Source of the DNA: Candidatus Poribacteria bacterium
GTDB taxonomy: Bacteria > Poribacteria > WGA-4E > WGA-3G
Assembly: GCA_022828145.1 (NCBI GenBank)
Contig: JAJEJA010000088.1
Coordinates: 40,100-104,099 of the forward strand
Reading direction: 5' to 3'
Length of the DNA: 64,000 nucleotides
Shown here: in pieces, positions 1 to 64,000 of the stretch
Layout of the letters: the number at the start of each line of letters is the position of its first letter
How positions within the stretch are numbered: position 1 is the first letter of the stretch
The notes under the pieces: generated by a model
Database searches by the model: none
Seen by the model: only the letters and a program-made list of their open reading frames with translations
What the model was told of the DNA's origin: nothing
Position numbers and translations under genes: made by a program

Positions 1-78
1 GATATTGCGTACTTTTTCTATAGGGTATTCGCGTGCCATCTATTTCCTTTTATGATCATACATTGGGACTGAATAATT

Positions 79-180
79 GTCCCGTAGGGATGCTAAGATC
101 TATAAACATATCGTCCCTACGGGACTAAAGATCCGTGTTCAACCGTGATCTATAAACATATCGTCCCTACGGGACTAAGA
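79..180. repeat. REP-like hairpin repeat cluster (GTCCC-GTA-GGGAC family): two full copies 50 bp apart plus one partial copy
   Basis: 'ctataaacatatcgtccctacgggactaa' occurs at 100-130 and 150-180, and a partial 'gtcccgtaggga' at 79-90. The same unit recurs in the opposite orientation at 57966-58184. Confidence 0.8.
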
Positions 181-191
181 AATGGACAATC

Positions 192-1193
192 CTACATATC
201 ACTGTTCCATTGAAGGACGACACCAAGTAATTCAGGATTCCATTCCATAAGCAGTTGATAGGCTTTCGGTGCATCGTGTCCTGCGAACCGATGGCTTATC
301 AACGGTGCAACGTTAAAACGTCCATTTGCGATAAGGGATAACATTAAACGTCCATCATCTTCACTGGTCCAGAAGTTCGGTGACGATTCTTGCCGTGGAC
401 GAATGGAATTGTGTGCACCGTAAAGGATAAGACCTTTCTTATGCACATCGCGATAGAAATTGACTTTCGGTGTTTCACCGCGTGTGCTTGCTAACAATAC
501 GACCCGCGCACCCCAACCTGCCACGTCTAACGCTGTGGTAATCGCATCAGGATGTCCTGTTGCTTCTATGACTACGGTAGGACCTTTCCCCATAGTGGCA
601 GCGGCTAGCTGTTCGGAGAAATCTGTATCTTCAGGATTTAACGTGAAGTCTGCACCGATGTCTTTAGATAGTTCCAAGCGACTATCTGTTAAATCTACTG
701 CAATTGCAGGTACTGCTCCGCTCAGTTTTGCGAGCTGCAACGCAAGTGAACCGATGAGACCTTGTCCGATGACGATTGTTGATTCCCCTAATTCTATTCG
801 TGCTTTTCTCACCCCTTGTAACGCTATTGCGCTGAGATTAAAGAAGACCAACTCTTCGGATGGCGCGTCGGATGGTTCTATCTTGAGTACGCGGCTCGGT
901 GATGTGACAAAGTGGCTGGTGTGTCCATGGGTTGAGGCAACACGGTCACCTACCGTATAACCAGTGACGTTTTTGCCAACCTCTACGACTTTGCCGATAT
1001 TGCTATACCCTGGACGTGATGGATATCCGCCGCGTGCGTTCGGAAGTGATAACAGAAATGCGCGTTCCGTGCCAGGACTAATCAGTGTGCATTCGGTTGC
1101 TATTAGAATTTCGTCATCCTTGATATTAGGTAGTTCAAACGCCTCAATGTCAACTATTGCACGTTCTGGCCAAATAACTCGTTGTGCTTTCAT
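192..1193 (-). CDS. MDR-family (zinc-type alcohol dehydrogenase-like) oxidoreductase
   Basis: 333-aa ORF with a GroES-like N-terminal part ('ISPGTERAF', 'GYSNIGKVVEVG', 'GDRV') and a Rossmann motif 'GQGLIGSLALQLAKLSGA'. I see no structural-zinc Cys cluster. Confidence 0.8.
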   Translation of the reverse strand: MKAQRVIWPERAIVDIEAFELPNIKDDEILIATECTLISPGTERAFLLSLPNARGGYPSRPGYSNIGKVVEVGKNVTGYTVGDRVASTHGHTSHFVTSPSRVLKIEPSDAPSEELVFFNLSAIALQGVRKARIELGESTIVIGQGLIGSLALQLAKLSGAVPAIAVDLTDSRLELSKDIGADFTLNPEDTDFSEQLAAATMGKGPTVVIEATGHPDAITTALDVAGWGARVVLLASTRGETPKVNFYRDVHKKGLILYGAHNSIRPRQESSPNFWTSEDDGRLMLSLIANGRFNVAPLISHRFAGHDAPKAYQLLMEWNPELLGVVLQWNSDM

Positions 1194-1322
1194 AAAAGTA
1201 TCACACCTTAAAAAGATGAAGGATAGTCGTTCTCAAGAGTATATCAGAAAAACGACTATCCTTCAAGTATTTTATTATCAATCTAACGTTGTCAGCAGTG
1301 TCCACGGTATGTCCACACCCAC

Positions 1323-2960
1323 CTATCTATCTGACGGTGCTATATTGGGTGTTATATTGAGTGTAACATAACCTGTTCCTTGTTGGTAGGGAGATTTGAC
1401 ATAGAGTAGAATACGCGTTTCATTATTCTGTTTAATTTTGTTGAGGATCATAGAATAAGCCTTAAAATCCTTAATAGTTGCATATTCCATTTCTTGAATG
1501 AGGTATCCGGGTTTGATACCTTTCCGTTCTGCGTCACTACCTTTTTCAACATGCGTTATGACAACACCCGTGTCATCCTCAGAGTACCCTAATTCTGTTG
1601 CGATTTCTGGGGTTAAGTCTTGGACTCTAAGTCCGGCAAAATTTACTCTGGGTTGTTCAAGGGATGCCACTGCCTTATCTGTTCGTTTACCTAATTTTAT
1701 AGTGAGTTGTTTTTGTTTACCATCACGCAAAACTTCAACTTTAACGGACTTTCCGATAGGCGTAGCTGCGACGGTATGTTTCAAGTGTGACAGGTTCTTG
1801 ACTTTATGTCCGTCAAACATTATGACGATATCGTCTTCTTGCAATCCACCTTTTTCTGCCGGACTATCTTGACCGACTCTTACTATTAGAACGCCTTCAG
1901 TTGAGTCCAAATTGTTTTTTTCAGCTAAATCTTGGTCAACGGCTTCCATTGTGATACCGAGCCACCCGCGTTCAACCTTTCCTGTTTCAATCAGTTCAGG
2001 TAAGAGTTGTTTAACAAGATTGCTTGGGAGTGCGAACCCTAAACCGATATTTCCTACAGATAATCCGCCCGTTGCAATATATGTATTTATTCCGACAAGT
2101 TCGCCACGGATGTTTATCAATGCCCCGCCACTGTTTCCCCGATTGATTGGTGCATCTGTCTGTATAAAGTTACCGTAATCTGTAATTCCTGGTCGTTCTT
2201 TTGCACTCACAATACCGCGTGTTACAGTTTGTGATAAGTTTAGGGGTGTTCCGATGGCGATCACCCATTCCCCGACTTCAAGACTATCTGAGTCACCGAA
2301 GGGGAGTACAGGGAGTCCTCTTTCATCAATTTTGATGACTGCCAGATCGGATCCGCCGCGTTTAACTTTTGCGTCATCTTGTCCGACTAACGTTGCTTCG
2401 TAGTTCTTGCCATCTGCCAGGGTGACAGTAATTTTATCCGCGCCCTTAATCACATGATTATTGGTGAGGATATACCCGTCTTCACTGACGATTACCCCTG
2501 AACCAACACCTGTAGTAGGTCTTGGAGGTGTAGGTGTACCTTCAGGATCCGTAGGATCACCGAAACGGAATCTAAACCACCAGGGGTCTATATCGAATTC
2601 GCGTCTAAACTCTTCCCTATCCATTCCTTCAGGTGGGATTATTCTAAACTCTTCCCTACCCATGCCTTCAGGTGGGATTATCCTGGATAGTCTCTGTTCC
2701 TCATCTCGTTCTATTTTTGTTGTTATTTGCACCACAGAGGACCGTGTCCGTGCTACCAAATTAATAAAAGCACGATTAGCCCGTTCCAGATATTGAAAAT
2801 CTTCAGCCTGTTCAAAAGTTTCGTTTGTTTGACCGGTAGCAGTTGGTACGACAAACTCGTTTGCACCTTGATTGATAATAAGCCCTGCTGCAACGGCAAG
2901 TCCTGCTACGACTAACAGAATTACGACGCGTCTGCGGTGTATGTGTCCTATATTTAACAT
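1323..2960 (-). CDS. htrA: HtrA/DegP-family periplasmic serine endoprotease with two PDZ domains
   Basis: 545-aa ORF with an N-terminal TM/signal segment 'VVILLVVAGLAVAAGLII'. S1C triad contexts are 'LTNNHVI' (His), 'DLAVIKI' (Asp) and 'GNSGGALIN' (Ser). Two PDZ-like segments begin at 'GWLGITM' and 'FAGLRVQDL'. Confidence 0.9.
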   Translation of the reverse strand: MLNIGHIHRRRVVILLVVAGLAVAAGLIINQGANEFVVPTATGQTNETFEQAEDFQYLERANRAFINLVARTRSSVVQITTKIERDEEQRLSRIIPPEGMGREEFRIIPPEGMDREEFRREFDIDPWWFRFRFGDPTDPEGTPTPPRPTTGVGSGVIVSEDGYILTNNHVIKGADKITVTLADGKNYEATLVGQDDAKVKRGGSDLAVIKIDERGLPVLPFGDSDSLEVGEWVIAIGTPLNLSQTVTRGIVSAKERPGITDYGNFIQTDAPINRGNSGGALINIRGELVGINTYIATGGLSVGNIGLGFALPSNLVKQLLPELIETGKVERGWLGITMEAVDQDLAEKNNLDSTEGVLIVRVGQDSPAEKGGLQEDDIVIMFDGHKVKNLSHLKHTVAATPIGKSVKVEVLRDGKQKQLTIKLGKRTDKAVASLEQPRVNFAGLRVQDLTPEIATELGYSEDDTGVVITHVEKGSDAERKGIKPGYLIQEMEYATIKDFKAYSMILNKIKQNNETRILLYVKSPYQQGTGYVTLNITPNIAPSDR

Positions 2961-3090
2961 GGTTTAATACCTCCGAAGTTAGTTTTAAAATGTAATATTG
3001 CGATTAGTCTTTATTTGTTTTTTATGTTTTCATCTAAAAACACACATAATAAGATTGAAAGTTGCAAAAAAAGTTCATAAAAATAGTTTT

Positions 3091-3459
3091 TTATTCACCA
3101 CGAGCGATTCTGTCCACATGTTCGCGTACAACGTTTTGAGGACAGGATTTGATAAATAACCAGGCTCCCGGCACAAGAATCACAAATGCCCCTATAAGAA
3201 TGTCGTCGAAGCGACCAATAATTGGCAGTATGAAATCAGCATCGAATGGATATATAAAGTATGCAATAGCAAAAGCAGCTGCGAGGATTTCAAAAACGAC
3301 AAGGATCGCCTTACGATAGATAGGCACGCGCTTATCACGGAATAGTCGCAACGTCAGCTTTATGAAGTTCGGAAAATGGAGAAAGATGCGTAAAAAACGA
3401 AATATACCCCGTCCTCTACTGCCGAAGAAAAATGGATTGATCATACTGTATATTAGCAA
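3091..3459 (-). CDS. DUF1232 (YkvA-like) small membrane protein
   Basis: 122-aa ORF with hydrophobic segments and the motif 'PFDADFILPIIGRFDDILIG', which resembles the DUF1232 signature (D-x-IP-x-IG-x-DD). Confidence 0.6.
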   Translation of the reverse strand: MLIYSMINPFFFGSRGRGIFRFLRIFLHFPNFIKLTLRLFRDKRVPIYRKAILVVFEILAAAFAIAYFIYPFDADFILPIIGRFDDILIGAFVILVPGAWLFIKSCPQNVVREHVDRIARGE

Positions 3460-3507
3460 AAATCATGTGTTTTATGCAAACGAATTTTTCCTTAAAGAAA
3501 TTATACC

Positions 3508-3536
3508 TTGACATCCACATTGTTTGCCATTATACT
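3508..3536 (+). promoter_or_regulatory. sigma70-like promoter for the 3572 gene
   Basis: TTGACA (3508-3513), 17-bp spacer, TATACT (3531-3536), lying 36 nt upstream of the start codon. Confidence 0.55.
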
Positions 3537-3571
3537 TACACAAACAGATTTTGAAAATAGAAGGAGTGAAT

Positions 3572-4339
3572 ATGGGAACTCAACTCGCAGCGCAACTCTA
3601 TACGCTTAGGGAATTTACGAAAACAGAGGAAGACATTGCGAAGACGATGAAAAAGGTCCGAGAGCTTGGGTACGAGGCTGTTCAATGTTCAGCACTTGGA
3701 CCGATTGAACCTGAAGCATTGAAAAACATTGTTGATAATGAAGGTATTACAATTTGTGCTACACACACAAGTTACGCAAAGATGCAGGATGAACCGCAAG
3801 CAGTGATCGATGAACATAATCTGTGGGGATGCAAACACGCAGCAATCGGTGGACTTCCCGGTGAATATCGCAGCACTGAAGGGTATTCCAAGTTTGCTAA
3901 GGAAGCTTCTTATGTTGGAAAACGTCTTGCTGAAGGGGGTTTGACCTTCTCGTATCACAATCACAGTTTTGAGTTGGAACGTTATGATGATGGACGTACT
4001 GGACTGCAGATTTTATATGAAGATAGCGATCCTGCGTATTTTAATAGTGAGATTGACACGTATTGGATTCAGCACGGTGGTGGCGATCCTGCGGAGTGGA
4101 TTCGTAAGTTGAAAGGGCGCGCGCACATTGTCCATCTCAAAGATATGGCAGTCGTGGGGAACTCACAACGTTATGCTGAAGTCGGTGAAGGAAACCTTAA
4201 CTGGACTGCTATTTTGGACGCCTGTGAATACGCAGAGGTTGAATGGTATATTGTTGAACAAGATTCCTGCTATGAACGGGACCCGTTTGAGAGTTTAGGT
4301 ATTAGTCTAAAAAATCTTCAAGAGATGGGTCTTTCGTAA
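3572..4339 (+). CDS. Sugar phosphate isomerase/epimerase (xylose-isomerase-like TIM barrel) family protein
   Basis: Based on ORF 3524-4339, with the start moved to ATG 3572, which follows 'aaggag' (3561-3566). 'AAQLYTLREF', 'YHNHSFE', 'VHLKD' and 'YIVEQD' are typical of this TIM-barrel family. Confidence 0.8.
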   Translation: MGTQLAAQLYTLREFTKTEEDIAKTMKKVRELGYEAVQCSALGPIEPEALKNIVDNEGITICATHTSYAKMQDEPQAVIDEHNLWGCKHAAIGGLPGEYRSTEGYSKFAKEASYVGKRLAEGGLTFSYHNHSFELERYDDGRTGLQILYEDSDPAYFNSEIDTYWIQHGGGDPAEWIRKLKGRAHIVHLKDMAVVGNSQRYAEVGEGNLNWTAILDACEYAEVEWYIVEQDSCYERDPFESLGISLKNLQEMGLS

Positions 4340-4377
4340 TATTGCATGGCGTAATTTACATTAATAGAGGAGATAAA

Positions 4378-5394
4378 ATGAAAGTAGCAGCAATGTTTGG
4401 TGAAGGTAAAGGTGGATTGGTTGACAAACCCGATCCTAAAGCTGGTGGAGATGTTGTTGTCGTTAAAATCCATGCTGTTCCGATGTGCACTGAATATAAA
4501 GGATTCAAAGCTGGTAATACAGGTGAACACTTCGGACACGAAGCAGCAGGTGAAGTTGTTGAAGTCGCACAACCCGGACGCGTAAAAGTAGGCGATCGTG
4601 TTGTTGTGCAACCACAAAATTCATGTGGTAAGTGTAATATGTGTGTTATCGGTGAGCATATCCACTGTATGGGAGGACGTAACAATCGGGAAATGGTAGA
4701 AGGGGATATCTTCGGGGCAACCTATGCACAATATATGCATAAGATGGAGGATCTCTTATTTCCTATTCCAGATGACATGAGTTATGCACACGGGGGGATG
4801 GCGTGTTGTGGCCTCGGACCTACATTTGGCGCAATGGAACAGATGGAGGTAGATGCGCTTGATACTGTCATGGTAACGGGTTTGGGCCCTGTCGGTTTAG
4901 GGGGTATCATCAATGCGAGTTATCGGGGTGCCCGTGTCATCGGCGTGGAGAGTCATCCGTATCGCGCAGAACTCGCCAAAAAGTTAGGGGCAGAGGTTGT
5001 GCTGAACCCGACTGATGAGGACATTCTCGGTCAAATACGGGAGCTGACAAACGGAATCGGTATAGACAAAGCAGTAGATTGCTCAGGTGCATCTGCAGCA
5101 CATCGGTTGATGGTTGATGCTGCCCGCAGAAAAGGACAAGTCACATTTGTTGGCGAAGGTGGCGAATTCCCACTCGCAGCAAGTAGAGATATGATTCGGA
5201 AAGGTCTGGTTTTGCGAGGTAATTGGCACTATAACCTCGGTTTCTTTCCTAAACTGATGAAGGTGATTAAAGAATCCACAGATAAGATTAACACGTATAT
5301 CACACATACATTCCCGATGCGTGATGTTCAGGAAGCCTGGGAATTACAAGCGACAGGTGAGTGTGGTAAGGTCGTCTTGGAACCGTGGGCGTAG
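4378..5394 (+). CDS. Zinc-dependent alcohol/polyol dehydrogenase (MDR family)
   Basis: Based on ORF 4342-5394, with the start moved to ATG 4378 after 'agaggag'. Catalytic-Zn context 'GHEAAGEVVEV', structural-Zn cluster 'CGKCNMCVIGEHIHC', Rossmann motif 'GLGPVGLGGI'. Confidence 0.85.
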   Translation: MKVAAMFGEGKGGLVDKPDPKAGGDVVVVKIHAVPMCTEYKGFKAGNTGEHFGHEAAGEVVEVAQPGRVKVGDRVVVQPQNSCGKCNMCVIGEHIHCMGGRNNREMVEGDIFGATYAQYMHKMEDLLFPIPDDMSYAHGGMACCGLGPTFGAMEQMEVDALDTVMVTGLGPVGLGGIINASYRGARVIGVESHPYRAELAKKLGAEVVLNPTDEDILGQIRELTNGIGIDKAVDCSGASAAHRLMVDAARRKGQVTFVGEGGEFPLAASRDMIRKGLVLRGNWHYNLGFFPKLMKVIKESTDKINTYITHTFPMRDVQEAWELQATGECGKVVLEPWA

Positions 5395-5414
5395 TGATCT
5401 GTCAATTTCTGTTT

Positions 5415-5450
5415 TGTATGTCGGGTTTTGCTACGCTCTACCCGACATAC
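5415..5450. repeat. Hairpin directly after the ADH stop codon (degenerate member of the GTCGGG/CCCGAC repeat family)
   Basis: 'gtatgtcgggt' (5415-5425) is complementary to 'acccgacatac' (5440-5450). It may act as a transcript-end hairpin, but no U-tract follows. Confidence 0.6.
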
Positions 5451-5521
5451 AAAAACTACCGACCTGGGGTAATACCGTTTCTTATGTAACGTGATTTGAT
5501 AAATCAGAACAAATAACTTAC

Positions 5522-5610
5522 GTAGGTTGGGTTGAGCAAAGCGAAACCCAACATCTCAACCCATTATAAAGCAATACATGTCGGGTTTCGTGCCTCTACC
5601 CAACCTACAA
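5522..5610. repeat. Inverted pair of REP-like elements (family 1, GTAG + GTTGGG...CCCAAC)
   Basis: 'gtaggttgggttgagcaaagcgaaacccaacat' (5522-5554) faces its inverted copy 'catgtcgggtttcgtgcctctacccaacctac' (5577-5608). Related to the elements at 33127-33252 and 34198-34373. Confidence 0.8.
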
Positions 5611-5711
5611 CGCATATTGCATTTAATTATCAAACTCACGTTATGTATAAACAAGTATTAGATAAAATGAACAGTGGCACCGCCACTGTGTTAGCCTCCT
5701 CAGCCTCAGCC

Positions 5712-6197
5712 TCAGCCGCCCGATGCCTGCTCAAGTTCTCTAATTTCAGGTTCTGGAGGGGCAACAGTGCTATCTGGATCTCCGAAAAGTAGCGCATAAC
5801 CCCCCTTACCAAACCATGAACCTAACGACAGGTGATAATCATCAATATCGTCGTGTGCTAAGAAATCTCCGCGTAATTTGTGATCGTGTCTTGCGAAGAA
5901 ATAGTGTCGATCACCGTTCCAATGCAGTTCTCCATTCATTGATATACGATAGGCGGTATTGGGGATTGGATCCATATCGTCGGGATGGACATACTCCAGT
6001 GGTATCTTTAGGGTTTCAATGAACTCTTGCACCGAACCACCTGCTTCAATGTAGGTGAGAATATCGTTCCAGTCAGCAAGACGAACACCTTCACCCAATT
6101 GCTCTTTGCATTCGGCTTTAAGATCTTCTGTCTCATCTAAATCGTGAGCAATGACGTGGAAGTTTTTGAAGCTTGCTGCGATTTTCCGTTTTGACAT
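5712..6197 (-). CDS. Hypothetical protein (no recognisable domain)
   Basis: 161-aa ORF of ordinary composition with 'agggagattcacctatg' providing an SD upstream. I recognise no motifs. Confidence 0.55.
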   Translation of the reverse strand: MSKRKIAASFKNFHVIAHDLDETEDLKAECKEQLGEGVRLADWNDILTYIEAGGSVQEFIETLKIPLEYVHPDDMDPIPNTAYRISMNGELHWNGDRHYFFARHDHKLRGDFLAHDDIDDYHLSLGSWFGKGGYALLFGDPDSTVAPPEPEIRELEQASGG

Positions 6198-6430
6198 AGG
6201 TGAATCTCCCTTTTGTGTTATATGAAATCGTTGATTTCAGTAATAATTTCTGTTAGAATTGAACGACAGTAGGATACCTAAAAATGGACGATTCACCTAT
6301 ACACTTTTTTGGATGCACTTTTATCCTACAAACTCAGTAAAAAGGTGAGTTTGCTCAAAATTGTCCATCCATCTGTAATATAGTGAACTTTAGAATTAAT
6401 ACAACACTTCTGTTTTACCGGATTTTGCAC

Positions 6431-6455
6431 GCACAATCTAACAGAATGTGCTACA
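6431..6455 (+). repeat. Single copy of the 'GCACAATCTAACAGAATGTGCTACA' dyad motif
   Basis: Exact match to the unit of the tandem arrays at 39572-39728 and 41398-41513. It sits about 40 nt upstream of the 6496 start codon. Confidence 0.8.
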
Positions 6456-6495
6456 GAAAATGTCTCATAAATTACAAGGAGCGATACATTGTACC

Positions 6496-9330
6496 ATGAA
6501 AACTGACAAAACCATCTCATATACTTTGCTGATCATCTTAGTATTTATAAGTGCGTGTTCCCTGACAAGATACAAACCCGTAAAGGAACAACAAACCCCA
6601 GCGACAACCGGCATGCGAACCGATCGGATAAAAGACAGTATCGTATTGATTGAGAATGGAAACATAAGGAATTACGGTTTTTTTGTTGGTGATGACAAGA
6701 TTGTTACGAACATACATGCTATTGCACACCTTGGTAATATCTCTATAAAATCGCTAAGCACTGAAAAAAAATGGAAAGTAGAAGGTATCTTGTCATTTGA
6801 TACGAAAAACAAGATTGTTGTTTTGAAAGTAGTAGGGAACAGCACTCCGTTGATTTTAGGTGATAGTAACACAATTGCGTTTGACCAGTCTGTCTATGTA
6901 CCGAATTATATTGATGAAGAAGTGATAGCGACTGAGGGGAGAATAATCAGTATCCGAGATGACAACAGATGGTTTAGAGTTAAGTCAGATACATCTAATA
7001 GGATAAATGGTAGTCCAGTGTTCAATAAGATGGGACAGGTCATCGGTGTAATTGTCCCCTATGGCAAAGTTAAATCAAGTTACGCTATTCCATCAACTGT
7101 GCTAATTCAACTGCTCAAAAAGTCTAACACTATAGAGTCTACTACAGAATGGCAGAAACGAACACTTGTTCGTTCGGAGGCACACTATATTTTAGGTTTT
7201 CAAGAACGGGATAACGACAGATTCAATGAAGCCATAGTTCACCTTGATAAGGCAATTATGCTGAATCCTGATTATAGCCAGGCGTATTTTGAACGTGGTT
7301 TAGCCTACTTCAATCTGGGTGACTTTGTGAATGCGATGGATGCCTTATCTAAAACCATAAGTATTGATCCACAAGATTCTGACGCATATACAAGTATAGG
7401 TGTAGTAAAATATCATTTTGGTAAAACCCAGGACGCTATTGTTGATTTAAATAGAGCCATCAAACTTGATCCCAGGAATGCACTTGCACTTAGCAATCTT
7501 GCTATGATGAAGGATGTTATTGCGGACCAGGAAATTAATCTTGGGAATGTTGATACAGCAATTGGCTTATATCAGGAAGCAATAGCGGACCTTGATAAAG
7601 CAATACAGATTATTCCAGATTATGCAACTGCTTATAACAATAGAGGCGTAGTAAGGTTAGCGCTTGATGATCATGACGCTGCATTGATTGATTTCAATTA
7701 CGCAATAACATATAAGCCTGAATATGCAACTGCTTATAGCAATCGTGCTACAATATGGAGTTATCAGGCAAAAACAGAGACTGACAAAGGTAATTCTAAG
7801 AAAGCATGGACACTGTATCAGAAAGCTGTAGCAGATTGTGATACTGCGATACAGATTGATGCAAAAAATGCCACTGCTTATAGTAATCGTGCAGCAGCAA
7901 AGGAAGGTCTTGGTATAAACGAATTCAAGACCGCATATACGCAGGAACAGAAGAGATTTTATCTGGATGCCATAGCAGATTGTAATAGGGCAATACAGAT
8001 AAAGTCTACACATGAAGAGGCTTTTGGCAATCGAGCGTCTTTAACCATTCTTATCGGTAATATTGAATATAAGATGGGTAACGAGAAGGAAGCGAAGAGA
8101 TTATATCGCAAAGCAATAGAAGATTGTGACAAAGCAATCGAGATTAACCCTTGGTTTGGTACAGCATTCAAAAATAGGGCAAACGCCAGGTGCAAACTTG
8201 CTTATACTGAAATTGAAAACGGTTATTCAGATAGAATACAAGACTTCTACAGACAAGGCATGAAGGACTACAGTAAATCAATCCAACTGAGCAATCTTAA
8301 GGATCTTTTCTCACATCAGGAATTCCAAATATCAGAGGATGTTAGTGATTCAACGGTCATGATACTGATCTGGTCTGGGGCCTTAGGAGAGTTCTCTGAG
8401 GGAAGCGGGTTCTTTGTTGATAAAGATAAGATTGTGACAAATATACATGTAATTGAAACAGCCAGCACCGTTTTTGTTAAACATAGAAAAGAAAAAGCAA
8501 ATAGGAAGATTGTCGGTGTTCAAGGATATGATGTTGAGAATGATCTTGTCGTTTTAAAACTTGCAGCTACAGGAATACCACTGTCTATTGGGGATAGTGA
8601 TAAAGCAAAAAAAGGCGATTCTATTTTTTCAATAGGATATATTGACAGCAAGTACAAAGTTGAGAAGGGAACTATTCATAGTATTCGTAATCACGATAAA
8701 TGGATACGTATGAATAAAAGGGGTGGTAATGGCGGTAGTGGTGGCCCCATTCTAAATGAGAACAATGAAGTCATAGGTGTTAGTGTGATGGGAGGTAGCA
8801 TCGGCGATGAACCATACAGCGTTGCCATACCTTCAAATACGGTCAAGTCATTAATTGCTTCAACAGGGTCAACAGTACCTATACGTGAGTGGCAGAATCA
8901 AGACAAAATCCAAGCATATACATACTACGAATTGGGGAAAGCAGAACTTGAAAATGAACTATATCAAGAAGCCATAGACTATTTTGATATATCAATAAAA
9001 CTATATCCAAAATATGTCTACGCTTATTACAGACGTGGTAGAGCAAAGTTTGCACTTGGTATGTATCGGGAGGCGATTGCAGACTATGATCAGGCTATGC
9101 AACTAAACCCAGAAATAGTCTACATAAGATGGCATCAAGCATTAGCAAAGTTCAACCATTATGACTATAAGGGAGCAATTGATGACTTTGATAAGGTAAT
9201 TGAATTATACCCAAAGTTTGCAAAGGCATACTACAAACGAGCAAAAGCAAAAGATGTTATTGGTCAAAGGGAAGACGCAAAAGCAGATTTTGAAATGGCT
9301 AAGACGTTAGATCCGAGTATAGGAGAGTAA
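6496..9330 (+). CDS. Lipoprotein with two trypsin-like (S1/Trypsin_2-type) domains separated and followed by TPR repeats
   Basis: Based on ORF 6448-9330, with the start moved to ATG 6496 after 'caaggag'. Lipobox 'VFISAC'. Protease-like domain 1 has 'GFFVGDDKIVTNIHAI', and domain 2 has 'GSGFFVDKDKIVTNIHVI', 'ENDLVVLKL' and 'GGSGGPIL'. Many 34-aa TPR units are present ('AIxDxxKAIxLxPxxAxAYxNRG'). Confidence 0.85.
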   Translation: MKTDKTISYTLLIILVFISACSLTRYKPVKEQQTPATTGMRTDRIKDSIVLIENGNIRNYGFFVGDDKIVTNIHAIAHLGNISIKSLSTEKKWKVEGILSFDTKNKIVVLKVVGNSTPLILGDSNTIAFDQSVYVPNYIDEEVIATEGRIISIRDDNRWFRVKSDTSNRINGSPVFNKMGQVIGVIVPYGKVKSSYAIPSTVLIQLLKKSNTIESTTEWQKRTLVRSEAHYILGFQERDNDRFNEAIVHLDKAIMLNPDYSQAYFERGLAYFNLGDFVNAMDALSKTISIDPQDSDAYTSIGVVKYHFGKTQDAIVDLNRAIKLDPRNALALSNLAMMKDVIADQEINLGNVDTAIGLYQEAIADLDKAIQIIPDYATAYNNRGVVRLALDDHDAALIDFNYAITYKPEYATAYSNRATIWSYQAKTETDKGNSKKAWTLYQKAVADCDTAIQIDAKNATAYSNRAAAKEGLGINEFKTAYTQEQKRFYLDAIADCNRAIQIKSTHEEAFGNRASLTILIGNIEYKMGNEKEAKRLYRKAIEDCDKAIEINPWFGTAFKNRANARCKLAYTEIENGYSDRIQDFYRQGMKDYSKSIQLSNLKDLFSHQEFQISEDVSDSTVMILIWSGALGEFSEGSGFFVDKDKIVTNIHVIETASTVFVKHRKEKANRKIVGVQGYDVENDLVVLKLAATGIPLSIGDSDKAKKGDSIFSIGYIDSKYKVEKGTIHSIRNHDKWIRMNKRGGNGGSGGPILNENNEVIGVSVMGGSIGDEPYSVAIPSNTVKSLIASTGSTVPIREWQNQDKIQAYTYYELGKAELENELYQEAIDYFDISIKLYPKYVYAYYRRGRAKFALGMYREAIADYDQAMQLNPEIVYIRWHQALAKFNHYDYKGAIDDFDKVIELYPKFAKAYYKRAKAKDVIGQREDAKADFEMAKTLDPSIGE

Positions 9331-9348
9331 TATCATTAGTGAAACTTG

Positions 9349-10881
9349 TTATGGTGTTTCTGATATACGCATTGAAAATAGACTTGCTCTGTTTAGGACA
9401 AAACGGAATCGCAAGGGTTGCGTAGCATTTTCTAAAGTTGTTGACTTCCACCGCATCGCATGTCGTATGTCATCACTTTTCATCGGAACACAGTCAATTA
9501 GTGAGAACCCTTGTTGAACCTTACCATCAGAGGATAATACTTCAACACGGATTTGTCCTCTGCTTGCATCAGCGTTAATTTCAAGTGAACCGTTCGGGAT
9601 TTTCAATGGAACAGTCTCAACCATGCCTTCGGTTGCCTCTGCATCAAGTGAGACGAATCCATCTAATCGCCATTTAGCAAGACCGATTGCTTTATGACGG
9701 TCCTTCATGGCAGCCCCGTGGGTATGCTCTGTCCCTGTATAATACCAGTGGATTTCATTGTCAGTAATAATGGGTTGTGTTGCAGTTCCCATAATCATAC
9801 CGGTATCATAAGTACCACTCTCGCCACGGGGAATAATCGGTGTTCGATCTGAATCGGGATAATCCCAATTGAAGCCGTCTCTACTACAAACGAGTTGTGC
9901 GTCAATCGGTCCGTCAACAGGAATTTCATGTTCAGCTGCACCGGGACCTGTCACATACAACACCCCCGCTATACCGACATATATGTTGCCGTAGAGAAAA
10001 CCTGACATATTATGTATTTCAGCACGATCAGCACCGTATCTCTCCTTACCAACTTCGTCATCCTGATGTGTTGCACCGAACATCGGTTTGAGCTGTTTCC
10101 AAGGACCTTCTAAAGTAGGACTCTCAGTATATGCTATCATTCTGCGTGCATCTTTGTCATCACCGCGAATTAACGCATAAGCGCGGAACAGTTTACATCT
10201 ATCATCGTAAATTACATTGAAGGCCCCCTCGTTGTTTCGTTCCGCTACAGGCTTTAAATAGTCCGAATCATCCCAGCGAATTCCATCAGGAGAGGTAAGC
10301 AAAAAGACGTTTCGATACCTTCTACAAAAACCGATCATCTTATACCGTTTCTGGGGATCAGATTCATTGTCATCACGGAATACGCAGGCACCGTGTAAGT
10401 CCCACACGATGTTGTTGTTTGAATTCCCGTTAAACTCGAAAATACCGAGATTTGGTTTCGTCCATGTCAATCCATCATCGCTTTCTGCATAGCATGTGAG
10501 GTCACCCCGATCATTCTCAACAAACTTGCGTCCATACACATCATGGGTTTTCTTCTTGTATGTTGATGGGTTTCGGTCAGTACGCGGAACATAAAGACCG
10601 GGAATCTCATTCGCTGTAAATCGCCAATGCGGTCCCATACGGCACATATACCACATACGGTATTTTCCATACGCGGCATCATACATGGTTGTACCGTAAA
10701 GATGAACTCTTCTGGATTGGTCTGGACCTCCGTGTTCCCACGGGTTGTCGGGGTCTGGTACAAGCACTGGTACATCATGCTTTACACAGGGATGGAGTGT
10801 GCGTTTCACACCTGTTTTAGCGGCAATCAATTTGTCATCAATAAACAGTTCAGTGCTGTTGTTCAGTATATGTGTCATCAA
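9349..10881 (-). CDS. Glycoside-hydrolase-like beta-propeller protein with Asp-box (BNR) motifs; function unknown
   Basis: 510-aa ORF with no signal peptide. Asp-box-like motifs 'SDDGLTW' and 'SPDGIRW' are present. The N-terminal 'LFIDDKLIA...PWE...LYGTTMYD..GKYRMWY' resembles uncharacterised GH32/43/130-like propellers. Family assignment is tentative. Confidence 0.6.
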   Translation of the reverse strand: MMTHILNNSTELFIDDKLIAAKTGVKRTLHPCVKHDVPVLVPDPDNPWEHGGPDQSRRVHLYGTTMYDAAYGKYRMWYMCRMGPHWRFTANEIPGLYVPRTDRNPSTYKKKTHDVYGRKFVENDRGDLTCYAESDDGLTWTKPNLGIFEFNGNSNNNIVWDLHGACVFRDDNESDPQKRYKMIGFCRRYRNVFLLTSPDGIRWDDSDYLKPVAERNNEGAFNVIYDDRCKLFRAYALIRGDDKDARRMIAYTESPTLEGPWKQLKPMFGATHQDDEVGKERYGADRAEIHNMSGFLYGNIYVGIAGVLYVTGPGAAEHEIPVDGPIDAQLVCSRDGFNWDYPDSDRTPIIPRGESGTYDTGMIMGTATQPIITDNEIHWYYTGTEHTHGAAMKDRHKAIGLAKWRLDGFVSLDAEATEGMVETVPLKIPNGSLEINADASRGQIRVEVLSSDGKVQQGFSLIDCVPMKSDDIRHAMRWKSTTLENATQPLRFRFVLNRASLFSMRISETP

Positions 10882-10929
10882 ATTCAGTCTCTTCTTATTA
10901 CAGTGTATAATCAGTTTAAGAGTAGTTCT

Positions 10930-11754
10930 CTACCTGAGTTTGATTGCACTCCAAGTCGTTGCCAGTTTACCATTCGGTTGAACATCAAGTGTGTTCTCAA
11001 CCAAGTTTCCGATTTCATCTTTGTTTAGGACAGCATTATAGATTCTTGTATCTTCAACACGAGCGAATAAACTTCCGTAAGCTTTCCCGTTAATGAGTGC
11101 CCGTGGACCGAATAATGCTTCCACATCACCTTCTACCCAAGACACAATTGGTCCAAGTGTGTAGTTACCAATGATGTCTCCATTTCGGTATATTACAATT
11201 TTTGCAGTGCCACCATCGTCTTCATAAGATATTGCTAACTGGATGAGTTTGCCTGTTTCATTCTCTTCATAACCGGGAACAGCATCCTGTGTCCGTCTAA
11301 AGAAGCTGCTACCTGCCATCCACCGTTTCGGTTGCCGTTCTGCATAGACAATTGCATCAAAAGTATCTCCACTACTTTTATTCACCGCAAGAGGTGCCCC
11401 GTGTGTTACATTAAGGTTATCAAGGTATATCCATGCGACTAATGTTTTATCGGGACCAATTCTTGGACCTTTGTATCCTGTGGTAATCGCCCATTTATTA
11501 TCACTGATATGCAATTTCCCATCCTTTATTTCGGCACCTCTGAGTTCTATATCTCCAAAATGACCTGTAAGGTCTTTGTGTTCTACTCCATTTTCATAAG
11601 TCCAGTGTCCAATTAGATCGTCTTCCTTCTCATTCTGTCCAATTGCTGTTGACGAGTAGAAGCAAAATAGACATAATACTAAGGAGATGGAAGCGGAAGC
11701 GTTTCGTCTATATTTCACAGTTGATTTCCCCTTATATTCTTTTGTTTTTTCCAT
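10930..11754 (-). CDS. Secreted LamG/concanavalin-A-like lectin-fold protein with C-terminal 'GKLATTWSAIK' motif
   Basis: 274-aa ORF with signal peptide 'ISLVLCLFCFYSSTAIG'. The LamG-like body includes 'TLVAWIYLDNL...FDAIVY' and 'RIYNAVLNKDEI'. The protein ends in '...NGKLATTWSAIKLR'. Confidence 0.75.
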   Translation of the reverse strand: MEKTKEYKGKSTVKYRRNASASISLVLCLFCFYSSTAIGQNEKEDDLIGHWTYENGVEHKDLTGHFGDIELRGAEIKDGKLHISDNKWAITTGYKGPRIGPDKTLVAWIYLDNLNVTHGAPLAVNKSSGDTFDAIVYAERQPKRWMAGSSFFRRTQDAVPGYEENETGKLIQLAISYEDDGGTAKIVIYRNGDIIGNYTLGPIVSWVEGDVEALFGPRALINGKAYGSLFARVEDTRIYNAVLNKDEIGNLVENTLDVQPNGKLATTWSAIKLR

Positions 11755-11839
11755 GCTTTAGAAGAGATTTGAAGGTGATTTTTTTTAAGAATAATTCCGC
11801 ACCTGAACTTATTTCCGACGCTGACGTTGACAGTGTATT

Positions 11840-11899
11840 ATCGTAGAGGGTGAGATCTCCTCGTCCTTTTAGTGGACAAGGAGACCGCTCCTCTACGAT
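11840..11899. repeat. Imperfect long palindrome (GTAG-headed, family-2-like) downstream of the 11944 gene
   Basis: 'atcgtagagggtgagatctcctcgtcc' faces 'ggacaaggagaccgctcctctacgat'. It could serve as a transcript-end hairpin for the upstream LamG gene. Confidence 0.65.
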
Positions 11900-11943
11900 G
11901 AGACAATACATCGTGGGTGTGGAGACTCCACTCCAACGTCAAA

Positions 11944-12726
11944 CTATTTTAGTGCAGCCCATGTAGTAGTGAGTTTACCTCTGCTTTCAACAGAAAGACC
12001 ACCCGCTGCTAAATCTGTGATTTCTGCAGCACTTAACGTGCGATCAAAAATCATGACATCGTCTATGATACCTTTGAAATATCTCGTGCCACAGCATTCG
12101 TCCCATCCGAATTTCAGATTAATGACTGTCTGCTCAACGTGTGGAATTTCATTGTCAGCGGAATCCAGAGTTCCACTGTCTCTGTCGTAGACATAACTGG
12201 TAGCTTTATCTTCTGCGATTGCGATGGCAACTAACGCCCATCTGTCTTGGGGAAACGCGGGTGCACCTTTCCAACCCCAGGTCTCACCGGAGTTATTATT
12301 CCACACATAAGTCAATGTGTCGTTGTCTGCAATCCCCAACCAAAATGTTGTATCACTACGACCGACAACTACACCTGACCACGGGATTGTTCTCCAACCG
12401 TTAACTCTTGCTGCAACAGTGATTTCTGTGGTAACCAGTTCAAATCCAGCATCAACAACCGCGTGTCCACCATTGCCATCTACTTCCATAGCACCGTTGA
12501 TCCATCCATTCGTCACCCATTTTGCACCAGTTTCCAATGTTGCATCATTTCCATTACCTGATTCGTCTTTACCATTACCATCCAAGGGCCAATATCCCAC
12601 GAGATTATCCGAAAGACCGGCAGTCAATACGACACTTGGTGATAGTATAATGGTTAAGATTATTACCGTCATAAATGTCTTTCTATATGTCACCTTTTCC
12701 TCCTTTTCTGATTTTGACTCCATCAC
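11944..12726 (-). CDS. Secreted LamG (Laminin_G_3-like) domain protein with C-terminal 'GKLTTTWAALK' motif
   Basis: 260-aa ORF with a TM/signal segment 'FMTVIILTIILSPSVVLTAG'. It carries the classic LamG_3 opening 'LVGYWPLDGNGKDESGNGNDATL' and 'DDVMIFDRTLSAAEI', and ends in '...SRGKLTTTWAALK'. Confidence 0.8.
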   Translation of the reverse strand: MMESKSEKEEKVTYRKTFMTVIILTIILSPSVVLTAGLSDNLVGYWPLDGNGKDESGNGNDATLETGAKWVTNGWINGAMEVDGNGGHAVVDAGFELVTTEITVAARVNGWRTIPWSGVVVGRSDTTFWLGIADNDTLTYVWNNNSGETWGWKGAPAFPQDRWALVAIAIAEDKATSYVYDRDSGTLDSADNEIPHVEQTVINLKFGWDECCGTRYFKGIIDDVMIFDRTLSAAEITDLAAGGLSVESRGKLTTTWAALK

Positions 12727-12878
12727 CGTAGATGGAGAGTGGAGATGTGATTTCTGTATCGTAAAATATCAAACGATGTTATACTTAAAGAAACACTTCA
12801 TCACTCATAACGTGTGTATCATACATCAGAAATTAGTTTCATGCAAGAAAAATCATCATGGATTAGAAAGGTTACACT

Positions 12879-13826
12879 ATGCAACAGGATTTCATTCAAG
12901 CACTTGAAAATGATGACATTAAGAGTATCAAGTCATTTCCTAAAACAGATGTTCATAGTCATGTCATGTTTAGTACACACCGACAGAATGTGGAACGTTG
13001 GCTTGGACAATCTCTGGTTAAACCTCCCTCTAAAATGGAGGGTCTTGAGGGTATGCTTACTTATGTTGGGAAAATATTAATTCCGCATATAAGAAATCGA
13101 CACGGTTTTGAATTTGTTGCCGATTCAGCAGTTAAGGATGCGATACAGGATGGGGTTGTCCTTCTTGAAATTAGTTTTGATATTCGTATCGCAGAATTTT
13201 ATTCAGATGGACTACAGCAGTTCTATGACTACGTTCAGAATTTAGTTAAAAAGTATCGTCAACAGGTTGAGTTGCGTCCAGAATTAGGTTTTTCTCGAAA
13301 ATGTGCTGATGATACAAACTTAGTGAGATTAACATATAAGGCGATTGAGTCTGGGGTATTTCATTCAATTGACCTATATAGTCATCAGGATGCATGTCCT
13401 CCGGAAGCAGTGGAGCCTCTGTATAGAGAAGCGGGTAAACGTGGCATGAAGTTGAAAGCACATGTCGGTGAATTCGGAGGAGCTGAAGAGGTCAGAAGAA
13501 CCGTTGAAGTCCTCCGTTTAGACGAGGTTCAGCACGGTATTGCCGCTATAGAATCAGAAGAAGTCATGAAATGGCTTGCTGAGAACAACATACAGTTGAA
13601 TGTTTGTCCTACCAGTAATGTGATGTTGTGTGCGGTGCAAGATATTGATTCCCATCCCATTCGCGTCCTGTTTGACAACGGTGTTCCTGTGACAATCAAC
13701 ACCGATGATCTGATGATTTTCGATCAGTCTGTATCTGATGAGTATCGAAATCTTTATCAAGCGGGTGTATTCAGTGCAGAAGAATTAGACAGTATTCGTA
13801 GATCATCGCTACGTTCCGTAGGCTAA
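12879..13826 (+). CDS. Adenosine/AMP-deaminase-family metal-dependent hydrolase
   Basis: 315-aa ORF with the ordered motifs 'DVHSHV' (HxH), 'KAHVGEF', 'VQHGI', 'CPTSN' and 'TINTDD', as in the adenosine deaminase superfamily. Substrate unknown. Confidence 0.75.
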   Translation: MQQDFIQALENDDIKSIKSFPKTDVHSHVMFSTHRQNVERWLGQSLVKPPSKMEGLEGMLTYVGKILIPHIRNRHGFEFVADSAVKDAIQDGVVLLEISFDIRIAEFYSDGLQQFYDYVQNLVKKYRQQVELRPELGFSRKCADDTNLVRLTYKAIESGVFHSIDLYSHQDACPPEAVEPLYREAGKRGMKLKAHVGEFGGAEEVRRTVEVLRLDEVQHGIAAIESEEVMKWLAENNIQLNVCPTSNVMLCAVQDIDSHPIRVLFDNGVPVTINTDDLMIFDQSVSDEYRNLYQAGVFSAEELDSIRRSSLRSVG

Positions 13827-13842
13827 TACTGCGTATAGTGTT

Positions 13843-15222
13843 CTACTGCAAACCTGCAAGTTTTTTCAATACATTGTGTGTAATCCTTTCAACAACCGCG
13901 TCTCCCCCTGCTAATCCGTGTGACCAGTCAGTTGTAGCTGCGGTAAAGACAGTGCCACCTTTTGTGTAGATACCCATCGTTGCTGCACCTGTATGTCCTT
14001 TTTCCCATCGTTCATACCATTCACAATCATCTGGATGCCATCGGACAGGTGCAGTTGCGAGAATTGTAAACCCTTCAGGTGTACCGTCTTTATAGGTTGG
14101 TACCGGTGATCCATCTTTAATTGTAAATTCACATCCATCACACTCGTACCCCACAATGGTATTCTGCCCACCAAATTTTTGGTCTTGTTTCAAGTCTGTT
14201 CTTTCAAACACCCAGTGTTCTGGACGGTGTGCAGTATAAGCTCCGTCCCCGTCCATAAATTGTCCGTGACTCAGGTGATAACCTCCTTGAAGGAATCCGA
14301 CACCAGTGAGTTGATTTTCGGGACGATTTACCAGATGATGGCTCCACAGCGTGCTCAATGTGCTATAGTCATCGGTTTTGTAGATTGGGTCTAAGTTGAA
14401 ACTCTGTTTCCAACAGACTAATGCGCGTCCTTCATCTTCTGACCGCACCTGCCAACAGACTGAATTCCCGCTGAAGAACGCTGCGTTACCACCATTTGCA
14501 ATATAAGTCTCAAGATTATCACGCATCGGTGCTGACCAGTATTCGTCATGACCAACACTCAATACCAATTTATAGTGTTCCAGTATATCAGGATGAAACT
14601 CCAGATCACTATTGGCAGCATAATCCAATATGTATCCGTTCTGTTCTGCCCAGACAATAAAGGGTAATTCCCAGTTTCTGAAAATCCCATCGGTTGGTCG
14701 GTTAAATGAGACGCGATTTCCCTGTAGTGTGTTCTGTCCGTGATATCCGTAAAGGCTGAAACCGCCCCAATTGTTATAGGCATTGTAGGTGTTTGTAGAG
14801 AGTTGGAGTAAAATAGGTGTATTTACGCCAGGCTCTGCTGCACGAACTATAAAGAATAGTGAACTTTCTGCGGTACGATGATTTCTATAGATGGTATCAC
14901 CACCGCCATCTGATGCGCGGAGTATTGCTTCATAATAGCCGCTTTTCCAATCTTCTGGCACTTCAAGTTTAAAAGTAGGATTCCATCCGCATCCATGTGA
15001 TGAAGCATTGATAGGAATGGGTTGTGCCTGCCCGGGAATTCCTGATTCGTTGAATACGGTCTCACGCGTTACCCCGATACGTGCAATCTCCAGTGCATAT
15101 TGTCCAGCACTCGTTGACACGTTAAAGGCGATTTCTTCTCCAGGGGCATAACTGAGTTGATCCGTGTATCCATCTATGTAAAGCGGTCTTATCTGATTTT
15201 CGATTTGTGATAGTGTTGACAT
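13843..15222 (-). CDS. N,N-dimethylformamidase beta-subunit-like (DUF6605-type) protein
   Basis: 459-aa ORF with a strong SD (the reverse complement reads 'gggaggagg' before the ATG). The segment 'LQLSTNTYNAYNNWGGFSLYG' and the later 'GHDEYWS' are what I recall for this family. Assignment is moderate. Confidence 0.65.
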   Translation of the reverse strand: MSTLSQIENQIRPLYIDGYTDQLSYAPGEEIAFNVSTSAGQYALEIARIGVTRETVFNESGIPGQAQPIPINASSHGCGWNPTFKLEVPEDWKSGYYEAILRASDGGGDTIYRNHRTAESSLFFIVRAAEPGVNTPILLQLSTNTYNAYNNWGGFSLYGYHGQNTLQGNRVSFNRPTDGIFRNWELPFIVWAEQNGYILDYAANSDLEFHPDILEHYKLVLSVGHDEYWSAPMRDNLETYIANGGNAAFFSGNSVCWQVRSEDEGRALVCWKQSFNLDPIYKTDDYSTLSTLWSHHLVNRPENQLTGVGFLQGGYHLSHGQFMDGDGAYTAHRPEHWVFERTDLKQDQKFGGQNTIVGYECDGCEFTIKDGSPVPTYKDGTPEGFTILATAPVRWHPDDCEWYERWEKGHTGAATMGIYTKGGTVFTAATTDWSHGLAGGDAVVERITHNVLKKLAGLQ

Positions 15223-15376
15223 GTTGCCTCCTCCCTATTTTGGTAACATATCACTTTTAAATAAAAAAGTCAATTGCTATATTGCTATCAAAAGAGTAGT
15301 CATTTATCCGAAAAAGTGCTATAATTAGAAATGGTATAAGAATAAAATTAAGAATGGTTGAGATGAAGGAGAAAAA

Positions 15377-16234
15377 ATGGAAACAGAAGCGAAACAATCC
15401 CTACCGCTATCTTCTGAACAGATGGCACAATGGGAGAATGATGGATATCTCCTATTAAAAGACGTTGTCCCAATGGCGGAAATCAATGGTGTCCGTGATA
15501 GGTTTAACCACGTCGTTGATGGTATCATACAACAGCTGAAAGAGCAGGATATTGTTGAGGAAGATGGTGCGGAACTTCCATTTGAAACAAGATATTGGAA
15601 GGTTGCAGGTGAACACGCGAATCGCTTTGGTCGTTCGTGGCGTGGTCAGATTGCTACCTCTGAGATATTCGATCTACACTACGCAGGTCCGCTTGTTGAT
15701 GCTATCGCTCAACTGACAGGAACAGATGTGATCGGACATCCAGTTTTCAATGCGCGTCCGAAACTTCCAGGACAACAATTAACTGTTGTTCCATGGCACC
15801 AAGATAGCGGTTATTTCGGTACTGTCAGTGAACAATCGCTTATCCCTACAGCTTGGATTCCACTCGTCCCTGTGGATGAGACGAACGGTTGTCTTCAGGT
15901 TGTTGCAGGTTCACATAAGTTAGGTGTGGTTAATCACCATACAGAAAATCGTGAAGGCAAGTTTCTTGAAGTATTGGATAGTCTTGTAGATGAGGAAAAA
16001 ATTGTAACGTGTCAGATGGATATTGGTGATGCGTTGGTGTTCAATAACCTTACACTTCACCGCTCCCTACCCCACACGACAAGTGAGATTATACGGTGGG
16101 CAATTGACATCCGATATCTACGTGATGGTGACCATCCAGGTTCAATCTATTGGAAAGACCCTGACTTCAAATGGGTTATTCGTAGCCAAACTGAATCTGT
16201 GACAACACTTGAACAGTGGTTAAAAATGTGGTAG
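15377..16234 (+). CDS. Phytanoyl-CoA dioxygenase (PhyH) family Fe(II)/2-oxoglutarate oxygenase
   Basis: 285-aa ORF with 'LSSEQMAQWENDGYLLLKDVV', the iron-ligand context 'WHQDSGY', 'GSHKLG' and 'LHRS'. Confidence 0.85.
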   Translation: METEAKQSLPLSSEQMAQWENDGYLLLKDVVPMAEINGVRDRFNHVVDGIIQQLKEQDIVEEDGAELPFETRYWKVAGEHANRFGRSWRGQIATSEIFDLHYAGPLVDAIAQLTGTDVIGHPVFNARPKLPGQQLTVVPWHQDSGYFGTVSEQSLIPTAWIPLVPVDETNGCLQVVAGSHKLGVVNHHTENREGKFLEVLDSLVDEEKIVTCQMDIGDALVFNNLTLHRSLPHTTSEIIRWAIDIRYLRDGDHPGSIYWKDPDFKWVIRSQTESVTTLEQWLKMW

Positions 16235-16282
16235 AGAGTCTATTTGAACTCAGTTTTCACAATAGAGAAAGAGAATTGCCTA

Positions 16283-17287
16283 ATGCGTGTTCCATTTCAA
16301 ACATTATGTGATACGTTCTATCGTGTGCTAACATCTGTAGGTTATACCGGTGAGAATGCAAGATTATGTGCCACTTTATTTGCAGAAAATCAACGCGATG
16401 GTGTTTATTCACATGGTCTGAACCGTTTTCCGGGATTCGTGTCAGGACTGCATAGCAAACAGATAGATTACCATGCGACGCCTGTGAAAATTGAGAGTTT
16501 CGGTGCATTGGAACGATGGGATGGTAAGATGGGGGTTGGACTTGTCAATGCACATTTCTGTATGGATCGGACTATGACGTTGGCAGAAAAACACAGCATA
16601 GGTTGTATTGGATTGTCTAACACAAATCACTGGATGCGTGGCGGTGCTTATGCACTTCAAGCTGCGGAAGCGGGGTTTATCGGTATATGTTGGACAAACA
16701 CTACGAAACTCATGCCACCTTGGGGTTCTGCAGAGAAAAGCATTGGAAATAACCCCATGGCAATTGCTATTCCACGCGAGGAGGGACACATCCTGCTTGA
16801 TATGGCGATGAGTCAGTATTCAAACGGTAAATTAGAAGTGTTAAAGATACAGGATAAGACGTTACCACTGCCCGGAGGTTATGATACTTCTGGAAATCTT
16901 TCAGTTGACCCCGCAGAAATACTCAAATCGAGAAGAGCACTCCCTATCGGTTATTGGAAAGGTTCAGGTTTAGCATTAGTGCTTGATACGCTTGCTGCTG
17001 TAATTTCAGGGGGCCAAGCCACACATCAGATAGCAGAACAGAAATCTGAATATGCTGTTTCACAGGTCTACATCGCCATTAATGCTTCTGGTATGATGGG
17101 AGCTGGGATTTTGAACGAGACTGTAGAAGCAATAATTAAAGACTTTCACAGTGCAGCACCTTTAGACGAAAACGAAACAGTCCGATATCCAGGTGAAGGT
17201 ATGCTACGAACACGTCTGGAGAGTCTTGAAAAGGGCGTGCTTGTGGACGAAAAACAGTGGCAGCAATTGTTGGAAATGCAAAGGTAA
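16283..17287 (+). CDS. dlgD: Ldh_2-family dehydrogenase, closest in pattern to 3-dehydro-L-gulonate 2-dehydrogenase (YiaK/DlgD)
   Basis: Based on ORF 16244-17287 (TTG), with ATG 16283 preferred ('MRVPFQTL'). 'GVYSHGLNRFPGFV', 'NTNHWMRGGAY', 'GFIGICWTNT', 'MPPWG', 'GNNPMAIAIP' and 'GYWKGSGLALVLD' follow the E. coli YiaK pattern as I remember it. Confidence 0.85.
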   Translation: MRVPFQTLCDTFYRVLTSVGYTGENARLCATLFAENQRDGVYSHGLNRFPGFVSGLHSKQIDYHATPVKIESFGALERWDGKMGVGLVNAHFCMDRTMTLAEKHSIGCIGLSNTNHWMRGGAYALQAAEAGFIGICWTNTTKLMPPWGSAEKSIGNNPMAIAIPREEGHILLDMAMSQYSNGKLEVLKIQDKTLPLPGGYDTSGNLSVDPAEILKSRRALPIGYWKGSGLALVLDTLAAVISGGQATHQIAEQKSEYAVSQVYIAINASGMMGAGILNETVEAIIKDFHSAAPLDENETVRYPGEGMLRTRLESLEKGVLVDEKQWQQLLEMQR

Positions 17288-17334
17288 TCTATCCATTCAA
17301 TTCTTAACGATTCAAAACAGGAGCAAACAACTTA

Positions 17335-18186
17335 ATGAAATTTGCGTTTTTTGATGATTACAAACTCGGTGTTATATCTGATGATGGGATTGTTGACATA
17401 AGCGAGGCTTTATCAGAAATCTCATATCATTCACCGCAAGAGCTGATTCAGACTGTGATTATAGACTATCACAGTCTTCTCCCGAAGATTGCGGATGCAG
17501 TAAGGAACGGTTCGCCAAAACCCTTAGAGCGTATCCGTTTTAAAGCACCATTACCACAACCTGGGCAACTTGTTTGTCTTGCAGGTAATTATATTGAACC
17601 TGATAGTCCTTCTCGTGGTGAGTTTAACGCATTTTTAAAATCACCTACCAGTGTTATCTCAACGAGAGAAACAGTGCGACTCCCTGAAGCAGATGTTACT
17701 GTATTTCACTTTGAACCTGAATTAGCAATTGTAATAGGTAAGACAGCAAAACATCTGACTGAAGACAACGCGCTTGATTGTGTATTTGGTTACACACAAT
17801 TTATTGATGTCTCTGCGCGGGGATTGCCAGGAGGATTCTTTTTAGGGAAGAGCTGGCACACATTTGCACCGATGGGACCCGTTCTCGTGACAGCAGATGA
17901 GGTTGCAGATCCGAACGCGCTTGATGTCCATCTTTGGATAAATGATAGACTTCAACATGATTTCTCTACGAACTCAATGGCACGATTTGTCCCTGAGTTA
18001 CTTGCTGAGGTGACGAACGTACTCACGCTTCAGCCGGGGGATGTTGTTTCTACCGGTACACACCATGAGGCACTGACAGCAGTCGGTGATGGGGATACGG
18101 TGCGCTTAGCCATTGAGGGGTTCGGTCCGGAGTTGCTCGTTGATGTCTACGACCCCCTAAAACGTACAACCTGGCGTACAACCTAA
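17335..18186 (+). CDS. Fumarylacetoacetate hydrolase (FAH) family protein
   Basis: 283-aa ORF with 'FEPELAIVIGKTAK', 'GYTQFIDVSAR', 'GKSWHTFAPMGPVLVT' and 'LQPGDVVSTGT'. Confidence 0.9.
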   Translation: MKFAFFDDYKLGVISDDGIVDISEALSEISYHSPQELIQTVIIDYHSLLPKIADAVRNGSPKPLERIRFKAPLPQPGQLVCLAGNYIEPDSPSRGEFNAFLKSPTSVISTRETVRLPEADVTVFHFEPELAIVIGKTAKHLTEDNALDCVFGYTQFIDVSARGLPGGFFLGKSWHTFAPMGPVLVTADEVADPNALDVHLWINDRLQHDFSTNSMARFVPELLAEVTNVLTLQPGDVVSTGTHHEALTAVGDGDTVRLAIEGFGPELLVDVYDPLKRTTWRTT

Positions 18187-18214
18187 CGAACAACTTGACG
18201 GGGGTAATAAAATA

Positions 18215-18244
18215 GTTGACAATGACGATGCTTTGCAGGTATAA
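18215..18244 (+). promoter_or_regulatory. Near-consensus sigma70-like promoter for the 18377 gene
   Basis: TTGACA (18215-18220), 18-bp spacer, TATAAT (18239-18244). Confidence 0.55.
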
Positions 18245-18376
18245 TTTTAAAAAATCAGGATTCATGAAATAAATGTAAGCATACATCTTTAAAACTTGGC
18301 AATAAACGATATTGTGAGTCAACACGAAATGTTTAGTTTGAACATACTATGTTCCTGACAAAAGGAGAAGGGATAA

Positions 18377-19303
18377 ATGAATAAACAGAGCAGAATTGTT
18401 TTTCATGCAATTTTTGCAGCGGTCTGTGTATGGATCATGGGATGCGGTGGTTGTAATCCGGAACCTGTACCCAGCGGCATGTCACCCACTGATGGTCCAG
18501 AGACAGGGGGTACTACGGTCACTATTACAGGTGAAAAATTTGATGTGAAAAACGGTGTTACTGTAACTTTCGGCGGGAAGGATGGCGAAAACGTTACGGT
18601 TACAGATGCAACACAGTTGACTGTTTTAACCCCCGCTGGAACCGCCGGGGAATCAGTTGATGTTGTCATAACCAATAAAGGCAAACCTGAAGTTCCTGTC
18701 CCACTTTCAGAGCAGTTTACCTATACAGATGCTACGCCACCCACAGTAGTCAGTACGGATCCAGAGGATGGTACGGTTTTTTCTGAATACGAAGATTCAC
18801 TAAATGTATTAGATACGCTCTCAGTGAGTTTCAGTGAAGCGGTTGATGTAGATACAGTTTCCATTGACGTTTCTGTTGCTAAAACCGAAGATTCATTGAG
18901 TGAACCCGCACAACCTATGCTTTCTGGTGCAGTGAGTGGTAGTGGAGAAACTGTTACTTTCACTTCGGAGCAGCCGATGCGTTGTGGTCGGATGTATACT
19001 GTAACTGTTTCTGGTGCGACTGATATGGCAAAGAATGCCCTTGAGAACGCGTACAGTTTCTCCTTTAGTATCACCAGTCCAGAGAAACTTAAAAGTTACC
19101 GTGTGCGTGCGGAGGATATTGAAGATGGGAACGGTGAGATCGCCCTGAAACGTATCGCTTCACGTCCAGAAATCTTTGATAATGAGGAACTGTGGAAACG
19201 TTTGGTCGAGGCTAACCAGGATGATTATATATTTGACCGAACAAGATTGAGTGTTGGACAGAACCTATGGATCAAACGTGGTCCTGCATGGGGTGATGAG
19301 TAG
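18377..19303 (+). CDS. Probable lipoprotein with IPT/TIG and Ig-like (SbsA/Big_5-like) domains and a LysM-like C-terminus
   Basis: 308-aa ORF preceded by SD 'aaaggagaaggg'. Signal segment 'AAVCVWIMGCGGC'. IPT/TIG pattern 'PTDGPETGGTTVTITGEKF...VTFGG...TVLTPAG'. C-terminal 'YRVRAEDI...LSVGQNLWI' looks LysM-like (tentative). Confidence 0.7.
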   Translation: MNKQSRIVFHAIFAAVCVWIMGCGGCNPEPVPSGMSPTDGPETGGTTVTITGEKFDVKNGVTVTFGGKDGENVTVTDATQLTVLTPAGTAGESVDVVITNKGKPEVPVPLSEQFTYTDATPPTVVSTDPEDGTVFSEYEDSLNVLDTLSVSFSEAVDVDTVSIDVSVAKTEDSLSEPAQPMLSGAVSGSGETVTFTSEQPMRCGRMYTVTVSGATDMAKNALENAYSFSFSITSPEKLKSYRVRAEDIEDGNGEIALKRIASRPEIFDNEELWKRLVEANQDDYIFDRTRLSVGQNLWIKRGPAWGDE

Positions 19304-19369
19304 TCTATCGTTATCGGAATGCACACACGCCGGGTATTGGATACACGGTTTCTTGATGGAATGTGCAAG

Positions 19370-19420
19370 AAAAAAACGGATTGACTCTGACACAAGATGT
19401 GAGAGTCAATCCGTTTTTTG
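19370..19420. terminator. Bidirectional rho-independent terminator between convergent genes
   Basis: A 12-bp perfect stem, 'cggattgactct' (19377-19388) pairing with 'agagtcaatccg' (19402-19413), is flanked by an A7 run upstream and a T6 run downstream. Confidence 0.75.
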
Positions 19421-19439
19421 TTAGTGTCTTTAGGATGGA

Positions 19440-20291
19440 TTAGGCACCGTTCCCGTTTCCATTACCATTCCCGTTCCCGTTTCCATTACCGTTGGTAGTT
19501 CCACCATTTCCGTTCCCGTTTCCATTACCGTTCCCGTTGGTAGTTCCACCATTTCCGTTCCCGTTTCCATTACCGTTCCCGTTGGTAGTTCCGCCATTAC
19601 CGTTTCCATTTTCACCTTCACCGGTCATGCCATCACCTTCACCGGTCATGCCATCACCTTCACCAGTCATGCCATCACCTTCACCAGTCATGCCATCACC
19701 TTCACCAGTCATGCCATCACCATCACCAGTCATGCCATCGCCATCACCAGTCATTCCTTCATCTTCCATGGCGAGTTTAACGAAGACAAAATCAGTATCA
19801 GCTGCTACTGTATGACAACCTACACATGCTCCAGCAGCCATTTCAGCTGTCAGATCATTAATTCCATTCGGTTCTACAGCTGCATCACCAAATGGACCGG
19901 TTACGCCATAAGCCCAACCGCCATTTTCTGCAGACTCGGTTTTCGTCATAGTTGAAATCTGTGAGATAAATGAGTTGGTCATATCCATTGACTCTTTAAC
20001 TATCATGGAACCGACAGGATAGTCTGTTCCTGCGTTATTAGCCATAGCAGCGGCTTCGTTAAAGTAGATTGTACGGGATCCAAAATCATGAGCTTCTCCC
20101 TTAAATTCCACCAAGGGTCCATCAAGTGTCTTCATATCTGTCCATGATCGGTATGCATCCATTCCCGTTTGATCATCCATTCCCGTTGGATCATCCATGA
20201 TTGGCATTAACGTATCCTGTGTTCGACTACATGACACTATGGCAACGCAACCGATTAGCATGATAAGAAATGCGATCTGATATTTTAGCAT
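19440..20291 (-). CDS. Cytochrome P460-like c-type haem lipoprotein with a low-complexity Gly/Asn/Thr/Met/Asp C-terminal tail
   Basis: 283-aa ORF with lipobox 'MLIGC' and a single CxxCH motif ('ACVGCH'). 'YPVGSMIVKE' resembles the P460/c'-beta family. The last ~100 aa are tandem 'GMTG[DE]GD' and 'NGNGNGNGNGGTT' repeats. Confidence 0.65.
   Translation of the reverse strand: MLKYQIAFLIMLIGCVAIVSCSRTQDTLMPIMDDPTGMDDQTGMDAYRSWTDMKTLDGPLVEFKGEAHDFGSRTIYFNEAAAMANNAGTDYPVGSMIVKESMDMTNSFISQISTMTKTESAENGGWAYGVTGPFGDAAVEPNGINDLTAEMAAGACVGCHTVAADTDFVFVKLAMEDEGMTGDGDGMTGDGDGMTGEGDGMTGEGDGMTGEGDGMTGEGDGMTGEGENGNGNGGTTNGNGNGNGNGNGGTTNGNGNGNGNGNGGTTNGNGNGNGNGNGNGNGA
19441..19760 (-). repeat. In-frame coding tandem repeats (21-bp unit x7 and 45-bp unit x3)
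   Basis: 'caccttcaccggtcatgccat'-type 21-mers occupy about 19611-19757. 'gttggtagttccaccatttccgttcccgtttccattaccgttccc'-type 45-mers occupy about 19470-19610. Confidence 0.85.
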
Positions 20292-20480
20292 TATAATGCT
20301 CCTTATTTTATTTATATCTTAAGAATAAAATTAAGAGAAGAGTTTAAGATTAAAGGTAAAGCTTCTATAATTAAAAATCCGTTTTACCTTTGTGTGTCCC
20401 TCTTCAAATTCATGTATACACAAACTAAATTAATAATATCACATTTTTTTGTTTTTTTCAACAAATTTTAAACGCATAGG

Positions 20481-22103
20481 TTACTTTAAGTCAGGATTAA
20501 GAATTTCAGCGCGTATGTGTATTACATAAGGACTTTTCGGTGCAAGTGAGTATGCCTTAGTTATTTCACGTTTCGCATCAGTAAGACGATTTAGCCGAAA
20601 GTACACATACGCACGCGTTGCAATGTGTGTGGGACGGGGGTCTATTGCGACTGCTGCTTCAGAAAATCTAAGAGCTTCGTTTAGCAATCTATTCTCTTTT
20701 GCAAGCAATGATGCTAATGCATCTTTAGGAAAAGGTACATTAGGGGCATATTTTATTGCTTGTCTATAATCTGTCTCAGCCTTCTGTGTTAGATCGCGCT
20801 TGAGATAGAGGTGTCCTCTCCACAAATATCCTGGTGCCCACAAGGGGTTTTTCTGAATACCTGCAGTCAAGGCATTCTCTGCACCTTTTAGGTCTCCTGC
20901 TGTCTCGCGCAGTTTTGAAAGTTGATAGTAAGTATCCATGAATTCTGGTTCATTATTGATTAACGTCTGAAAATACGATTCTGCTACATTTCTATTACCG
21001 AGTCTTGATTCTATCATACCCAGGTGTAGCAATGCTTGTACTGAATTGGGTTCTGCGTTTAGTACTTTCTGATAAGTCTGTTCTGCTATATCTAAGTTGT
21101 CTAACTGCATCTGCACATAAGCATAGTCTTTCAAAGCAGGCAGGTAAGTCTCATCTGTTTCGATTGATTTTTTTAGCAGTTCCAATGCAGGCATCCCTTG
21201 TCTTTTTTTTATAAAAGGAAGTGCTTGTTGCCGATAGACTTCTGCCAATGTCTGTTTATAACGTCTATTCGTAGATTCTGCTCCTTGAACATCACCCATT
21301 ATTGTGAGAATCTCAGCAAGAGATTTATGGAATATCGGTTCGTTGGGTGTACTTTGTATAGCGTTTTCATAATATTGACGTGCTAATGTGAAATTTCCAC
21401 GTTTTGCTGCGACTTCTCCGCGTCCAAAAGCAGCACGTCCCAAAGTGTTATCCAAAATCAGTGCATGTCGGAAGACTGCATCCGCCTCATCAAGTCTGTT
21501 TAGTTTTAGTAAGACATGTCCCAGGTTGCTGTGTGCAACAGTGCTATCTGGATAAAGCTGCACTGCAACGATGTAATATCTACGTGCCTTTTCTAAATTG
21601 TTTCGTTCTGTTTCAATCTGTGCCAACGCAATGTACCACGTCACTGGTGTATTTGCTCCTGCACCTTTGACAGCACTTTGAAACAGTTCATCAGCCTTTT
21701 CAAGTTGTTTATTGCGATGATAGGCAGTGGCAAGTTTCGCTTGTAGAAAAGGCTGGTATGCGAAACGTTCTGTTTGAGTTGTCCCAGAGATGTGTCGTAA
21801 TGACTGTTGATATGCCTTGATGGCATTTGTGTAATCCCCTAACTTTGCTAAGGAATCACCTTGTCCAATATAAGCGGTTAGCAGTTCTGGTTCATCTTTT
21901 GCAAGTGATCTGTATAAATCAAGTGCTTGCTGGTAATTTTCCTCTTTGAATGCGTTTTGTGCTTTCTGAAGTTGTTCCTGAACGTTTTTTGGATAGGTTG
22001 AAATATCCCAGGACGTCACATCGGCAAGCACAGAGGCAGTCAATAAGAGGGGCAATAAGAGAAAGATAGTTGAGAGAAAAGAACGATATCGTAGGGATTT
22101 CAT
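20481..22103 (-). CDS. Secreted tetratricopeptide (TPR) repeat protein
   Basis: 540-aa ORF with signal peptide 'FLSTIFLLLPLLLTASVLA' and TPR periodicity throughout ('A..Y..AL...P....A...LG'). Its start lies 4 nt after the stop of the upstream gene. Confidence 0.85.
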   Translation of the reverse strand: MKSLRYRSFLSTIFLLLPLLLTASVLADVTSWDISTYPKNVQEQLQKAQNAFKEENYQQALDLYRSLAKDEPELLTAYIGQGDSLAKLGDYTNAIKAYQQSLRHISGTTQTERFAYQPFLQAKLATAYHRNKQLEKADELFQSAVKGAGANTPVTWYIALAQIETERNNLEKARRYYIVAVQLYPDSTVAHSNLGHVLLKLNRLDEADAVFRHALILDNTLGRAAFGRGEVAAKRGNFTLARQYYENAIQSTPNEPIFHKSLAEILTIMGDVQGAESTNRRYKQTLAEVYRQQALPFIKKRQGMPALELLKKSIETDETYLPALKDYAYVQMQLDNLDIAEQTYQKVLNAEPNSVQALLHLGMIESRLGNRNVAESYFQTLINNEPEFMDTYYQLSKLRETAGDLKGAENALTAGIQKNPLWAPGYLWRGHLYLKRDLTQKAETDYRQAIKYAPNVPFPKDALASLLAKENRLLNEALRFSEAAVAIDPRPTHIATRAYVYFRLNRLTDAKREITKAYSLAPKSPYVIHIRAEILNPDLK

Positions 22104-22107
22104 CGGA

Positions 22108-23115
22108 CTATTCTTTGGTTTTTATATTCGTCACTGATACATGTCTAAGTGCATCATCTAAGATATACCAAGGGTCATTTTCTTTCTGTTTAATTAACCA
22201 TTTTTTGTATGCTGTTTCAGCCCTGCTATTCCTTATTAGAGCTGCGATCTCATCTTTTACTTCAGAGTATTGTTTCTGCCGAGATGGTTTTTTCTTAACT
22301 AATTCAACGATCCGAAATCCTTCTGGTACAGGAATAGGCCCCATGTGGTTGTTGGGTTTGATTTGCGAAACTATCTCTCCCAATGGTGAATCAGCATTTA
22401 GTGTAAGCGTATTGAAGGTAAGGGATGGATTAGATTTATAGTTCTGACTCACTTCAGCAAAAGTATCTCCCTGTTTAAAGCGGATTGTTATATCCTCTGA
22501 TAACGTCTTTAGAGATTGCTTTTGTATTTCTGAACTACCCTTTGGGACAGAAACGAGAACTGAACGAATTGTGACAGTAGCGGGTGCAATGAAATGTTTC
22601 TTATTTGTTTCAAAGTATTGCGGTGCTAATTCTTCTATCTTTTTACGATTAACAGAATTAACAAATTTTAATCTATAGTATTCATCATAGATAATGTGAT
22701 CATATACCCATTTCTCCAATGCTTGGATTTCTATATCTTGCTTTTGCAAGACCTGACTGAACTCTCTCTTTGATGTATATTCTTCTTGCATAGCAGCAAT
22801 TCGTTTTGAGATCTGTTGTTTTCGGTTAGTATCCGTGATACCGATTCTCTCTGCCTCTTGTAGGATAAACTTTCGGTCAATGATCCGATTTAGTTGTGTG
22901 CGTTTTTCGTCCTCATTCGGCTCACTTATAAGGTGTTTATCAATAATCGCATTGATACGGAATTCGTTCACAAGTTCGCTTTGCGTAATTGCTTGCTTAT
23001 TGACGACTGCAATCACAGAGTCAATCAATACTTGTGCCTCTGCAATTACAGTAGTTATTGTCATTAGAATAGTAATGTATAATGCTAAGATTATGGTGTG
23101 ATTTTGTGTTTTCAT
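22108..23115 (-). CDS. SurA-like periplasmic chaperone / parvulin-type peptidyl-prolyl isomerase
   Basis: 335-aa ORF with signal 'IILALYITILMTITTVIAEA'. SurA-N-like 'IDSVIAVVNKQAITQSELVNE' is followed by a PpiC-like segment ('VTIRSVLVSVPKG...'). Confidence 0.75.
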   Translation of the reverse strand: MKTQNHTIILALYITILMTITTVIAEAQVLIDSVIAVVNKQAITQSELVNEFRINAIIDKHLISEPNEDEKRTQLNRIIDRKFILQEAERIGITDTNRKQQISKRIAAMQEEYTSKREFSQVLQKQDIEIQALEKWVYDHIIYDEYYRLKFVNSVNRKKIEELAPQYFETNKKHFIAPATVTIRSVLVSVPKGSSEIQKQSLKTLSEDITIRFKQGDTFAEVSQNYKSNPSLTFNTLTLNADSPLGEIVSQIKPNNHMGPIPVPEGFRIVELVKKKPSRQKQYSEVKDEIAALIRNSRAETAYKKWLIKQKENDPWYILDDALRHVSVTNIKTKE

Positions 23116-23176
23116 TGTGTAGTATATAATAACGGATAATGGAGTTTAGGTCAAGGAGTTTTGTCTGAATGACATA

Positions 23177-24361
23177 CTACTTCACCAATCCGATTACACC
23201 ACATCCAACACGAGAACCGCCGCCTGGTCGCACCTGTAACTCCCCAAGCACACTGTTTATCCACGCACCAAAAGCCGCATCATCGCCTTGAAAATTACCC
23301 AACACCCACGCAGTTGTCCGTTCATCTAAGAACATTGTAAGTAACAAACTATAGTCTGTCTCATCAGCTGGATTCTCAATATCTATTCCAGATGTGATGT
23401 AAAGATGTGTTAGCCTATTCTGCATCTCCATTACAAAATCTTCAGGAGTACCAGTAGTGTAAGTTAGTTTAAACTGATTGGTGAAGAAACCAGGATCGAC
23501 AGGTAGACTAATAGAAATAAAGAACTCGTGATATGCGGCTAAACTTTTGGGTTGGATATTCAGGAAGGCTTGGTGTTCTGGTGTTCCCTCCAGCGGAATA
23601 GTAAAGGCAAGTCGTGGATCAACTAACTGTTCAGGCTTTAGAAAACACTTTAGCAGCAGCTCTAACAGGTCGTGACTATGCGGACTCACGGCTTCACCTG
23701 GAAGATGATGCGCAGTCTCAAGATCTACTTGTTGTCCGAGTACTGCTAAAGTACATAGATGGGTTGCTTGTACTAGTTCCGTCTGTCCTACAGTATGGAT
23801 ATGCGTTCCTGGGTTTGTCTCCCTGGTATCCATAGGAGAACCGTGCGGATGGGTAATGAAGGTATCACCTGTTTCGTGGATAAGCAGCAATTTACCGAGT
23901 ATATCAGTACTCGGTTCTCCGCCAATTGACCAGAACGGTGTTGTGAATTCCAAAATACCCGTTCCGCTCTGATCGACTGGAATGTTTCCGATCTCACCTA
24001 TTCCGATTGGGGGCATGTCAAGACGTGCTTCTGCTACGGGGATACCAACATTGCCTACGGGAACACTCATCGGATGCCAATGCGGTCCTACATCAACACA
24101 GTTGCTACCGATATGGAGATGTGCTGCATGTAAACCGGGTGTAGCATTGTGTATCTCAATAACAGTATGAACACCCATGTCAGTTTCAGTGAATGTCGCA
24201 GTGCCCATCAGACTGCTTCCATCTGTTGCCGTAATGTTAGCAAGGGCAACTTTTTTTACCGGTTCAGTGGTGATTGCCTCTGTTGGAATAATCTCACAAC
24301 CGGTAACACAGGAAATAAGAGCAATGAGAACAACGAATATAGCGGAAGTATAACGATTCAT
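23177..24361 (-). CDS. Lipoprotein: Cu-superoxide-dismutase-like N-terminal domain fused to a His-rich domain of unknown function
   Basis: Based on ORF 23177-24433, with the start moved to ATG 24361 ('MNRYTSAIFVVLIALISCVTGC', lipobox). SOD_Cu-like 'GLHAAHLHIGSNC', 'GPHWHP' and 'LLIHETGD'. The C-terminal ~230 aa have no recognisable family. Confidence 0.65.
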   Translation of the reverse strand: MNRYTSAIFVVLIALISCVTGCEIIPTEAITTEPVKKVALANITATDGSSLMGTATFTETDMGVHTVIEIHNATPGLHAAHLHIGSNCVDVGPHWHPMSVPVGNVGIPVAEARLDMPPIGIGEIGNIPVDQSGTGILEFTTPFWSIGGEPSTDILGKLLLIHETGDTFITHPHGSPMDTRETNPGTHIHTVGQTELVQATHLCTLAVLGQQVDLETAHHLPGEAVSPHSHDLLELLLKCFLKPEQLVDPRLAFTIPLEGTPEHQAFLNIQPKSLAAYHEFFISISLPVDPGFFTNQFKLTYTTGTPEDFVMEMQNRLTHLYITSGIDIENPADETDYSLLLTMFLDERTTAWVLGNFQGDDAAFGAWINSVLGELQVRPGGGSRVGCGVIGLVK

Positions 24362-24625
24362 TATTACTTGCGATTTGGAGATCGTTCCTATAGAAAAAGT
24401 GTAAAAAAAATTGATAATCCAATTAGAAACCAACTAATGAAACTAAAGAAAATATTTGGGTAATTTGGCGAGGTTAGGAAGAAATCAACGGTATGAATCA
24501 TGGCGAATGCCATACGCGCATTCGTCTTTAGGCATTCCCCGCCTCCCCAGCAGCGTGGTGTGCCTTCATTATGCAAACAAGAAATTACCTGTTTAATTAT
24601 TTAAAACTTCATCAGTTGATAACGT

Positions 24626-26722
24626 TTATCTTTTAGGTTCTGTTGTGTTCATTAAGGTTGCCAGGTCCCATACCAAGACTGTCCCATCTTTGCTCTTACT
24701 GACTAAGATATGACTGTCTATACTGAATGATAAACTAACAATTATATCTGTATGTCCTTTGAGTGTTTTCTTATGTTCACCAGTAAATGAATCCCATAGA
24801 TGTATAGGACCTTTCCACGATGTGCTGGTGAGAATGCTACCATCCGAACTGAATCCCACATCCCAAACAACCTTCTGATGAGCTGCTAAATCTTGACGAG
24901 TAAATATATGTTTCTGCTCACCCGATGCAACATCCCACATTCTGATTGTATGATCATTCGCGCTGCTTATTAACATGTTACTATCTGGACTGAAAGCAAT
25001 GGATGTAATGCTATCGGTATGTCCAATAAGTGTATGTGTAAACTCACCTGAAGCAACATCCCACAGACCTATCTGAAAATCTGGACCTGTCCATCCCTTA
25101 CGATCAGACAGTGAAGTTGCTACCGTCTGAAAATCTGGACTCAGTTTAGATAGATCATCAATTTCAGGTTCATCTCCCTTTACGCTATTAGTTTGCTTTT
25201 GCTTAAATGTTGCTACATCCCATAATTTGAAAGAACGGTTTCTAAAAACTCTTAAAAGTGTTTTGCTATCGGAACTAAACTCTATAGTGGAAAGTCCACC
25301 TGTACGCGTCCTGATAGTTCCCAATCTTTTTCCCGATTCCATATCCCATAAGCGAATAACTCCGTAGAAATCTATACTTGCCAGCATTTTACCATCATGA
25401 CTAAACGTAAGGTCGTTTATAAGTTGTGTATGTCCTTTAAATGCTTTCTTTTGTTTGCCTGATTCAATATCCCATAAACGGATAGTTTTATTAGCTGCCG
25501 TTGCAAGTATAGTTCCAACAGGACTAAATGCCACATCCTGGATCTCTTTCTTATGTCCTAAGAGTGTTTTTGCGTGTTCACCTGTATTGACATTCCACAG
25601 ATGAATTGTTTTACTACCTATTACACTCTGAGTTGTTAATGTCTGTCCGTCTGGACTCAGCAATACCTTTTCAGTATTAGAAATATGACCTGTGATCGTT
25701 TTCTTGATCTCTCCTGTTGCGAAATCCCACAAATGAAGAAGTCCGTGCTCACTCCAACTTGCTATTGTCTTACCATCAGGACTAAATACTACGTTCTTGA
25801 CAGGAGATGTGTGTCCAGTAATGGTTCTTTCAAGTGTGCCAGTGGCAACATCCCAGAAACGTATTGTATTATCAGCATTCGGTCGTGCAAGAAGTTTACC
25901 ATCCGGACTGAACGCAACTTTAGAAGCATAATTCCTTTCTTCTTGAATTGTCCGTAAACGCTTAAGTTCTTCAACATCCCACAAGTGTATAGTTTTATCT
26001 GCAGCTATACTTACCAATACTTTTCCGTCAGGACTAAATCTAAAATCCGTAACAGTGTTTTCATTTTTTAAGACAGTTTCACTATGTTCACCTGTTGGAA
26101 CATTCCATAGCATGATTTCAAAATTGCCACTTGTACTTGCAAGTTTCATCCCATCTGGACTAAAAACAGTTTTGTCTCGTGGAAATCCTTTATAGTGAGA
26201 CAGCGGAAGTTCTCCTGTTGACACATCCCAAAAGTCCAAATAATGAGAATCCGCTGCACTAACTAATGTTTTTCCGTTGTTAATAAACGCAAGACTGCTA
26301 AGTGACCACATGCGATCTATTCTTAAGGTTCTCTTGAGAGTTCCTGTTGACACATCCCACAGACTGATGGGTCCGTCCTCTTCTCCACATGCGAGTGTCT
26401 GGCTATCTGGTGTGAAGGCAATATCTGCTATCTGTCCAGAGTTAGCCGACACCATTGATTGAAATTCACCCGTATGTGCATCATACAACCAGATGCCAAT
26501 AGTACTCACAACTGCCAATACGTTGCCATCAGGAGAAAACACTAACATTTCAACGCTACCTTTTCCTAACCGTGCCTTCACATTTTCCGTTAAGTTTAAC
26601 TGTGGATTATCAAGAATAAACATCATGTGATCCGGATGTTCGCGTTTTGAAATAGTTTGCAGTATTAAAAAAAACGAAACGATGCCTATTATCAGAACAA
26701 TTGAAAACAGTGTCTTTCTCAT
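24626..26722 (-). CDS. Signal-anchored WD40 repeat protein (about 14-15 blades)
   Basis: 698-aa ORF with an N-terminal TM segment 'LFSIVLIIGIVSFFLILQTI'. It has the conserved entry blade 'ARLGKGSVEMLVFSPDGNVLAVVSTIGIWLYD', then repeated 'FSPDGK.LAS...D.TI.LWDV.TG' units. Confidence 0.9.
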   Translation of the reverse strand: MRKTLFSIVLIIGIVSFFLILQTISKREHPDHMMFILDNPQLNLTENVKARLGKGSVEMLVFSPDGNVLAVVSTIGIWLYDAHTGEFQSMVSANSGQIADIAFTPDSQTLACGEEDGPISLWDVSTGTLKRTLRIDRMWSLSSLAFINNGKTLVSAADSHYLDFWDVSTGELPLSHYKGFPRDKTVFSPDGMKLASTSGNFEIMLWNVPTGEHSETVLKNENTVTDFRFSPDGKVLVSIAADKTIHLWDVEELKRLRTIQEERNYASKVAFSPDGKLLARPNADNTIRFWDVATGTLERTITGHTSPVKNVVFSPDGKTIASWSEHGLLHLWDFATGEIKKTITGHISNTEKVLLSPDGQTLTTQSVIGSKTIHLWNVNTGEHAKTLLGHKKEIQDVAFSPVGTILATAANKTIRLWDIESGKQKKAFKGHTQLINDLTFSHDGKMLASIDFYGVIRLWDMESGKRLGTIRTRTGGLSTIEFSSDSKTLLRVFRNRSFKLWDVATFKQKQTNSVKGDEPEIDDLSKLSPDFQTVATSLSDRKGWTGPDFQIGLWDVASGEFTHTLIGHTDSITSIAFSPDSNMLISSANDHTIRMWDVASGEQKHIFTRQDLAAHQKVVWDVGFSSDGSILTSTSWKGPIHLWDSFTGEHKKTLKGHTDIIVSLSFSIDSHILVSKSKDGTVLVWDLATLMNTTEPKR

Positions 26723-26785
26723 TTTATGTCTTTCCCTTGATAGACTTCTCTTAGTATCTACTGCTTTGTCAACATATTATTGTAA

Positions 26786-26865
26786 GTCGCGATTCGGATA
26801 TCGCTCCTACCGTTGGGTTGCTTATGGGTAGGAGGCCAACTATATAAAACTGGCCGATTCCCGAC
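26786..26865. repeat. REP-like pair (family 2, GTAGGAGCGATCTCCGA-type)
   Basis: 'gtcgcgattcggatatcgctcctac' (26786-26810) and 'gtaggaggccaac...ccgattcccgac' (26828-26865). Same family as 48228-48290 and 61711-61774. Confidence 0.75.
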
Positions 26866-26905
26866 CCTATCAATTCCATCAATGAGCACTTGACAAAGTA
26901 CTACC

Positions 26906-28858
26906 TTATTTCACGGGATCTGTTCTATTGATAATTGATTCCATATCCCACAGCAACACAGTTCCGTCTGCACTTGCACTTGCCAGAGTCTTCCCATCAG
27001 AACTAAACGATACACTAAAGACCAAATTTGAGTGTCCTGTAAGTGTTTCTTTCAACTCACCTGTAGCAACATCCCATAGTCTGACTTTTTTATCCCAACT
27101 CCCACATGCAAGTGTTTTCCCATCAGGACTGAAAGATAAACTACTAACAATCAATATATCCGAACCTAAAACTTTCAGTAATTCACCTGTGTTAACATCC
27201 CATAGTTTAACACTATCTTTATCTCCACTTACAAGGGTGTTTCCATTTGGACTGAACGTTACTGCAGATACACCGGATGTAAAATCAGTAAGTATTATCT
27301 TCTGTTTTCCGCTGGTAACATCCCACAACCTAACGACACTATCGTCTGAGCCCCCACCACTTGCCACTGTTTTCCCATCAGGACTGAACGCAAGCGACCT
27401 AACCGCGGCTGTATGTCCTTTGATAGTCTTCTGATGCCAACCACTTCTTGCCTTCCACAAACGGATCGAGCTATCGTTGCTTGAACTTGCAAGTGTTTTC
27501 CCATCAGGATTATAAGATAGGCTTCTAATATTAGAGTAAGTATCTTTATCAGAAACATGTCCTTTGATAGTTTTTCTACTGTTGCCGGTGTCTGAATCCC
27601 ACAGTCGTATTGTCTCGTCAACACTACCACTTGCGAGTGTATTGTCAGAAGGATTAAATGCCAGGCACTCTACAGATCCTTTGTGACCGAAAAGTGTCTT
27701 ATAGTGTAAACCTTCAACTATATCCCAAAGATGGATTTCTTTGGATGCACCGAACGCAAGCATCTCTGAATCGCTGCGAAATGAAACGGACGAAATAGGT
27801 GCAAGGTGACCGGTGATTGTCCGCTTGAGTATACCAGTGTCAACATCCCAGATGTGTAGCATGTGATCGTACCCCCAACTTGCAAGTGTTTTCCCATCAT
27901 GACTGAGTGCTATGTGCTTAACATCTGCTGAATGTGCTTTAAGAGTGTTTTTAAGTTTACCTGAATTCACATTCCATATACGGACGGTGTCATCCCTACT
28001 TGCACTCGCAAGAAATTGGCTATCATGACTAAACGCAATTTTATTGATACTTTTCTCATGTCCCTTTAAGGTCGACTTATGTGTTCCTTCCGGCATTCTC
28101 CATATCCGTATGGTTTGATCATAACTCCCACCTGCGAGTAACTTTCCATCTGGACTAAATGATAGGCTTTTTATAATGTTCGTGTGTCCACCCAGTTCCA
28201 TCTTTACTTCCCTTGTGATAAGATCAGCTATACGAACTCTATTATCATTATTAAACTCCTTAGTTGCCAGAAGCCCCTCATCGTTATTGAACCATATACT
28301 ACACCCCAGTATTGGAATATAACCCCTGTTTTTATTTTTATGGGTACCAGTAGAGACATCCCACAGGTTAATCCCGTGTATGTCCGTACTTACAATTGTC
28401 TTTCCATCATTACTAAACAGGAGATTTGTTATTCCCCCCGTATGTCCAACAAAAGACTGTTTAAGTCTGAATGTTGTAGTATCCCATAAATAGATAATTC
28501 TATCTGGGCTGCCAGCGATGAGAAATCTTCCATCGGGACTAAACGCCGCATTCATATTACCAGAACTTCCACCTGACAGCACAGTTTGCATTTGATATGT
28601 GGTCGTATCATACAGCCATATACCTGTGGAAGTTACGACTGCTAAAGCAGAACCATCCGGCGAATATGTTAACTCGTTCACACTCCCTTTGCCGATACGC
28701 AGTTTAGCACCGTCGGGTAGATTCAGTTGGGGGGACTCGTGAAGAATAGTCTCATTTTGAAATGGTTCTTTTTGAGATTGACTTAAGACAAGACTCAGGA
28801 TTAGAACAGCGATTATACCGCACAGGATAATGTAAATTGGACGTAGTTTTGTTTTCAT
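26906..28858 (-). CDS. Signal-anchored WD40 repeat protein
   Basis: 650-aa ORF with TM/signal 'IYIILCGIIAVLILSLVLS' and entry blade 'LRIGKGSVNELTYSPDGSALAVVTSTGIWLYD', followed by WD40 units with 'GH...V.S..FSPDGKTLAS...D.T.RLWD'. The start codon abuts the stop of the upstream gene (28858/28859). Confidence 0.9.
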   Translation of the reverse strand: MKTKLRPIYIILCGIIAVLILSLVLSQSQKEPFQNETILHESPQLNLPDGAKLRIGKGSVNELTYSPDGSALAVVTSTGIWLYDTTTYQMQTVLSGGSSGNMNAAFSPDGRFLIAGSPDRIIYLWDTTTFRLKQSFVGHTGGITNLLFSNDGKTIVSTDIHGINLWDVSTGTHKNKNRGYIPILGCSIWFNNDEGLLATKEFNNDNRVRIADLITREVKMELGGHTNIIKSLSFSPDGKLLAGGSYDQTIRIWRMPEGTHKSTLKGHEKSINKIAFSHDSQFLASASRDDTVRIWNVNSGKLKNTLKAHSADVKHIALSHDGKTLASWGYDHMLHIWDVDTGILKRTITGHLAPISSVSFRSDSEMLAFGASKEIHLWDIVEGLHYKTLFGHKGSVECLAFNPSDNTLASGSVDETIRLWDSDTGNSRKTIKGHVSDKDTYSNIRSLSYNPDGKTLASSSNDSSIRLWKARSGWHQKTIKGHTAAVRSLAFSPDGKTVASGGGSDDSVVRLWDVTSGKQKIILTDFTSGVSAVTFSPNGNTLVSGDKDSVKLWDVNTGELLKVLGSDILIVSSLSFSPDGKTLACGSWDKKVRLWDVATGELKETLTGHSNLVFSVSFSSDGKTLASASADGTVLLWDMESIINRTDPVK

Positions 28859-31003
28859 CTAATCTGTCTCCTGAATGATGCTCGGGATATCCCACACAAG
28901 GATAGTTCCATCTCTGCTACCACTGATAAGCGTCTTACCATCGTCACTGAAATCGATGCTCTTGACTCTATCATTGTGTCCTGTCAGTATTTTTATGCAT
29001 TTTCCAGTGTTTAAATTCCATAAGTTAATATATAGTTCTCCAGCAGTACCTGGATCCTGTTTCGTGTCACTTGCAAGTGACACGCCATTTTCATATAGAA
29101 ATACTCTCCAATCCGTTAGTCTGTAACCAGCGATGGCGAATTCTTGCTGTCCAGTTGTGACATCCCATAGGCGAACTGATCCGTCTTTACTTGTGCTGAC
29201 GATTTTACGCTCATCTGGACTGAAAAAGATCTTTGAGATTGCATCAGCGTGTCCTGTAAAAGTTAGTTGTTTTTCTCCGGTAACAATATTCCACATAACG
29301 ATAGTTCCGTCTTGGTTACCGCATGCGACTCTATCTCCCTTTTGATTTAATGCTATTGTAGAGATAGCGATGGGTTCCATTGTCTGCTGCTTTGTTAATA
29401 TTCGGTTTGTTATGGTTTTATTTAGTTTTCCGGTAGTTGTATTCCAAAAGCGTATCGTGCCGTCATGACTTCCACTCACAAGTGTTTGTCCATTGGAACT
29501 AAAAGAGAGACTCCCGACCCTGGCAGTATGACCTTGGAGTGAGTGTCTAATATTCCCCGTTGTAGTATCTAACAAATGGATTGAATGTTTTGAACTTGCA
29601 CTTGCGAGTATCTGACTATCTGGACTAAAAGCAAAACCGAATACAGGTACAGAAAGTGTACTATGATCTAATGCCGTATGATTTTTCTCAAATAATTGAA
29701 TTCTTTCGGATGGGTATTGTTCTTTACCTGTATTTGCATCCCACAACCCTAAAAAACCGTCCGAAGACATCCCCGCAAACAGGTTACTATCTGAGCTGAA
29801 CAGAAATCTATTCAGACTTCTGATACTATGGTCTGGTGTATGTGGTATTAGCAATTTGCATTGTCCAGAGGTAATATCACATAGGTTAATAGAGTTGTCA
29901 ATATTCATACTTACCAACTTAGTACCATCAGGACTAAGAGTAAGATCAGCAAATTCACCCATAAAAAATGTCAGATCTTTAAAGTTATTTCCAACTATTC
30001 TTTTCTTGTGTTCTCCAGTAGCTGAATCAAAAAAATCGATAGTATGGTATTCATTTGCTGCAGCGATCATATTACCGTCAGGACTGAAACAGACATCAAT
30101 ACGTCGCTGTATTTTATCATCAATCTGCTTGTATTCTCCAGTATTGACATCCCACAAGAGGATTTTGGAATCACCCTTCCCCCAACTCAGAATGAACTCT
30201 CCGTTTGGATTGAACGAAATCTGAGAAACATTAACCTTCGGCTTTTTGAAAGTCTTCACAGGCTTACCTGTTTCAATATCCCAAAATCTGATTGCGTTAT
30301 CACTACTACCACTTGCAAGTGTTTTACCGTCAGGACTGAAAGATACACTGGTAACAGAATCCGTATGTCCTTTAAGTGTATGTTTAATTGAACCTGTATC
30401 AACATCCCATAGAATGATGGTCTGATCCTTGTTACCGCTCGCGAGCATCTTTCCATCAGGACTTAACGCGAATCCTCCAACATAGTCTGTATTTCCGTCG
30501 AGAGTCCTGTTTTTACCAGTAACAACATCCCATAAAAATAGCTCCTTGTATCTATAAGTTGCAAGCGTTGTACCGTCAGGGCTGAACAACACATTCTCAG
30601 CACCCTTAGGTATAATCCCGTCCAATAGTGTTTTCTTTATTGTGCCATTTGCAATATCCCATAGTTTGATTCCTTCAAAACCACCTTTAGATATGGCAAG
30701 GGTGTTACCATCTGGACTGAAAGTAATTCCTCTTTTGGTATCAGTGGAAATATCTATCTCCTTTAACAGGTCTAATTCTTGATATGTTTTAGCGTCATAT
30801 AGCCATATACCAATGGTAGTGGCGACCGCGAGTTGAGTGCCATCAGGTGAGTACTTTATTGCACCAATTTTACCTTTTCCAATACGTGCAATTGCACCAT
30901 CCGGTAAATCCCAACGCGTATAGTTTTCAGCCGAAACGTTAGAATGGTAGTATGTTGTAAGGAGAATTAGAGTAAAGATATTCAGAAATAGTAACTTTTT
31001 CAT
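28859..31003 (-). CDS. Secreted WD40 repeat protein
   Basis: 714-aa ORF with signal peptide 'LLFLNIFTLILLTTYYHSNVSA' and entry blade 'ARIGKGKIGAIKYSPDGTQLAVATTIGIWLYD', followed by multiple WD40 units. Confidence 0.9.
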   Translation of the reverse strand: MKKLLFLNIFTLILLTTYYHSNVSAENYTRWDLPDGAIARIGKGKIGAIKYSPDGTQLAVATTIGIWLYDAKTYQELDLLKEIDISTDTKRGITFSPDGNTLAISKGGFEGIKLWDIANGTIKKTLLDGIIPKGAENVLFSPDGTTLATYRYKELFLWDVVTGKNRTLDGNTDYVGGFALSPDGKMLASGNKDQTIILWDVDTGSIKHTLKGHTDSVTSVSFSPDGKTLASGSSDNAIRFWDIETGKPVKTFKKPKVNVSQISFNPNGEFILSWGKGDSKILLWDVNTGEYKQIDDKIQRRIDVCFSPDGNMIAAANEYHTIDFFDSATGEHKKRIVGNNFKDLTFFMGEFADLTLSPDGTKLVSMNIDNSINLCDITSGQCKLLIPHTPDHSIRSLNRFLFSSDSNLFAGMSSDGFLGLWDANTGKEQYPSERIQLFEKNHTALDHSTLSVPVFGFAFSPDSQILASASSKHSIHLLDTTTGNIRHSLQGHTARVGSLSFSSNGQTLVSGSHDGTIRFWNTTTGKLNKTITNRILTKQQTMEPIAISTIALNQKGDRVACGNQDGTIVMWNIVTGEKQLTFTGHADAISKIFFSPDERKIVSTSKDGSVRLWDVTTGQQEFAIAGYRLTDWRVFLYENGVSLASDTKQDPGTAGELYINLWNLNTGKCIKILTGHNDRVKSIDFSDDGKTLISGSRDGTILVWDIPSIIQETD

Positions 31004-31067
31004 GATACTGTCTTTGCAGAACCTTCACTGCAAATCGGAATTGGTCAAAGCATTTTGCATCAGAAGG

Positions 31068-32030
31068 TTATTTTGTTCGTAAGATAACGCCCTTCTCACC
31101 GACGATCCATCCGATATTCCCGTTGAAATGGATATCTTGCAAGTTTTTTGTTGTCGGTGAAAAGTAGTTTATCCACGTTTTTCCGCCATCTTGCGTATGA
31201 AGTATGACGCCTTCCTCACCGACTGCCCATCCCTGTTCTTCGTCTTGAAAATGAACATCTCTAAGACTCTGCTTCATCGGGTTCGTTTGTCGCTTCCAAT
31301 TTATGCCTTTATCCGTAGTATGCAAAATCAGACCATCGGATCCAACTATCCAGCCTTTAGAGGGATGTGGGAAATGTACAGCGAATAACGGTTGTTCTGC
31401 AGTGCTGATCTGTTGAGTCCACTGTTTCCCGCCATCTGGTGAATGTAAGATTTCTCCTTTTTCTCCGACAACCCAAACGGATGTATCATAAGCATGTACT
31501 CCCCATAAATGTTTGTCTGAAGGATTGTCGACTTTTTCCCATGATCCACCACCATTTTGTGTATAGAGTATCGTTGACATACCGATTCCGTCAACTCCTC
31601 CGACAGCCCAACCTTCTGTTGTATTGATAAAATACAGGTCTAAGATACCGGGGGTTATATTACTTGTGGATCGTATCTGATGTTGTATCTTCCACGAATT
31701 ACCCGCGCTACCGGTATAATGTATACTTCCCCGACCTGCAATCCAACCATTTTTGGATGTGGTAAAATTGACATGTGTCAACGTATACGTGGCAATGGAC
31801 TTTTCATCGTTTCCACTCCAGTTCTTCCCACCGTCCTTAGATGATAGAACGGTGCCATCACTTCCAACTGCCCAGCCGTGCTTTTCATCAAAGAAATGAA
31901 CACCGTAAAGGTGCGCGCTGGACCCACTATTGACCTGTTCCCATGTGATTTCTTTTGAGTTTTCTGCACAACCGATGAACAGAAGACACATCAATATGAG
32001 CATGAGGCTGGTATTTCTTAATTCAATCAT
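31068..32030 (-). CDS. Ycf48/HCF136-like (BNR/Asp-box) beta-propeller lipoprotein
   Basis: 320-aa ORF with lipobox 'LLFIGC'. Repeated Asp-box motifs are 'SKDGGKNW', 'TQNGGGSW', 'SPDGGKQW', 'TTDKGINW' and 'TQDGGKTW', together with 'GWAVG..G.ILHT' blades. Confidence 0.8.
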   Translation of the reverse strand: MIELRNTSLMLILMCLLFIGCAENSKEITWEQVNSGSSAHLYGVHFFDEKHGWAVGSDGTVLSSKDGGKNWSGNDEKSIATYTLTHVNFTTSKNGWIAGRGSIHYTGSAGNSWKIQHQIRSTSNITPGILDLYFINTTEGWAVGGVDGIGMSTILYTQNGGGSWEKVDNPSDKHLWGVHAYDTSVWVVGEKGEILHSPDGGKQWTQQISTAEQPLFAVHFPHPSKGWIVGSDGLILHTTDKGINWKRQTNPMKQSLRDVHFQDEEQGWAVGEEGVILHTQDGGKTWINYFSPTTKNLQDIHFNGNIGWIVGEKGVILRTK

Positions 32031-32132
32031 GGATGTTCACCTGTAAAATATATTGCATTTTCGGATGGATCGTGATAAATTAACTATAATGGATTATGTA
32101 TCGGTTGTCAATGAAATTTCACTGTCTTTAAA

Positions 32133-32210
32133 GGTAGTAGGCACTCTCCGTGTGCCGTTCTTTGAGACAATCATTATTCTTAATAGTAGTAGGCACTCTC
32201 CGTGTGCCGT
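32133..32210 (+). repeat. Two copies of REP-like hairpin family 4 (GTAG + GCAC-tctccgt-GTGC)
   Basis: 'gtagtaggcactctccgtgtgccgt' lies within 32133-32158 and again within 32183-32210. A third copy is at 49891-49916. Confidence 0.85.
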
Positions 32211-32217
32211 AACTAAA

Positions 32218-33126
32218 ATGGATTACATTATTGGTATAGATGGCGGCGGGACAAAGACCGTTGGCATGTTAACGACAGACAAAGGTGAAGAGGTAGCCAA
32301 AACGCAAATCGGTCCATCAAATTATCATGTTGTTGGAATAGAACAGACAAAGAACGTATTAGTAGAGATTATCCGAAAACTTACAGAAGACGTTGACAAC
32401 ACAGCGTTAGATTCAATCAGATTCTGTTTAGGCATGGCGGGTTTAGGACGTGAAGAGGACAGAAATATTATTGAGCGAATCTGTGATGAAATTGGATTAG
32501 GTAAAAAGCGAATTCTAACGCACGATGCACATATCGCATTGGTTGGTGGTATTGGTAAACAGGCGGGTGTCATCGTAATTTCTGGTACGGGTTCTATTGT
32601 CTATGGTATTGATCCATACGGGCAAGATGCGCGTGCAGGGGGTTGGGGGTATCTGCTTGGAGATGAAGGCAGTGGATATGAAATCGGTATAATGGGACTT
32701 CAAGCCGTTGCACGCTCAGCAGACAAACGTGAACCACCAACTGAATTATCAGGTATGATGCTAAATAAGCTTGCATTGAACAAGCCAAGTGATATAATTC
32801 CATGGATACATGCGGCAAATAGAGACGAAATTGCAGAACTGTCTAAAGCCGTGTTTAAAGCAGTTGAAATGGGTGATAAAAAAGCAGAAACAATAATAGA
32901 TTCAGCTGCAGAAGAACTCATTCTTGCAATAGAAACAGTTGTCAGGATGCTGAACTTCACTGATACTTTTGATATACTATTGAGTGGTGGAAATCTGATA
33001 TATCAACCCCTATTGGCAGATAAACTGAGTAAATGGATTGAGAGAAACATAATAGGCGCGACTGCAACGCTTCCCAAACACGAACCAGTTTACGGTGCTG
33101 TGTTGTTGGCAAGGACACTTCAGTAG
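32218..33126 (+). CDS. BadF/BadG/BcrA/BcrD-type ATPase: N-acetylglucosamine / N-acetylmuramate kinase-like (MurK-like)
   Basis: Based on ORF 32053-33126, but its N-terminal extension reads through the REP copies, so the start is moved to ATG 32218 ('MDYIIGIDGGGTKT'). Later motifs are 'VISGTGSI' and 'GGWGYLLGDEGSG'. It lies adjacent to murQ, the arrangement known for MurK in Clostridium. Confidence 0.8.
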   Translation: MDYIIGIDGGGTKTVGMLTTDKGEEVAKTQIGPSNYHVVGIEQTKNVLVEIIRKLTEDVDNTALDSIRFCLGMAGLGREEDRNIIERICDEIGLGKKRILTHDAHIALVGGIGKQAGVIVISGTGSIVYGIDPYGQDARAGGWGYLLGDEGSGYEIGIMGLQAVARSADKREPPTELSGMMLNKLALNKPSDIIPWIHAANRDEIAELSKAVFKAVEMGDKKAETIIDSAAEELILAIETVVRMLNFTDTFDILLSGGNLIYQPLLADKLSKWIERNIIGATATLPKHEPVYGAVLLARTLQ

Positions 33127-33252
33127 TGGATAGTCCAGACTAAATATGTAGGTCGGGTAGAGCGAAGCGAAACCCGACACGTAAGGATTGTTTCTATCAT
33201 GTCGGGTTTCGCTTCGCTCTACCCGACCTACAAGTTCAACTTGGACAATCCA
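33127..33252. mobile_element. MITE/BIME-like palindromic element (family 1 REP pair with outer inverted ends)
   Basis: Outer ends are 'tggatagtccagac' and 'cttggacaatcca'. The core is 'gtaggtcgggtagagcgaagcgaaacccgaca ... tgtcgggtttcgcttcgctctacccgacctac'. It begins 1 nt after the kinase stop codon. Confidence 0.55.
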
Positions 33253-33282
33253 CTTGGACTGAATTAATATACATTTCAAACA

Positions 33283-34179
33283 GTGATTACAGAACAACGA
33301 AACCCTAACTCAATAGACATTGATTTAAAGTCGATAGCAGAAATAGTAGAGATATTCCATGAGGAAGACAGAAAGGCTGTAGATGCTGTTGCAGATCAGT
33401 CAGATGCAATCTCGTTTGCGGTAGAGATGATCGTTGATGCGTTTTCTCAGGGAGGAAGACTGTTTTATATCGGAGCTGGCACCAGTGGGAGACTCGGTGT
33501 ATTGGACGCCTCTGAATGTCCACCGACTTTTAGTACAGAACCAGAGTTAGTGCAAGGTATTATTGCGGGTGGTGATATAGCTTTACGAAAATCGGTTGAG
33601 GGAGAAGAGGATAAACGTGAAAGTGGTGCACAGACGATAAGGGAATATGCGCTGACTCCTGAAGACATAATCGTTGGGATAGCAAGCAGTGGAAGAACAC
33701 CGTATGTTTTAGGAGCACTAAAGGAAGCACACAAAATTGGTTCAAAGACGATTTTCCTCTGTTGTGTTCCACCGAAAGCAGAACTAAATGCATACATTGA
33801 CCATTTCATTACACCAATTGTCGGACCAGAGATAATTACGGGTTCAACCCGATTAAAAGCGGGAACAGCAACAAAATTAGTACTCAACATGCTTACGACA
33901 ATTTCAATGATAAAGATTGGGAAAGTCTATGATAATCTGATGGTGGATGTGAACGCATCAAATACAAAATTAGTTGAACGAAGTATCCGAATTATACACA
34001 CCGTTACGAATGTTGATGATACCACCGCACAAGCAACGTTGCAGGAATCTGATGGAAGTGCTAAAGTAGCTATTGTTATGTTGACGAAAGGAATTGAGAA
34101 GAAAGAGGCTATAGATCTCTTAGAGAAACATCATGGGTTCTTACGTCCGATATTAACTAAAAATGAAAGTAGGGAATAA
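33283..34179 (+). CDS. murQ: N-acetylmuramic acid 6-phosphate etherase
   Basis: 298-aa ORF with a GTG start. 'TEQRNPNS', the SIS-domain motif 'GGRLFYIGAGTSGRLGVLDASECPPTF', 'GIASSGRTPY' and 'TGSTRLKAGTATK' are present. Confidence 0.92.
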   Translation: MITEQRNPNSIDIDLKSIAEIVEIFHEEDRKAVDAVADQSDAISFAVEMIVDAFSQGGRLFYIGAGTSGRLGVLDASECPPTFSTEPELVQGIIAGGDIALRKSVEGEEDKRESGAQTIREYALTPEDIIVGIASSGRTPYVLGALKEAHKIGSKTIFLCCVPPKAELNAYIDHFITPIVGPEIITGSTRLKAGTATKLVLNMLTTISMIKIGKVYDNLMVDVNASNTKLVERSIRIIHTVTNVDDTTAQATLQESDGSAKVAIVMLTKGIEKKEAIDLLEKHHGFLRPILTKNESRE

Positions 34180-34197
34180 TCTAAAAGCCAATCTCAT

Positions 34198-34373
34198 ATT
34201 GGATAGTCTAGACTAAATAAGTAGGTCGGGTAGAGGAACGCCATTAAAATATTAACTGGCGACACGTAATAATTGTGTCTAACATGTCCAAATCAACGCC
34301 AAATGCGCTTTTGGCATTTGTCGGGTTTCGCTTCGCTCTACCCGACCTACAAGTTTAACTTGGACTGTCCAAT
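34198..34373. mobile_element. Second copy of the family-1 MITE/BIME-like element, carrying internal insertions
   Basis: Outer ends are 'attggatagtctag' and 'cttggactgtccaat'. The GTAGGTCGGGTAGAG...CTCTACCCGACCTAC arms match those at 33127-33252, but the left half is disrupted and a 34-nt cassette sits at 34289-34322. Confidence 0.55.
34289..34322 (+). mobile_element. 34-nt hairpin cassette 'CAAATCAACGCCAAATGCGCTTTTGGCATTTGTC' inserted in a family-1 REP arm
   Basis: The uninterrupted arm reads 'catgtc|gggtttcg' (33199-33212). Here the same arm reads 'catgtc' + 34 nt + 'gggtttcg'. The reverse complement of the cassette recurs at 57983-58016. Confidence 0.5.
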
Positions 34374-34398
34374 ATATCTATAAGATAGGGGGAACTAA

Positions 34399-35370
34399 AT
34401 GTCTGATAAAGTTATAAGAGTTGGTACAAAAGTTGGTCTTGCCAAAACTGGCAGACGTCGTTCTAATGTCTATGAAGCATTGAACAATATACGTGAAGAG
34501 ATTACGCCAAAAGTCCGTGAACAGGTGTTGCTAAAGCCGAACTTTTTATCCAGCACTAATCAACTCGCTTCTTCCCATGTAGACGCAATGCGTGGGGCAT
34601 TGGACTTCTTGATGAGCACACCACAACCGCCTAAAGAGGTAATTATCGCAGAAGGTGCGAATGAGTCCTTTTCTGGCGAAGCATTTCAGATCTTCGGTTA
34701 CGATGCCTTGCAAGCGGAGTACGATATACCTATTAGACTCGTTGACTTACATGAAGAGACTGAATGGGTAGAAACAAAAGTATTTCTCTCCGGGAGGGAA
34801 TCGGAAACAGTACGTATGCCGAAGACAGTTCTGGACTGTCCATGCACGATTTCCGTTGCCATCGCAAAGACACATGATGCATGTGTTGTTACGCTTGCGA
34901 TGAAGAACATGATTATGGGTACTATTCATAAAGCTGACCGTATTAAGGTGCATGGATATCTAAGTCATGGTGACCGAATGTTGCCGCGTGAAGCACAGAC
35001 TATAAATATCAACCTTTTGCGTCTCTCGCGCTTCTTGAGACCGGATATCGCTATCATTGATGGGACATTGGGTCTACAAGGAAACGGACCAGGAGGCACC
35101 AATTCTGTTCAACTCGGTATCGCTGTTGCAAGTGGAGATGTATTCGCAGCTGATGCAGTAACATCAAAGGCTATGGGATTTGAACCGATGGATATTGGTC
35201 TCTTCAATTATGCTAACGACTTGGGATACGGTACTGCTAATCTTGATAATATTGAGATTATCGGACCTGATGTTGGTTCCATAGCAATACCTTTTAAACC
35301 TCATGAAACCGCTGAGCTTCAACTGCAATGGCACGATGACGAATCCAGTGAATATCTTGCTGCAGACTGA
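34399..35370 (+). CDS. DUF362 domain-containing protein
   Basis: 323-aa ORF. 'VLLKPNFLS', 'VIIAEGA', 'AKTHDACVVTLAMKNMIMG' and 'IIDGTLGLQGNGP' follow the DUF362 pattern as I recall it. Confidence 0.6.
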   Translation: MSDKVIRVGTKVGLAKTGRRRSNVYEALNNIREEITPKVREQVLLKPNFLSSTNQLASSHVDAMRGALDFLMSTPQPPKEVIIAEGANESFSGEAFQIFGYDALQAEYDIPIRLVDLHEETEWVETKVFLSGRESETVRMPKTVLDCPCTISVAIAKTHDACVVTLAMKNMIMGTIHKADRIKVHGYLSHGDRMLPREAQTININLLRLSRFLRPDIAIIDGTLGLQGNGPGGTNSVQLGIAVASGDVFAADAVTSKAMGFEPMDIGLFNYANDLGYGTANLDNIEIIGPDVGSIAIPFKPHETAELQLQWHDDESSEYLAAD

Positions 35371-35402
35371 TCATTTACTTTTATCAAGAGAAAAGGAGAA
35401 CT

Positions 35403-36272
35403 ATGAAACGTCTACGAAATATATTCGTGTTAATCTTACTTGTTCTATCCACACCCGCTTGGGCATGGTGGGGTGGTGGACACGACATACTTACGCAAGC
35501 TACTATTAAAACACTCCCAGATGAGATGCCAGAATTCTTCCGTTCTGCAACTGCAGAGAAAATGATAGCACATTGTGCTTATGATCCCGATGTGTCAAAA
35601 GAACGTTATGCACCCCATGCACGGGCAGCTGAGTATGGTGAACATTACTTTGATCTTGAGCTTATCAAAGATAACCCAGTGCCTGAGAATCGAGATGAAT
35701 TTCTGAAACTCTGTGCCAAGATGGAGCTTGAGCCAAGAAAGGTTGGACTTTTACCTTATGCAGTAGCTGAATATACAGAACGACTCGCTGTTGCTTTTGC
35801 AGAATACCGAAAATGGCCAGATAATCCAATTATTCAATACAAGTGTTATGTTTACGCAGGATTCTTGGCACATTATGCACAGGATATGTGTCAACCTTTG
35901 CACTTAACTGTGCACTTTGACGGAATCGTTCAAGAAGACGGTTCAAAGTTACATGCAGGAATCCATGAAAAGGTTGATGCATCAATTGAAGTTTTGAAAC
36001 TTGATCCGAACAAACTTTCCAAAGGACAAGAGGTCAAACCTGTCAAGGAATTAATGCCAGCTATTGTTGAGCAGATGAAAATTGGGAATAACTTAGTAGA
36101 TCGCGTCTATCAGCTTGTTCAGGATTATCAAGACCTGCAAAACCCATCTGAAGAACTGCTTGAATTTACGAATAGTCTCTCACGGGAAGGCGTTCAGTGG
36201 ACAGCTTCACTTTACCTTACAGCCTGGCAGTTATCTGATGAGATCAAGCTTCCGGGTTGGCTTGAACGTTAA
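35403..36272 (+). CDS. Secreted S1/P1-nuclease / zinc phospholipase-C superfamily-like protein
   Basis: 289-aa ORF with signal 'IFVLILLVLSTPAWA'. The mature N-terminus 'WWGGGHDILTQ', then 'HYFDLE' and 'AHYAQDMCQPLH', resemble the W-G-x-x-G-H and H-x-x-x-D-x-x-Q-P-L-H metal-ligand motifs of S1/P1 nucleases. Confidence 0.55.
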   Translation: MKRLRNIFVLILLVLSTPAWAWWGGGHDILTQATIKTLPDEMPEFFRSATAEKMIAHCAYDPDVSKERYAPHARAAEYGEHYFDLELIKDNPVPENRDEFLKLCAKMELEPRKVGLLPYAVAEYTERLAVAFAEYRKWPDNPIIQYKCYVYAGFLAHYAQDMCQPLHLTVHFDGIVQEDGSKLHAGIHEKVDASIEVLKLDPNKLSKGQEVKPVKELMPAIVEQMKIGNNLVDRVYQLVQDYQDLQNPSEELLEFTNSLSREGVQWTASLYLTAWQLSDEIKLPGWLER

Positions 36273-36346
36273 TCTGTGTCATTTTATAGCTTAAGGTTTG
36301 AGAAAATGCCTTGACGTCTGAAAACTTTCATGGTATTCTATTTAGC

Positions 36347-36610
36347 ATGCAAGTAACGAACAAACTACCAAATATTGAGCCAGATGCTGTTTTTGAATTA
36401 GGAGAACTCGGATGTGGCGACCTTATCGTGGCATTATTGAAAGCGATGAGGACACTTGAAACAGGACAGATTGCACAAGTCCATGCTGTTGACCCCGGTG
36501 CACCTGTGGATATAGCAGCATGGTGTAACATGATAGGCAATGACCTTCTCGCAGACTGTTGCGGTGAAGACAGTGCCTATTTTTATATTAAAAAAGGAGA
36601 TAGAACATAA
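36347..36610 (+). CDS. TusA/SirA-like small sulfur-carrier family protein (non-canonical Cys motif)
   Basis: Based on ORF 36311-36610 (TTG), with ATG 36347 preferred. 'LGELGCGDLIVALLKAMRTLETGQIAQVHAVDPGAPVDIAAWC' has TusA-like topology, but 'CGDL' replaces the CPxP motif. Confidence 0.55.
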   Translation: MQVTNKLPNIEPDAVFELGELGCGDLIVALLKAMRTLETGQIAQVHAVDPGAPVDIAAWCNMIGNDLLADCCGEDSAYFYIKKGDRT

Positions 36611-36969
36611 TGTCTAAACTGATGATAAGCATTACGCACGCAAGAGATAACACCGACAAAGCAACTGTCGGTTTTGTTGTTGCAAATGCTTCTGTAGCCT
36701 CTGGTGTTGAAACCGTTGTTTTTCTTAGCACAGAAGGTGTACATTTATCACAAGATGGATACGCAGATGATATACACGAAGAAGGTTTCGCACCGTTGAA
36801 ACAACTCATGACAGACTTTGTTGAGGTAGGTGGAATAATTTGGGTCTGTTCACCATGTTTCAAAAAGCGGAACCTTGATGAGGAAAACCTTGTAGAGAGT
36901 GCAGTCATTGTTGGGGGTGCTAAGGCTGTTGAGTTTTTAATTACGGGCGGATCAAGTCTAACCTATTGA
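36610..36969 (+). CDS. DsrE/DsrF-like family protein
   Basis: 119-aa ORF whose ATG overlaps the upstream TAA stop codon ('taATG'). 'KATVGFVVANASVASG', 'VVFLSTEGV', 'IWVCSPC' and 'VGGAKAVEFL' are present. Confidence 0.7.
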   Translation: MSKLMISITHARDNTDKATVGFVVANASVASGVETVVFLSTEGVHLSQDGYADDIHEEGFAPLKQLMTDFVEVGGIIWVCSPCFKKRNLDEENLVESAVIVGGAKAVEFLITGGSSLTY

Positions 36970-37280
36970 ACTATGAAAAAGGAGTTTCTGCTATGCCTGG
37001 CAGGAATTCTAATAAGGGTTCGGCTGAATCCCAAACCAGAACAGAGAGTTTCCCTCCGATTATGGAAAAGGTTTCCTTACGAAAGTAAATTGTGCATGGT
37101 TGATACACTGCCAACTTTTTTCCAAAGGAGGGATACTCATTCATATTCCTAAAAGACACACTTTAAAAAAGATATAATTCATCAGTCCTGCCAAAAACTT
37201 CCTACAGTCCATTCTAATATATATCAACACTTAGGATTCACATCTTACAATTCAATTACAATCCCAGGGTATTAATATCA

Positions 37281-38021
37281 ATGCGAGAAGAAGATTTACA
37301 AGCACCTGAAAGTCTACAGACATTACATATCTGTGAAGGTGGAAACCTTGATTGTGGTTCCGGTCTACTGCTCCTGATTCGGAAATCGATGGAAAAAGTG
37401 CCAGATGGTGATGTGTTGGAGATCCGCAGTACAGAGATTAGTGTCAAGGAGGATCTCCCTGCGTGGTGTCGTATGACAGAAAATCCCTATCTCGGGTGGA
37501 GACCTGCACCATTACATAACAAGTATTTCGTTCAACGCGGTGAAGCAGAACAGGATGCTGATGCTGCTTATGCTCAAGCGCGAGATTATAAATGGCAGAC
37601 TCGTATCCATTGGGATGGGGGTCTACAAGCGAAGGTATTCTGTAGAAATCATTCGTGGTCGGTAGGTCAACCTGCGAGTTTTGATGTGCGTGATGCTGCT
37701 CCGAGTGCTGTTGAGTATGTCTTAGGTGCACTCGGTGCATGTTTGGCAATGGGTTTCCAGATTCGCGCATCTCAGCAGAAGATTGAGATAGATGAGTTGG
37801 AGATTTCCTTGAGTGGACAGATTGATAACATTTTCGTTTTTCTCGGAACTGAACAGGACGGACATAGCGGTTTTAAAGCGGTGCGTGGTACGATCTATGT
37901 CGCATCTGATGCGGATGATGAGATTCTGGAGACGTTGTGGGAGGAAACCCTTGCTGCTTCGCCAGTGACGAATACTCTGACTCGTGATGTTGATATTGAT
38001 GTTGAGCTGCGAGTGGTGTAA
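37281..38021 (+). CDS. Fusion protein: TusA-like N-terminal domain + OsmC/Ohr-like C-terminal domain
   Basis: 246-aa ORF. N-terminal 'LDCGSGLLLLIRKSMEKVPDGDVLEIRSTEISVKEDLPAWC' is TusA-like. C-terminal 'PSAVEYVLGALGACLAMGF' is an OsmC-like signature. Confidence 0.65.
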   Translation: MREEDLQAPESLQTLHICEGGNLDCGSGLLLLIRKSMEKVPDGDVLEIRSTEISVKEDLPAWCRMTENPYLGWRPAPLHNKYFVQRGEAEQDADAAYAQARDYKWQTRIHWDGGLQAKVFCRNHSWSVGQPASFDVRDAAPSAVEYVLGALGACLAMGFQIRASQQKIEIDELEISLSGQIDNIFVFLGTEQDGHSGFKAVRGTIYVASDADDEILETLWEETLAASPVTNTLTRDVDIDVELRVV

Positions 38022-38087
38022 GGGAAAATCCTAAATCGCATTGATTCTGCTTTGAATAGTCTACAGACAGAATAAGACGTGGTTTTT

Positions 38088-39098
38088 TTAAAACTCAGAC
38101 TCATAGAAGTCTATATCTAATGCTTCCATATAATCCTTGAGTGCTTTTTCATCTTCACCTATACTCCTGTAAGCGTCGCCGCGCTGATAGTACGCACAGG
38201 ACTCATTGGGTTCCAATTCTATCACTTCTGAAAGATCCGCGATAGCTAAGTCAGGCTTCCCCTTTTTACTGTAAGCCATTCCACGAAGCAGGATTGCATC
38301 AGCATCCTCTGAATTACGCTCAATCGCACTATTACAGTCTACAATCACAGACTCATAATCCTCTATCCTGAAATATACAGTTGCACGTTTGATATAATGT
38401 TTGGTATCATTAGGTGCTAATTCTATTACTATCTGAAAGTCTTCAATGGCGGATTTATCGTCGCTTAGACGTAGGTAAGAACCTCCGCGAAGGTCATAAG
38501 CATCAGCATAATTCGGTTTTAGTTTTAATACTTTTGTATAGTCTGCAATTGCCTTTTTCTCTTGTCCCTTACTGCTATAAGCCTTACCACGGGCGACATA
38601 GATTTCAGCATTGTCAGGCTTCAGTCGTATTGCCTTACTATAGTCTTTAATTGCCATATCAAACTCGTCTTTGCTGGCGTATACATTTCCCCGAACAACA
38701 TAAGCCTCAGCAACAGCAGGGTCAAGTTCTATTGCTTTGTCAAGGTCCTTGATAGCAAGATCTAATTTGTTAAAAATGAAGTTTGCGTTCCCTCGATGAA
38801 AGTATGCCTCGGCGTAGTCGGGGTCATGTTGAATTGCCTGTGTGAAGTTTTTAATTGCATTGTAAGTAAAACCTTTCCCATCGTATGCGAGTCCACAACC
38901 AAGATATGCTCTTGCAGGGTTGCACGTGCGGGAAATAGCATCGGTAAAGTCTTTAATAGCATAATCATACTCCCCCAGCTTATGGTAGACCTCTCCACGG
39001 TTGATATAGTTCATAGCAAAGTCGGGTCTCTTACGAATGGCTTTGCTAAAGTGTTTGGCAGCTTCTTCATAGTGTGCCATCTGAGATTCATTTGCCAT
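38088..39098 (-). CDS. Cytoplasmic TPR repeat protein
   Basis: 336-aa ORF with no signal peptide and about nine 34-aa units ('YDxAIxDxxKAIxLxPxxAEAYxxRGxxY'). Confidence 0.85.
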   Translation of the reverse strand: MANESQMAHYEEAAKHFSKAIRKRPDFAMNYINRGEVYHKLGEYDYAIKDFTDAISRTCNPARAYLGCGLAYDGKGFTYNAIKNFTQAIQHDPDYAEAYFHRGNANFIFNKLDLAIKDLDKAIELDPAVAEAYVVRGNVYASKDEFDMAIKDYSKAIRLKPDNAEIYVARGKAYSSKGQEKKAIADYTKVLKLKPNYADAYDLRGGSYLRLSDDKSAIEDFQIVIELAPNDTKHYIKRATVYFRIEDYESVIVDCNSAIERNSEDADAILLRGMAYSKKGKPDLAIADLSEVIELEPNESCAYYQRGDAYRSIGEDEKALKDYMEALDIDFYESEF

Positions 39099-39328
39099 TT
39101 CCTATATCTCCTTTCTGCTTTTGGACTATACCATCATTAATCATCTTGTAGAATTGTATGTGGTTACTTAGATTAACTGTACGGAATTTGAACATTCACA
39201 TCACTTAACATTTTTATTTTGCTTGTTTGAAAATGATACCATATAAAGAGAAAACTTGCAATGGTATCATTACATAATTTCTGTACATAAACTTTAGGTG
39301 TCAATTTAGTGAAAAACGTTAGTGCGTT

Positions 39329-39500
39329 GATACACCTTTCGCCCCTCTGGGGCTTGCTATTGGTTGGAATTAATGCGGACTATACACCTTTCGCCTCTCT
39401 GAGACTTTGGAAAATCACATATCAGCATCATCGGTGCGGAAGGTGTATATAGAACACGAATCCCGGAAAACCCAAGCCCCAGCGATGCAAAAGGTATGGG
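39329..39500. repeat. Nested inverted repeats (arrangement > > < <) of a ~25-nt unit 'ATACACCTTTCGCCxCTCTGxGxCT'
   Basis: Copies lie at 39329-39356 and 39380-39408 (direct) and at 39433-39452 and 39471-39500 (inverted). The outer and inner pairs can each base-pair. Confidence 0.6.
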
Positions 39501-39571
39501 ACTAAAATCGGTCTTATATAGCTTACCCAACCAAAGGGAATATCCTGAAACTGACGCATTATGTGTTTGTA

Positions 39572-39728
39572 GTAAGAAACACAATCAAGGATGAATGTGC
39601 TACAAAGATGCACAATCTAACAGAATGTGCTACAAAGATGCACAATCTAACAGAATGTGCTACACAAAGATGCACAATCAAGGATGAATGTGCTACAAAA
39701 GAGGCACAATCTAACAGAATGTGCTACA
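39572..39728 (+). repeat. Tandem array of five ~31-nt units of the GCACA-N11/12-TGTGC-TACA dyad motif
   Basis: Units are of two subtypes, 'gcacaatctaacagaatgtgctaca' and 'acacaatcaaggatgaatgtgctaca', and are contiguous with no unique spacers. Confidence 0.85.
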
Positions 39729-39771
39729 GCAGTATGAAGTATTTTCCTGTACAGAGAACCTTTATTCACAG

Positions 39772-39800
39772 TTGTTTTTTTGACAAGTTTCTGATACAAT
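39772..39800 (+). promoter_or_regulatory. sigma70-like promoter upstream of the 39901 gene
   Basis: TTGTTT (39772-39777), 17-bp spacer, TACAAT (39795-39800). The segment 'gtttctgatacaatatc' is nearly identical to the tsaD promoter segment 'gtttctgatataatatc' (58591-58607). Confidence 0.45.
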
Positions 39801-39900
39801 ATCAGATAAGACTTCACAAACAAAAAAGTAACTTGCTTTTTGTAAGTACTATAAGGGACGACAACCTCTAATAATTTGTCTATTTAAGGAAAAATTTAGA

Positions 39901-40158
39901 ATGAAACATTCAATTTGGACTGAAGCCGATTCCCGTAAAGTCAAACAGATATGGGACACATATCAAAAGCAACATAATCTTTCTGAACGTATTGGACAGA
40001 CAGCGGGAATAGATCCGAAAAGTAGTCGTATTTGGTTCGGAGATTCAATTCAAGCGATAGTTCAACAAAGAGACAGAGAAGGCTTGGACTCTCCACTGTT
40101 CTTTCAGCGGGTTGGTGATGAAACCTATTTTCGAAAGGGAGGACAGATCATTGTATAA
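39901..40158 (+). CDS. Small hypothetical protein (85 aa)
   Basis: ATG start with 'aaggaaaaa' upstream. I recognise no motif. Its 3' end overlaps the next ORF by about 41 nt. Confidence 0.5.
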   Translation: MKHSIWTEADSRKVKQIWDTYQKQHNLSERIGQTAGIDPKSSRIWFGDSIQAIVQQRDREGLDSPLFFQRVGDETYFRKGGQIIV

Positions 40159-41317
40159 TTTACCCGCATTTCCCGTGACTGTAGTCGGTAGCATGCCGCG
40201 TTCGAAAGCAGTTTCACGGGCATTAAGAGATAAACAGAAGGGACGCGTCACAGATGCTGAATTTAACGCAATTGCTGACGAGGCTGTGATTGAAAGTCTC
40301 AAATCACAAGAAGCTGATGGTGTTGACATCGTGAGCGATGGAGAACAACGACGTGATAACTTCTATTCCTTCATTACTGGATGTATGGACGGTATCCGGT
40401 TGATGACGCTTGCTGAGATGTTGGACTACGTGGAAGATAAAGCTGCTTTTGAACAACTCCTCAATGCATTAGATGTCCCCGCTTTCGCCTTAAAGAATCC
40501 TGTCGTTGATGGCAAAATAAGTCGTTCCTCATCACTTGTATTGCAAGACTACCTATTTTTAAAAGAGCATACAACGAAACCTATAAAAGTCACGCTACCC
40601 GGTCCCTATCTGTTAACCCGTTCAATGTGGGTAAAGAAATTGTCCTACGACTTCTATCCCGATAAAGAATCATTAGGAGATGATGTCGTATCAGTGCTGA
40701 GGCAAGAGGTGTTGGATTTACAGAATGCGGGTTGTGAATTTGTGCAGTTTGATGAACCTGTGCTTACCGAGGTTGCTTTTACAGGTCCCCACGAAACACA
40801 TTCGTTTATGTGTGCTGCGTTATCAGAGAAGAGCAGTCCGGAGGAAGAACTCAATTTTGCTGTAGAACTGATAAATCGCGTTGTTGATGGTGTTGATGGT
40901 AAAATGAAAACTGCTCTTCATGTCTGTCGTGGCAACTGGAGTCAAGAAGAGGATGTACTCCTGCGCGGATCTTACGACCTACTTATTCCGTATTTCAGTC
41001 AGATGCATGTCAATCAGTTGGTATTAGAATATGCGACTGAACGTGCTGGGAGTATTGATGTTCTTGGAGAACTTCCACCAGATAAAGAGATCGGATTAGG
41101 TGTGGTTGATCCACGTACGACTGAGGTTGAACCTGTTGACTTTGTCTTAGGGAAAGTTCGCAACTTACTAAAACATCGCGAACCTGAACAGATATATCTA
41201 AATCCAGATTGCGGGTTCGGTACATTTGCTGACCGACCCGTCAATTCTGCTGAGATTGCATCTAAAAAACTACAAGTGATACATGAAGCAGCGGAAATCC
41301 TGCGGTCCGAAATTTAA
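40118..41317 (+). CDS. Cobalamin-independent methionine synthase (MetE C-terminal domain, COG0620-like) family protein
   Basis: Based on ORF 40112-41317, with ATG 40118 the first ATG. 'LPAFPVTVVGSMPRS' is present, along with zinc-ligand contexts 'LHVCRGNW' and 'LNPDCGFG'. Confidence 0.8.
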   Translation: MKPIFEREDRSLYNLPAFPVTVVGSMPRSKAVSRALRDKQKGRVTDAEFNAIADEAVIESLKSQEADGVDIVSDGEQRRDNFYSFITGCMDGIRLMTLAEMLDYVEDKAAFEQLLNALDVPAFALKNPVVDGKISRSSSLVLQDYLFLKEHTTKPIKVTLPGPYLLTRSMWVKKLSYDFYPDKESLGDDVVSVLRQEVLDLQNAGCEFVQFDEPVLTEVAFTGPHETHSFMCAALSEKSSPEEELNFAVELINRVVDGVDGKMKTALHVCRGNWSQEEDVLLRGSYDLLIPYFSQMHVNQLVLEYATERAGSIDVLGELPPDKEIGLGVVDPRTTEVEPVDFVLGKVRNLLKHREPEQIYLNPDCGFGTFADRPVNSAEIASKKLQVIHEAAEILRSEI

Positions 41318-41397
41318 GGCTGTTAAGATTTAACTATCTTTTTTTGCTGTAGATTATCAGTTAAGTAGGAACGAGTGGAAGGGTGGGTTGTGTTTTT

Positions 41398-41513
41398 CAG
41401 AAGAGGCACAATCTAACAGAATGTGATACAAAAGAGGCACAATCTAACAGAATGTGATACAAAAGAGGCACAATCTAACAGAATGTGATACAAGCACAAG
41501 CTAACAGAATGTC
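41398..41513 (+). repeat. Tandem array of about 3.7 units of the 31-nt dyad motif
   Basis: Three copies of 'aaagaggcacaatctaacagaatgtgataca' are followed by a truncated copy. Confidence 0.85.
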
Positions 41514-41579
41514 TATTATTGGTGAAGGTATTGAAGGTTTAGTGACAAAAACTTTACACACCCGAATTGGAATCCGCGC

Positions 41580-41608
41580 TTGTGTATTCTGTCATTTTAT
41601 GCTACAAT
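41580..41608 (+). promoter_or_regulatory. sigma70-like promoter upstream of the 41669 gene
   Basis: TTGTGT (41580-41585), 17-bp spacer, TACAAT (41603-41608). Confidence 0.4.
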
Positions 41609-41668
41609 CTCAGTTGAATGGGATGGACATCTGAATCAATAAACTATTAGTGAAAGGAGAGCATCGTT

Positions 41669-42757
41669 TTGATACATCTATATGGAGAAAACTATGAGAG
41701 AATGCAACTCTTACGGCACATTGGAGACATCTCTCAGGTTGCGGAAGCTAAAATAATCCAACTCAATGATGGCAATGAGAAGGGAACAGACGCAATCGGT
41801 TTTCGTACGGGGTCAGGGTTAAACTTCACTGTCCTGACAAACCGTGGTCTTGATATCTCTTATGCGGATTATAAGGGTATACCGTTATGTTGGCGATCTG
41901 GAACTGGGGATGTGACAGCAGCACATTACGAACCCCATGAAGATGGATGGTTACGCGGCTTTTATGGTGGATTACTTACAACGTGTGGTATGACACAAGC
42001 AGGTGCAAAAAACGTTGATGAGGATGAAGCACTCGGTCTACACGGTAGAGCTTCATATATCCCCGCAAAAAATGTATGGGTTGATAGCCGATGGGAAGGT
42101 GACCGATACATTTTATGGGCACAAGGTAAAATCACTGAAACAAGGGCGTTAGGTGAACATCTATGCAGAACGCGCCGAATCTGGACTGAATTAGGATCGA
42201 ATAAGATACATATTGAAGATATTATTGAAAATCTTGGTTACAAAGACTCGCCCCTCATGTATTTATTCCATATAAATGTAGGTTTCCCAATACTTGCAGA
42301 TGGCAGCGAACTCTTAGCGCCATCATCTCAAGTCACACCTCGCGATGAACATGCCAAGGATAACCTATCAAACTATAACTGCGGCGAACCTCCCACTGTT
42401 GATTTCAAGGAGCAGGTATACTATCATCAGATGGAACCTGATGTTGACAACCATATCCGTGTTGCACTCGTGAACCGAAGTTTCAATGATAATAAAGGTA
42501 TAGGCATAGCAGTCCGATACCATAAGACGCAGTTTCCTCACTTTGTGCAATGGAAATTGTGTAGTCAAGGAAACTATGTAATGGGTTTAGAACCTTCAAA
42601 TTGCAGGGTTGATGGAAGAGCATCAGAACGTGAACACGGTTCGCTACAACACATTGAACCTGGTGGCAGACGCCACTACGAAGTCGAAATAAGTGTGTTA
42701 ACCTCAAATGATGAGATTAACGCACTTGAAAAGAAAATTACAGATAACAGGAAATAA
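41669..42757 (+). CDS. DUF4432 / aldose-1-epimerase-like (galactose mutarotase fold) protein
   Basis: 362-aa ORF with a TTG start 8 nt after 'aaaggaga'. The N-terminal pattern 'LRHIGDISQVAEAKIIQLNDGNEKGTDAIGFRTGSGLNFTVLTNRGLDISYADYKG' matches my memory of DUF4432. Confidence 0.65.
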   Translation: MIHLYGENYERMQLLRHIGDISQVAEAKIIQLNDGNEKGTDAIGFRTGSGLNFTVLTNRGLDISYADYKGIPLCWRSGTGDVTAAHYEPHEDGWLRGFYGGLLTTCGMTQAGAKNVDEDEALGLHGRASYIPAKNVWVDSRWEGDRYILWAQGKITETRALGEHLCRTRRIWTELGSNKIHIEDIIENLGYKDSPLMYLFHINVGFPILADGSELLAPSSQVTPRDEHAKDNLSNYNCGEPPTVDFKEQVYYHQMEPDVDNHIRVALVNRSFNDNKGIGIAVRYHKTQFPHFVQWKLCSQGNYVMGLEPSNCRVDGRASEREHGSLQHIEPGGRRHYEVEISVLTSNDEINALEKKITDNRK

Positions 42758-42808
42758 TATGATATCCATAAAGGATATAAGAATTGTCCCTTCTAAGGAG
42801 AAATAATA

Positions 42809-44698
42809 ATGAAGAATCGAATTTCACTACTCAGTCTCATCGTTGTAAGCTGCGTATGTGTTCTATTGACAAACATTTATGCAGATCACCCAAATATTGC
42901 TGATCAATCTGACTATATTTTGACAGATGCACATGCGGAAAAAACAGAAGAAGAATCTAATACAATACCTGAAGATAGCGTGTTAAATTTAATTCCTGAG
43001 AATGCATTAGGTATTATCTACTGTCCAAGTCTATCTGAACTGAATAAAAGGATCAACGATGGTGCGGCAGAAATGGCACCTCAAGTTGGTGAACAGCCTG
43101 AAATCCTTGCATCCATATTGGCAGCATCCTTTGGTGCAGGCTTTGAGAGTTTGGCTGAATTGGAACAGATTGGATTGGACTTAGACAACGATTTTGCAAT
43201 ATTTTTTACGAGTTTTGAACCCGTTGCTGTTGCTGCAACTGTACATTTGACAGATCCGGATGCGATGATGCAGGTCATTCAGACAGAAGCACAGGGCAGC
43301 GAACCTACCGAATATAAGGGTGAAACCTACTTCAGTTCTGAAGGTGATGGTAGTTTTGCTATTTTGGGTAATACCCTTGCCTTCACACAACAGACTAAAG
43401 ATTGTGTGAGCATCATTGATGTGAGTAAGGGAGAGCAAAACGCGATCGCTGCTAACCCAGATTACACCGTATTCCTAAATCAGATTGCAAAAGGAACTGA
43501 TCAACTTGCTGCGTATTTTGACCTTGGGACAATTCTTGCCCCACATATTGAGACAATCATGGAAGACATGAATTCCGCAGTTGATTCAATGGAAAGTGAT
43601 CCCGCTACCATGTCTGCAATTCCAATGATGGAAAGTATGTTTGGGACATTTGCTGATCTGATTAAGGATTTAGAATCCGTAAGTGCAACCCTTCAGATAG
43701 AAGGTACTGATGTACAACTTGCCCCTTTTCTGAAGTTTAAAGACGATGGGAAGATACAAGACACCCTAAAGGAACTGATGCCTGATGAATTAGCACTCAT
43801 GAACGATTTACCAAATGGGGGATTCCTTTTCGGTGGTTTTGAGGGAAATGCATTGAGTTTATATGAATGGAGCATGTCTTGGTTGTTAGCTCTACCTTCA
43901 GAAGATGAAGAACAGAGTCAGGACCTCAAAAAGATTGTAGAAGAGATGCAAGAGATGTACAAAGCATTGGGTAATGAACAAGGTTTCTCCGTGAACTTTA
44001 GAGATAGTTTAATTCCTGATGTTTTGATCATTTATGATCTTGAAGATGAAGAGAAAGTCAAGACCTACTATGATGAACACTTCTTGGATAACCTAAGCAA
44101 AATGATGCAAATTATGAAAGATTCAATGGGAGAAATTCCACAGTTCACCATTTACGATGGGGGATATGTTGGGAACCCAATTATGCATAACGAGGTAGAG
44201 ATCAAGACTATTGTCTTTCCGAATTTTGGTGTTGCTTTTCAGGATGTTCCGGTAGAGATGGCGGTTCTGATGCCCCATGAATGGCATTGGTCTTATGCAT
44301 TTTCGGATGGACAACTCTATTTTTCTTTAGGGGGTGCAGAAATAATACAGCAAGCACTTAATAGCAAAGCTAAAGTTGTTGAGAGCATATCTGAAAATGT
44401 AGGTTACCAGAATCTTGTTGAAAAGTTAGGAATAGATAACAACCTACTATTTGGAATTTCTCCTATAGCAGCTATTAAGAGTTTCGTTTCTCTTGCCTCA
44501 AAAGCTGATCCGAACGCTGCCGCTGAAATGCAGATGATGGCTGGCATGATCATGGGGATCCCTGAAAACTACAGTATCGGTATCTCAGCAAAAGTCCGGG
44601 ACGGTGGTGTCGGGGCAAAACTACACATTGCAGTGGGTGATTACAAACAATTGGTGCAAACATTTATGATGTTTAGTGCAATGGGACAAATGCAATAG
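42809..44698 (+). CDS. Secreted hypothetical protein (629 aa)
   Basis: SD 'aaggagaaa' upstream and signal peptide 'LLSLIVVSCVCVLLTNIYA'. Acidic and Met-rich. No family is assigned with confidence. Confidence 0.7.
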   Translation: MKNRISLLSLIVVSCVCVLLTNIYADHPNIADQSDYILTDAHAEKTEEESNTIPEDSVLNLIPENALGIIYCPSLSELNKRINDGAAEMAPQVGEQPEILASILAASFGAGFESLAELEQIGLDLDNDFAIFFTSFEPVAVAATVHLTDPDAMMQVIQTEAQGSEPTEYKGETYFSSEGDGSFAILGNTLAFTQQTKDCVSIIDVSKGEQNAIAANPDYTVFLNQIAKGTDQLAAYFDLGTILAPHIETIMEDMNSAVDSMESDPATMSAIPMMESMFGTFADLIKDLESVSATLQIEGTDVQLAPFLKFKDDGKIQDTLKELMPDELALMNDLPNGGFLFGGFEGNALSLYEWSMSWLLALPSEDEEQSQDLKKIVEEMQEMYKALGNEQGFSVNFRDSLIPDVLIIYDLEDEEKVKTYYDEHFLDNLSKMMQIMKDSMGEIPQFTIYDGGYVGNPIMHNEVEIKTIVFPNFGVAFQDVPVEMAVLMPHEWHWSYAFSDGQLYFSLGGAEIIQQALNSKAKVVESISENVGYQNLVEKLGIDNNLLFGISPIAAIKSFVSLASKADPNAAAEMQMMAGMIMGIPENYSIGISAKVRDGGVGAKLHIAVGDYKQLVQTFMMFSAMGQMQ

Positions 44699-44708
44699 GC
44701 ATTACGAA

Positions 44709-44741
44709 CTCGTCTACAAGAAATTGTAGGCGAGTTTTTTT
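44709..44741 (+). terminator. Rho-independent terminator of the 42809 gene
   Basis: A 10-bp stem, 'ctcgtctaca' pairing with 'tgtaggcgag' (one G-U pair), a 6-nt loop, then a T7 run (44735-44741). Confidence 0.7.
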
Positions 44742-44869
44742 ATTGCACATTATATAGAACATGTGCTATCATACATAATATGTTGGCTTGCAGTTTTGTA
44801 CAAAGGGAGGGGTGTACACAACTGCTATTCTTCTGTTATGATGAAATATATAATTACTTGCACACAGTT

Positions 44870-44926
44870 GTAGCGCAAACTTTTAGTTTGCGTACACTAC
44901 TGCACAAACTAAAAGTTTGTGCTACA
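44870..44926. repeat. Inverted pair of REP-like elements (family 6, GTAG + CGCAAACT-ttt-AGTTTGCG)
   Basis: 'gtagcgcaaacttttagtttgcg' is on the + strand (44870-44892). 'gcacaaactaaaagtttgtgctac' (44902-44925) reads on the - strand as 'gtagcacaaacttttagtttgtgc'. Confidence 0.75.
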
Positions 44927-45035
44927 GCACAGTCCAAGCCTGTCGATTTAGGTATCACGTGCCAAAATTGTGCCTATATTTTGTATTTCACTTTAACCCC
45001 TCCAAATGTGTATTATGTACATAAGGAGGAGCAGT

Positions 45036-46406
45036 GTGCTACAGAAAAATAGTATGATGCAACGGCTTAGTATAAAAAATAGAAAGTTCCAACCTTTACT
45101 CACATTCTGTATTGTCTTTTTCTTGATAACTTTACCATTCGCGATGGCTGATACGACCACAGAAAACAGTGCAGAAGTCGAACCCAAGAAGAGTCCTATA
45201 AAAATCGGTGGGGCAATGCGTGCCAACTACGTTTACGGTACGTATGAAGACCGCACGCGATATGATAGTTCCGGTCAGCCTTATTTGGAGGATGATGGTA
45301 GAGGGGCAAACTTTGGCGATGTTGATCTTGAATTACTGCGGTTGAATGTTGACCTTGACTTTAATAATGTCATTGGAAGGATGGAATATCGGTGGTATCC
45401 AAGGTATTTTGGTAGTTCAATCGGTTACAGCATGATACATACTGCTTGGTTGGGTTATGATTTCAAGGATACGGGTACGGTCAAAGCAGGCGTTGTGCGA
45501 GTACCTTTTGGACCAACAGACTACGGTGTTTCTACCAGTTGGTTCTTTGACCAGCATTTTTATGTTGGACTTGCTGACGACCCTGATGTGGGAATCGTAT
45601 GGCATAACAACACTGGTAACCTGACCTATGATGTAGGTTATTTCCTCAGTAGTGAACCTCAGACGATAGGCAATAGTCTCAATAGCGCACGATACGGATA
45701 CGACGTTGTGAAATGGGAAGAGAAAGCGGATGAAGATGGAAATGTGCAATGGGGTGTTGAGGAGAATGGTTATGATGAGCAACATCAGTTTAATCTTCGT
45801 GCAATCTATTCCTTTGAAAACGTTGCAGATATAGGCGTCTCAGCGCAATTCGGGTTGCTGCAAGGAACGAATGTAGGAAACGATGACAGCGGAAGTCACT
45901 ACGCGCTTTCCGCGCACATGAAGAACTCAGCAGCAGATTTCACACTCTATTCCCAGTTTACGTATTACGCACATAATATTACGGATGATACGGCATGGGG
46001 TACAGGGGACCTGATTCCGATGGGTGCTTACGAATTTGCGTGGCCTGTTGCATCTGAGGGGTTAATACCTGCGCTTTCCCTACGGTATGGTGGTATTAAC
46101 ACGGAAAAAATCTCATGGTTGAACAGTGTTACGCCATACATTGAATGGAGTACTATTCTTAAGACTGTTGATGCTTACAACCCGAGTACTCTCGTGACAT
46201 TAGGAATAAGTTGGAACATCTTTGACTCACTGTATGTCTATAGTGACTTCGGTTTGTCTGATGGAAATTCCTTTGTAGGCAACAGTGCAGGTGATGGTAT
46301 CAGGGAAGGTTACGGCAGTATCTACGATGGTGCGGGTGATGTTGGTGCAAACGGCAATAACGTTTGGAACTGGCGTCTTAATTTTAACTTCGGTGTTTAT
46401 TTCTAA
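45036..46406 (+). CDS. Putative outer-membrane beta-barrel (porin-like) protein
   Basis: Based on ORF 45006-46406. A GTG at 45036 lies 6 nt after 'aaggagg', with ATG 45054 as the alternative start. Signal 'LLTFCIVFFLITLPFAMA', Gly/aromatic-rich alternating segments, and a C-terminal 'NFNFGVYF' ending in Phe. Confidence 0.55.
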   Translation: MLQKNSMMQRLSIKNRKFQPLLTFCIVFFLITLPFAMADTTTENSAEVEPKKSPIKIGGAMRANYVYGTYEDRTRYDSSGQPYLEDDGRGANFGDVDLELLRLNVDLDFNNVIGRMEYRWYPRYFGSSIGYSMIHTAWLGYDFKDTGTVKAGVVRVPFGPTDYGVSTSWFFDQHFYVGLADDPDVGIVWHNNTGNLTYDVGYFLSSEPQTIGNSLNSARYGYDVVKWEEKADEDGNVQWGVEENGYDEQHQFNLRAIYSFENVADIGVSAQFGLLQGTNVGNDDSGSHYALSAHMKNSAADFTLYSQFTYYAHNITDDTAWGTGDLIPMGAYEFAWPVASEGLIPALSLRYGGINTEKISWLNSVTPYIEWSTILKTVDAYNPSTLVTLGISWNIFDSLYVYSDFGLSDGNSFVGNSAGDGIREGYGSIYDGAGDVGANGNNVWNWRLNFNFGVYF

Positions 46407-46445
46407 TTGGTTCACACCCCTACAACAAAAAAGGAGAAGTTTGAA

Positions 46446-48107
46446 ATGAACGAAGCAGAAAAACAGCCGCAACAGATGCCACATCAGGTAGATGAAGGCA
46501 GGTACAAGAAACTATTCGGGTTAGACATTTACTTAACGCCTGTATTCGTAATTTCCAGTATCACCATTGTATTATTCGTAGCTGGTTCACTAATTTTTCA
46601 AGACCAAGCGACAGAACTTTTCAAAAGCACCCGAGTATGGCTTACCACAAATCTTGATTGGCTCTTCATGATCACAGCTAATCTTGTATTTCTCTTTTGT
46701 GTAATTGTCGCCATCTCTCCTCTTGGTAAAATCCGACTTGGAGGTTCAGATGCAAAACCTGAGTACTCCAATTTAACATGGCTTGCGATGCTTTTTGCTG
46801 CAGGCGTGGGTATTGGACTACTCTTCTTTGGCGTGTCGGAACCGATTACCTATTTTCAGGGGGATACTGATGCTGTGAAGTATTCGCCGCTCGGGAGAGA
46901 AACGGTTTATGACGCAAATGCAGATTACAGTGTTACAGCTGTTCCTGACATCGCTGATCCCAAAGTTAAATCGGCGGCTTCTTTGAGTATAGCAACAACA
47001 GTTTTTCACTGGGGGCTACATGGGTGGGCAATCTACGGCGTTGTCGGACTTGCATTGGCGTTTTTCGCATATAATAGAGGATTTCCGTTACTTATCAGAT
47101 CCGCGTTTTATCCCATACTCGGCGACCGGATATGGGGGTGGCCCGGACACATTATTGATACATTCGCCATTTTTGCTGGGATCTTTGGACTCGCAACTTC
47201 CCTTGGCTTAGGAGTAGAACAGGTGACTTCTGGTCTTAACTATCTATTTGGGATACCTGCACACGAGGTGACCATGGTTCTGTTGATTGTTGGGATTACA
47301 GCCATCGCTCTTGTATCAGTGATGACAGGCATTAATGTTGGCATTAAACGACTTAGTCAGTTCAACATAATTCTTGCGTTTATTTTGCTCGTAACTATTT
47401 TCATTCTTGGTCCAACCCGTTATATCTTTCAAAATATTTTTGCAGGATTTGGGACCTATTTCAAGGAAATTGTGCCGCTGAGTAACTGGGTTGGACGTGA
47501 GGACACCGGTTTTCTGCACGATTGGACTACGTTCTATTGGGCATGGTGGATCGCTTGGGCTCCGTTTATTGGAACATTCATCGCAAGGATCTCAAAAGGA
47601 CGCACCGTGCGTCAGTTTGTGTTCTTTGTGCTTATTTTGCCGACTCTATTGTGTCTATTGTGGTTTAGTGCATTTGGGGGTACTGCTATCCACCAGTTTC
47701 TCACTGGAGATTTCACAGGTGTAACCGAAGAGGTAGAAGCATATAATTACCCACTGGCACTCTTTAAAATGTTCACAGAATTACCAGCATCATTGCTGCT
47801 TTCGTGTGCTGCTATGTTGTTAACGATCATCTTTTTTGTTACCTCATCAGATTCAGGATCGCTAATCATTGATATAATAGCCGCAGGCGGTAAGGTAGAC
47901 GCGCCCGTTGCACAACGGGTTTTCTGGTGTACTGCTGAAGGTTTAGTCGCAATTGCATTGCTACTCGGAGGAGGGTTGAAGGCGTTACAAGCTGCATCAC
48001 TTGCAACAGGTTTCCCTTTCGCGATTGTGCTGTTAGGTATGGGTGGATGCGTTCTTGCGGGTATGATAAAAGAGAGACGTGAGATACGATCTGTAGATAG
48101 CAATTAG
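46446..48107 (+). CDS. BCCT-family (betaine/carnitine/choline) transporter
   Basis: Based on ORF 46407-48107, with the start moved to ATG 46446 after 'aaaggaga'. Multiple TM segments and the BCCT signature 'WTTFYWAWWIAWAPFIGTFIARISKGRTVRQF'. Confidence 0.9.
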   Translation: MNEAEKQPQQMPHQVDEGRYKKLFGLDIYLTPVFVISSITIVLFVAGSLIFQDQATELFKSTRVWLTTNLDWLFMITANLVFLFCVIVAISPLGKIRLGGSDAKPEYSNLTWLAMLFAAGVGIGLLFFGVSEPITYFQGDTDAVKYSPLGRETVYDANADYSVTAVPDIADPKVKSAASLSIATTVFHWGLHGWAIYGVVGLALAFFAYNRGFPLLIRSAFYPILGDRIWGWPGHIIDTFAIFAGIFGLATSLGLGVEQVTSGLNYLFGIPAHEVTMVLLIVGITAIALVSVMTGINVGIKRLSQFNIILAFILLVTIFILGPTRYIFQNIFAGFGTYFKEIVPLSNWVGREDTGFLHDWTTFYWAWWIAWAPFIGTFIARISKGRTVRQFVFFVLILPTLLCLLWFSAFGGTAIHQFLTGDFTGVTEEVEAYNYPLALFKMFTELPASLLLSCAAMLLTIIFFVTSSDSGSLIIDIIAAGGKVDAPVAQRVFWCTAEGLVAIALLLGGGLKALQAASLATGFPFAIVLLGMGGCVLAGMIKERREIRSVDSN

Positions 48108-48122
48108 TTTCAAAAATAACGC

Positions 48123-48153
48123 ATGATATTACATGGGATGGACGGCTAATATG
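48123..48153 (+). terminator. Hairpin after the BCCT gene (possible terminator)
   Basis: An 11-bp perfect stem, 'atgggatggac' pairing with 'gtccatcccat'. Only a short T run follows ('ctacttttg'). Confidence 0.4.
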
Positions 48154-48227
48154 TCCATCCCATCTACTTTTGAATTATCCAGGTTTCCGATTATAGTAAA
48201 TTATGTAAATAAGTTTACATATATTCT

Positions 48228-48290
48228 GTAGGAGCGATCTCCGAATCGCGACGCAACCCCTAATAGTCGGGAATCGGAGATCGCTCCTAC
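48228..48290. repeat. BIME-like inverted pair of family-2 REPs
   Basis: 'gtaggagcgatctccgaatcgcgac' + 13 nt + 'gtcgggaatcggagatcgctcctac'. Confidence 0.85.
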
Positions 48291-48537
48291 AACTCAGATG
48301 TAAAGTTAATTGTAGAATCCACTATAATGTGAGTTCCATAAATATTTTTGTGAATTTAACTTGTTTTTTACCGAGAAATATAGTATCATCAATAATTATT
48401 AATAAGCTATTTTTATATTTAAATTCAGTTGGTAAAAAACAATGCCCTATTACTACCTACTAAGTCGCCTCCACGTTTGTTCAATCCTTGGACTTCTGTG
48501 GTTTTACCGATTATCCAGTTTATTAACTATAGGTTTG

Positions 48538-48548
48538 CCCCCCCCCCC
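48538..48548. repeat. Homopolymeric C11 tract in the intergenic region upstream of the dockerin gene cluster
   Basis: 'tttg' + 11 x c + 'gcaaaa', about 210 nt upstream of the 48759 start. Confidence 0.9.
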
Positions 48549-48758
48549 GCAAAATTGTAATAATATATAAGTTAGCGAACAAGCGTATATCATTGGTGTT
48601 CGTCAACCTTTTGTTGTGCCCGTTATGCTCTCTATTCACTTGGATAGTTTGCTACGGGTATTTTATTATTGCATTTATACATCAATCTATTCGTGTGACT
48701 CAAACTTTACCTTTGATGTACACAAAATTCAGAAACAATCCATAAAGGAGATTTTATT

Positions 48759-49832
48759 TTGAAAATAACAAAGAAGTTAGTTTACACAATTCTCACACTG
48801 TCCTTCCTCGTAATACTTCCATCCTTAACTATAGCACAAGACATAGTAGTTCCTTTACCAGAAGACATTAACAACGACGGTATAGTAGACGTCCGTGACC
48901 TTGTACTCGTTGCCAACGCGATAGGACAGACAGTAGATAGTTCAGCTGAACAAAATCCTGATGCAACTGGAGACGGTGTTGTCAATGTACTTGACCTTGT
49001 ACGCGTCGCCAGCCGCATTGGAAAAGTACAGATAGGTCTGAAAAAACTTTATTGGGGTGATATTGGGACAAGCCGTATAGAACGCGCTGATCCTAATGGG
49101 ACAAACAGGGAAGTCCTGGTGAATAATGCACGTCCATGGGATTTAGCTCTGGATATTGAGGAACGCAAGATCTATTGGATAAGTGTAACTGGATATGGAA
49201 TTGAACGAGCGAACTTAGACGGTTCAGATAGAGAAAAACTCGTTCCTGTAGATGGTCAAGGAGTCAGTTTAGACTTGGATACAGGAAAGATGTATTGGAC
49301 AAGTAATGCCGGAACAATTTCGCGTGCTAATCTTGATGGATCTAATGTTGAACTCCTAATTGATGGCTTAGTTTTTCCAGATAGCATCGCACTTGATTTA
49401 GTCAACGGCAAGATCTATTGGACAGAGGCTTTAAGTAGAGTAAGAAGCGGTCCTAATATTGGAGTTGATGGCGCAATTAAACGTGCTAATCTTGATGGTT
49501 CAGACGTGGAAACGCTTGTTACTGATTTGCGAGAACCCCAAGGGATTAACTTAGACATAGAAAACGGTAAGATGTATTGGAGCAATTGGACCCCGATAGA
49601 TAAAATTCAACGTGCAAACCTTGATGGAACAGACGTTGAAGACATTGCACCTGGACGGGGTGGTTTAGAAGGGATCGTGTTGTTCTTTGAAATAGGCAAG
49701 ATGTATTTTACTGATTTTGGCGTAAGAAAAATCTTGCGATCAAACTTTGACGGTTCAGACATTGAAGAAATTATAACAACTGGATTGAGTACGCCAATAT
49801 CAATAGTTTTGGATATTGGACCTGTCAATTAA
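48759..49832 (+). CDS. Secreted dockerin-like + six-blade YWTD (LDL-receptor class B) beta-propeller protein
   Basis: 357-aa ORF with a TTG start 8 nt after 'aaaggag' and signal 'LVYTILTLSFLVILPSLTIA'. Dockerin-like pair 'DINNDGIVDVRDLVLV' and 'ATGDGVVNVLDLVRV'. Six 'K[IM]YW[TS]...I.RANLDGS..E.L' blades. Confidence 0.8.
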   Translation: MKITKKLVYTILTLSFLVILPSLTIAQDIVVPLPEDINNDGIVDVRDLVLVANAIGQTVDSSAEQNPDATGDGVVNVLDLVRVASRIGKVQIGLKKLYWGDIGTSRIERADPNGTNREVLVNNARPWDLALDIEERKIYWISVTGYGIERANLDGSDREKLVPVDGQGVSLDLDTGKMYWTSNAGTISRANLDGSNVELLIDGLVFPDSIALDLVNGKIYWTEALSRVRSGPNIGVDGAIKRANLDGSDVETLVTDLREPQGINLDIENGKMYWSNWTPIDKIQRANLDGTDVEDIAPGRGGLEGIVLFFEIGKMYFTDFGVRKILRSNFDGSDIEEIITTGLSTPISIVLDIGPVN

Positions 49833-49890
49833 ATGAGGAGTCTGCATAAAATATTCAATGTCACAATATGTACTTAAAGATGTACTTAAA

Positions 49891-49916
49891 GGTAGTAGGC
49901 ACACTCCGTGTGCCGT
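49891..49916 (+). repeat. REP-like hairpin, family 4
   Basis: 'ggtagtaggcacactccgtgtgccgt'. It is preceded by a 12-bp tandem duplication 'atgtacttaaag' x2. Confidence 0.8.
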
Positions 49917-49981
49917 TCACAAGTAGGTATGCTTAAATGAATAAAAAAACTAACAGACTTTCTGGAAAAAGAGGAGTATTG

Positions 49982-52318
49982 ATGATGAAAACAACTTTAG
50001 TTTGGACGATGTTATTGTTCACACTTTCACTATCTATTGGACTGCCACACACTGCGGCAGAAGACTCTACAAAATTGAGTTTACCCGAGGGTGCCATAGC
50101 GCGCCTCGGTAAAAGCATTATATCTGAGATAGTGTATTCGCCTGATGGCACGTTGCTTGCTGTGGCAAGTAGTGTCGGTATATGGCTCTATGATGCCGAA
50201 ACGCTACAAGAACACGCACTGCTCATTGGACATTCAGGCGGCGTCCGTATTTGTGTTTCGTTCAGTCCTGACGGAAAAACAATCGCAAGTGGAAGTCAGG
50301 GTGAAGTGCGTTTGTGGGATGTCGCAACCGCTACACAGAAAGGGACGCTCGAGCATACAAGTTATGTCGATAGTGTCTCATTCAGTCCGGATGGCAAAAC
50401 ACTCGCAAGTGGGAGTCATGATCACACGGTGAGTTTATGGGATGTCGCAACCGCTACCCAAAAAGGGACCCTCACTGGACATACAGCCGCTGTCAGCAGT
50501 GTTTCGTTCAGTCCGGATGGCAAAACAATCGCAAGCGGGAGTTATGACAACACTGTGCGTTTGTGGGATACAGCAACTGCTACAGAGAAACACACACTCA
50601 CTGGACATACAGCCTCTGTCCGTAGTGTTTCATTCAGTCCGGATGGTAAAACACTCGCAAGTGGGAGTCAGGACAGGTCGGTGCGTTTATGGGATGCAGC
50701 AACTGCTACAGAGAAACACACACTCACTGTACATTTTGGATCTGTTGAGAGTGTCCCGTTCAGTCCAGATGGAGAAACAATCGCAAGTACAAGTTGGGAT
50801 GGGGGCGGGATTGTGCAATTCTGGGATGTGGCAACTGGGACACAGAAAGGGACACTCACGGCAGGTTTCGTCCTTAGTGTCTCGTTCAGTCCAGATGGAA
50901 GAACTATCGCAGGTGCAAGTGTGGATGAAGTACGTTTGTGGGATGTGACAACTGCTACACAAACTGGGACAATTATGGGACATACAAACTGGCTCAATAG
51001 TTCATCGTTCAGTCCGGATGGTAAGACAATCGTAATCGCAGGTTGGGACGGGGTACTTTTGTGGGATGTAGCAACTGCAACACACAAGCGGACCCTCACA
51101 GGAAATACAAGCTGGGTCTTAAGTGCCTCATTCAGTCCAGATGGAAAAACAATCGCAAGTGGAAGTGCAGATAAGACGGTGAGATTATGGGATGTAGCAA
51201 CTGGGACACTCAAACACACCCTCACAGGTCATACAAACTGGGTCCATAGTGTCTCGTTCAGTCCAGATGGAAAAACAATCGCCAGCACGGAGAATTTGGA
51301 CGGAGCCGTGCGATTATGGGATGTTGAAACTGGTACACAGAAAGGGATACTTATTGGACATACTGGCTTTGTCTGGAGTGCATCGTTCAGTCCGGATGGC
51401 AAAACAATCGCTACTGGAGGTTATCGGGACAACTCGGTGCGATTATGGGATGTGGCAACTGGGACACAAAAAAGGACACTTGAGCATACAAGCTCGGTCA
51501 CTGCTGTATCTTTCAGTCCAGATGGAAGGACAATCGTAAGTGGAAGTTGGGAGGAGGTGCGTTTGTGGGATGTGGCAACTGGGACACAAAAAAGGACACT
51601 CCCAGGACATACGCACCATGTACATAGTGTCTCATTCAGTCCGGATGGAAAAACAATCGCAAGTGGGGGTTGGGATGGACCAGTGCGTTTATGGGATGTG
51701 GCAACTGGGTCCCTAAAACACACACTCACTGGACATACAAGCACGGTCAATAGTGTTTCGTTCAGTCCGGATGGCAGGACTCTGGCAAGTGTTGGCGATG
51801 GTACAGTCCTGCTCTGGGACCTCACACTTTACCTTGATATAACGACAGAACCCCCGGACACGGTAGATATACTGGGACCAACAATAGCGATTCTTACCCC
51901 ATTGGCAGACCAAATACTTAACCACGGGATGCCAGTTATCACAGGTGAGTTTTCAGGGACTGCAACACCTATATCACTTAGCCTCATACTCAACGGTGCA
52001 GAAGTCAATGCAAAAGTAAGCGATAACGGATTCACTTACACATTTGCTGAAGTGTTAGACGATGGCGAATACACACTCGTTGCTACAGCAATAGATGCGA
52101 ATGGGAAGACCGCTGAAGCAACTGTTACTTTCTCAATAAAACCCGCGTATCCTGCGTGGGATGTGAATGAGGATGGTCACGTCAACATATTAGATTTAGT
52201 GCTTGTGGGACAAAATATTGGTGGATCGATTGCAACAGTCCCTCGCGCAGATGTCAACGGTGATGGGAGTATCAATATCTTAGACCTGGTGCTTGTCGCC
52301 GGACACTTTGGGGAATGA
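49982..52318 (+). CDS. Secreted 14-blade WD40 protein with Ig-like segment and C-terminal dockerin-like module
   Basis: Based on ORF 49937-52318, with the start moved to ATG 49982 after 'agaggag'. Signal 'LVWTMLLFTLSLSIGLPHTAA'. Fourteen '[VA]SFSPDG' units. C-terminal 'DVNEDGHVNILDLVLV...DVNGDGSINILDLVLVAGHFGE' is followed by the stop codon. Confidence 0.9.
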   Translation: MMKTTLVWTMLLFTLSLSIGLPHTAAEDSTKLSLPEGAIARLGKSIISEIVYSPDGTLLAVASSVGIWLYDAETLQEHALLIGHSGGVRICVSFSPDGKTIASGSQGEVRLWDVATATQKGTLEHTSYVDSVSFSPDGKTLASGSHDHTVSLWDVATATQKGTLTGHTAAVSSVSFSPDGKTIASGSYDNTVRLWDTATATEKHTLTGHTASVRSVSFSPDGKTLASGSQDRSVRLWDAATATEKHTLTVHFGSVESVPFSPDGETIASTSWDGGGIVQFWDVATGTQKGTLTAGFVLSVSFSPDGRTIAGASVDEVRLWDVTTATQTGTIMGHTNWLNSSSFSPDGKTIVIAGWDGVLLWDVATATHKRTLTGNTSWVLSASFSPDGKTIASGSADKTVRLWDVATGTLKHTLTGHTNWVHSVSFSPDGKTIASTENLDGAVRLWDVETGTQKGILIGHTGFVWSASFSPDGKTIATGGYRDNSVRLWDVATGTQKRTLEHTSSVTAVSFSPDGRTIVSGSWEEVRLWDVATGTQKRTLPGHTHHVHSVSFSPDGKTIASGGWDGPVRLWDVATGSLKHTLTGHTSTVNSVSFSPDGRTLASVGDGTVLLWDLTLYLDITTEPPDTVDILGPTIAILTPLADQILNHGMPVITGEFSGTATPISLSLILNGAEVNAKVSDNGFTYTFAEVLDDGEYTLVATAIDANGKTAEATVTFSIKPAYPAWDVNEDGHVNILDLVLVGQNIGGSIATVPRADVNGDGSINILDLVLVAGHFGE

Positions 52319-52391
52319 ACACCTATAAGATTTTAAGACTCGCAGCTGAATAAAAAAACTACCAGATTTTCTAACAAAAAAAGGAGTATTA

Positions 52392-54878
52392 ATGATGAAA
52401 ACGACTTTAGTTTGGACGATGATATTGTTCACACTTTCACTTTCTATTGGACTATCACACACCGCGGCAGTAGATACATCAGAATGGGAATTGCCTGAGG
52501 GTGCCAAATCCCGTCTCGGTAAAGGTGGGATAACTAATATCACATATTCACCTGATGGTACGTTGCTTGCAGTGGCAGGTAGTATCGGTATATGGCTCTA
52601 CGATACTGCAACGCTCCAAGAACGGGCACTGCTCACTGGACAGACACAATGGGTCAGTAGTGTGTCGTTCAGTCCGGATGGAAGGACAATCGCAAGTGCA
52701 AGTTCGGACCCCACGGGTTCGGAATATACGGTGCGTCTGTGGGATGTGGCGACTGCTACACAGAAAGGAACACTCGAGCACACAGGCGCGGCCTATAGTG
52801 TTTCATTCAGTCCGGATGGAAAAACAGTCGCAACTGGAAGTAGGGGCGAGGTGATTTTGTGGGATGTGGCGACTGCTACACAGAAAGGAACACTTACGGG
52901 ACATTCATCCGCTATCCTTAGTGTAGTGTTCAGTCCGGATGGAAAAACAATCGCAAGTGTGGGTTATGACAGCACGGTGCTTTTATGGGATGTTGCGACT
53001 GCCACACAGAAAGGAACACTCACGGGACACACAGATCTCGTCAAGAGTGTTTCATTCAGTCCGGATGGAAATACAATCGCAAGCGGAAGTCAGGACAACA
53101 CAGTGCGTTTGTGGGATGTGGCGACTGCTACACAGAAAGGGACACTCACGGGTCATACGTTCTGGGTCTATAGTGTGTCATTCAGTCCGGATGGAAATAC
53201 AATCGCAACTGGAAGTTGGGGTGAACTGTTTTTGTGGGATGTTGCGACTGCCACACAGAAAGGAACTCTCACGGGACATACAGACCTTGTCAAAAGTGTT
53301 TCGTTCAGTCCGGATGGAAAAACACTTGCAAGCGGAAGTCAAGACAGCACAGTGCGTTTGTGGGATGTGGAAACTACTACACAGAAAGGGACAATTACGG
53401 GTTATACAGGCTCTGGCAGGAGTGTTTCGTTCAGTCCGGATGGAAATACAATCACAAGTGGAAGTGGGGACAAGGTGCTATTGTGGGATGTCCCAACTGC
53501 TACACTTACACTCGAACATACGGGCGCGGGCACGAGTGTGTCGTTTAGTCCGGATGGAATGAAAATCGCAAGCGGAAGTTGGAACAGCACAGTGCTTTTG
53601 TGGGATGTGACAACTGGAACGCTCATACACACACTCACTGGTCATACACAATGGGTAAGTAGTGTCGCATTCAGTCCGGATGGAATGACAATCGCAAGCA
53701 CAAGTTATTATGAAAACACGGTGCGTTTATGGGATGTTGAAACTGGGACACAGAAAGCAACACTCACTGGACATACAGGTGGGGTAAGTAGTGTCGCATT
53801 CAGTCCAGATGGAATGACAATCGCAAGTGGGGGGAATGACAAGACAGCGCGTTTATGGGATGTTGAAACTGGGACACAGAAAGCAACACTCACGGGACAT
53901 AATGGCGATATAACAAGTGTGTCGTTCAGTCCAGATGGTACCATTCTCGCAAGCGGAAGTTGGGAAAAGGTACTTTTATGGGATGTGGCAACTGCTACAC
54001 TTACACTTGAACATACAGGCACGGGCACGAGTGTATCGTTCAGTCCCGATGGAAAGACAATAGCAAGAGGAAGTGGGGATGGAGTGCTTTTGTGGGACGT
54101 GGCAACTGGAACAATCAAACACACACTCACCGGACATACAGACTATGTCCAAAGTGTAGCGTTCAGTCCGGATGGTACTACCCTCGCAAGTGGAAGTGAT
54201 GATGGTACGGTGCTGTTGTGGGACTTCACGCCTTATCTTACGCCAAAACCCGCGTATCCTGCGTGGGATGTGAATGAGGATGGTAGCGTCAACATACTGG
54301 ATTTAGTTCTTGTGGGACAAAACATCGGCGGATCGATAGCAACAGTCCCCCGCGCAGATGTCAATGGTGATGGGGGTATCAATATCTTAGACTTGGTGCT
54401 TGTCGCTGGACATTTTGGGGAGACAACAAATGTTGCTGCACCTGAAAGTGTTGTGAAGTTAGATGGTGTTGAGCCTGCACTCGTCAAAAAATGGTTAGAA
54501 CTTGCGCAGCTTGAAAATGACGGTTCTTTGGCGTTCCGACAAGGTATAGCAAACTTGGAACGTCTTTTGGCATCCTTTATTCCGCAAGAGACTGCACTTT
54601 TAGCCAATTACCCGAACCCGTTTAACCCTGAGACGTGGATGCCGTATCAGTTAGCAAAGTCTGCAGAAGTGAGTATCTCTATCTATGCTGCGGATGGGAA
54701 ACTGATTCGGACATTGGCGTTAGGGTATCAAGCTGCAGGTGTTTATCACAACAGAAACAGAGCGGTATATTGGGATGGAAAAAATGCAGCAGATGAATCT
54801 GTTGCAAGTGGTGTATATTTCTACACGCTTATCGCGGGCGATTTCACCGCAACGCGCAAAATGTTAATATTGAAATAA
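52392..54878 (+). CDS. Secreted 14-blade WD40 protein with dockerin-like module and T9SS-type C-terminal sorting domain
   Basis: 828-aa ORF with SD 'aaaggag' and signal 'LVWTMILFTLSLSIGLSHTAA'. Fourteen 'SFSPDG' units and dockerin-like 'DVNEDGSVNILDLVLV...DVNGDGGINILDLVLV'. CTD: 'NYPNPFNPETWMPYQL...IYAADGKLIRTL...GVYFYTL...RKMLILK'. Confidence 0.9.
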   Translation: MMKTTLVWTMILFTLSLSIGLSHTAAVDTSEWELPEGAKSRLGKGGITNITYSPDGTLLAVAGSIGIWLYDTATLQERALLTGQTQWVSSVSFSPDGRTIASASSDPTGSEYTVRLWDVATATQKGTLEHTGAAYSVSFSPDGKTVATGSRGEVILWDVATATQKGTLTGHSSAILSVVFSPDGKTIASVGYDSTVLLWDVATATQKGTLTGHTDLVKSVSFSPDGNTIASGSQDNTVRLWDVATATQKGTLTGHTFWVYSVSFSPDGNTIATGSWGELFLWDVATATQKGTLTGHTDLVKSVSFSPDGKTLASGSQDSTVRLWDVETTTQKGTITGYTGSGRSVSFSPDGNTITSGSGDKVLLWDVPTATLTLEHTGAGTSVSFSPDGMKIASGSWNSTVLLWDVTTGTLIHTLTGHTQWVSSVAFSPDGMTIASTSYYENTVRLWDVETGTQKATLTGHTGGVSSVAFSPDGMTIASGGNDKTARLWDVETGTQKATLTGHNGDITSVSFSPDGTILASGSWEKVLLWDVATATLTLEHTGTGTSVSFSPDGKTIARGSGDGVLLWDVATGTIKHTLTGHTDYVQSVAFSPDGTTLASGSDDGTVLLWDFTPYLTPKPAYPAWDVNEDGSVNILDLVLVGQNIGGSIATVPRADVNGDGGINILDLVLVAGHFGETTNVAAPESVVKLDGVEPALVKKWLELAQLENDGSLAFRQGIANLERLLASFIPQETALLANYPNPFNPETWMPYQLAKSAEVSISIYAADGKLIRTLALGYQAAGVYHNRNRAVYWDGKNAADESVASGVYFYTLIAGDFTATRKMLILK

Positions 54879-55152
54879 TAGTCCGTTCGGGTGAGGAAAC
54901 CCCGTCCGACTGATCTACTAACTCAAGTTGCTACATAAGTAGCACAAACGTCATGAAGACAAGAAAACAATCCAGTCCTTTCTGGACCATAGTGTGTGCA
55001 CAAACTGGAAAGCGGACGCTACAGATGTGCGCAACTAATTATTAATTCCACTATAAAAGGAAATGCGTCCATCCTTTATAAGTGAAATCAACTACAGACT
55101 ATTAGAATGATGTTACAGCAACATCAAAACCAAAAAAGGAAAGGAATTTACA

Positions 55153-57903
55153 ATGAAAAGTCTATTGATATCTCAAAAGTCAATCGTGGCACTTCTGGCT
55201 ATGATAACCCTTATATTCACCTTCCATAATATAAGTGAAGCACAAACCTCAAACTACACCCACATCTATGTAGATGCAGTCAACGGAGCAAATGGTCCCA
55301 ATAGGGGAACAGAGGCAAAGCCGTATAAGTCTATTACTTTCGCACTGTTGATCAGTGAAAGAACGAACCTGCCAGATCCGTGGCATGTGCATATTCTTCC
55401 CGGCACCTACGACGGAGATCCGGAGAAGCCGGCAAATGAACGCGAAGTTTTCCCGCTTAAACTCCGCAGCAACATGATTTTTGAAGGGACAACTACCGCA
55501 GCAGAATGTATCATTGATGCACAGCACCTCGGCGCAACAAAGTTCGAAATTCTGCGCGGAATTGACGTTGAAGGTGTCGTGATCCGTAACTTAACTATCC
55601 AGAATATGAACCGGACCGATAATGCAGGCGGAATTGTTCTCTGGGATGAGACCGGCACGCGTGAGACACCCAGCAGTATTGAGACGTGCGTTATCCATAA
55701 TAATGGTGTTACTGGCATTGCCACAAATATGCCGCTGCACCTTACATTGAATACCATCAGTAACCATAGAAATATCGGGGTGTGGACGAGTGATAGCATT
55801 TCTGCCAGCCACAATACCTTCACTGCTAACGGCGGAAGCTTGGGTGGCAATGTATATGGTGGAGGTCTTGGTCTCTATTTTGATGGTGACTCATCAGGCG
55901 ATCTCACTGAGAATACCTTTCAGAATAACAGAGGTACGACTATTTTTGTTAAGGGCACACTAAAGGGAAACGTTTCCAACAATACCTTTACGAACAATCA
56001 CGGTATTCATTTTGCTGAGTTTGGTGGTGGTGGGATCTTTGCTGACACTGTCATCGGCAACCTGACTTATAATGTCTTTACTAAGAATTCATCAAAGCCC
56101 AGAGGTGAGAATAACTACGGAGATACTGGTGGTGGTGCATTCCGTATCACAAATTTCACAGGTGATATTACCCACAATACATTCGCTGAGAATTCATCAA
56201 CTACTTCTGACTATAGTACTGGTGGTGGTGCATTTTATATTCAGAATTTCACGGGTGATATCTCCCAAAATACATTCACTCAGAATGCACATGTTAATAG
56301 TAGGCAGAGGAGTGGTGGTGGAGCATTCTATATTGAAAATTTCACGGGTGATATTTCGCACAATACGTTCACTCAGAATTCATCGACTTGTACTAGGAAT
56401 GAAAGTCAGTTTGGTGGTGGTGCATTCCATATTAGAAATTTTACGGGTGATGTTATCCACAACACATTTTCTGCGAATAAAGTAACGTTTGATGAAGATA
56501 GGACTATTTATAACCGTGTGCATGGTGGTGCATTCTATGTTAATCGCTTCACCGGAAATGTAACCAACAATACATTTACTCAGAATTCAACACAAGGTAA
56601 TGGCAGGGGTACTGGCGGAGCATTTCTGATTACAGCTTTAGCTGGAAATATTACCCACAATATCTTTGATGGTAATTCGGGGTATTGGGCTGGGGCATTT
56701 GACTTATCATCTTCTTCAAATACAGTAGAAGTCAGTAATAACATTTTCTTCAACAACACATCAACGGATACTGGAGATTCAATTGTCACACGGCATGCTA
56801 CGCACATTTTGAATAACCTATTCATGATTTCTGATGAACTCTCTGGTGGTATTTCAGAGGGTGCTACAGTATGGGTAAATTCACCCGAAACACGTTTCCA
56901 CAACAATATCTTTTCCGGTTTGAAGACTGCTATCTTCAAAGAGGGAACACTTGATCTCCCTATTACGCATAATCTATTTCACAATATCGAGAAAAGATTT
57001 GTGAATCAAGGTGGGAACGATCTCGGCAACGATCTGCTGTTCTGGGAACTCTTAGCAGAAAATGCTATGGATAACCTTGAGGGGTCGCCGCTGCTTGTTG
57101 ATCCGGTAGGAGATCGGAACTTCCATCTGCGTGCAACAAGTCCCGCAATTGATGCAGGGACAAATGCTTTTGCACCTGCTGACGATCTTGATGGCAATGC
57201 CAGACCTGTCGGTGAAAAGGTAGATATAGGTCCCTATGAGTACAACGCAGACACAGCAGATATATCTACCCCCGTATTTCTGGACTGGGATGTGAATGAG
57301 GATGGTCATGTCAACATATTGGATATTGTTGTCGTGTCACAAAACTTGGGTCAATCTGAACCAGATAATCCACGCACAGATGTCAACGGTGATGGAGCGG
57401 TCAACATTTTAGACATTGTTCTTATTTCCCAACATTTGGGAGAATCTTCCGGTGCACCTGCTGCGCACACAAGCGTGAGTATCTATCAGAATGTTGACTC
57501 CGCTACAATTCAGACATGGATAAATCTTGCACAGGTTGCGGACGACGGTTCAGCTGTTTTCCGAGAGGGTATTGCTAACCTTAAGCGACTATTGACTGCA
57601 AACGTTCCGCAGAAGACTGCTCTGCTTGCAAACTATCCGAACCCGTTTAACCCTGAGACATGGATACCGTATCAGTTGGCAAAGCCTGCAGAAGTGAGCG
57701 TCTCTATCTATGCTGCAGATGGGAAATTGATTCGCACGTTGGCGTTAGGACACCAAGCTGCAGGTGTTTATCACAACAGAAGTCGTGCGGCTTATTGGGA
57801 CGGTAAAAACGCAACAGGTGAATCTGTCGCAAGTGGTGTATATTTCTACACGCTTATCGCTAGCGAGTTTACCGCAACGCGGAAAATGTTAATATTGAAA
57901 TAA
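55153..57903 (+). CDS. Secreted right-handed parallel beta-helix repeat protein with dockerin-like module and T9SS-type C-terminal sorting domain
   Basis: 916-aa ORF with signal 'IVALLAMITLIFTFHNISEA'. DUF1565-like 'IYVDAVNGANGPNRGTEAKPYKSITFAL'. Many 'GGGAF.I.NFTGDI.HNTFT.NS' coils. Dockerin-like 'DVNEDGHVNILDIVVV...DVNGDGAVNILDIVLI'. The CTD is nearly identical to that of the 52392 gene. Confidence 0.85.
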   Translation: MKSLLISQKSIVALLAMITLIFTFHNISEAQTSNYTHIYVDAVNGANGPNRGTEAKPYKSITFALLISERTNLPDPWHVHILPGTYDGDPEKPANEREVFPLKLRSNMIFEGTTTAAECIIDAQHLGATKFEILRGIDVEGVVIRNLTIQNMNRTDNAGGIVLWDETGTRETPSSIETCVIHNNGVTGIATNMPLHLTLNTISNHRNIGVWTSDSISASHNTFTANGGSLGGNVYGGGLGLYFDGDSSGDLTENTFQNNRGTTIFVKGTLKGNVSNNTFTNNHGIHFAEFGGGGIFADTVIGNLTYNVFTKNSSKPRGENNYGDTGGGAFRITNFTGDITHNTFAENSSTTSDYSTGGGAFYIQNFTGDISQNTFTQNAHVNSRQRSGGGAFYIENFTGDISHNTFTQNSSTCTRNESQFGGGAFHIRNFTGDVIHNTFSANKVTFDEDRTIYNRVHGGAFYVNRFTGNVTNNTFTQNSTQGNGRGTGGAFLITALAGNITHNIFDGNSGYWAGAFDLSSSSNTVEVSNNIFFNNTSTDTGDSIVTRHATHILNNLFMISDELSGGISEGATVWVNSPETRFHNNIFSGLKTAIFKEGTLDLPITHNLFHNIEKRFVNQGGNDLGNDLLFWELLAENAMDNLEGSPLLVDPVGDRNFHLRATSPAIDAGTNAFAPADDLDGNARPVGEKVDIGPYEYNADTADISTPVFLDWDVNEDGHVNILDIVVVSQNLGQSEPDNPRTDVNGDGAVNILDIVLISQHLGESSGAPAAHTSVSIYQNVDSATIQTWINLAQVADDGSAVFREGIANLKRLLTANVPQKTALLANYPNPFNPETWIPYQLAKPAEVSVSIYAADGKLIRTLALGHQAAGVYHNRSRAAYWDGKNATGESVASGVYFYTLIASEFTATRKMLILK

Positions 57904-57965
57904 TTGTCAGTCGGGGTGGGGAAACCCACCCCAAAGATGTAAAGTTAAGGATTTTTCGATGCCAA

Positions 57966-58184
57966 AAACCCTCTTTAGTCCCGACAAATGCCAAACGCGC
58001 ATTTGGCGTTGATTTGGTAGGGACGATATGTTTATAGTTAAACGTTATACAAACCCTCTTTAGTCCCGTAGGGACGCAATGTTTATAGTTAAACGTTATA
58101 CAAACCCTCTTTAGTCCCGTAGGGACGAAATGTGTCGTAGTTCAACCGTGATCTATAAACATTGCGTCCCTACGGGACTAAAGA
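57966..58184. repeat. Array of the GTCCC-GTA-GGGAC hairpin unit: three direct 51-bp units plus one inverted copy
   Basis: 'aaaccctctttagtcccgtagggacg.aatgtttatagttaaacgttatac' starts at 57966 (interrupted by the cassette), 58051 and 58102. The inverted 'ctataaacattgcgtccctacgggactaaagag' is at 58152-58184. Confidence 0.85.
57983..58016 (-). mobile_element. Second copy (reverse orientation) of the 34-nt hairpin cassette, inserted in the family-3 hairpin
   Basis: Uninterrupted units read 'ctttagtccc|gtagggacg'. Here 'gacaaatgccaaacgcgcatttggcgttgatttg' lies between them. It is the reverse complement of 34289-34322 with one mismatch. Confidence 0.5.
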
Positions 58185-58311
58185 GCATCCCTCACTCTCA
58201 GATAATCCCTAAATTGACACCTATAGGTATGTCAGAATACGCGTTTGGTATTCTGAATTGGTTAGGAAACCGCACCTACCGGGTTTGAGGTTGAAATCCG
58301 AATTACCTAAA

Positions 58312-58494
58312 GTATTATTTTAACTTCATTAGGGACGATATGTTTGATGAATGCTGTTGAAGAAGCACAATCAAGGATGAATGTGCTACAAAAAGAGACA
58401 TTATCAATTAGAAATGGTATTATTTTAACTTCATTAGGGACGATATGTTTGATGAATGCTGTTGAAGAAGCACAATCAAGGATGAATGTGCTAC
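58312..58494 (+). repeat. Perfect 78-bp direct repeat (two copies, 105-bp period) ending in the dyad motif
   Basis: 58312-58389 and 58417-58494 are identical by eye ('gtattattttaacttcattagggacgatatgtttgatgaatgctgttgaagaagcacaatcaaggatgaatgtgctac'). Confidence 0.85.
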
Positions 58495-58575
58495 GGATTG
58501 ATGAAAGTAAATGATGAGGATATGATTTTATCTCTCGGGACGATTGTTTTGTCTGATTCTACAATTCCTTAGATG

Positions 58576-58604
58576 TTGCTTTTTCTTATGGTTTCTGATA
58601 TAAT
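58576..58604 (+). promoter_or_regulatory. sigma70-like promoter of the tsaD-tsaC operon
   Basis: TTGCTT (58576-58581), 17-bp spacer, TATAAT (58599-58604). Confidence 0.5.
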
Positions 58605-58642
58605 ATCTGTGAAATTTAGAACCGAGAAAAGCAACTCGCTTT

Positions 58643-59698
58643 GTGGTTCAAATAGGCGTGCTGAAAGATAACATTGTGAAGATACTCGGAATAGATACCT
58701 CTTGTGATGAAACAGCTGCTGCTATAGTAGTTGATGGTCGTGATGTGCAATCAAACATCGTTGCATCACAGATAAAAGCACATGAGGCATACGGGGGTAT
58801 TGTGCCAGAATTGGCATCCCGCAAGCACATAGAGGCAATCAATTATATCGTCAACAGAGCACTCGTTGAAGCAGATACGACTTTTGATGATATAGATGCG
58901 GTTGCTGTGACAAACCGACCAGGTCTGATTGGTGCTTTACTGATTGGTGTGGCTGCAGCTAAAAGTCTTGCATATTGTCACAATCTTCCACTGCTCGGCA
59001 TCAATCACATTGAAGGTCACATCTACGCCAATTACATGGTGCACGATAACTTAACATTTCCGCATATCTGTTTGACTGTATCTGGTGGACACACCTTATT
59101 GGTAGAAGTTCATGAAGGATGGAATTATAAGGTTCTCGGTACAACGCAAGATGATGCTGCGGGTGAAGTCTATGATAAAGTTGCTAAGTATCTCGGTCTC
59201 GGGTTTCCGGGAGGAAAGATCATAGATGAACTTGCACAAAAAGGTGATCCGACAGTCATTGACTTTCCCCGTCCAATGCTCCGCAGCGGCGACTATCAAT
59301 TCAGTTTTAGTGGTGTAAAAACCTCTGTCCGATACTTCGTGGAAAAGGCAGAACGCGCGGGCACAATAGAAAGCGGTCAAGTTACCATTGAAGATATTGC
59401 TGCAAGTTTCCAAGCAGCAGTTGTTGACGTGCTTGTAGCAAAGACTGTTCAAGCCGCAAAGACTACTGGTTGTCATACGATAACACTAACTGGCGGGGTT
59501 GCTGCCAACAGTAAACTAAGGTCATCTCTAAAGGAACATGCACAAGAAATTGGTGCGGAAGTATATTATCCTCCATTTAGTTTATGTACGGATAACGGAG
59601 CTATGATTGCAGGGATCGCCTATGAAAAATATCTGCAAGGACAGCGTGATGAGCTTTCTCTCAATGCTGCAGCAAACGGTTCAATAGTTGATGTCTAA
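58643..59698 (+). CDS. tsaD: tRNA N6-adenosine threonylcarbamoyltransferase
   Basis: ORF starting at GTG 58643; a GTG at 58676 ('VKILGIDTSCDETAAAIV') is an equally plausible start. 'HIEGHI', 'SGGHT', 'GGVAAN' and 'LCTDNGAMIA' are present. Confidence 0.92.
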   Translation: MVQIGVLKDNIVKILGIDTSCDETAAAIVVDGRDVQSNIVASQIKAHEAYGGIVPELASRKHIEAINYIVNRALVEADTTFDDIDAVAVTNRPGLIGALLIGVAAAKSLAYCHNLPLLGINHIEGHIYANYMVHDNLTFPHICLTVSGGHTLLVEVHEGWNYKVLGTTQDDAAGEVYDKVAKYLGLGFPGGKIIDELAQKGDPTVIDFPRPMLRSGDYQFSFSGVKTSVRYFVEKAERAGTIESGQVTIEDIAASFQAAVVDVLVAKTVQAAKTTGCHTITLTGGVAANSKLRSSLKEHAQEIGAEVYYPPFSLCTDNGAMIAGIAYEKYLQGQRDELSLNAAANGSIVDV

Positions 59699-59712
59699 CT
59701 GGAGAAATAGTC

Positions 59713-60354
59713 GTGGAATGTGCCCAAAGTTCTGACCTACGTCGTATTGAATCAGCAGTGAACTGTATAAAGTCTGGGGGAATTATTGCTGTTCCAACTG
59801 ATACAGTGTATGGTATAGGTGCTGATCCATTTAATGTAGAGGCAGTACAGAAACTATATACGGTAAAGGGACGACCAGAAGAGAAACCGATCCCCTTAGT
59901 CTTAGGCTCAACTGAGGATGTAGAAAGGGTAGCACAGAACTTGCCAGGATTCTTTTATCACCTGATAGATAAGTTTTGGCCAGGTGGATTAACAATCATT
60001 GTAGAGGCAAAAGGGTTGCTGCCTCAGTTGACAGCAGGCGGCAAAACTGTGGGATTACGCATACCAGATCAACCCATATTATTACGCATACTTCAAGAAT
60101 TCGGAGGCCCCCTTGCCATAACGAGTGCGAATCTTTCAGGAACACCAGCAGCCACCTCACCATCGGAATTTGGAGAAGAACTCAGTTCTCGGTTAGATTA
60201 CATCGTTGATGATGGAAAGACATCAGGCTCTATACCATCAACAGTTTACGATATTTCAATATCACCCCCCGTTGTTCATCGGCAAGGCGTAATTTCTGAT
60301 GAAACACTTGAGAAGGAGTTGATTTGTTACAACAGATATTTAAAGAACTCCTAA
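59713..60354 (+). CDS. tsaC: L-threonylcarbamoyladenylate synthase (YrdC/TsaC type, single domain)
   Basis: 213-aa ORF with a GTG start. 'IIAVPTDTVYGIGADP', 'KLYTVKGRPEEKPIPLVL', 'WPGGLTII' and 'ITSANLSG' are present. Confidence 0.85.
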   Translation: MECAQSSDLRRIESAVNCIKSGGIIAVPTDTVYGIGADPFNVEAVQKLYTVKGRPEEKPIPLVLGSTEDVERVAQNLPGFFYHLIDKFWPGGLTIIVEAKGLLPQLTAGGKTVGLRIPDQPILLRILQEFGGPLAITSANLSGTPAATSPSEFGEELSSRLDYIVDDGKTSGSIPSTVYDISISPPVVHRQGVISDETLEKELICYNRYLKNS

Positions 60355-60908
60355 CGTTCATAGCATCTTCAACAGGACAGTGGGTGATACTCATATTAGG
60401 ATGCGTGATTGCATTGGCAATCGTATATCACAGATGGAGGCAAATTCCCGGTTTGACGGTCAACCTAATTCAGGAGGATACATGGTTTATCAATCGTGAT
60501 GACAATAATCGTTTATCCATTGTGGTTTCTCTCCATCTGATCAACAAATCAGCTGCACCGATACAGTTTTGTAGGTGTAAATTGAGTGGATATTCCCCCA
60601 AACCCCCTCTAGATCAGATGTTTCTTGAGGGATACGACAAGACAATTGAACTTACCTATCCCGAATACGATTCATTCTCAGAAATCGTGGGTAAATCGGA
60701 GAATCTTAATTCCGTGTATGTGCTCAATCCTTATACAGAGCAACAGATGTGGGTGTATTATGAGTCTGGGATTGTTACACTTAGGAATATGCTTCGCGCA
60801 CCGATAGTTTTGAAGGATCTTAATCGTAAACGAAAATCTATACAAGCAACAGTACCACGCAATATGGAACAGATACAACTCTACCGGGAAGCGGCGATGC
60901 GTTGGTAA
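60324..60908 (+). CDS. Hypothetical membrane-anchored protein
   Basis: 194-aa ORF with a TTG start 6 nt after 'aaggag', overlapping the tsaC 3' end by 31 nt. One TM segment 'WVILILGCVIALAIVY'. No recognisable domain. Confidence 0.5.
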   Translation: MLQQIFKELLTFIASSTGQWVILILGCVIALAIVYHRWRQIPGLTVNLIQEDTWFINRDDNNRLSIVVSLHLINKSAAPIQFCRCKLSGYSPKPPLDQMFLEGYDKTIELTYPEYDSFSEIVGKSENLNSVYVLNPYTEQQMWVYYESGIVTLRNMLRAPIVLKDLNRKRKSIQATVPRNMEQIQLYREAAMRW

Positions 60909-60932
60909 TCAGATAAAATTTAGAGGATACAC

Positions 60933-61661
60933 ATGCAAACGAAAAGAGTGTGTCTTTGGTCAGGCCCACGGAATATATCGACCGCTCTGATGTACGCTTT
61001 TGCACAACGGAGTGATACAGAAGTTATTGATGAACCGTTATATGCCCACTATCTACACACGACCGGTGCAATGCATCCTGGTCGAGATGCAGTTATTTCC
61101 TCAATGGAAACGGATGTGGATGCAGTGATTCGGGATGTTATTTTAGGTGCATGTGCTAAACCTGTGCTTTTTATGAAACAGATGGCACATCATCTTGTTA
61201 ATATTGACAGATCATTCTTGCAGGAGACTGTGAATGTCTTACTCATTCGTGATCCGAAGGAGATGCTTCCTTCATTAACGAAAGTAATTGGGATTCCTAC
61301 CTTGAAGGATACGGGTTTGAAGATTCAAGCTGACCTATTGACTGAATTACGGCAGATTGGACAGATACCACCTATCTTAGATGCCAAGGAATTGTTGCTT
61401 AATCCGAAGCATGTATTGTCAATCCTCTGTTCTCAGTTGGATATACCGTTTGAGGAAGACATGTTGTCTTGGAAGAGTGGTGGACATCCTTCGGATGGTG
61501 TTTGGGCTCCGCATTGGTATGAGAACGTGCATCGGAGCGTAGGGTTCGTTCCGTATAAACCGAAAAGCGAACCTTTTCCTACGGAATTGGAAGGTGTATT
61601 ATCTGAGTGTTTGCCTCATTATGAGATTTTACGTGCTGATGCAATTTGCAGTGTTCGTTAG
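60933..61661 (+). CDS. Sulfotransferase-like / P-loop-like family protein (uncertain)
   Basis: 242-aa ORF. The N-terminal 'LWSGPRNISTALMYAFAQRSDTEVIDEPLYAHYL' matches a conserved bacterial family that I recall annotated as sulfotransferase family. Low certainty on function. Confidence 0.5.
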   Translation: MQTKRVCLWSGPRNISTALMYAFAQRSDTEVIDEPLYAHYLHTTGAMHPGRDAVISSMETDVDAVIRDVILGACAKPVLFMKQMAHHLVNIDRSFLQETVNVLLIRDPKEMLPSLTKVIGIPTLKDTGLKIQADLLTELRQIGQIPPILDAKELLLNPKHVLSILCSQLDIPFEEDMLSWKSGGHPSDGVWAPHWYENVHRSVGFVPYKPKSEPFPTELEGVLSECLPHYEILRADAICSVR

Positions 61662-61710
61662 CCAAAACTATAGTATAGAAAACTTCTGAATTAATGGGAC
61701 ATTTTGCCAC

Positions 61711-61774
61711 GTAGGAGGGAACTCCGATTCCCGACTATCACTACGTAAAGTCGCGATTCGGAGATCGCTCCTAC
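61711..61774. repeat. BIME-like inverted pair of family-2 REPs
   Basis: 'gtaggagggaactccgattcccgac' + 14 nt + 'gtcgcgattcggagatcgctcctac'. Confidence 0.85.
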
Positions 61775-61817
61775 AGGTACTTTGTATCGTTATTTTCAAT
61801 GTTCACCATAAAATGTG

Positions 61818-62516
61818 TCAGTTCCCTTTTATTTCTGCCCACGTTTCTGTTGCCTTAACTTCTGCTGAGACGTTGAGACCAGAAATAGTAAACGAATCAA
61901 CCCAACCTTCAGCTTCCCATTCGTTAGCGATGTTGATTCCTTCCAAAACAAAACCGAGTATCTCTATCCGGTTGAAGTTTGAATCTTTGAATTTTGTCCG
62001 GAATTCTCCATCAACAAACAGCAGGAAGAAACCTGAGTTAAAATGCAATTCCATCTTATCTACTACGTCTGTGTTCCAACGTTGACGTGGTTCACGAGAC
62101 AACCTATACCGAAAAGGATGGCTGGTGCCTCTGCCGTTGAAACGTCGTGCTCTAATTTCATTCGGAAAAAACACATAATAGAACGGGTCTTCATCAGCAG
62201 TTTCAGGAAAACGTCGTCCTACGCAGAAACCGAAACGGAGTTTGTCACCCCCAAAATTCTTGATTGTAACGACAAAATCCCTATGGTGTCCGGGAAATGC
62301 TATGAGTTCATAGAGTTCATATCCAACTGCCCAGTCTCTATTGACTTCAATGCGTAACATACCATCAACCACTTTCCACACTCTTCTATCACCGATGTTT
62401 TTCCATGCTTCGGTATTCTCCATATCAAAGTCATCGTGCCATATATCTGCCGATGTGGAAACGGTGTTGCTAACGGATAAATACATGAGGATTAGTAAGA
62501 TCAGAATAGTTCGCAT
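61818..62516 (-). CDS. Secreted DUF1080/concanavalin-like jelly-roll protein with C-terminal 'KATETWAEIK' motif
   Basis: 232-aa ORF with signal 'ILILLILMYLSVSNTVSTSA'. 'WHDDFD...W...W.V.DG.L' opens like DUF1080. It is a paralogue of the 63307 gene ('RWNTDVVDKMELHFNSGFFLLF...ILGFVLEG'). Confidence 0.65.
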   Translation of the reverse strand: MRTILILLILMYLSVSNTVSTSADIWHDDFDMENTEAWKNIGDRRVWKVVDGMLRIEVNRDWAVGYELYELIAFPGHHRDFVVTIKNFGGDKLRFGFCVGRRFPETADEDPFYYVFFPNEIRARRFNGRGTSHPFRYRLSREPRQRWNTDVVDKMELHFNSGFFLLFVDGEFRTKFKDSNFNRIEILGFVLEGINIANEWEAEGWVDSFTISGLNVSAEVKATETWAEIKGN

Positions 62517-62535
62517 ATCTATACCTAAACGATGT

Positions 62536-63279
62536 TCAGTTGATTTTTATACAATCATACCATCTATGTGTTAGTTTTCCTCTACGGCTGATGATCCCGG
62601 GTTTACGTTCGACTGGGAACCCGAAGTCGCCATCCCGTTGTTTCAGTTCTTGCCAATCAGGTGGGAACCATGTTCTATATGTTTGGCAGTGTACTTCAAG
62701 GTCTTCTCCTTGCCAACCTCCGATTTTGAAGTACATTGGACAGACCCATCGTTCTCTCCCGCGTGCATACTGTCGCCATCCCATCACAGTTGCTTGTTGT
62801 CTTATGATATTTCCATCGCGCCAATGCCGTTCTATTCCACTCCACGGATAACCGGTTGTCCCGCCTCCAGTACTTATCTCACTCCACCCAAGATCGTCAT
62901 GCAACGTGATAATGGACACATTTGTACCCCACGGAGTGTTGTCATCTGCAAATGTCCACTTCTGTCGCCTGTACCAGTGCAGCGCGCCCCTAATATCAGA
63001 CTTAGATACCACTGCGTTTTCAATCGTTTCTACTATGTCAAAAAAGCCTCTATTGTTAAAGACGTTATGTGTGTCCTTACAAAGTGTGAGCGAGTTAATT
63101 TCGGGACCAAACCATTTTCCATTTTTGCCGGGTGTGCGATAATATGCACCGGACGCGGTTGGATTTGCACGTTCATGGGGGTTTAACCTGGCACCTGCAA
63201 ATTTACCCCAGAACGTAACAAAGATTAGTACTATCAATAAGAATAGATTAAAAATAAGGTCTAAATTCTTCTGTAACAT
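62536..63279 (-). CDS. Hypothetical membrane-anchored, Trp-rich protein
   Basis: 247-aa ORF with an N-terminal TM segment 'LIFNLFLLIVLIFVTFW'. No recognisable domain. Confidence 0.55.
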   Translation of the reverse strand: MLQKNLDLIFNLFLLIVLIFVTFWGKFAGARLNPHERANPTASGAYYRTPGKNGKWFGPEINSLTLCKDTHNVFNNRGFFDIVETIENAVVSKSDIRGALHWYRRQKWTFADDNTPWGTNVSIITLHDDLGWSEISTGGGTTGYPWSGIERHWRDGNIIRQQATVMGWRQYARGRERWVCPMYFKIGGWQGEDLEVHCQTYRTWFPPDWQELKQRDGDFGFPVERKPGIISRRGKLTHRWYDCIKIN

Positions 63280-63306
63280 AAGTGTGTAACATCTACCTGC
63301 ATGCGT

Positions 63307-64000
63307 TTAATCTTGCTTCAACTGTCCCCATGTTGTTGTTAATTTATCTTTTGCTGTTACAGGTAGTCCGGAGATTGTAACGCGTTCCACGTATCCTTCA
63401 CCTGTATTCGGCAAATCTGTAACATATCCGACGAGGACAAAACCGAAGAAATCAATCGTCTTTAGATTTGCATCTATAAAGTCCATGCGTGTTTCGTCAT
63501 TACCAAAAAACTGAAATCTACCTTCATTGAAGCGCAGTGTCATTTGGTAAAGCACATCAGTATTCCAGCGTCTGCCCGTACTAAGAAACACCTTTCCATC
63601 CCTTAATGCCTGCATATCATTTGTGAGAAATAGGTAATAACCTGTTTCCTTTAAATCCCCATTGTCATTTAGGAAGTGTTTACCAATCACTATACCAAAT
63701 TTGACGTCTCCGGCTGCTCCTATGTTTTCTGCTTTTATTGTAATGTTATTGAACTCTCCTACATGGTTAGTATATTCAAAGACTTCAAACATAGTCGTCC
63801 ACTGCTTTTTGGTGTTGATTTTTGCGCGCAAGTATCCTTCCTCAATTCGCCAGGTAGAATCATCTCCTCGTAATTGCCAATTTTCTTGCGTCTCAAGCTC
63901 GAATTCATCCTGCCATGTTACAGCACCTACGTCCCCTTGTAGAAGGAAGGGTAGGAGAAAAGCGAGACATAAGATGATTGACAGGCTGAGGCTGTTGACA
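63307..64000 (-). CDS. Secreted DUF1080/concanavalin-like jelly-roll protein with C-terminal 'DKLTTTWGQLK' motif (5' end outside the window)
   Basis: The reading frame stays open upstream of the track's TTG (63831) to the window edge. My translation of 63832-64000 gives '...SLSLSIILCLAFLLPFLLQGDVGAVTWQDEFELETQENWQLRGDDSTWRIEEGY', a signal peptide plus a DUF1080-like opening, so the true start is beyond 64000. Confidence 0.65.
   Translation of the reverse strand, partial: VNSLSLSIILCLAFLLPFLLQGDVGAVTWQDEFELETQENWQLRGDDSTWRIEEGYLRAKINTKKQWTTMFEVFEYTNHVGEFNNITIKAENIGAAGDVKFGIVIGKHFLNDNGDLKETGYYLFLTNDMQALRDGKVFLSTGRRWNTDVLYQMTLRFNEGRFQFFGNDETRMDFIDANLKTIDFFGFVLVGYVTDLPNTGEGYVERVTISGLPVTAKDKLTTTWGQLKQD

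Follow-up and report, generated by a model that had tools for sequence, protein, structure and literature searches.

We suggest, with slightly more confidence than doubt, that four consecutive genes (p1-p4) of a poribacterium supply cargo to a display system that is lineage-wide and probably cellulosome-style. Because relatives encode matching cohesins on surface-anchored scaffolds, the four genes would be one strain's cargo set rather than a unique invention. The sequence that we read, called the window here, comprised 64,000 nt of Candidatus Poribacteria bacterium (GCA_022828145.1, JAJEJA010000088.1, positions 40,100-104,099). It belongs to a Candidatus Poribacteria genome; in a genome scan, matches to the whole dockerin-linker-CTD cassette carried by two of the genes were nearly all in Poribacteria MAGs.

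The initial annotation had described four consecutive plus-strand genes at 48759-57903, each with a signal peptide and a dockerin. The ORFs were confirmed, with Dockerin_1 scores of 40.5-50.6 bits, and their features are as follows.

48759-49832, + strand: p1, 357 aa; signal peptide, N-terminal dockerin and six-blade YWTD/LDL-receptor class B propeller
about 48861-49019 (aa 35-87), + strand: p1 dockerin, Dockerin_1 40.5 bits
aa 95-355 of p1, + strand: propeller, Ldl_recept_b 1.2e-30, six YW[TG]D-type motifs
49937-52318, + strand: p2, 793-aa ORF; signal peptide, 14 WD40 repeats, Big_13 and C-terminal dockerin
about 51905-52138, + strand: p2 Big_13 Ig-like domain preceding the dockerin, 1.2e-8
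52160-52315, + strand: p2 dockerin, Dockerin_1 46.1 bits
52392-54878, + strand: p3, 828 aa; signal peptide, 14 WD40 repeats, dockerin, helical-hairpin linker and T9SS type A-like CTD
54267-54443, + strand: p3 dockerin, Dockerin_1 43.6 bits
about 54468-54596, + strand: p3 helical-hairpin linker
54597-54875, + strand: p3 T9SS type A-like CTD, TIGR04183 28.9 bits
55153-57903, + strand: p4, 916 aa; signal peptide, DUF1565 and right-handed beta-helix, dockerin, linker and CTD
aa 656-698 of p4, + strand: choice-of-anchor Q domain, profile match
57289-57465, + strand: p4 dockerin, Dockerin_1 50.6 bits
about 57487-57621, + strand: p4 helical-hairpin linker
57622-57900, + strand: p4 T9SS type A-like CTD, TIGR04183 26.3 bits

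All four ORFs are intact (357-916 aa), and each has a Sec-type leader, called by eye, and a ribosome-binding site. The start of p2 is most likely at 49982 (MMKTT..., 778 aa), in agreement with the public gene call of 778 aa. The profiles proposed earlier for checking these proteins (Dockerin_1, Ldl_recept_b, WD40, Beta_helix and TIGR04183/FlgD_ig) all gave significant matches where expected. The passengers are indeed a YWTD propeller of six blades, a pair of WD40 proteins with 14 repeats each and a beta-helix. The p1 propeller matched those of LRP2/4/6 in the PDB (best 5.6e-83). The WD40 matches of p2 and p3 were 1e-128 to 1e-131 (1.9e-131 for p2), and each protein has 13 FSPDG motifs and one YSPDG motif, making 14 repeats. 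These two are tandem paralogs with 67% identity, and full-length homologs of p3 (45-48% identity) were found at six other Poribacteria loci (L016, L020 with two copies, L021, L022, L037 and L041). The Beta_helix match of p4 was 6.9e-14, together with the DUF1565 and choice-of-anchor Q matches.

The passengers had been read as binding-type repeat folds and not as enzymes, and this was borne out, since profile searches detected no CAZyme or peptidase family in p1-p4. A cellulosome-like degradative complex, in which the p4 beta-helix would degrade polysaccharides as a lyase or hydrolase and the cluster would be part of a system that recruits enzymes, as in clostridia and Cloacimonadota, would draw on the pectate lyases among Beta_helix and DUF1565 folds, on the GHL15 glycosidase-like domain of some poribacterial dockerin proteins, and on the enzyme-loaded scaffoldins with a CTD proposed by Williams et al. 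(2021, PMC8542988). However, the search of p4 against PDB sequences returned no enzyme, and most of the passengers in the lineage sample are LRR, WD40, YWTD, CARDB and Ig modules. Since the four proteins gave no enzyme family either, we consider such a complex very improbable.

By sequence and predicted fold, p1-p4 carry genuine dockerins, and p3 and p4 a genuine T9SS type A-like CTD. All four dockerins exceeded the gathering threshold of Dockerin_1 (Pfam, 22.9 bits). They are type-I-like, each with two near-identical calcium-loop/helix segments, and the duplicated DxNxDG segments were found exactly as first quoted; the dockerin profile matched 2Y3N_B in the PDB (1.6e-11). The p1 dockerin lies at the N-terminus and has just 38-44% identity to those of p2-p4, and its partner may be different from that of the others, or it may have none. 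In p2, the stop codon directly follows the dockerin, so that linker and CTD are absent. The CTD is also absent from p1, and both proteins hence have no identified outer-membrane route, which is a point against the display model.

At the ends of p3 and p4, the dockerin is followed by a short hinge, then by a helical hairpin that is conserved, and last by the CTD, a beta-sandwich of the T9SS type A/FlgD-Ig kind. Judged from sequence, the dockerin, hairpin and CTD are one conserved cassette (about 60% identity) that is typical of Poribacteria and new. No further dockerin or CTD turned up when the window was scanned for motifs in six frames. The T9SS-type sorting domain that had been assigned to p3 and p4 held up: both passed TIGR04183 (NCBIfam cutoff 23 bits) and FlgD_ig (35.3 and 35.9 bits, Pfam cutoff 27). 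Their Por_Secre_tail scores were 21.7 and 21.8 bits, under the Pfam cutoff of 27. The CTD profile matched FlgD 7EH9 in the PDB. An AF2 model of the p4 cassette (aa 701-916) had a pLDDT of 84, and Foldseek matched its CTD to FlgD, PorU 6ZA2, PorZ 5M11 and the mirolase CTD 8QB1, as well as to the translocon-bound NucA CTD 8GLK_D with a TM of 0.69.

The CTD might nevertheless be no secretion signal. Poribacteria would then be without a T9SS, and the FlgD-Ig-like domain would serve envelope attachment, oligomerisation or an undescribed pathway, with proteins that may stay periplasmic or at the inner face of the outer membrane. The higher score of FlgD_ig than of Por_Secre_tail fits this idea, as does the lack of any T9SS family in the precomputed Pfam annotations of the scaffold (82 kb). 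Furthermore, Kamke et al. (2014, PLoS One, PMC3909097) reported that poribacterial single-cell genomes yielded no Por/T9SS structural genes, which also counts against the display model. However, those genomes are fragmentary assemblies, and the domain passes TIGR04183 and always stands at the very C-terminal end of proteins that have a leader. In the genome scan, the CTD alone showed 40-48% identity to CTDs of T9SS-bearing FCB-group phyla, and its predicted fold matches T9SS CTDs that were defined by experiment, among them those of substrates bound in the SprA translocon. Taken with this evidence, a role other than secretion appears quite improbable.

The annotation had also noted that the window has no cohesin, and our local cohesin HMM was likewise negative. 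Neither cohesin nor T9SS genes were found in the 82 kb of scaffold_195 that were read; the lack of a cohesin over this distance is a further point against the display model. In related Poribacteria, a true cohesin (40-50 bits, Pfam cutoff 24.1) lies immediately upstream of the dockerin-linker-CTD cassette, in proteins with LRR, WD40, beta-helix or similar passengers, and one intact protein of 849 aa consists of passenger, cohesin, dockerin, linker and CTD. There are also scaffoldins with two or three cohesins and the cassette, directly followed by dockerin-bearing cargo genes; P0242, from a genome placed taxonomically by cassette HMM scores alone, has three cohesins and the cassette, and adjoins two LRR-dockerin-CTD genes. 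The cohesin profile matched 3L8Q (5.8e-11) and 5G5D (1e-7) in the PDB, and an AF2 model, with pLDDT 80-95 in the cohesin region, resembled type II and non-cellulosomal cohesins (TM 0.6-0.75). Several cohesin-bearing ORFs in relatives are broken by in-frame stops or frameshifts, and part of this family may be decaying. An architecture census found at least eight dockerin-only proteins without a CTD, like p1 and p2, at other loci, and many tandem arrays of dockerin cargo genes in Poribacteria. The multi-cohesin scaffoldins of relatives, and their cohesins fused to the same cassette, show that the lineage does have the partner that seemed to be missing, and they make assembly through cohesins much more plausible than before. 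We assume that the genome of p1-p4 encodes a cohesin as well.

It is possible, though in our opinion unlikely, that the four proteins are independent adhesins. Their dockerin-like segments would then be calcium-binding, EF-hand-like stabilisers or spacers without a cohesin partner in the organism, p3 and p4 would be anchored by their CTDs alone, and p1 and p2 would be soluble proteins, secreted or periplasmic. The scaffold without a cohesin agrees with this, weak EF-hand matches overlie the dockerins, and partnerless non-cellulosomal dockerin-like modules are widespread according to Peer et al. (2009), as cited in PMC8542988. Against it stand the cohesins directly beside the same dockerin in relatives and the multi-cohesin scaffoldins beside dockerin cargo genes. 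Moreover, the dockerins are kept at about 60% identity, and their symmetric duplicated segments are typical of cohesin-binding dockerins.

The genes lie in a strain-specific insertion in a conserved backbone, which was delimited as follows.

48182-58016, + strand: strain-specific island with exactly four genes, p1-p4 (blastn against L094)
48228-48290, no strand: REP-like palindrome (GTAGGAGCGATCTCCGA ... TCGGAGATCGCTCCTAC), just within the left edge of the island
58017-58494, no strand: 51-nt and 105-nt tandem repeats and inverted repeats, backbone, abutting the right edge of the island

The island (9.8 kb) is situated between a BCCT transporter gene, which ends at 48107, and tsaD, which starts at 58643. 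In L094, whose TsaD is 96% identical, the left flank aligned by blastn up to 48181 and the right flank from 58017, with 344 nt where the island would stand. BCCT and tsaD are also neighbours in L091, L092 and L093, and the island is missing from relatives with TsaD 86-96% identical. Its codon GC3 resembles that of the backbone. The palindrome motif recurs at 61758 in the window and at the Poribacteria loci L015, L044, L092 and L093, and the repeat block at the right edge is in part common to L094. Of the extracellular, possibly cohesin-assembled array proposed at the outset, the assembly by cohesins gained support from the cohesins and scaffoldins of relatives, while the four genes proved neither special nor conserved as a functional unit; they make up an insertion specific to the strain and one of many arrays.

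An island that close relatives lack could also be a recent insertion of redundant or truncated copies with no current function. Pseudogenised relatives exist, and p2 without linker and CTD could be such a truncated copy that has lost its CTD. However, this seems extremely improbable, because the four ORFs are intact with leaders and ribosome-binding sites, the dockerin-only architecture recurs at the other loci of the census, and p2 and p3, although only 67% identical by now, still have 14 intact repeats each.

The passengers had in part been described already. Kamke et al. (2014, PMC3909097) reported WD40 and LDL-receptor-B proteins of Poribacteria with TIGR04183 tails as surface-located ELPs. 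These resemble the p1-p4 set in phylum, in WD40 and tandem LDL-receptor class B passengers, in signal peptides or TM helices and in the TIGR04183 end, and they pose the same puzzle, in that Por/T9SS structural genes were not found. Dockerin and cohesin are unmentioned in the main text of that paper, and we found no open paper naming both Poribacteria and dockerin. Relative to that paper, the fusion of dockerin, hairpin and CTD in one cassette is new, and so are the cohesin partners, the scaffoldins with several cohesins and the strain-variable island. A cohesin scaffoldin bearing a CTD is not new in itself, since one with a conserved T9SS-type CTD was predicted in the Cloacimonadota 'Ca. Stygibacter' (Williams et al. 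2021, PMC8542988). That organism is likewise Gram-negative, with a CTD that would attach the scaffoldin to the surface and with dockerin proteins that have signal peptides. However, its cargo is enzymatic (GH18, GH57, peptidases), in contrast to the non-enzymatic binding repeats of p1-p4, and its scaffoldin is one protein of 3,755 aa with tandem cohesins and CBMs (PMC8542988). In Poribacteria, a phylum without a demonstrated T9SS, cohesin and dockerin commonly share one polypeptide, beside the lineage-specific helical hairpin and CTD.

The modules are homologous to those of clostridial cellulosomes of type I and II (for example A. cellulolyticus ScaA/ScaB and P. cellulosolvens), with the dockerin resembling 2Y3N_B and the cohesin 3L8Q, 4U3S and 5G5D. 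Duplicated symmetric dockerin segments, cohesin-dockerin adaptor proteins and scaffoldin genes near cargo genes are common to both. Clostridia anchor by SLH domains or sortase to a Gram-positive wall, whereas poribacterial anchoring would be to the outer membrane by the T9SS-type CTD; the poribacterial system has no X-module or CBM, and it carries cargo that does not act on carbohydrates. Non-cellulosomal modules (Peer et al. 2009; C. perfringens toxin complexes; A. fulgidus cohesin 2XDH) are likewise used outside plant cell-wall degradation, and the poribacterial cohesin fold resembles 2JH2, 2VO8 and 2XDH (TM 0.72-0.75). However, those modules are isolated or link enzymes, whereas the poribacterial ones are lineage-expanded and coupled to a secretion/anchor CTD and eukaryote-like repeats. 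Bacteroidota T9SS cargo (gingipains, PorZ, PorU, NucA, RemZ, mirolase) shares with p3 and p4 a Sec leader and a beta-sandwich CTD of 80-90 aa that passes TIGR04183, and the predicted fold is that of the solved CTDs. In contrast, the machinery for p3 and p4 has not been identified and their phylum lies outside the FCB group; the conserved hairpin and dockerin that precede their CTD are absent from classical T9SS cargo.

In the display model that we favour, p1-p4 would be exported by Sec. T9SS CTDs direct cargo across and onto the outer membrane, and the CTD would then take p3 and p4 across and onto it; this step rests on analogy because Kamke et al. saw no T9SS structural genes. Carrying a dockerin and no CTD, p1 and p2 would be held at the surface non-covalently, plugged into cohesins of CTD-anchored proteins whose genes lie elsewhere in the genome. 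Cohesin and dockerin occur together in many of the anchored proteins, which could therefore chain into a surface mesh. Such a mesh would show exchangeable eukaryote-like propellers (YWTD, WD40) and a beta-helix, probably to adhere to, or interact with, the surfaces of hosts or particles, and gain and loss of islands among strains would vary the repertoire displayed.

Four co-oriented genes, each encoding a leader and a dockerin, make up the cluster at 48759-57903, and here the initial annotation, made from the sequence, agrees with the ORF listing, with Dockerin_1 scores above threshold and with our inspection of the leaders. Its passenger assignments, a six-blade YWTD propeller, two 14-repeat WD40 proteins and a beta-helix, were recovered by the Ldl_recept_b, WD40 and Beta_helix HMMs and by motif counts. 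Its view that these passengers are not carbohydrate-active enzymes was upheld, because family HMMs detected no enzyme family in any of p1-p4 and a PDB sequence search with p4 gave no enzyme match. The genes, taken from the ORF listing, are as follows.

48759-49832, + strand: p1, N-terminal dockerin, then a six-blade YWTD propeller
49937-52318, + strand: p2, 14 WD40 repeats, Big_13, dockerin
52392-54878, + strand: p3, 14 WD40 repeats, dockerin, linker, C-terminal domain (CTD)
55153-57903, + strand: p4, DUF1565, Beta_helix, choice-of-anchor Q, dockerin, linker, CTD

The hydrophobic leaders of p1-p4, picked out by eye, read MKITKKLVYTILTLSFLVILPSLTIAQD, MMKTTLVWTM(L/I)LFTLSLSIGL..HTAA and MKSLLISQKSIVALLAMITLIFTFHNISEAQ; p2 probably starts at 49982, which matches the public 778-aa gene call. 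Promoter and terminator scans for operon structure gave nothing above the shuffled expectation. The dockerins score 40.5 (p1), 46.1 (p2), 43.6 (p3) and 50.6 bits (p4) against the dockerin type I family (PF00404), whose gathering threshold is 22.9. In all four proteins the dockerin is a tandem pair of segments, each about 22 residues long, in which a 12-residue DxNxDGxxxxxD calcium loop is followed by a helix, and the AF2 model of the p4 C-terminus places dockerin helices at 22-29 and 52-60 (model numbering), one behind each loop. The dockerin profile also matches the solved structures 2Y3N_B (1.6e-11), 6KG9 and 1DAQ. A six-frame motif scan of the window revealed no further dockerin or CTD.

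In p1, Ldl_recept_b reaches 106 bits against a threshold of 21 (1.2e-30), and six YWTD-type motifs at residues 96-319 amount to one propeller of six class B repeats. Its PDB matches are LRP2, LRP4, LRP6, LDLR and nidogen. However, a Pfam family search found no EGF or LDL-A family in p1, and a dockerin precedes the propeller instead; p1 has the fold and repeat family of the YWTD/LDL-receptor class B (PF00058) and is not an LDLR-type receptor. The tandem paralogs p2 and p3 (67% identity over about 630 aa) score 423 and 413 bits for WD40 (PF00400). HMMER called 12 stretches, and the motif count of 13 FSPDG plus one YSPDG in each protein gives 14 repeats, a number that would suffice for two propellers of seven blades each. 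In p2 there is an additional Big_13 Ig domain, and the protein stops directly after its dockerin (GGG GAA TGA); the 73 nt 3' of this stop hold only a ribosome-binding site for p3. At 50145-54130 (both strands), p2 and p3 share their sequence with several ORFs of 95-207 aa that run in other frames or antisense; these are almost certainly artefacts of repetitive WD40 coding sequence and not genes. The families found in p4 are DUF1565, Beta_helix and choice-of-anchor Q. Adhesin repeats of the Pmp type were considered for p4 and rejected, as no Chlam_PMP match appeared even at E <= 1.

The initial annotation had also placed a T9SS-type domain of about 90 aa on the last two proteins, and both pass TIGR04183 in NCBIfam (p3 28.9 and p4 26.3 bits against a cutoff of 23) and FlgD_ig (35.3 and 35.9 against 27). 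For Por_Secre_tail of Pfam (PF18962) they reach 21.7 and 21.8 bits, below the cutoff of 27. In p3 and p4, both with a Sec-type leader as judged by inspection, this CTD makes up the C-terminal 93 residues. Together with the dockerin and a helical linker it forms a C-terminal cassette, and in an alignment of 21 cassettes the identity per column is 68%, with an invariant NYPNPFNPETW.PY motif and a tail WDG.N..GE.VASG.YFYTL...F.ATRKML..K. The AF2 cassette model (mean pLDDT 84; about 79-96 over the CTD) consists of a dockerin with two helices, a hinge modelled at low confidence (74-78), a helical hairpin at 83-96 and 101-117, which is the conserved "linker" of the sequence alignment, and a beta-sandwich. 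With Foldseek the sandwich retrieved FlgD Ig domains, PorU (6ZA2), PorZ (5M11) and mirolase (8QB1), as well as the CTDs of NucA (8GLK_D, TM 0.69) and RemZ (8GL8_D), both bound to the SprA translocon. The model predicts for this CTD an Ig-like beta-sandwich like that of solved T9SS CTDs.

The named proteins that match the C-terminal cassette all belong to Candidatus Poribacteria. Whole-cassette matches at 40-65% identity came almost only from Poribacteria MAGs and chromosomes (one genome per GTDB species), the exceptions being one Gemmatimonadota MAG (34% identity) and two MAGs labelled "uncultured bacterium". Matches to the CTD only (40-48% identity) were distributed among Ignavibacteria, Cloacimonadota, Zixibacteria, Calditrichia, Marinimicrobia, Latescibacterota and Bacteroidota, phyla of the FCB group, which are T9SS users.

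As the initial annotation had noted, the window is without a cohesin: the local cohesin HMM detected none there, and none turned up in the 82 kb covered of KELL22-1 scaffold_195 (ENA ERZ23491425), the 123-kb metagenome scaffold that contains the window, by local HMM and precomputed Pfam annotations. About one third of the best cassette matches in other genomes also bear a cohesin (PF00963), in a list that seems biased toward short ORFs because its best 120 entries are all proteins of at most 378 aa. The cohesins of these relatives score 40.6-50.3 bits against the Pfam threshold of 24.1, and their profile matches PDB 3L8Q and 5G5D. In an AF2 model of the cohesin-bearing version the pLDDT is 80-95 over the cohesin, and Foldseek gave TM values of 0.6-0.75 to type II (4U3S_A, 3GHP) and non-cellulosomal (2JH2, 2XDH) cohesins. 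All retrieved loci were scanned with local HMMs that we made for the cohesin, the dockerin, the linker and the CTD. Among the long genes of the Poribacteria loci, about 11 are cohesin-dockerin-linker-CTD, about 22 are dockerin-(linker)-CTD, about 30 have the CTD only and at least eight have a C-terminal dockerin without a CTD; such cassette, dockerin and CTD genes often form tandem arrays of two to five on one strand.

A search of 1.84 billion representatives with a profile of the cohesin alone gave 12,508 matching proteins at E <= 1e-3, of which 240 reached E <= 1e-30. In the best 150 of the 12,508, 29 have the order cohesin-dockerin-linker-CTD and many have 2 to 11 cohesins. Protein P0241 has a leader and three cohesins, and P0244, P0245 and P0246 each have two cohesins and the cassette. 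P0242, whose taxonomy is inferred from cassette HMM scores, has three cohesins and the cassette behind its leader and is directly followed by two LRR-dockerin-CTD genes (locus L095, 1397-9929; GCA_964652195.1, CAZZBB010000041.1). For binding experiments, this compact scaffoldin-plus-cargo cluster would offer the best material to begin with. The cohesins and multi-cohesin proteins of related genomes argue that partners for dockerins of the p1-p4 type would exist in the lineage, in predicted scaffoldin-like form.

Many ORFs of about 350 aa with a cohesin-dockerin-CTD arrangement might be taken for small stand-alone proteins. These ORFs lack a leader, and many begin inside a conserved ...W.GFFGF..TEY.. 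motif. We rejected the stand-alone reading because three loci show C-terminal pieces of long genes and because an intact 849-aa version exists in locus L011, where a beta-helix/DUF4955 passenger is joined to the cohesin, dockerin, linker and CTD. At 9941-10001 of locus L005, a TGA in frame takes the place of a Trp codon of the intact L011 homolog; at 2784-2802 of L010, from an Illumina TARA assembly, a TAA in frame stands at the position of a Gln in L011; and at 5980-6001 of L011 itself there is a frameshift behind a 969-aa LRR ORF. In these three independent assemblies the cut always lies at most about 30 codons upstream of the cohesin. The cut cohesin tails could be the outcome of pseudogenisation, assembly error or something regulated.

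The four genes sit in an otherwise conserved neighborhood. The backbone of Meth_synt_2, DUF4432, DUF3352-like, porin-like, BCCT, TsaD, Sua5 and a 194-aa gene is kept in the related loci L091 (TsaD 91% identical) and L092 and L093 (86%). The pair of a 466-aa porin-like protein without a Pfam match (45006-46406) and the BCCT transporter (46407-48107) is syntenic in all four relatives. In L091, L092, L093 and L094 (TsaD 96% identical), the BCCT gene adjoins tsaD, with a gap of 235 nt in L091. The blastn alignment of L094 with the window runs up to 48181 and resumes from 58017, such that 48182-58016 (9.8 kb) holds exactly the four genes, where L094 has 344 nt instead. Identity to L094 is 70-85% in the left flank (44000-48181; porin-like gene 70.6%, BCCT 79%) against 93-97% in the right flank (58572-62000), and this asymmetry suggests a recombination breakpoint at the island. 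No recognisable transposase, integrase, mobility gene or tRNA was found at the island borders, and Rfam returned nothing in the whole window. A foreign origin judged by composition was rejected, as GC3 is 0.32-0.41 in the island genes and 0.33-0.42 in the backbone; a value within the backbone range fits an origin inside the lineage. The higher overall GC of p2 and p3 is due to their amino-acid content.

We considered whether the 14-nt direct repeat AGATGTAAAGTTAA (48296 and 57935) is a target-site duplication and rejected this, because the left junction with L094 at 48181 puts the left copy inside the island. The backbone homology of L091 extends beyond this left copy. Two further repeat features lie at the borders, neither assigned to a strand.

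48228-48290, unstranded: REP-like palindrome, GTAGGAGCGATCTCCGA...TCGGAGATCGCTCCTAC, inside the left island border
58017-58494, unstranded: dense repeat block separating the island from tsaD, made of direct repeats of 51 nt (2-3 copies) and 105 nt (2 copies), plus inverted copies

The palindrome is intergenic and occurs in several Poribacteria genomes, being found also at 61758 of the window and in loci L015 (11134), L044 (5056), L092 (9677) and L093 (9411, 9544 and 9677). In L093 it lies within tandem repeats of about 133 nt, in the same BCCT-tsaD spacer that holds the island in the window. The repeat block is partly kept (77-82%) in the island-less L094.

Similar cargo is present elsewhere in the phylum. 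Six further Poribacteria loci have full-length homologs of p3 (45-48% identity), in two cases as neighbouring pairs, and YWTD-cassette proteins recur in other loci; the passengers sampled elsewhere include LRR, WD40, CARDB, PSCyt1 and occasionally a GHL15 domain. The 79 loci scanned do not share the BCCT or TsaD flanks of the island. Elsewhere in the window, 6448-9330 and 10930-12726 encode further repeat proteins that are probably secreted; according to precomputed Pfam annotations of locus L006, one of them (about 944-960 aa) combines a pair of trypsin-like domains with TPR repeats, and two are Laminin_G_3 products of about 260-274 aa.

Poribacteria, which are uncultured and abundant, live in association with sponges and in the sea, and a role in host interaction is ascribed to their eukaryote-like proteins. 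Kamke 2014 (PMC3909097) described in them abundant WD40 proteins, tandem LDL-receptor class B repeats that are likely surface-located, and TIGR04183 tails, especially on WD40 proteins, and reported no Por secretion structural genes in the poribacterial SAGs. The precomputed Pfam annotations of scaffold_195 (82 kb read) likewise include no T9SS machinery (SprA/Sov, PorV, PorU, PorK/L/M/N etc.). In the open literature, no paper joins Poribacteria with dockerin or cohesin, and Kamke 2014 is the sole relevant one found on the T9SS side. In the prediction of Williams 2021 (PMC8542988) for Cloacimonadota, dockerin-bearing enzymes are recruited by a scaffoldin with several cohesins and a CTD anchor. 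The cargo of a cellulosome consists of degradative enzymes, whereas none was detected among p1-p4; by cargo, then, the system is not a cellulosome, although its assembly may work in a cellulosome-like manner. It would share with known systems a cellulosome-style assembly and a T9SS-style anchor, but the non-enzymatic eukaryote-like cargo, the lineage-specific fused cassette and the phylum without a known T9SS are its own.

We can outline how such proteins might be displayed. After Sec export of p3 and p4, the CTD would carry both across and onto the outer membrane, while p1 and p2 would be held there by docking into cohesins of CTD-anchored proteins. Proteins with both a cohesin and a dockerin could link up into chains and so into a mesh presenting binding propellers. 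We raise, as a speculative idea that we think is probably wrong in its full form, a non-enzymatic "adhesosome" in Poribacteria: an outer-membrane-anchored, self-chaining cohesin-dockerin mesh bearing exchangeable eukaryote-like propellers and LRRs, exported and anchored through a T9SS-type CTD without a canonical T9SS, its repertoire diversified from strain to strain by islands such as the present one. In such a phylum, this would imply an unrecognised divergent T9SS or a new CTD-handling pathway.

The findings sharpen a puzzle, in that a very large and highly conserved family of T9SS-type CTDs belongs to a phylum with no T9SS found so far, a question that is directly answerable with the complete Poribacteria chromosomes now public. 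If eukaryote-like proteins are indeed plugged into CTD-anchored cohesin scaffolds, this would explain the recurring dockerin-only proteins and would provide a concrete display mechanism that is testable by recombinant cohesin-dockerin arrays. It would also suggest that strains vary their surface repertoire through the swapping of cargo islands.
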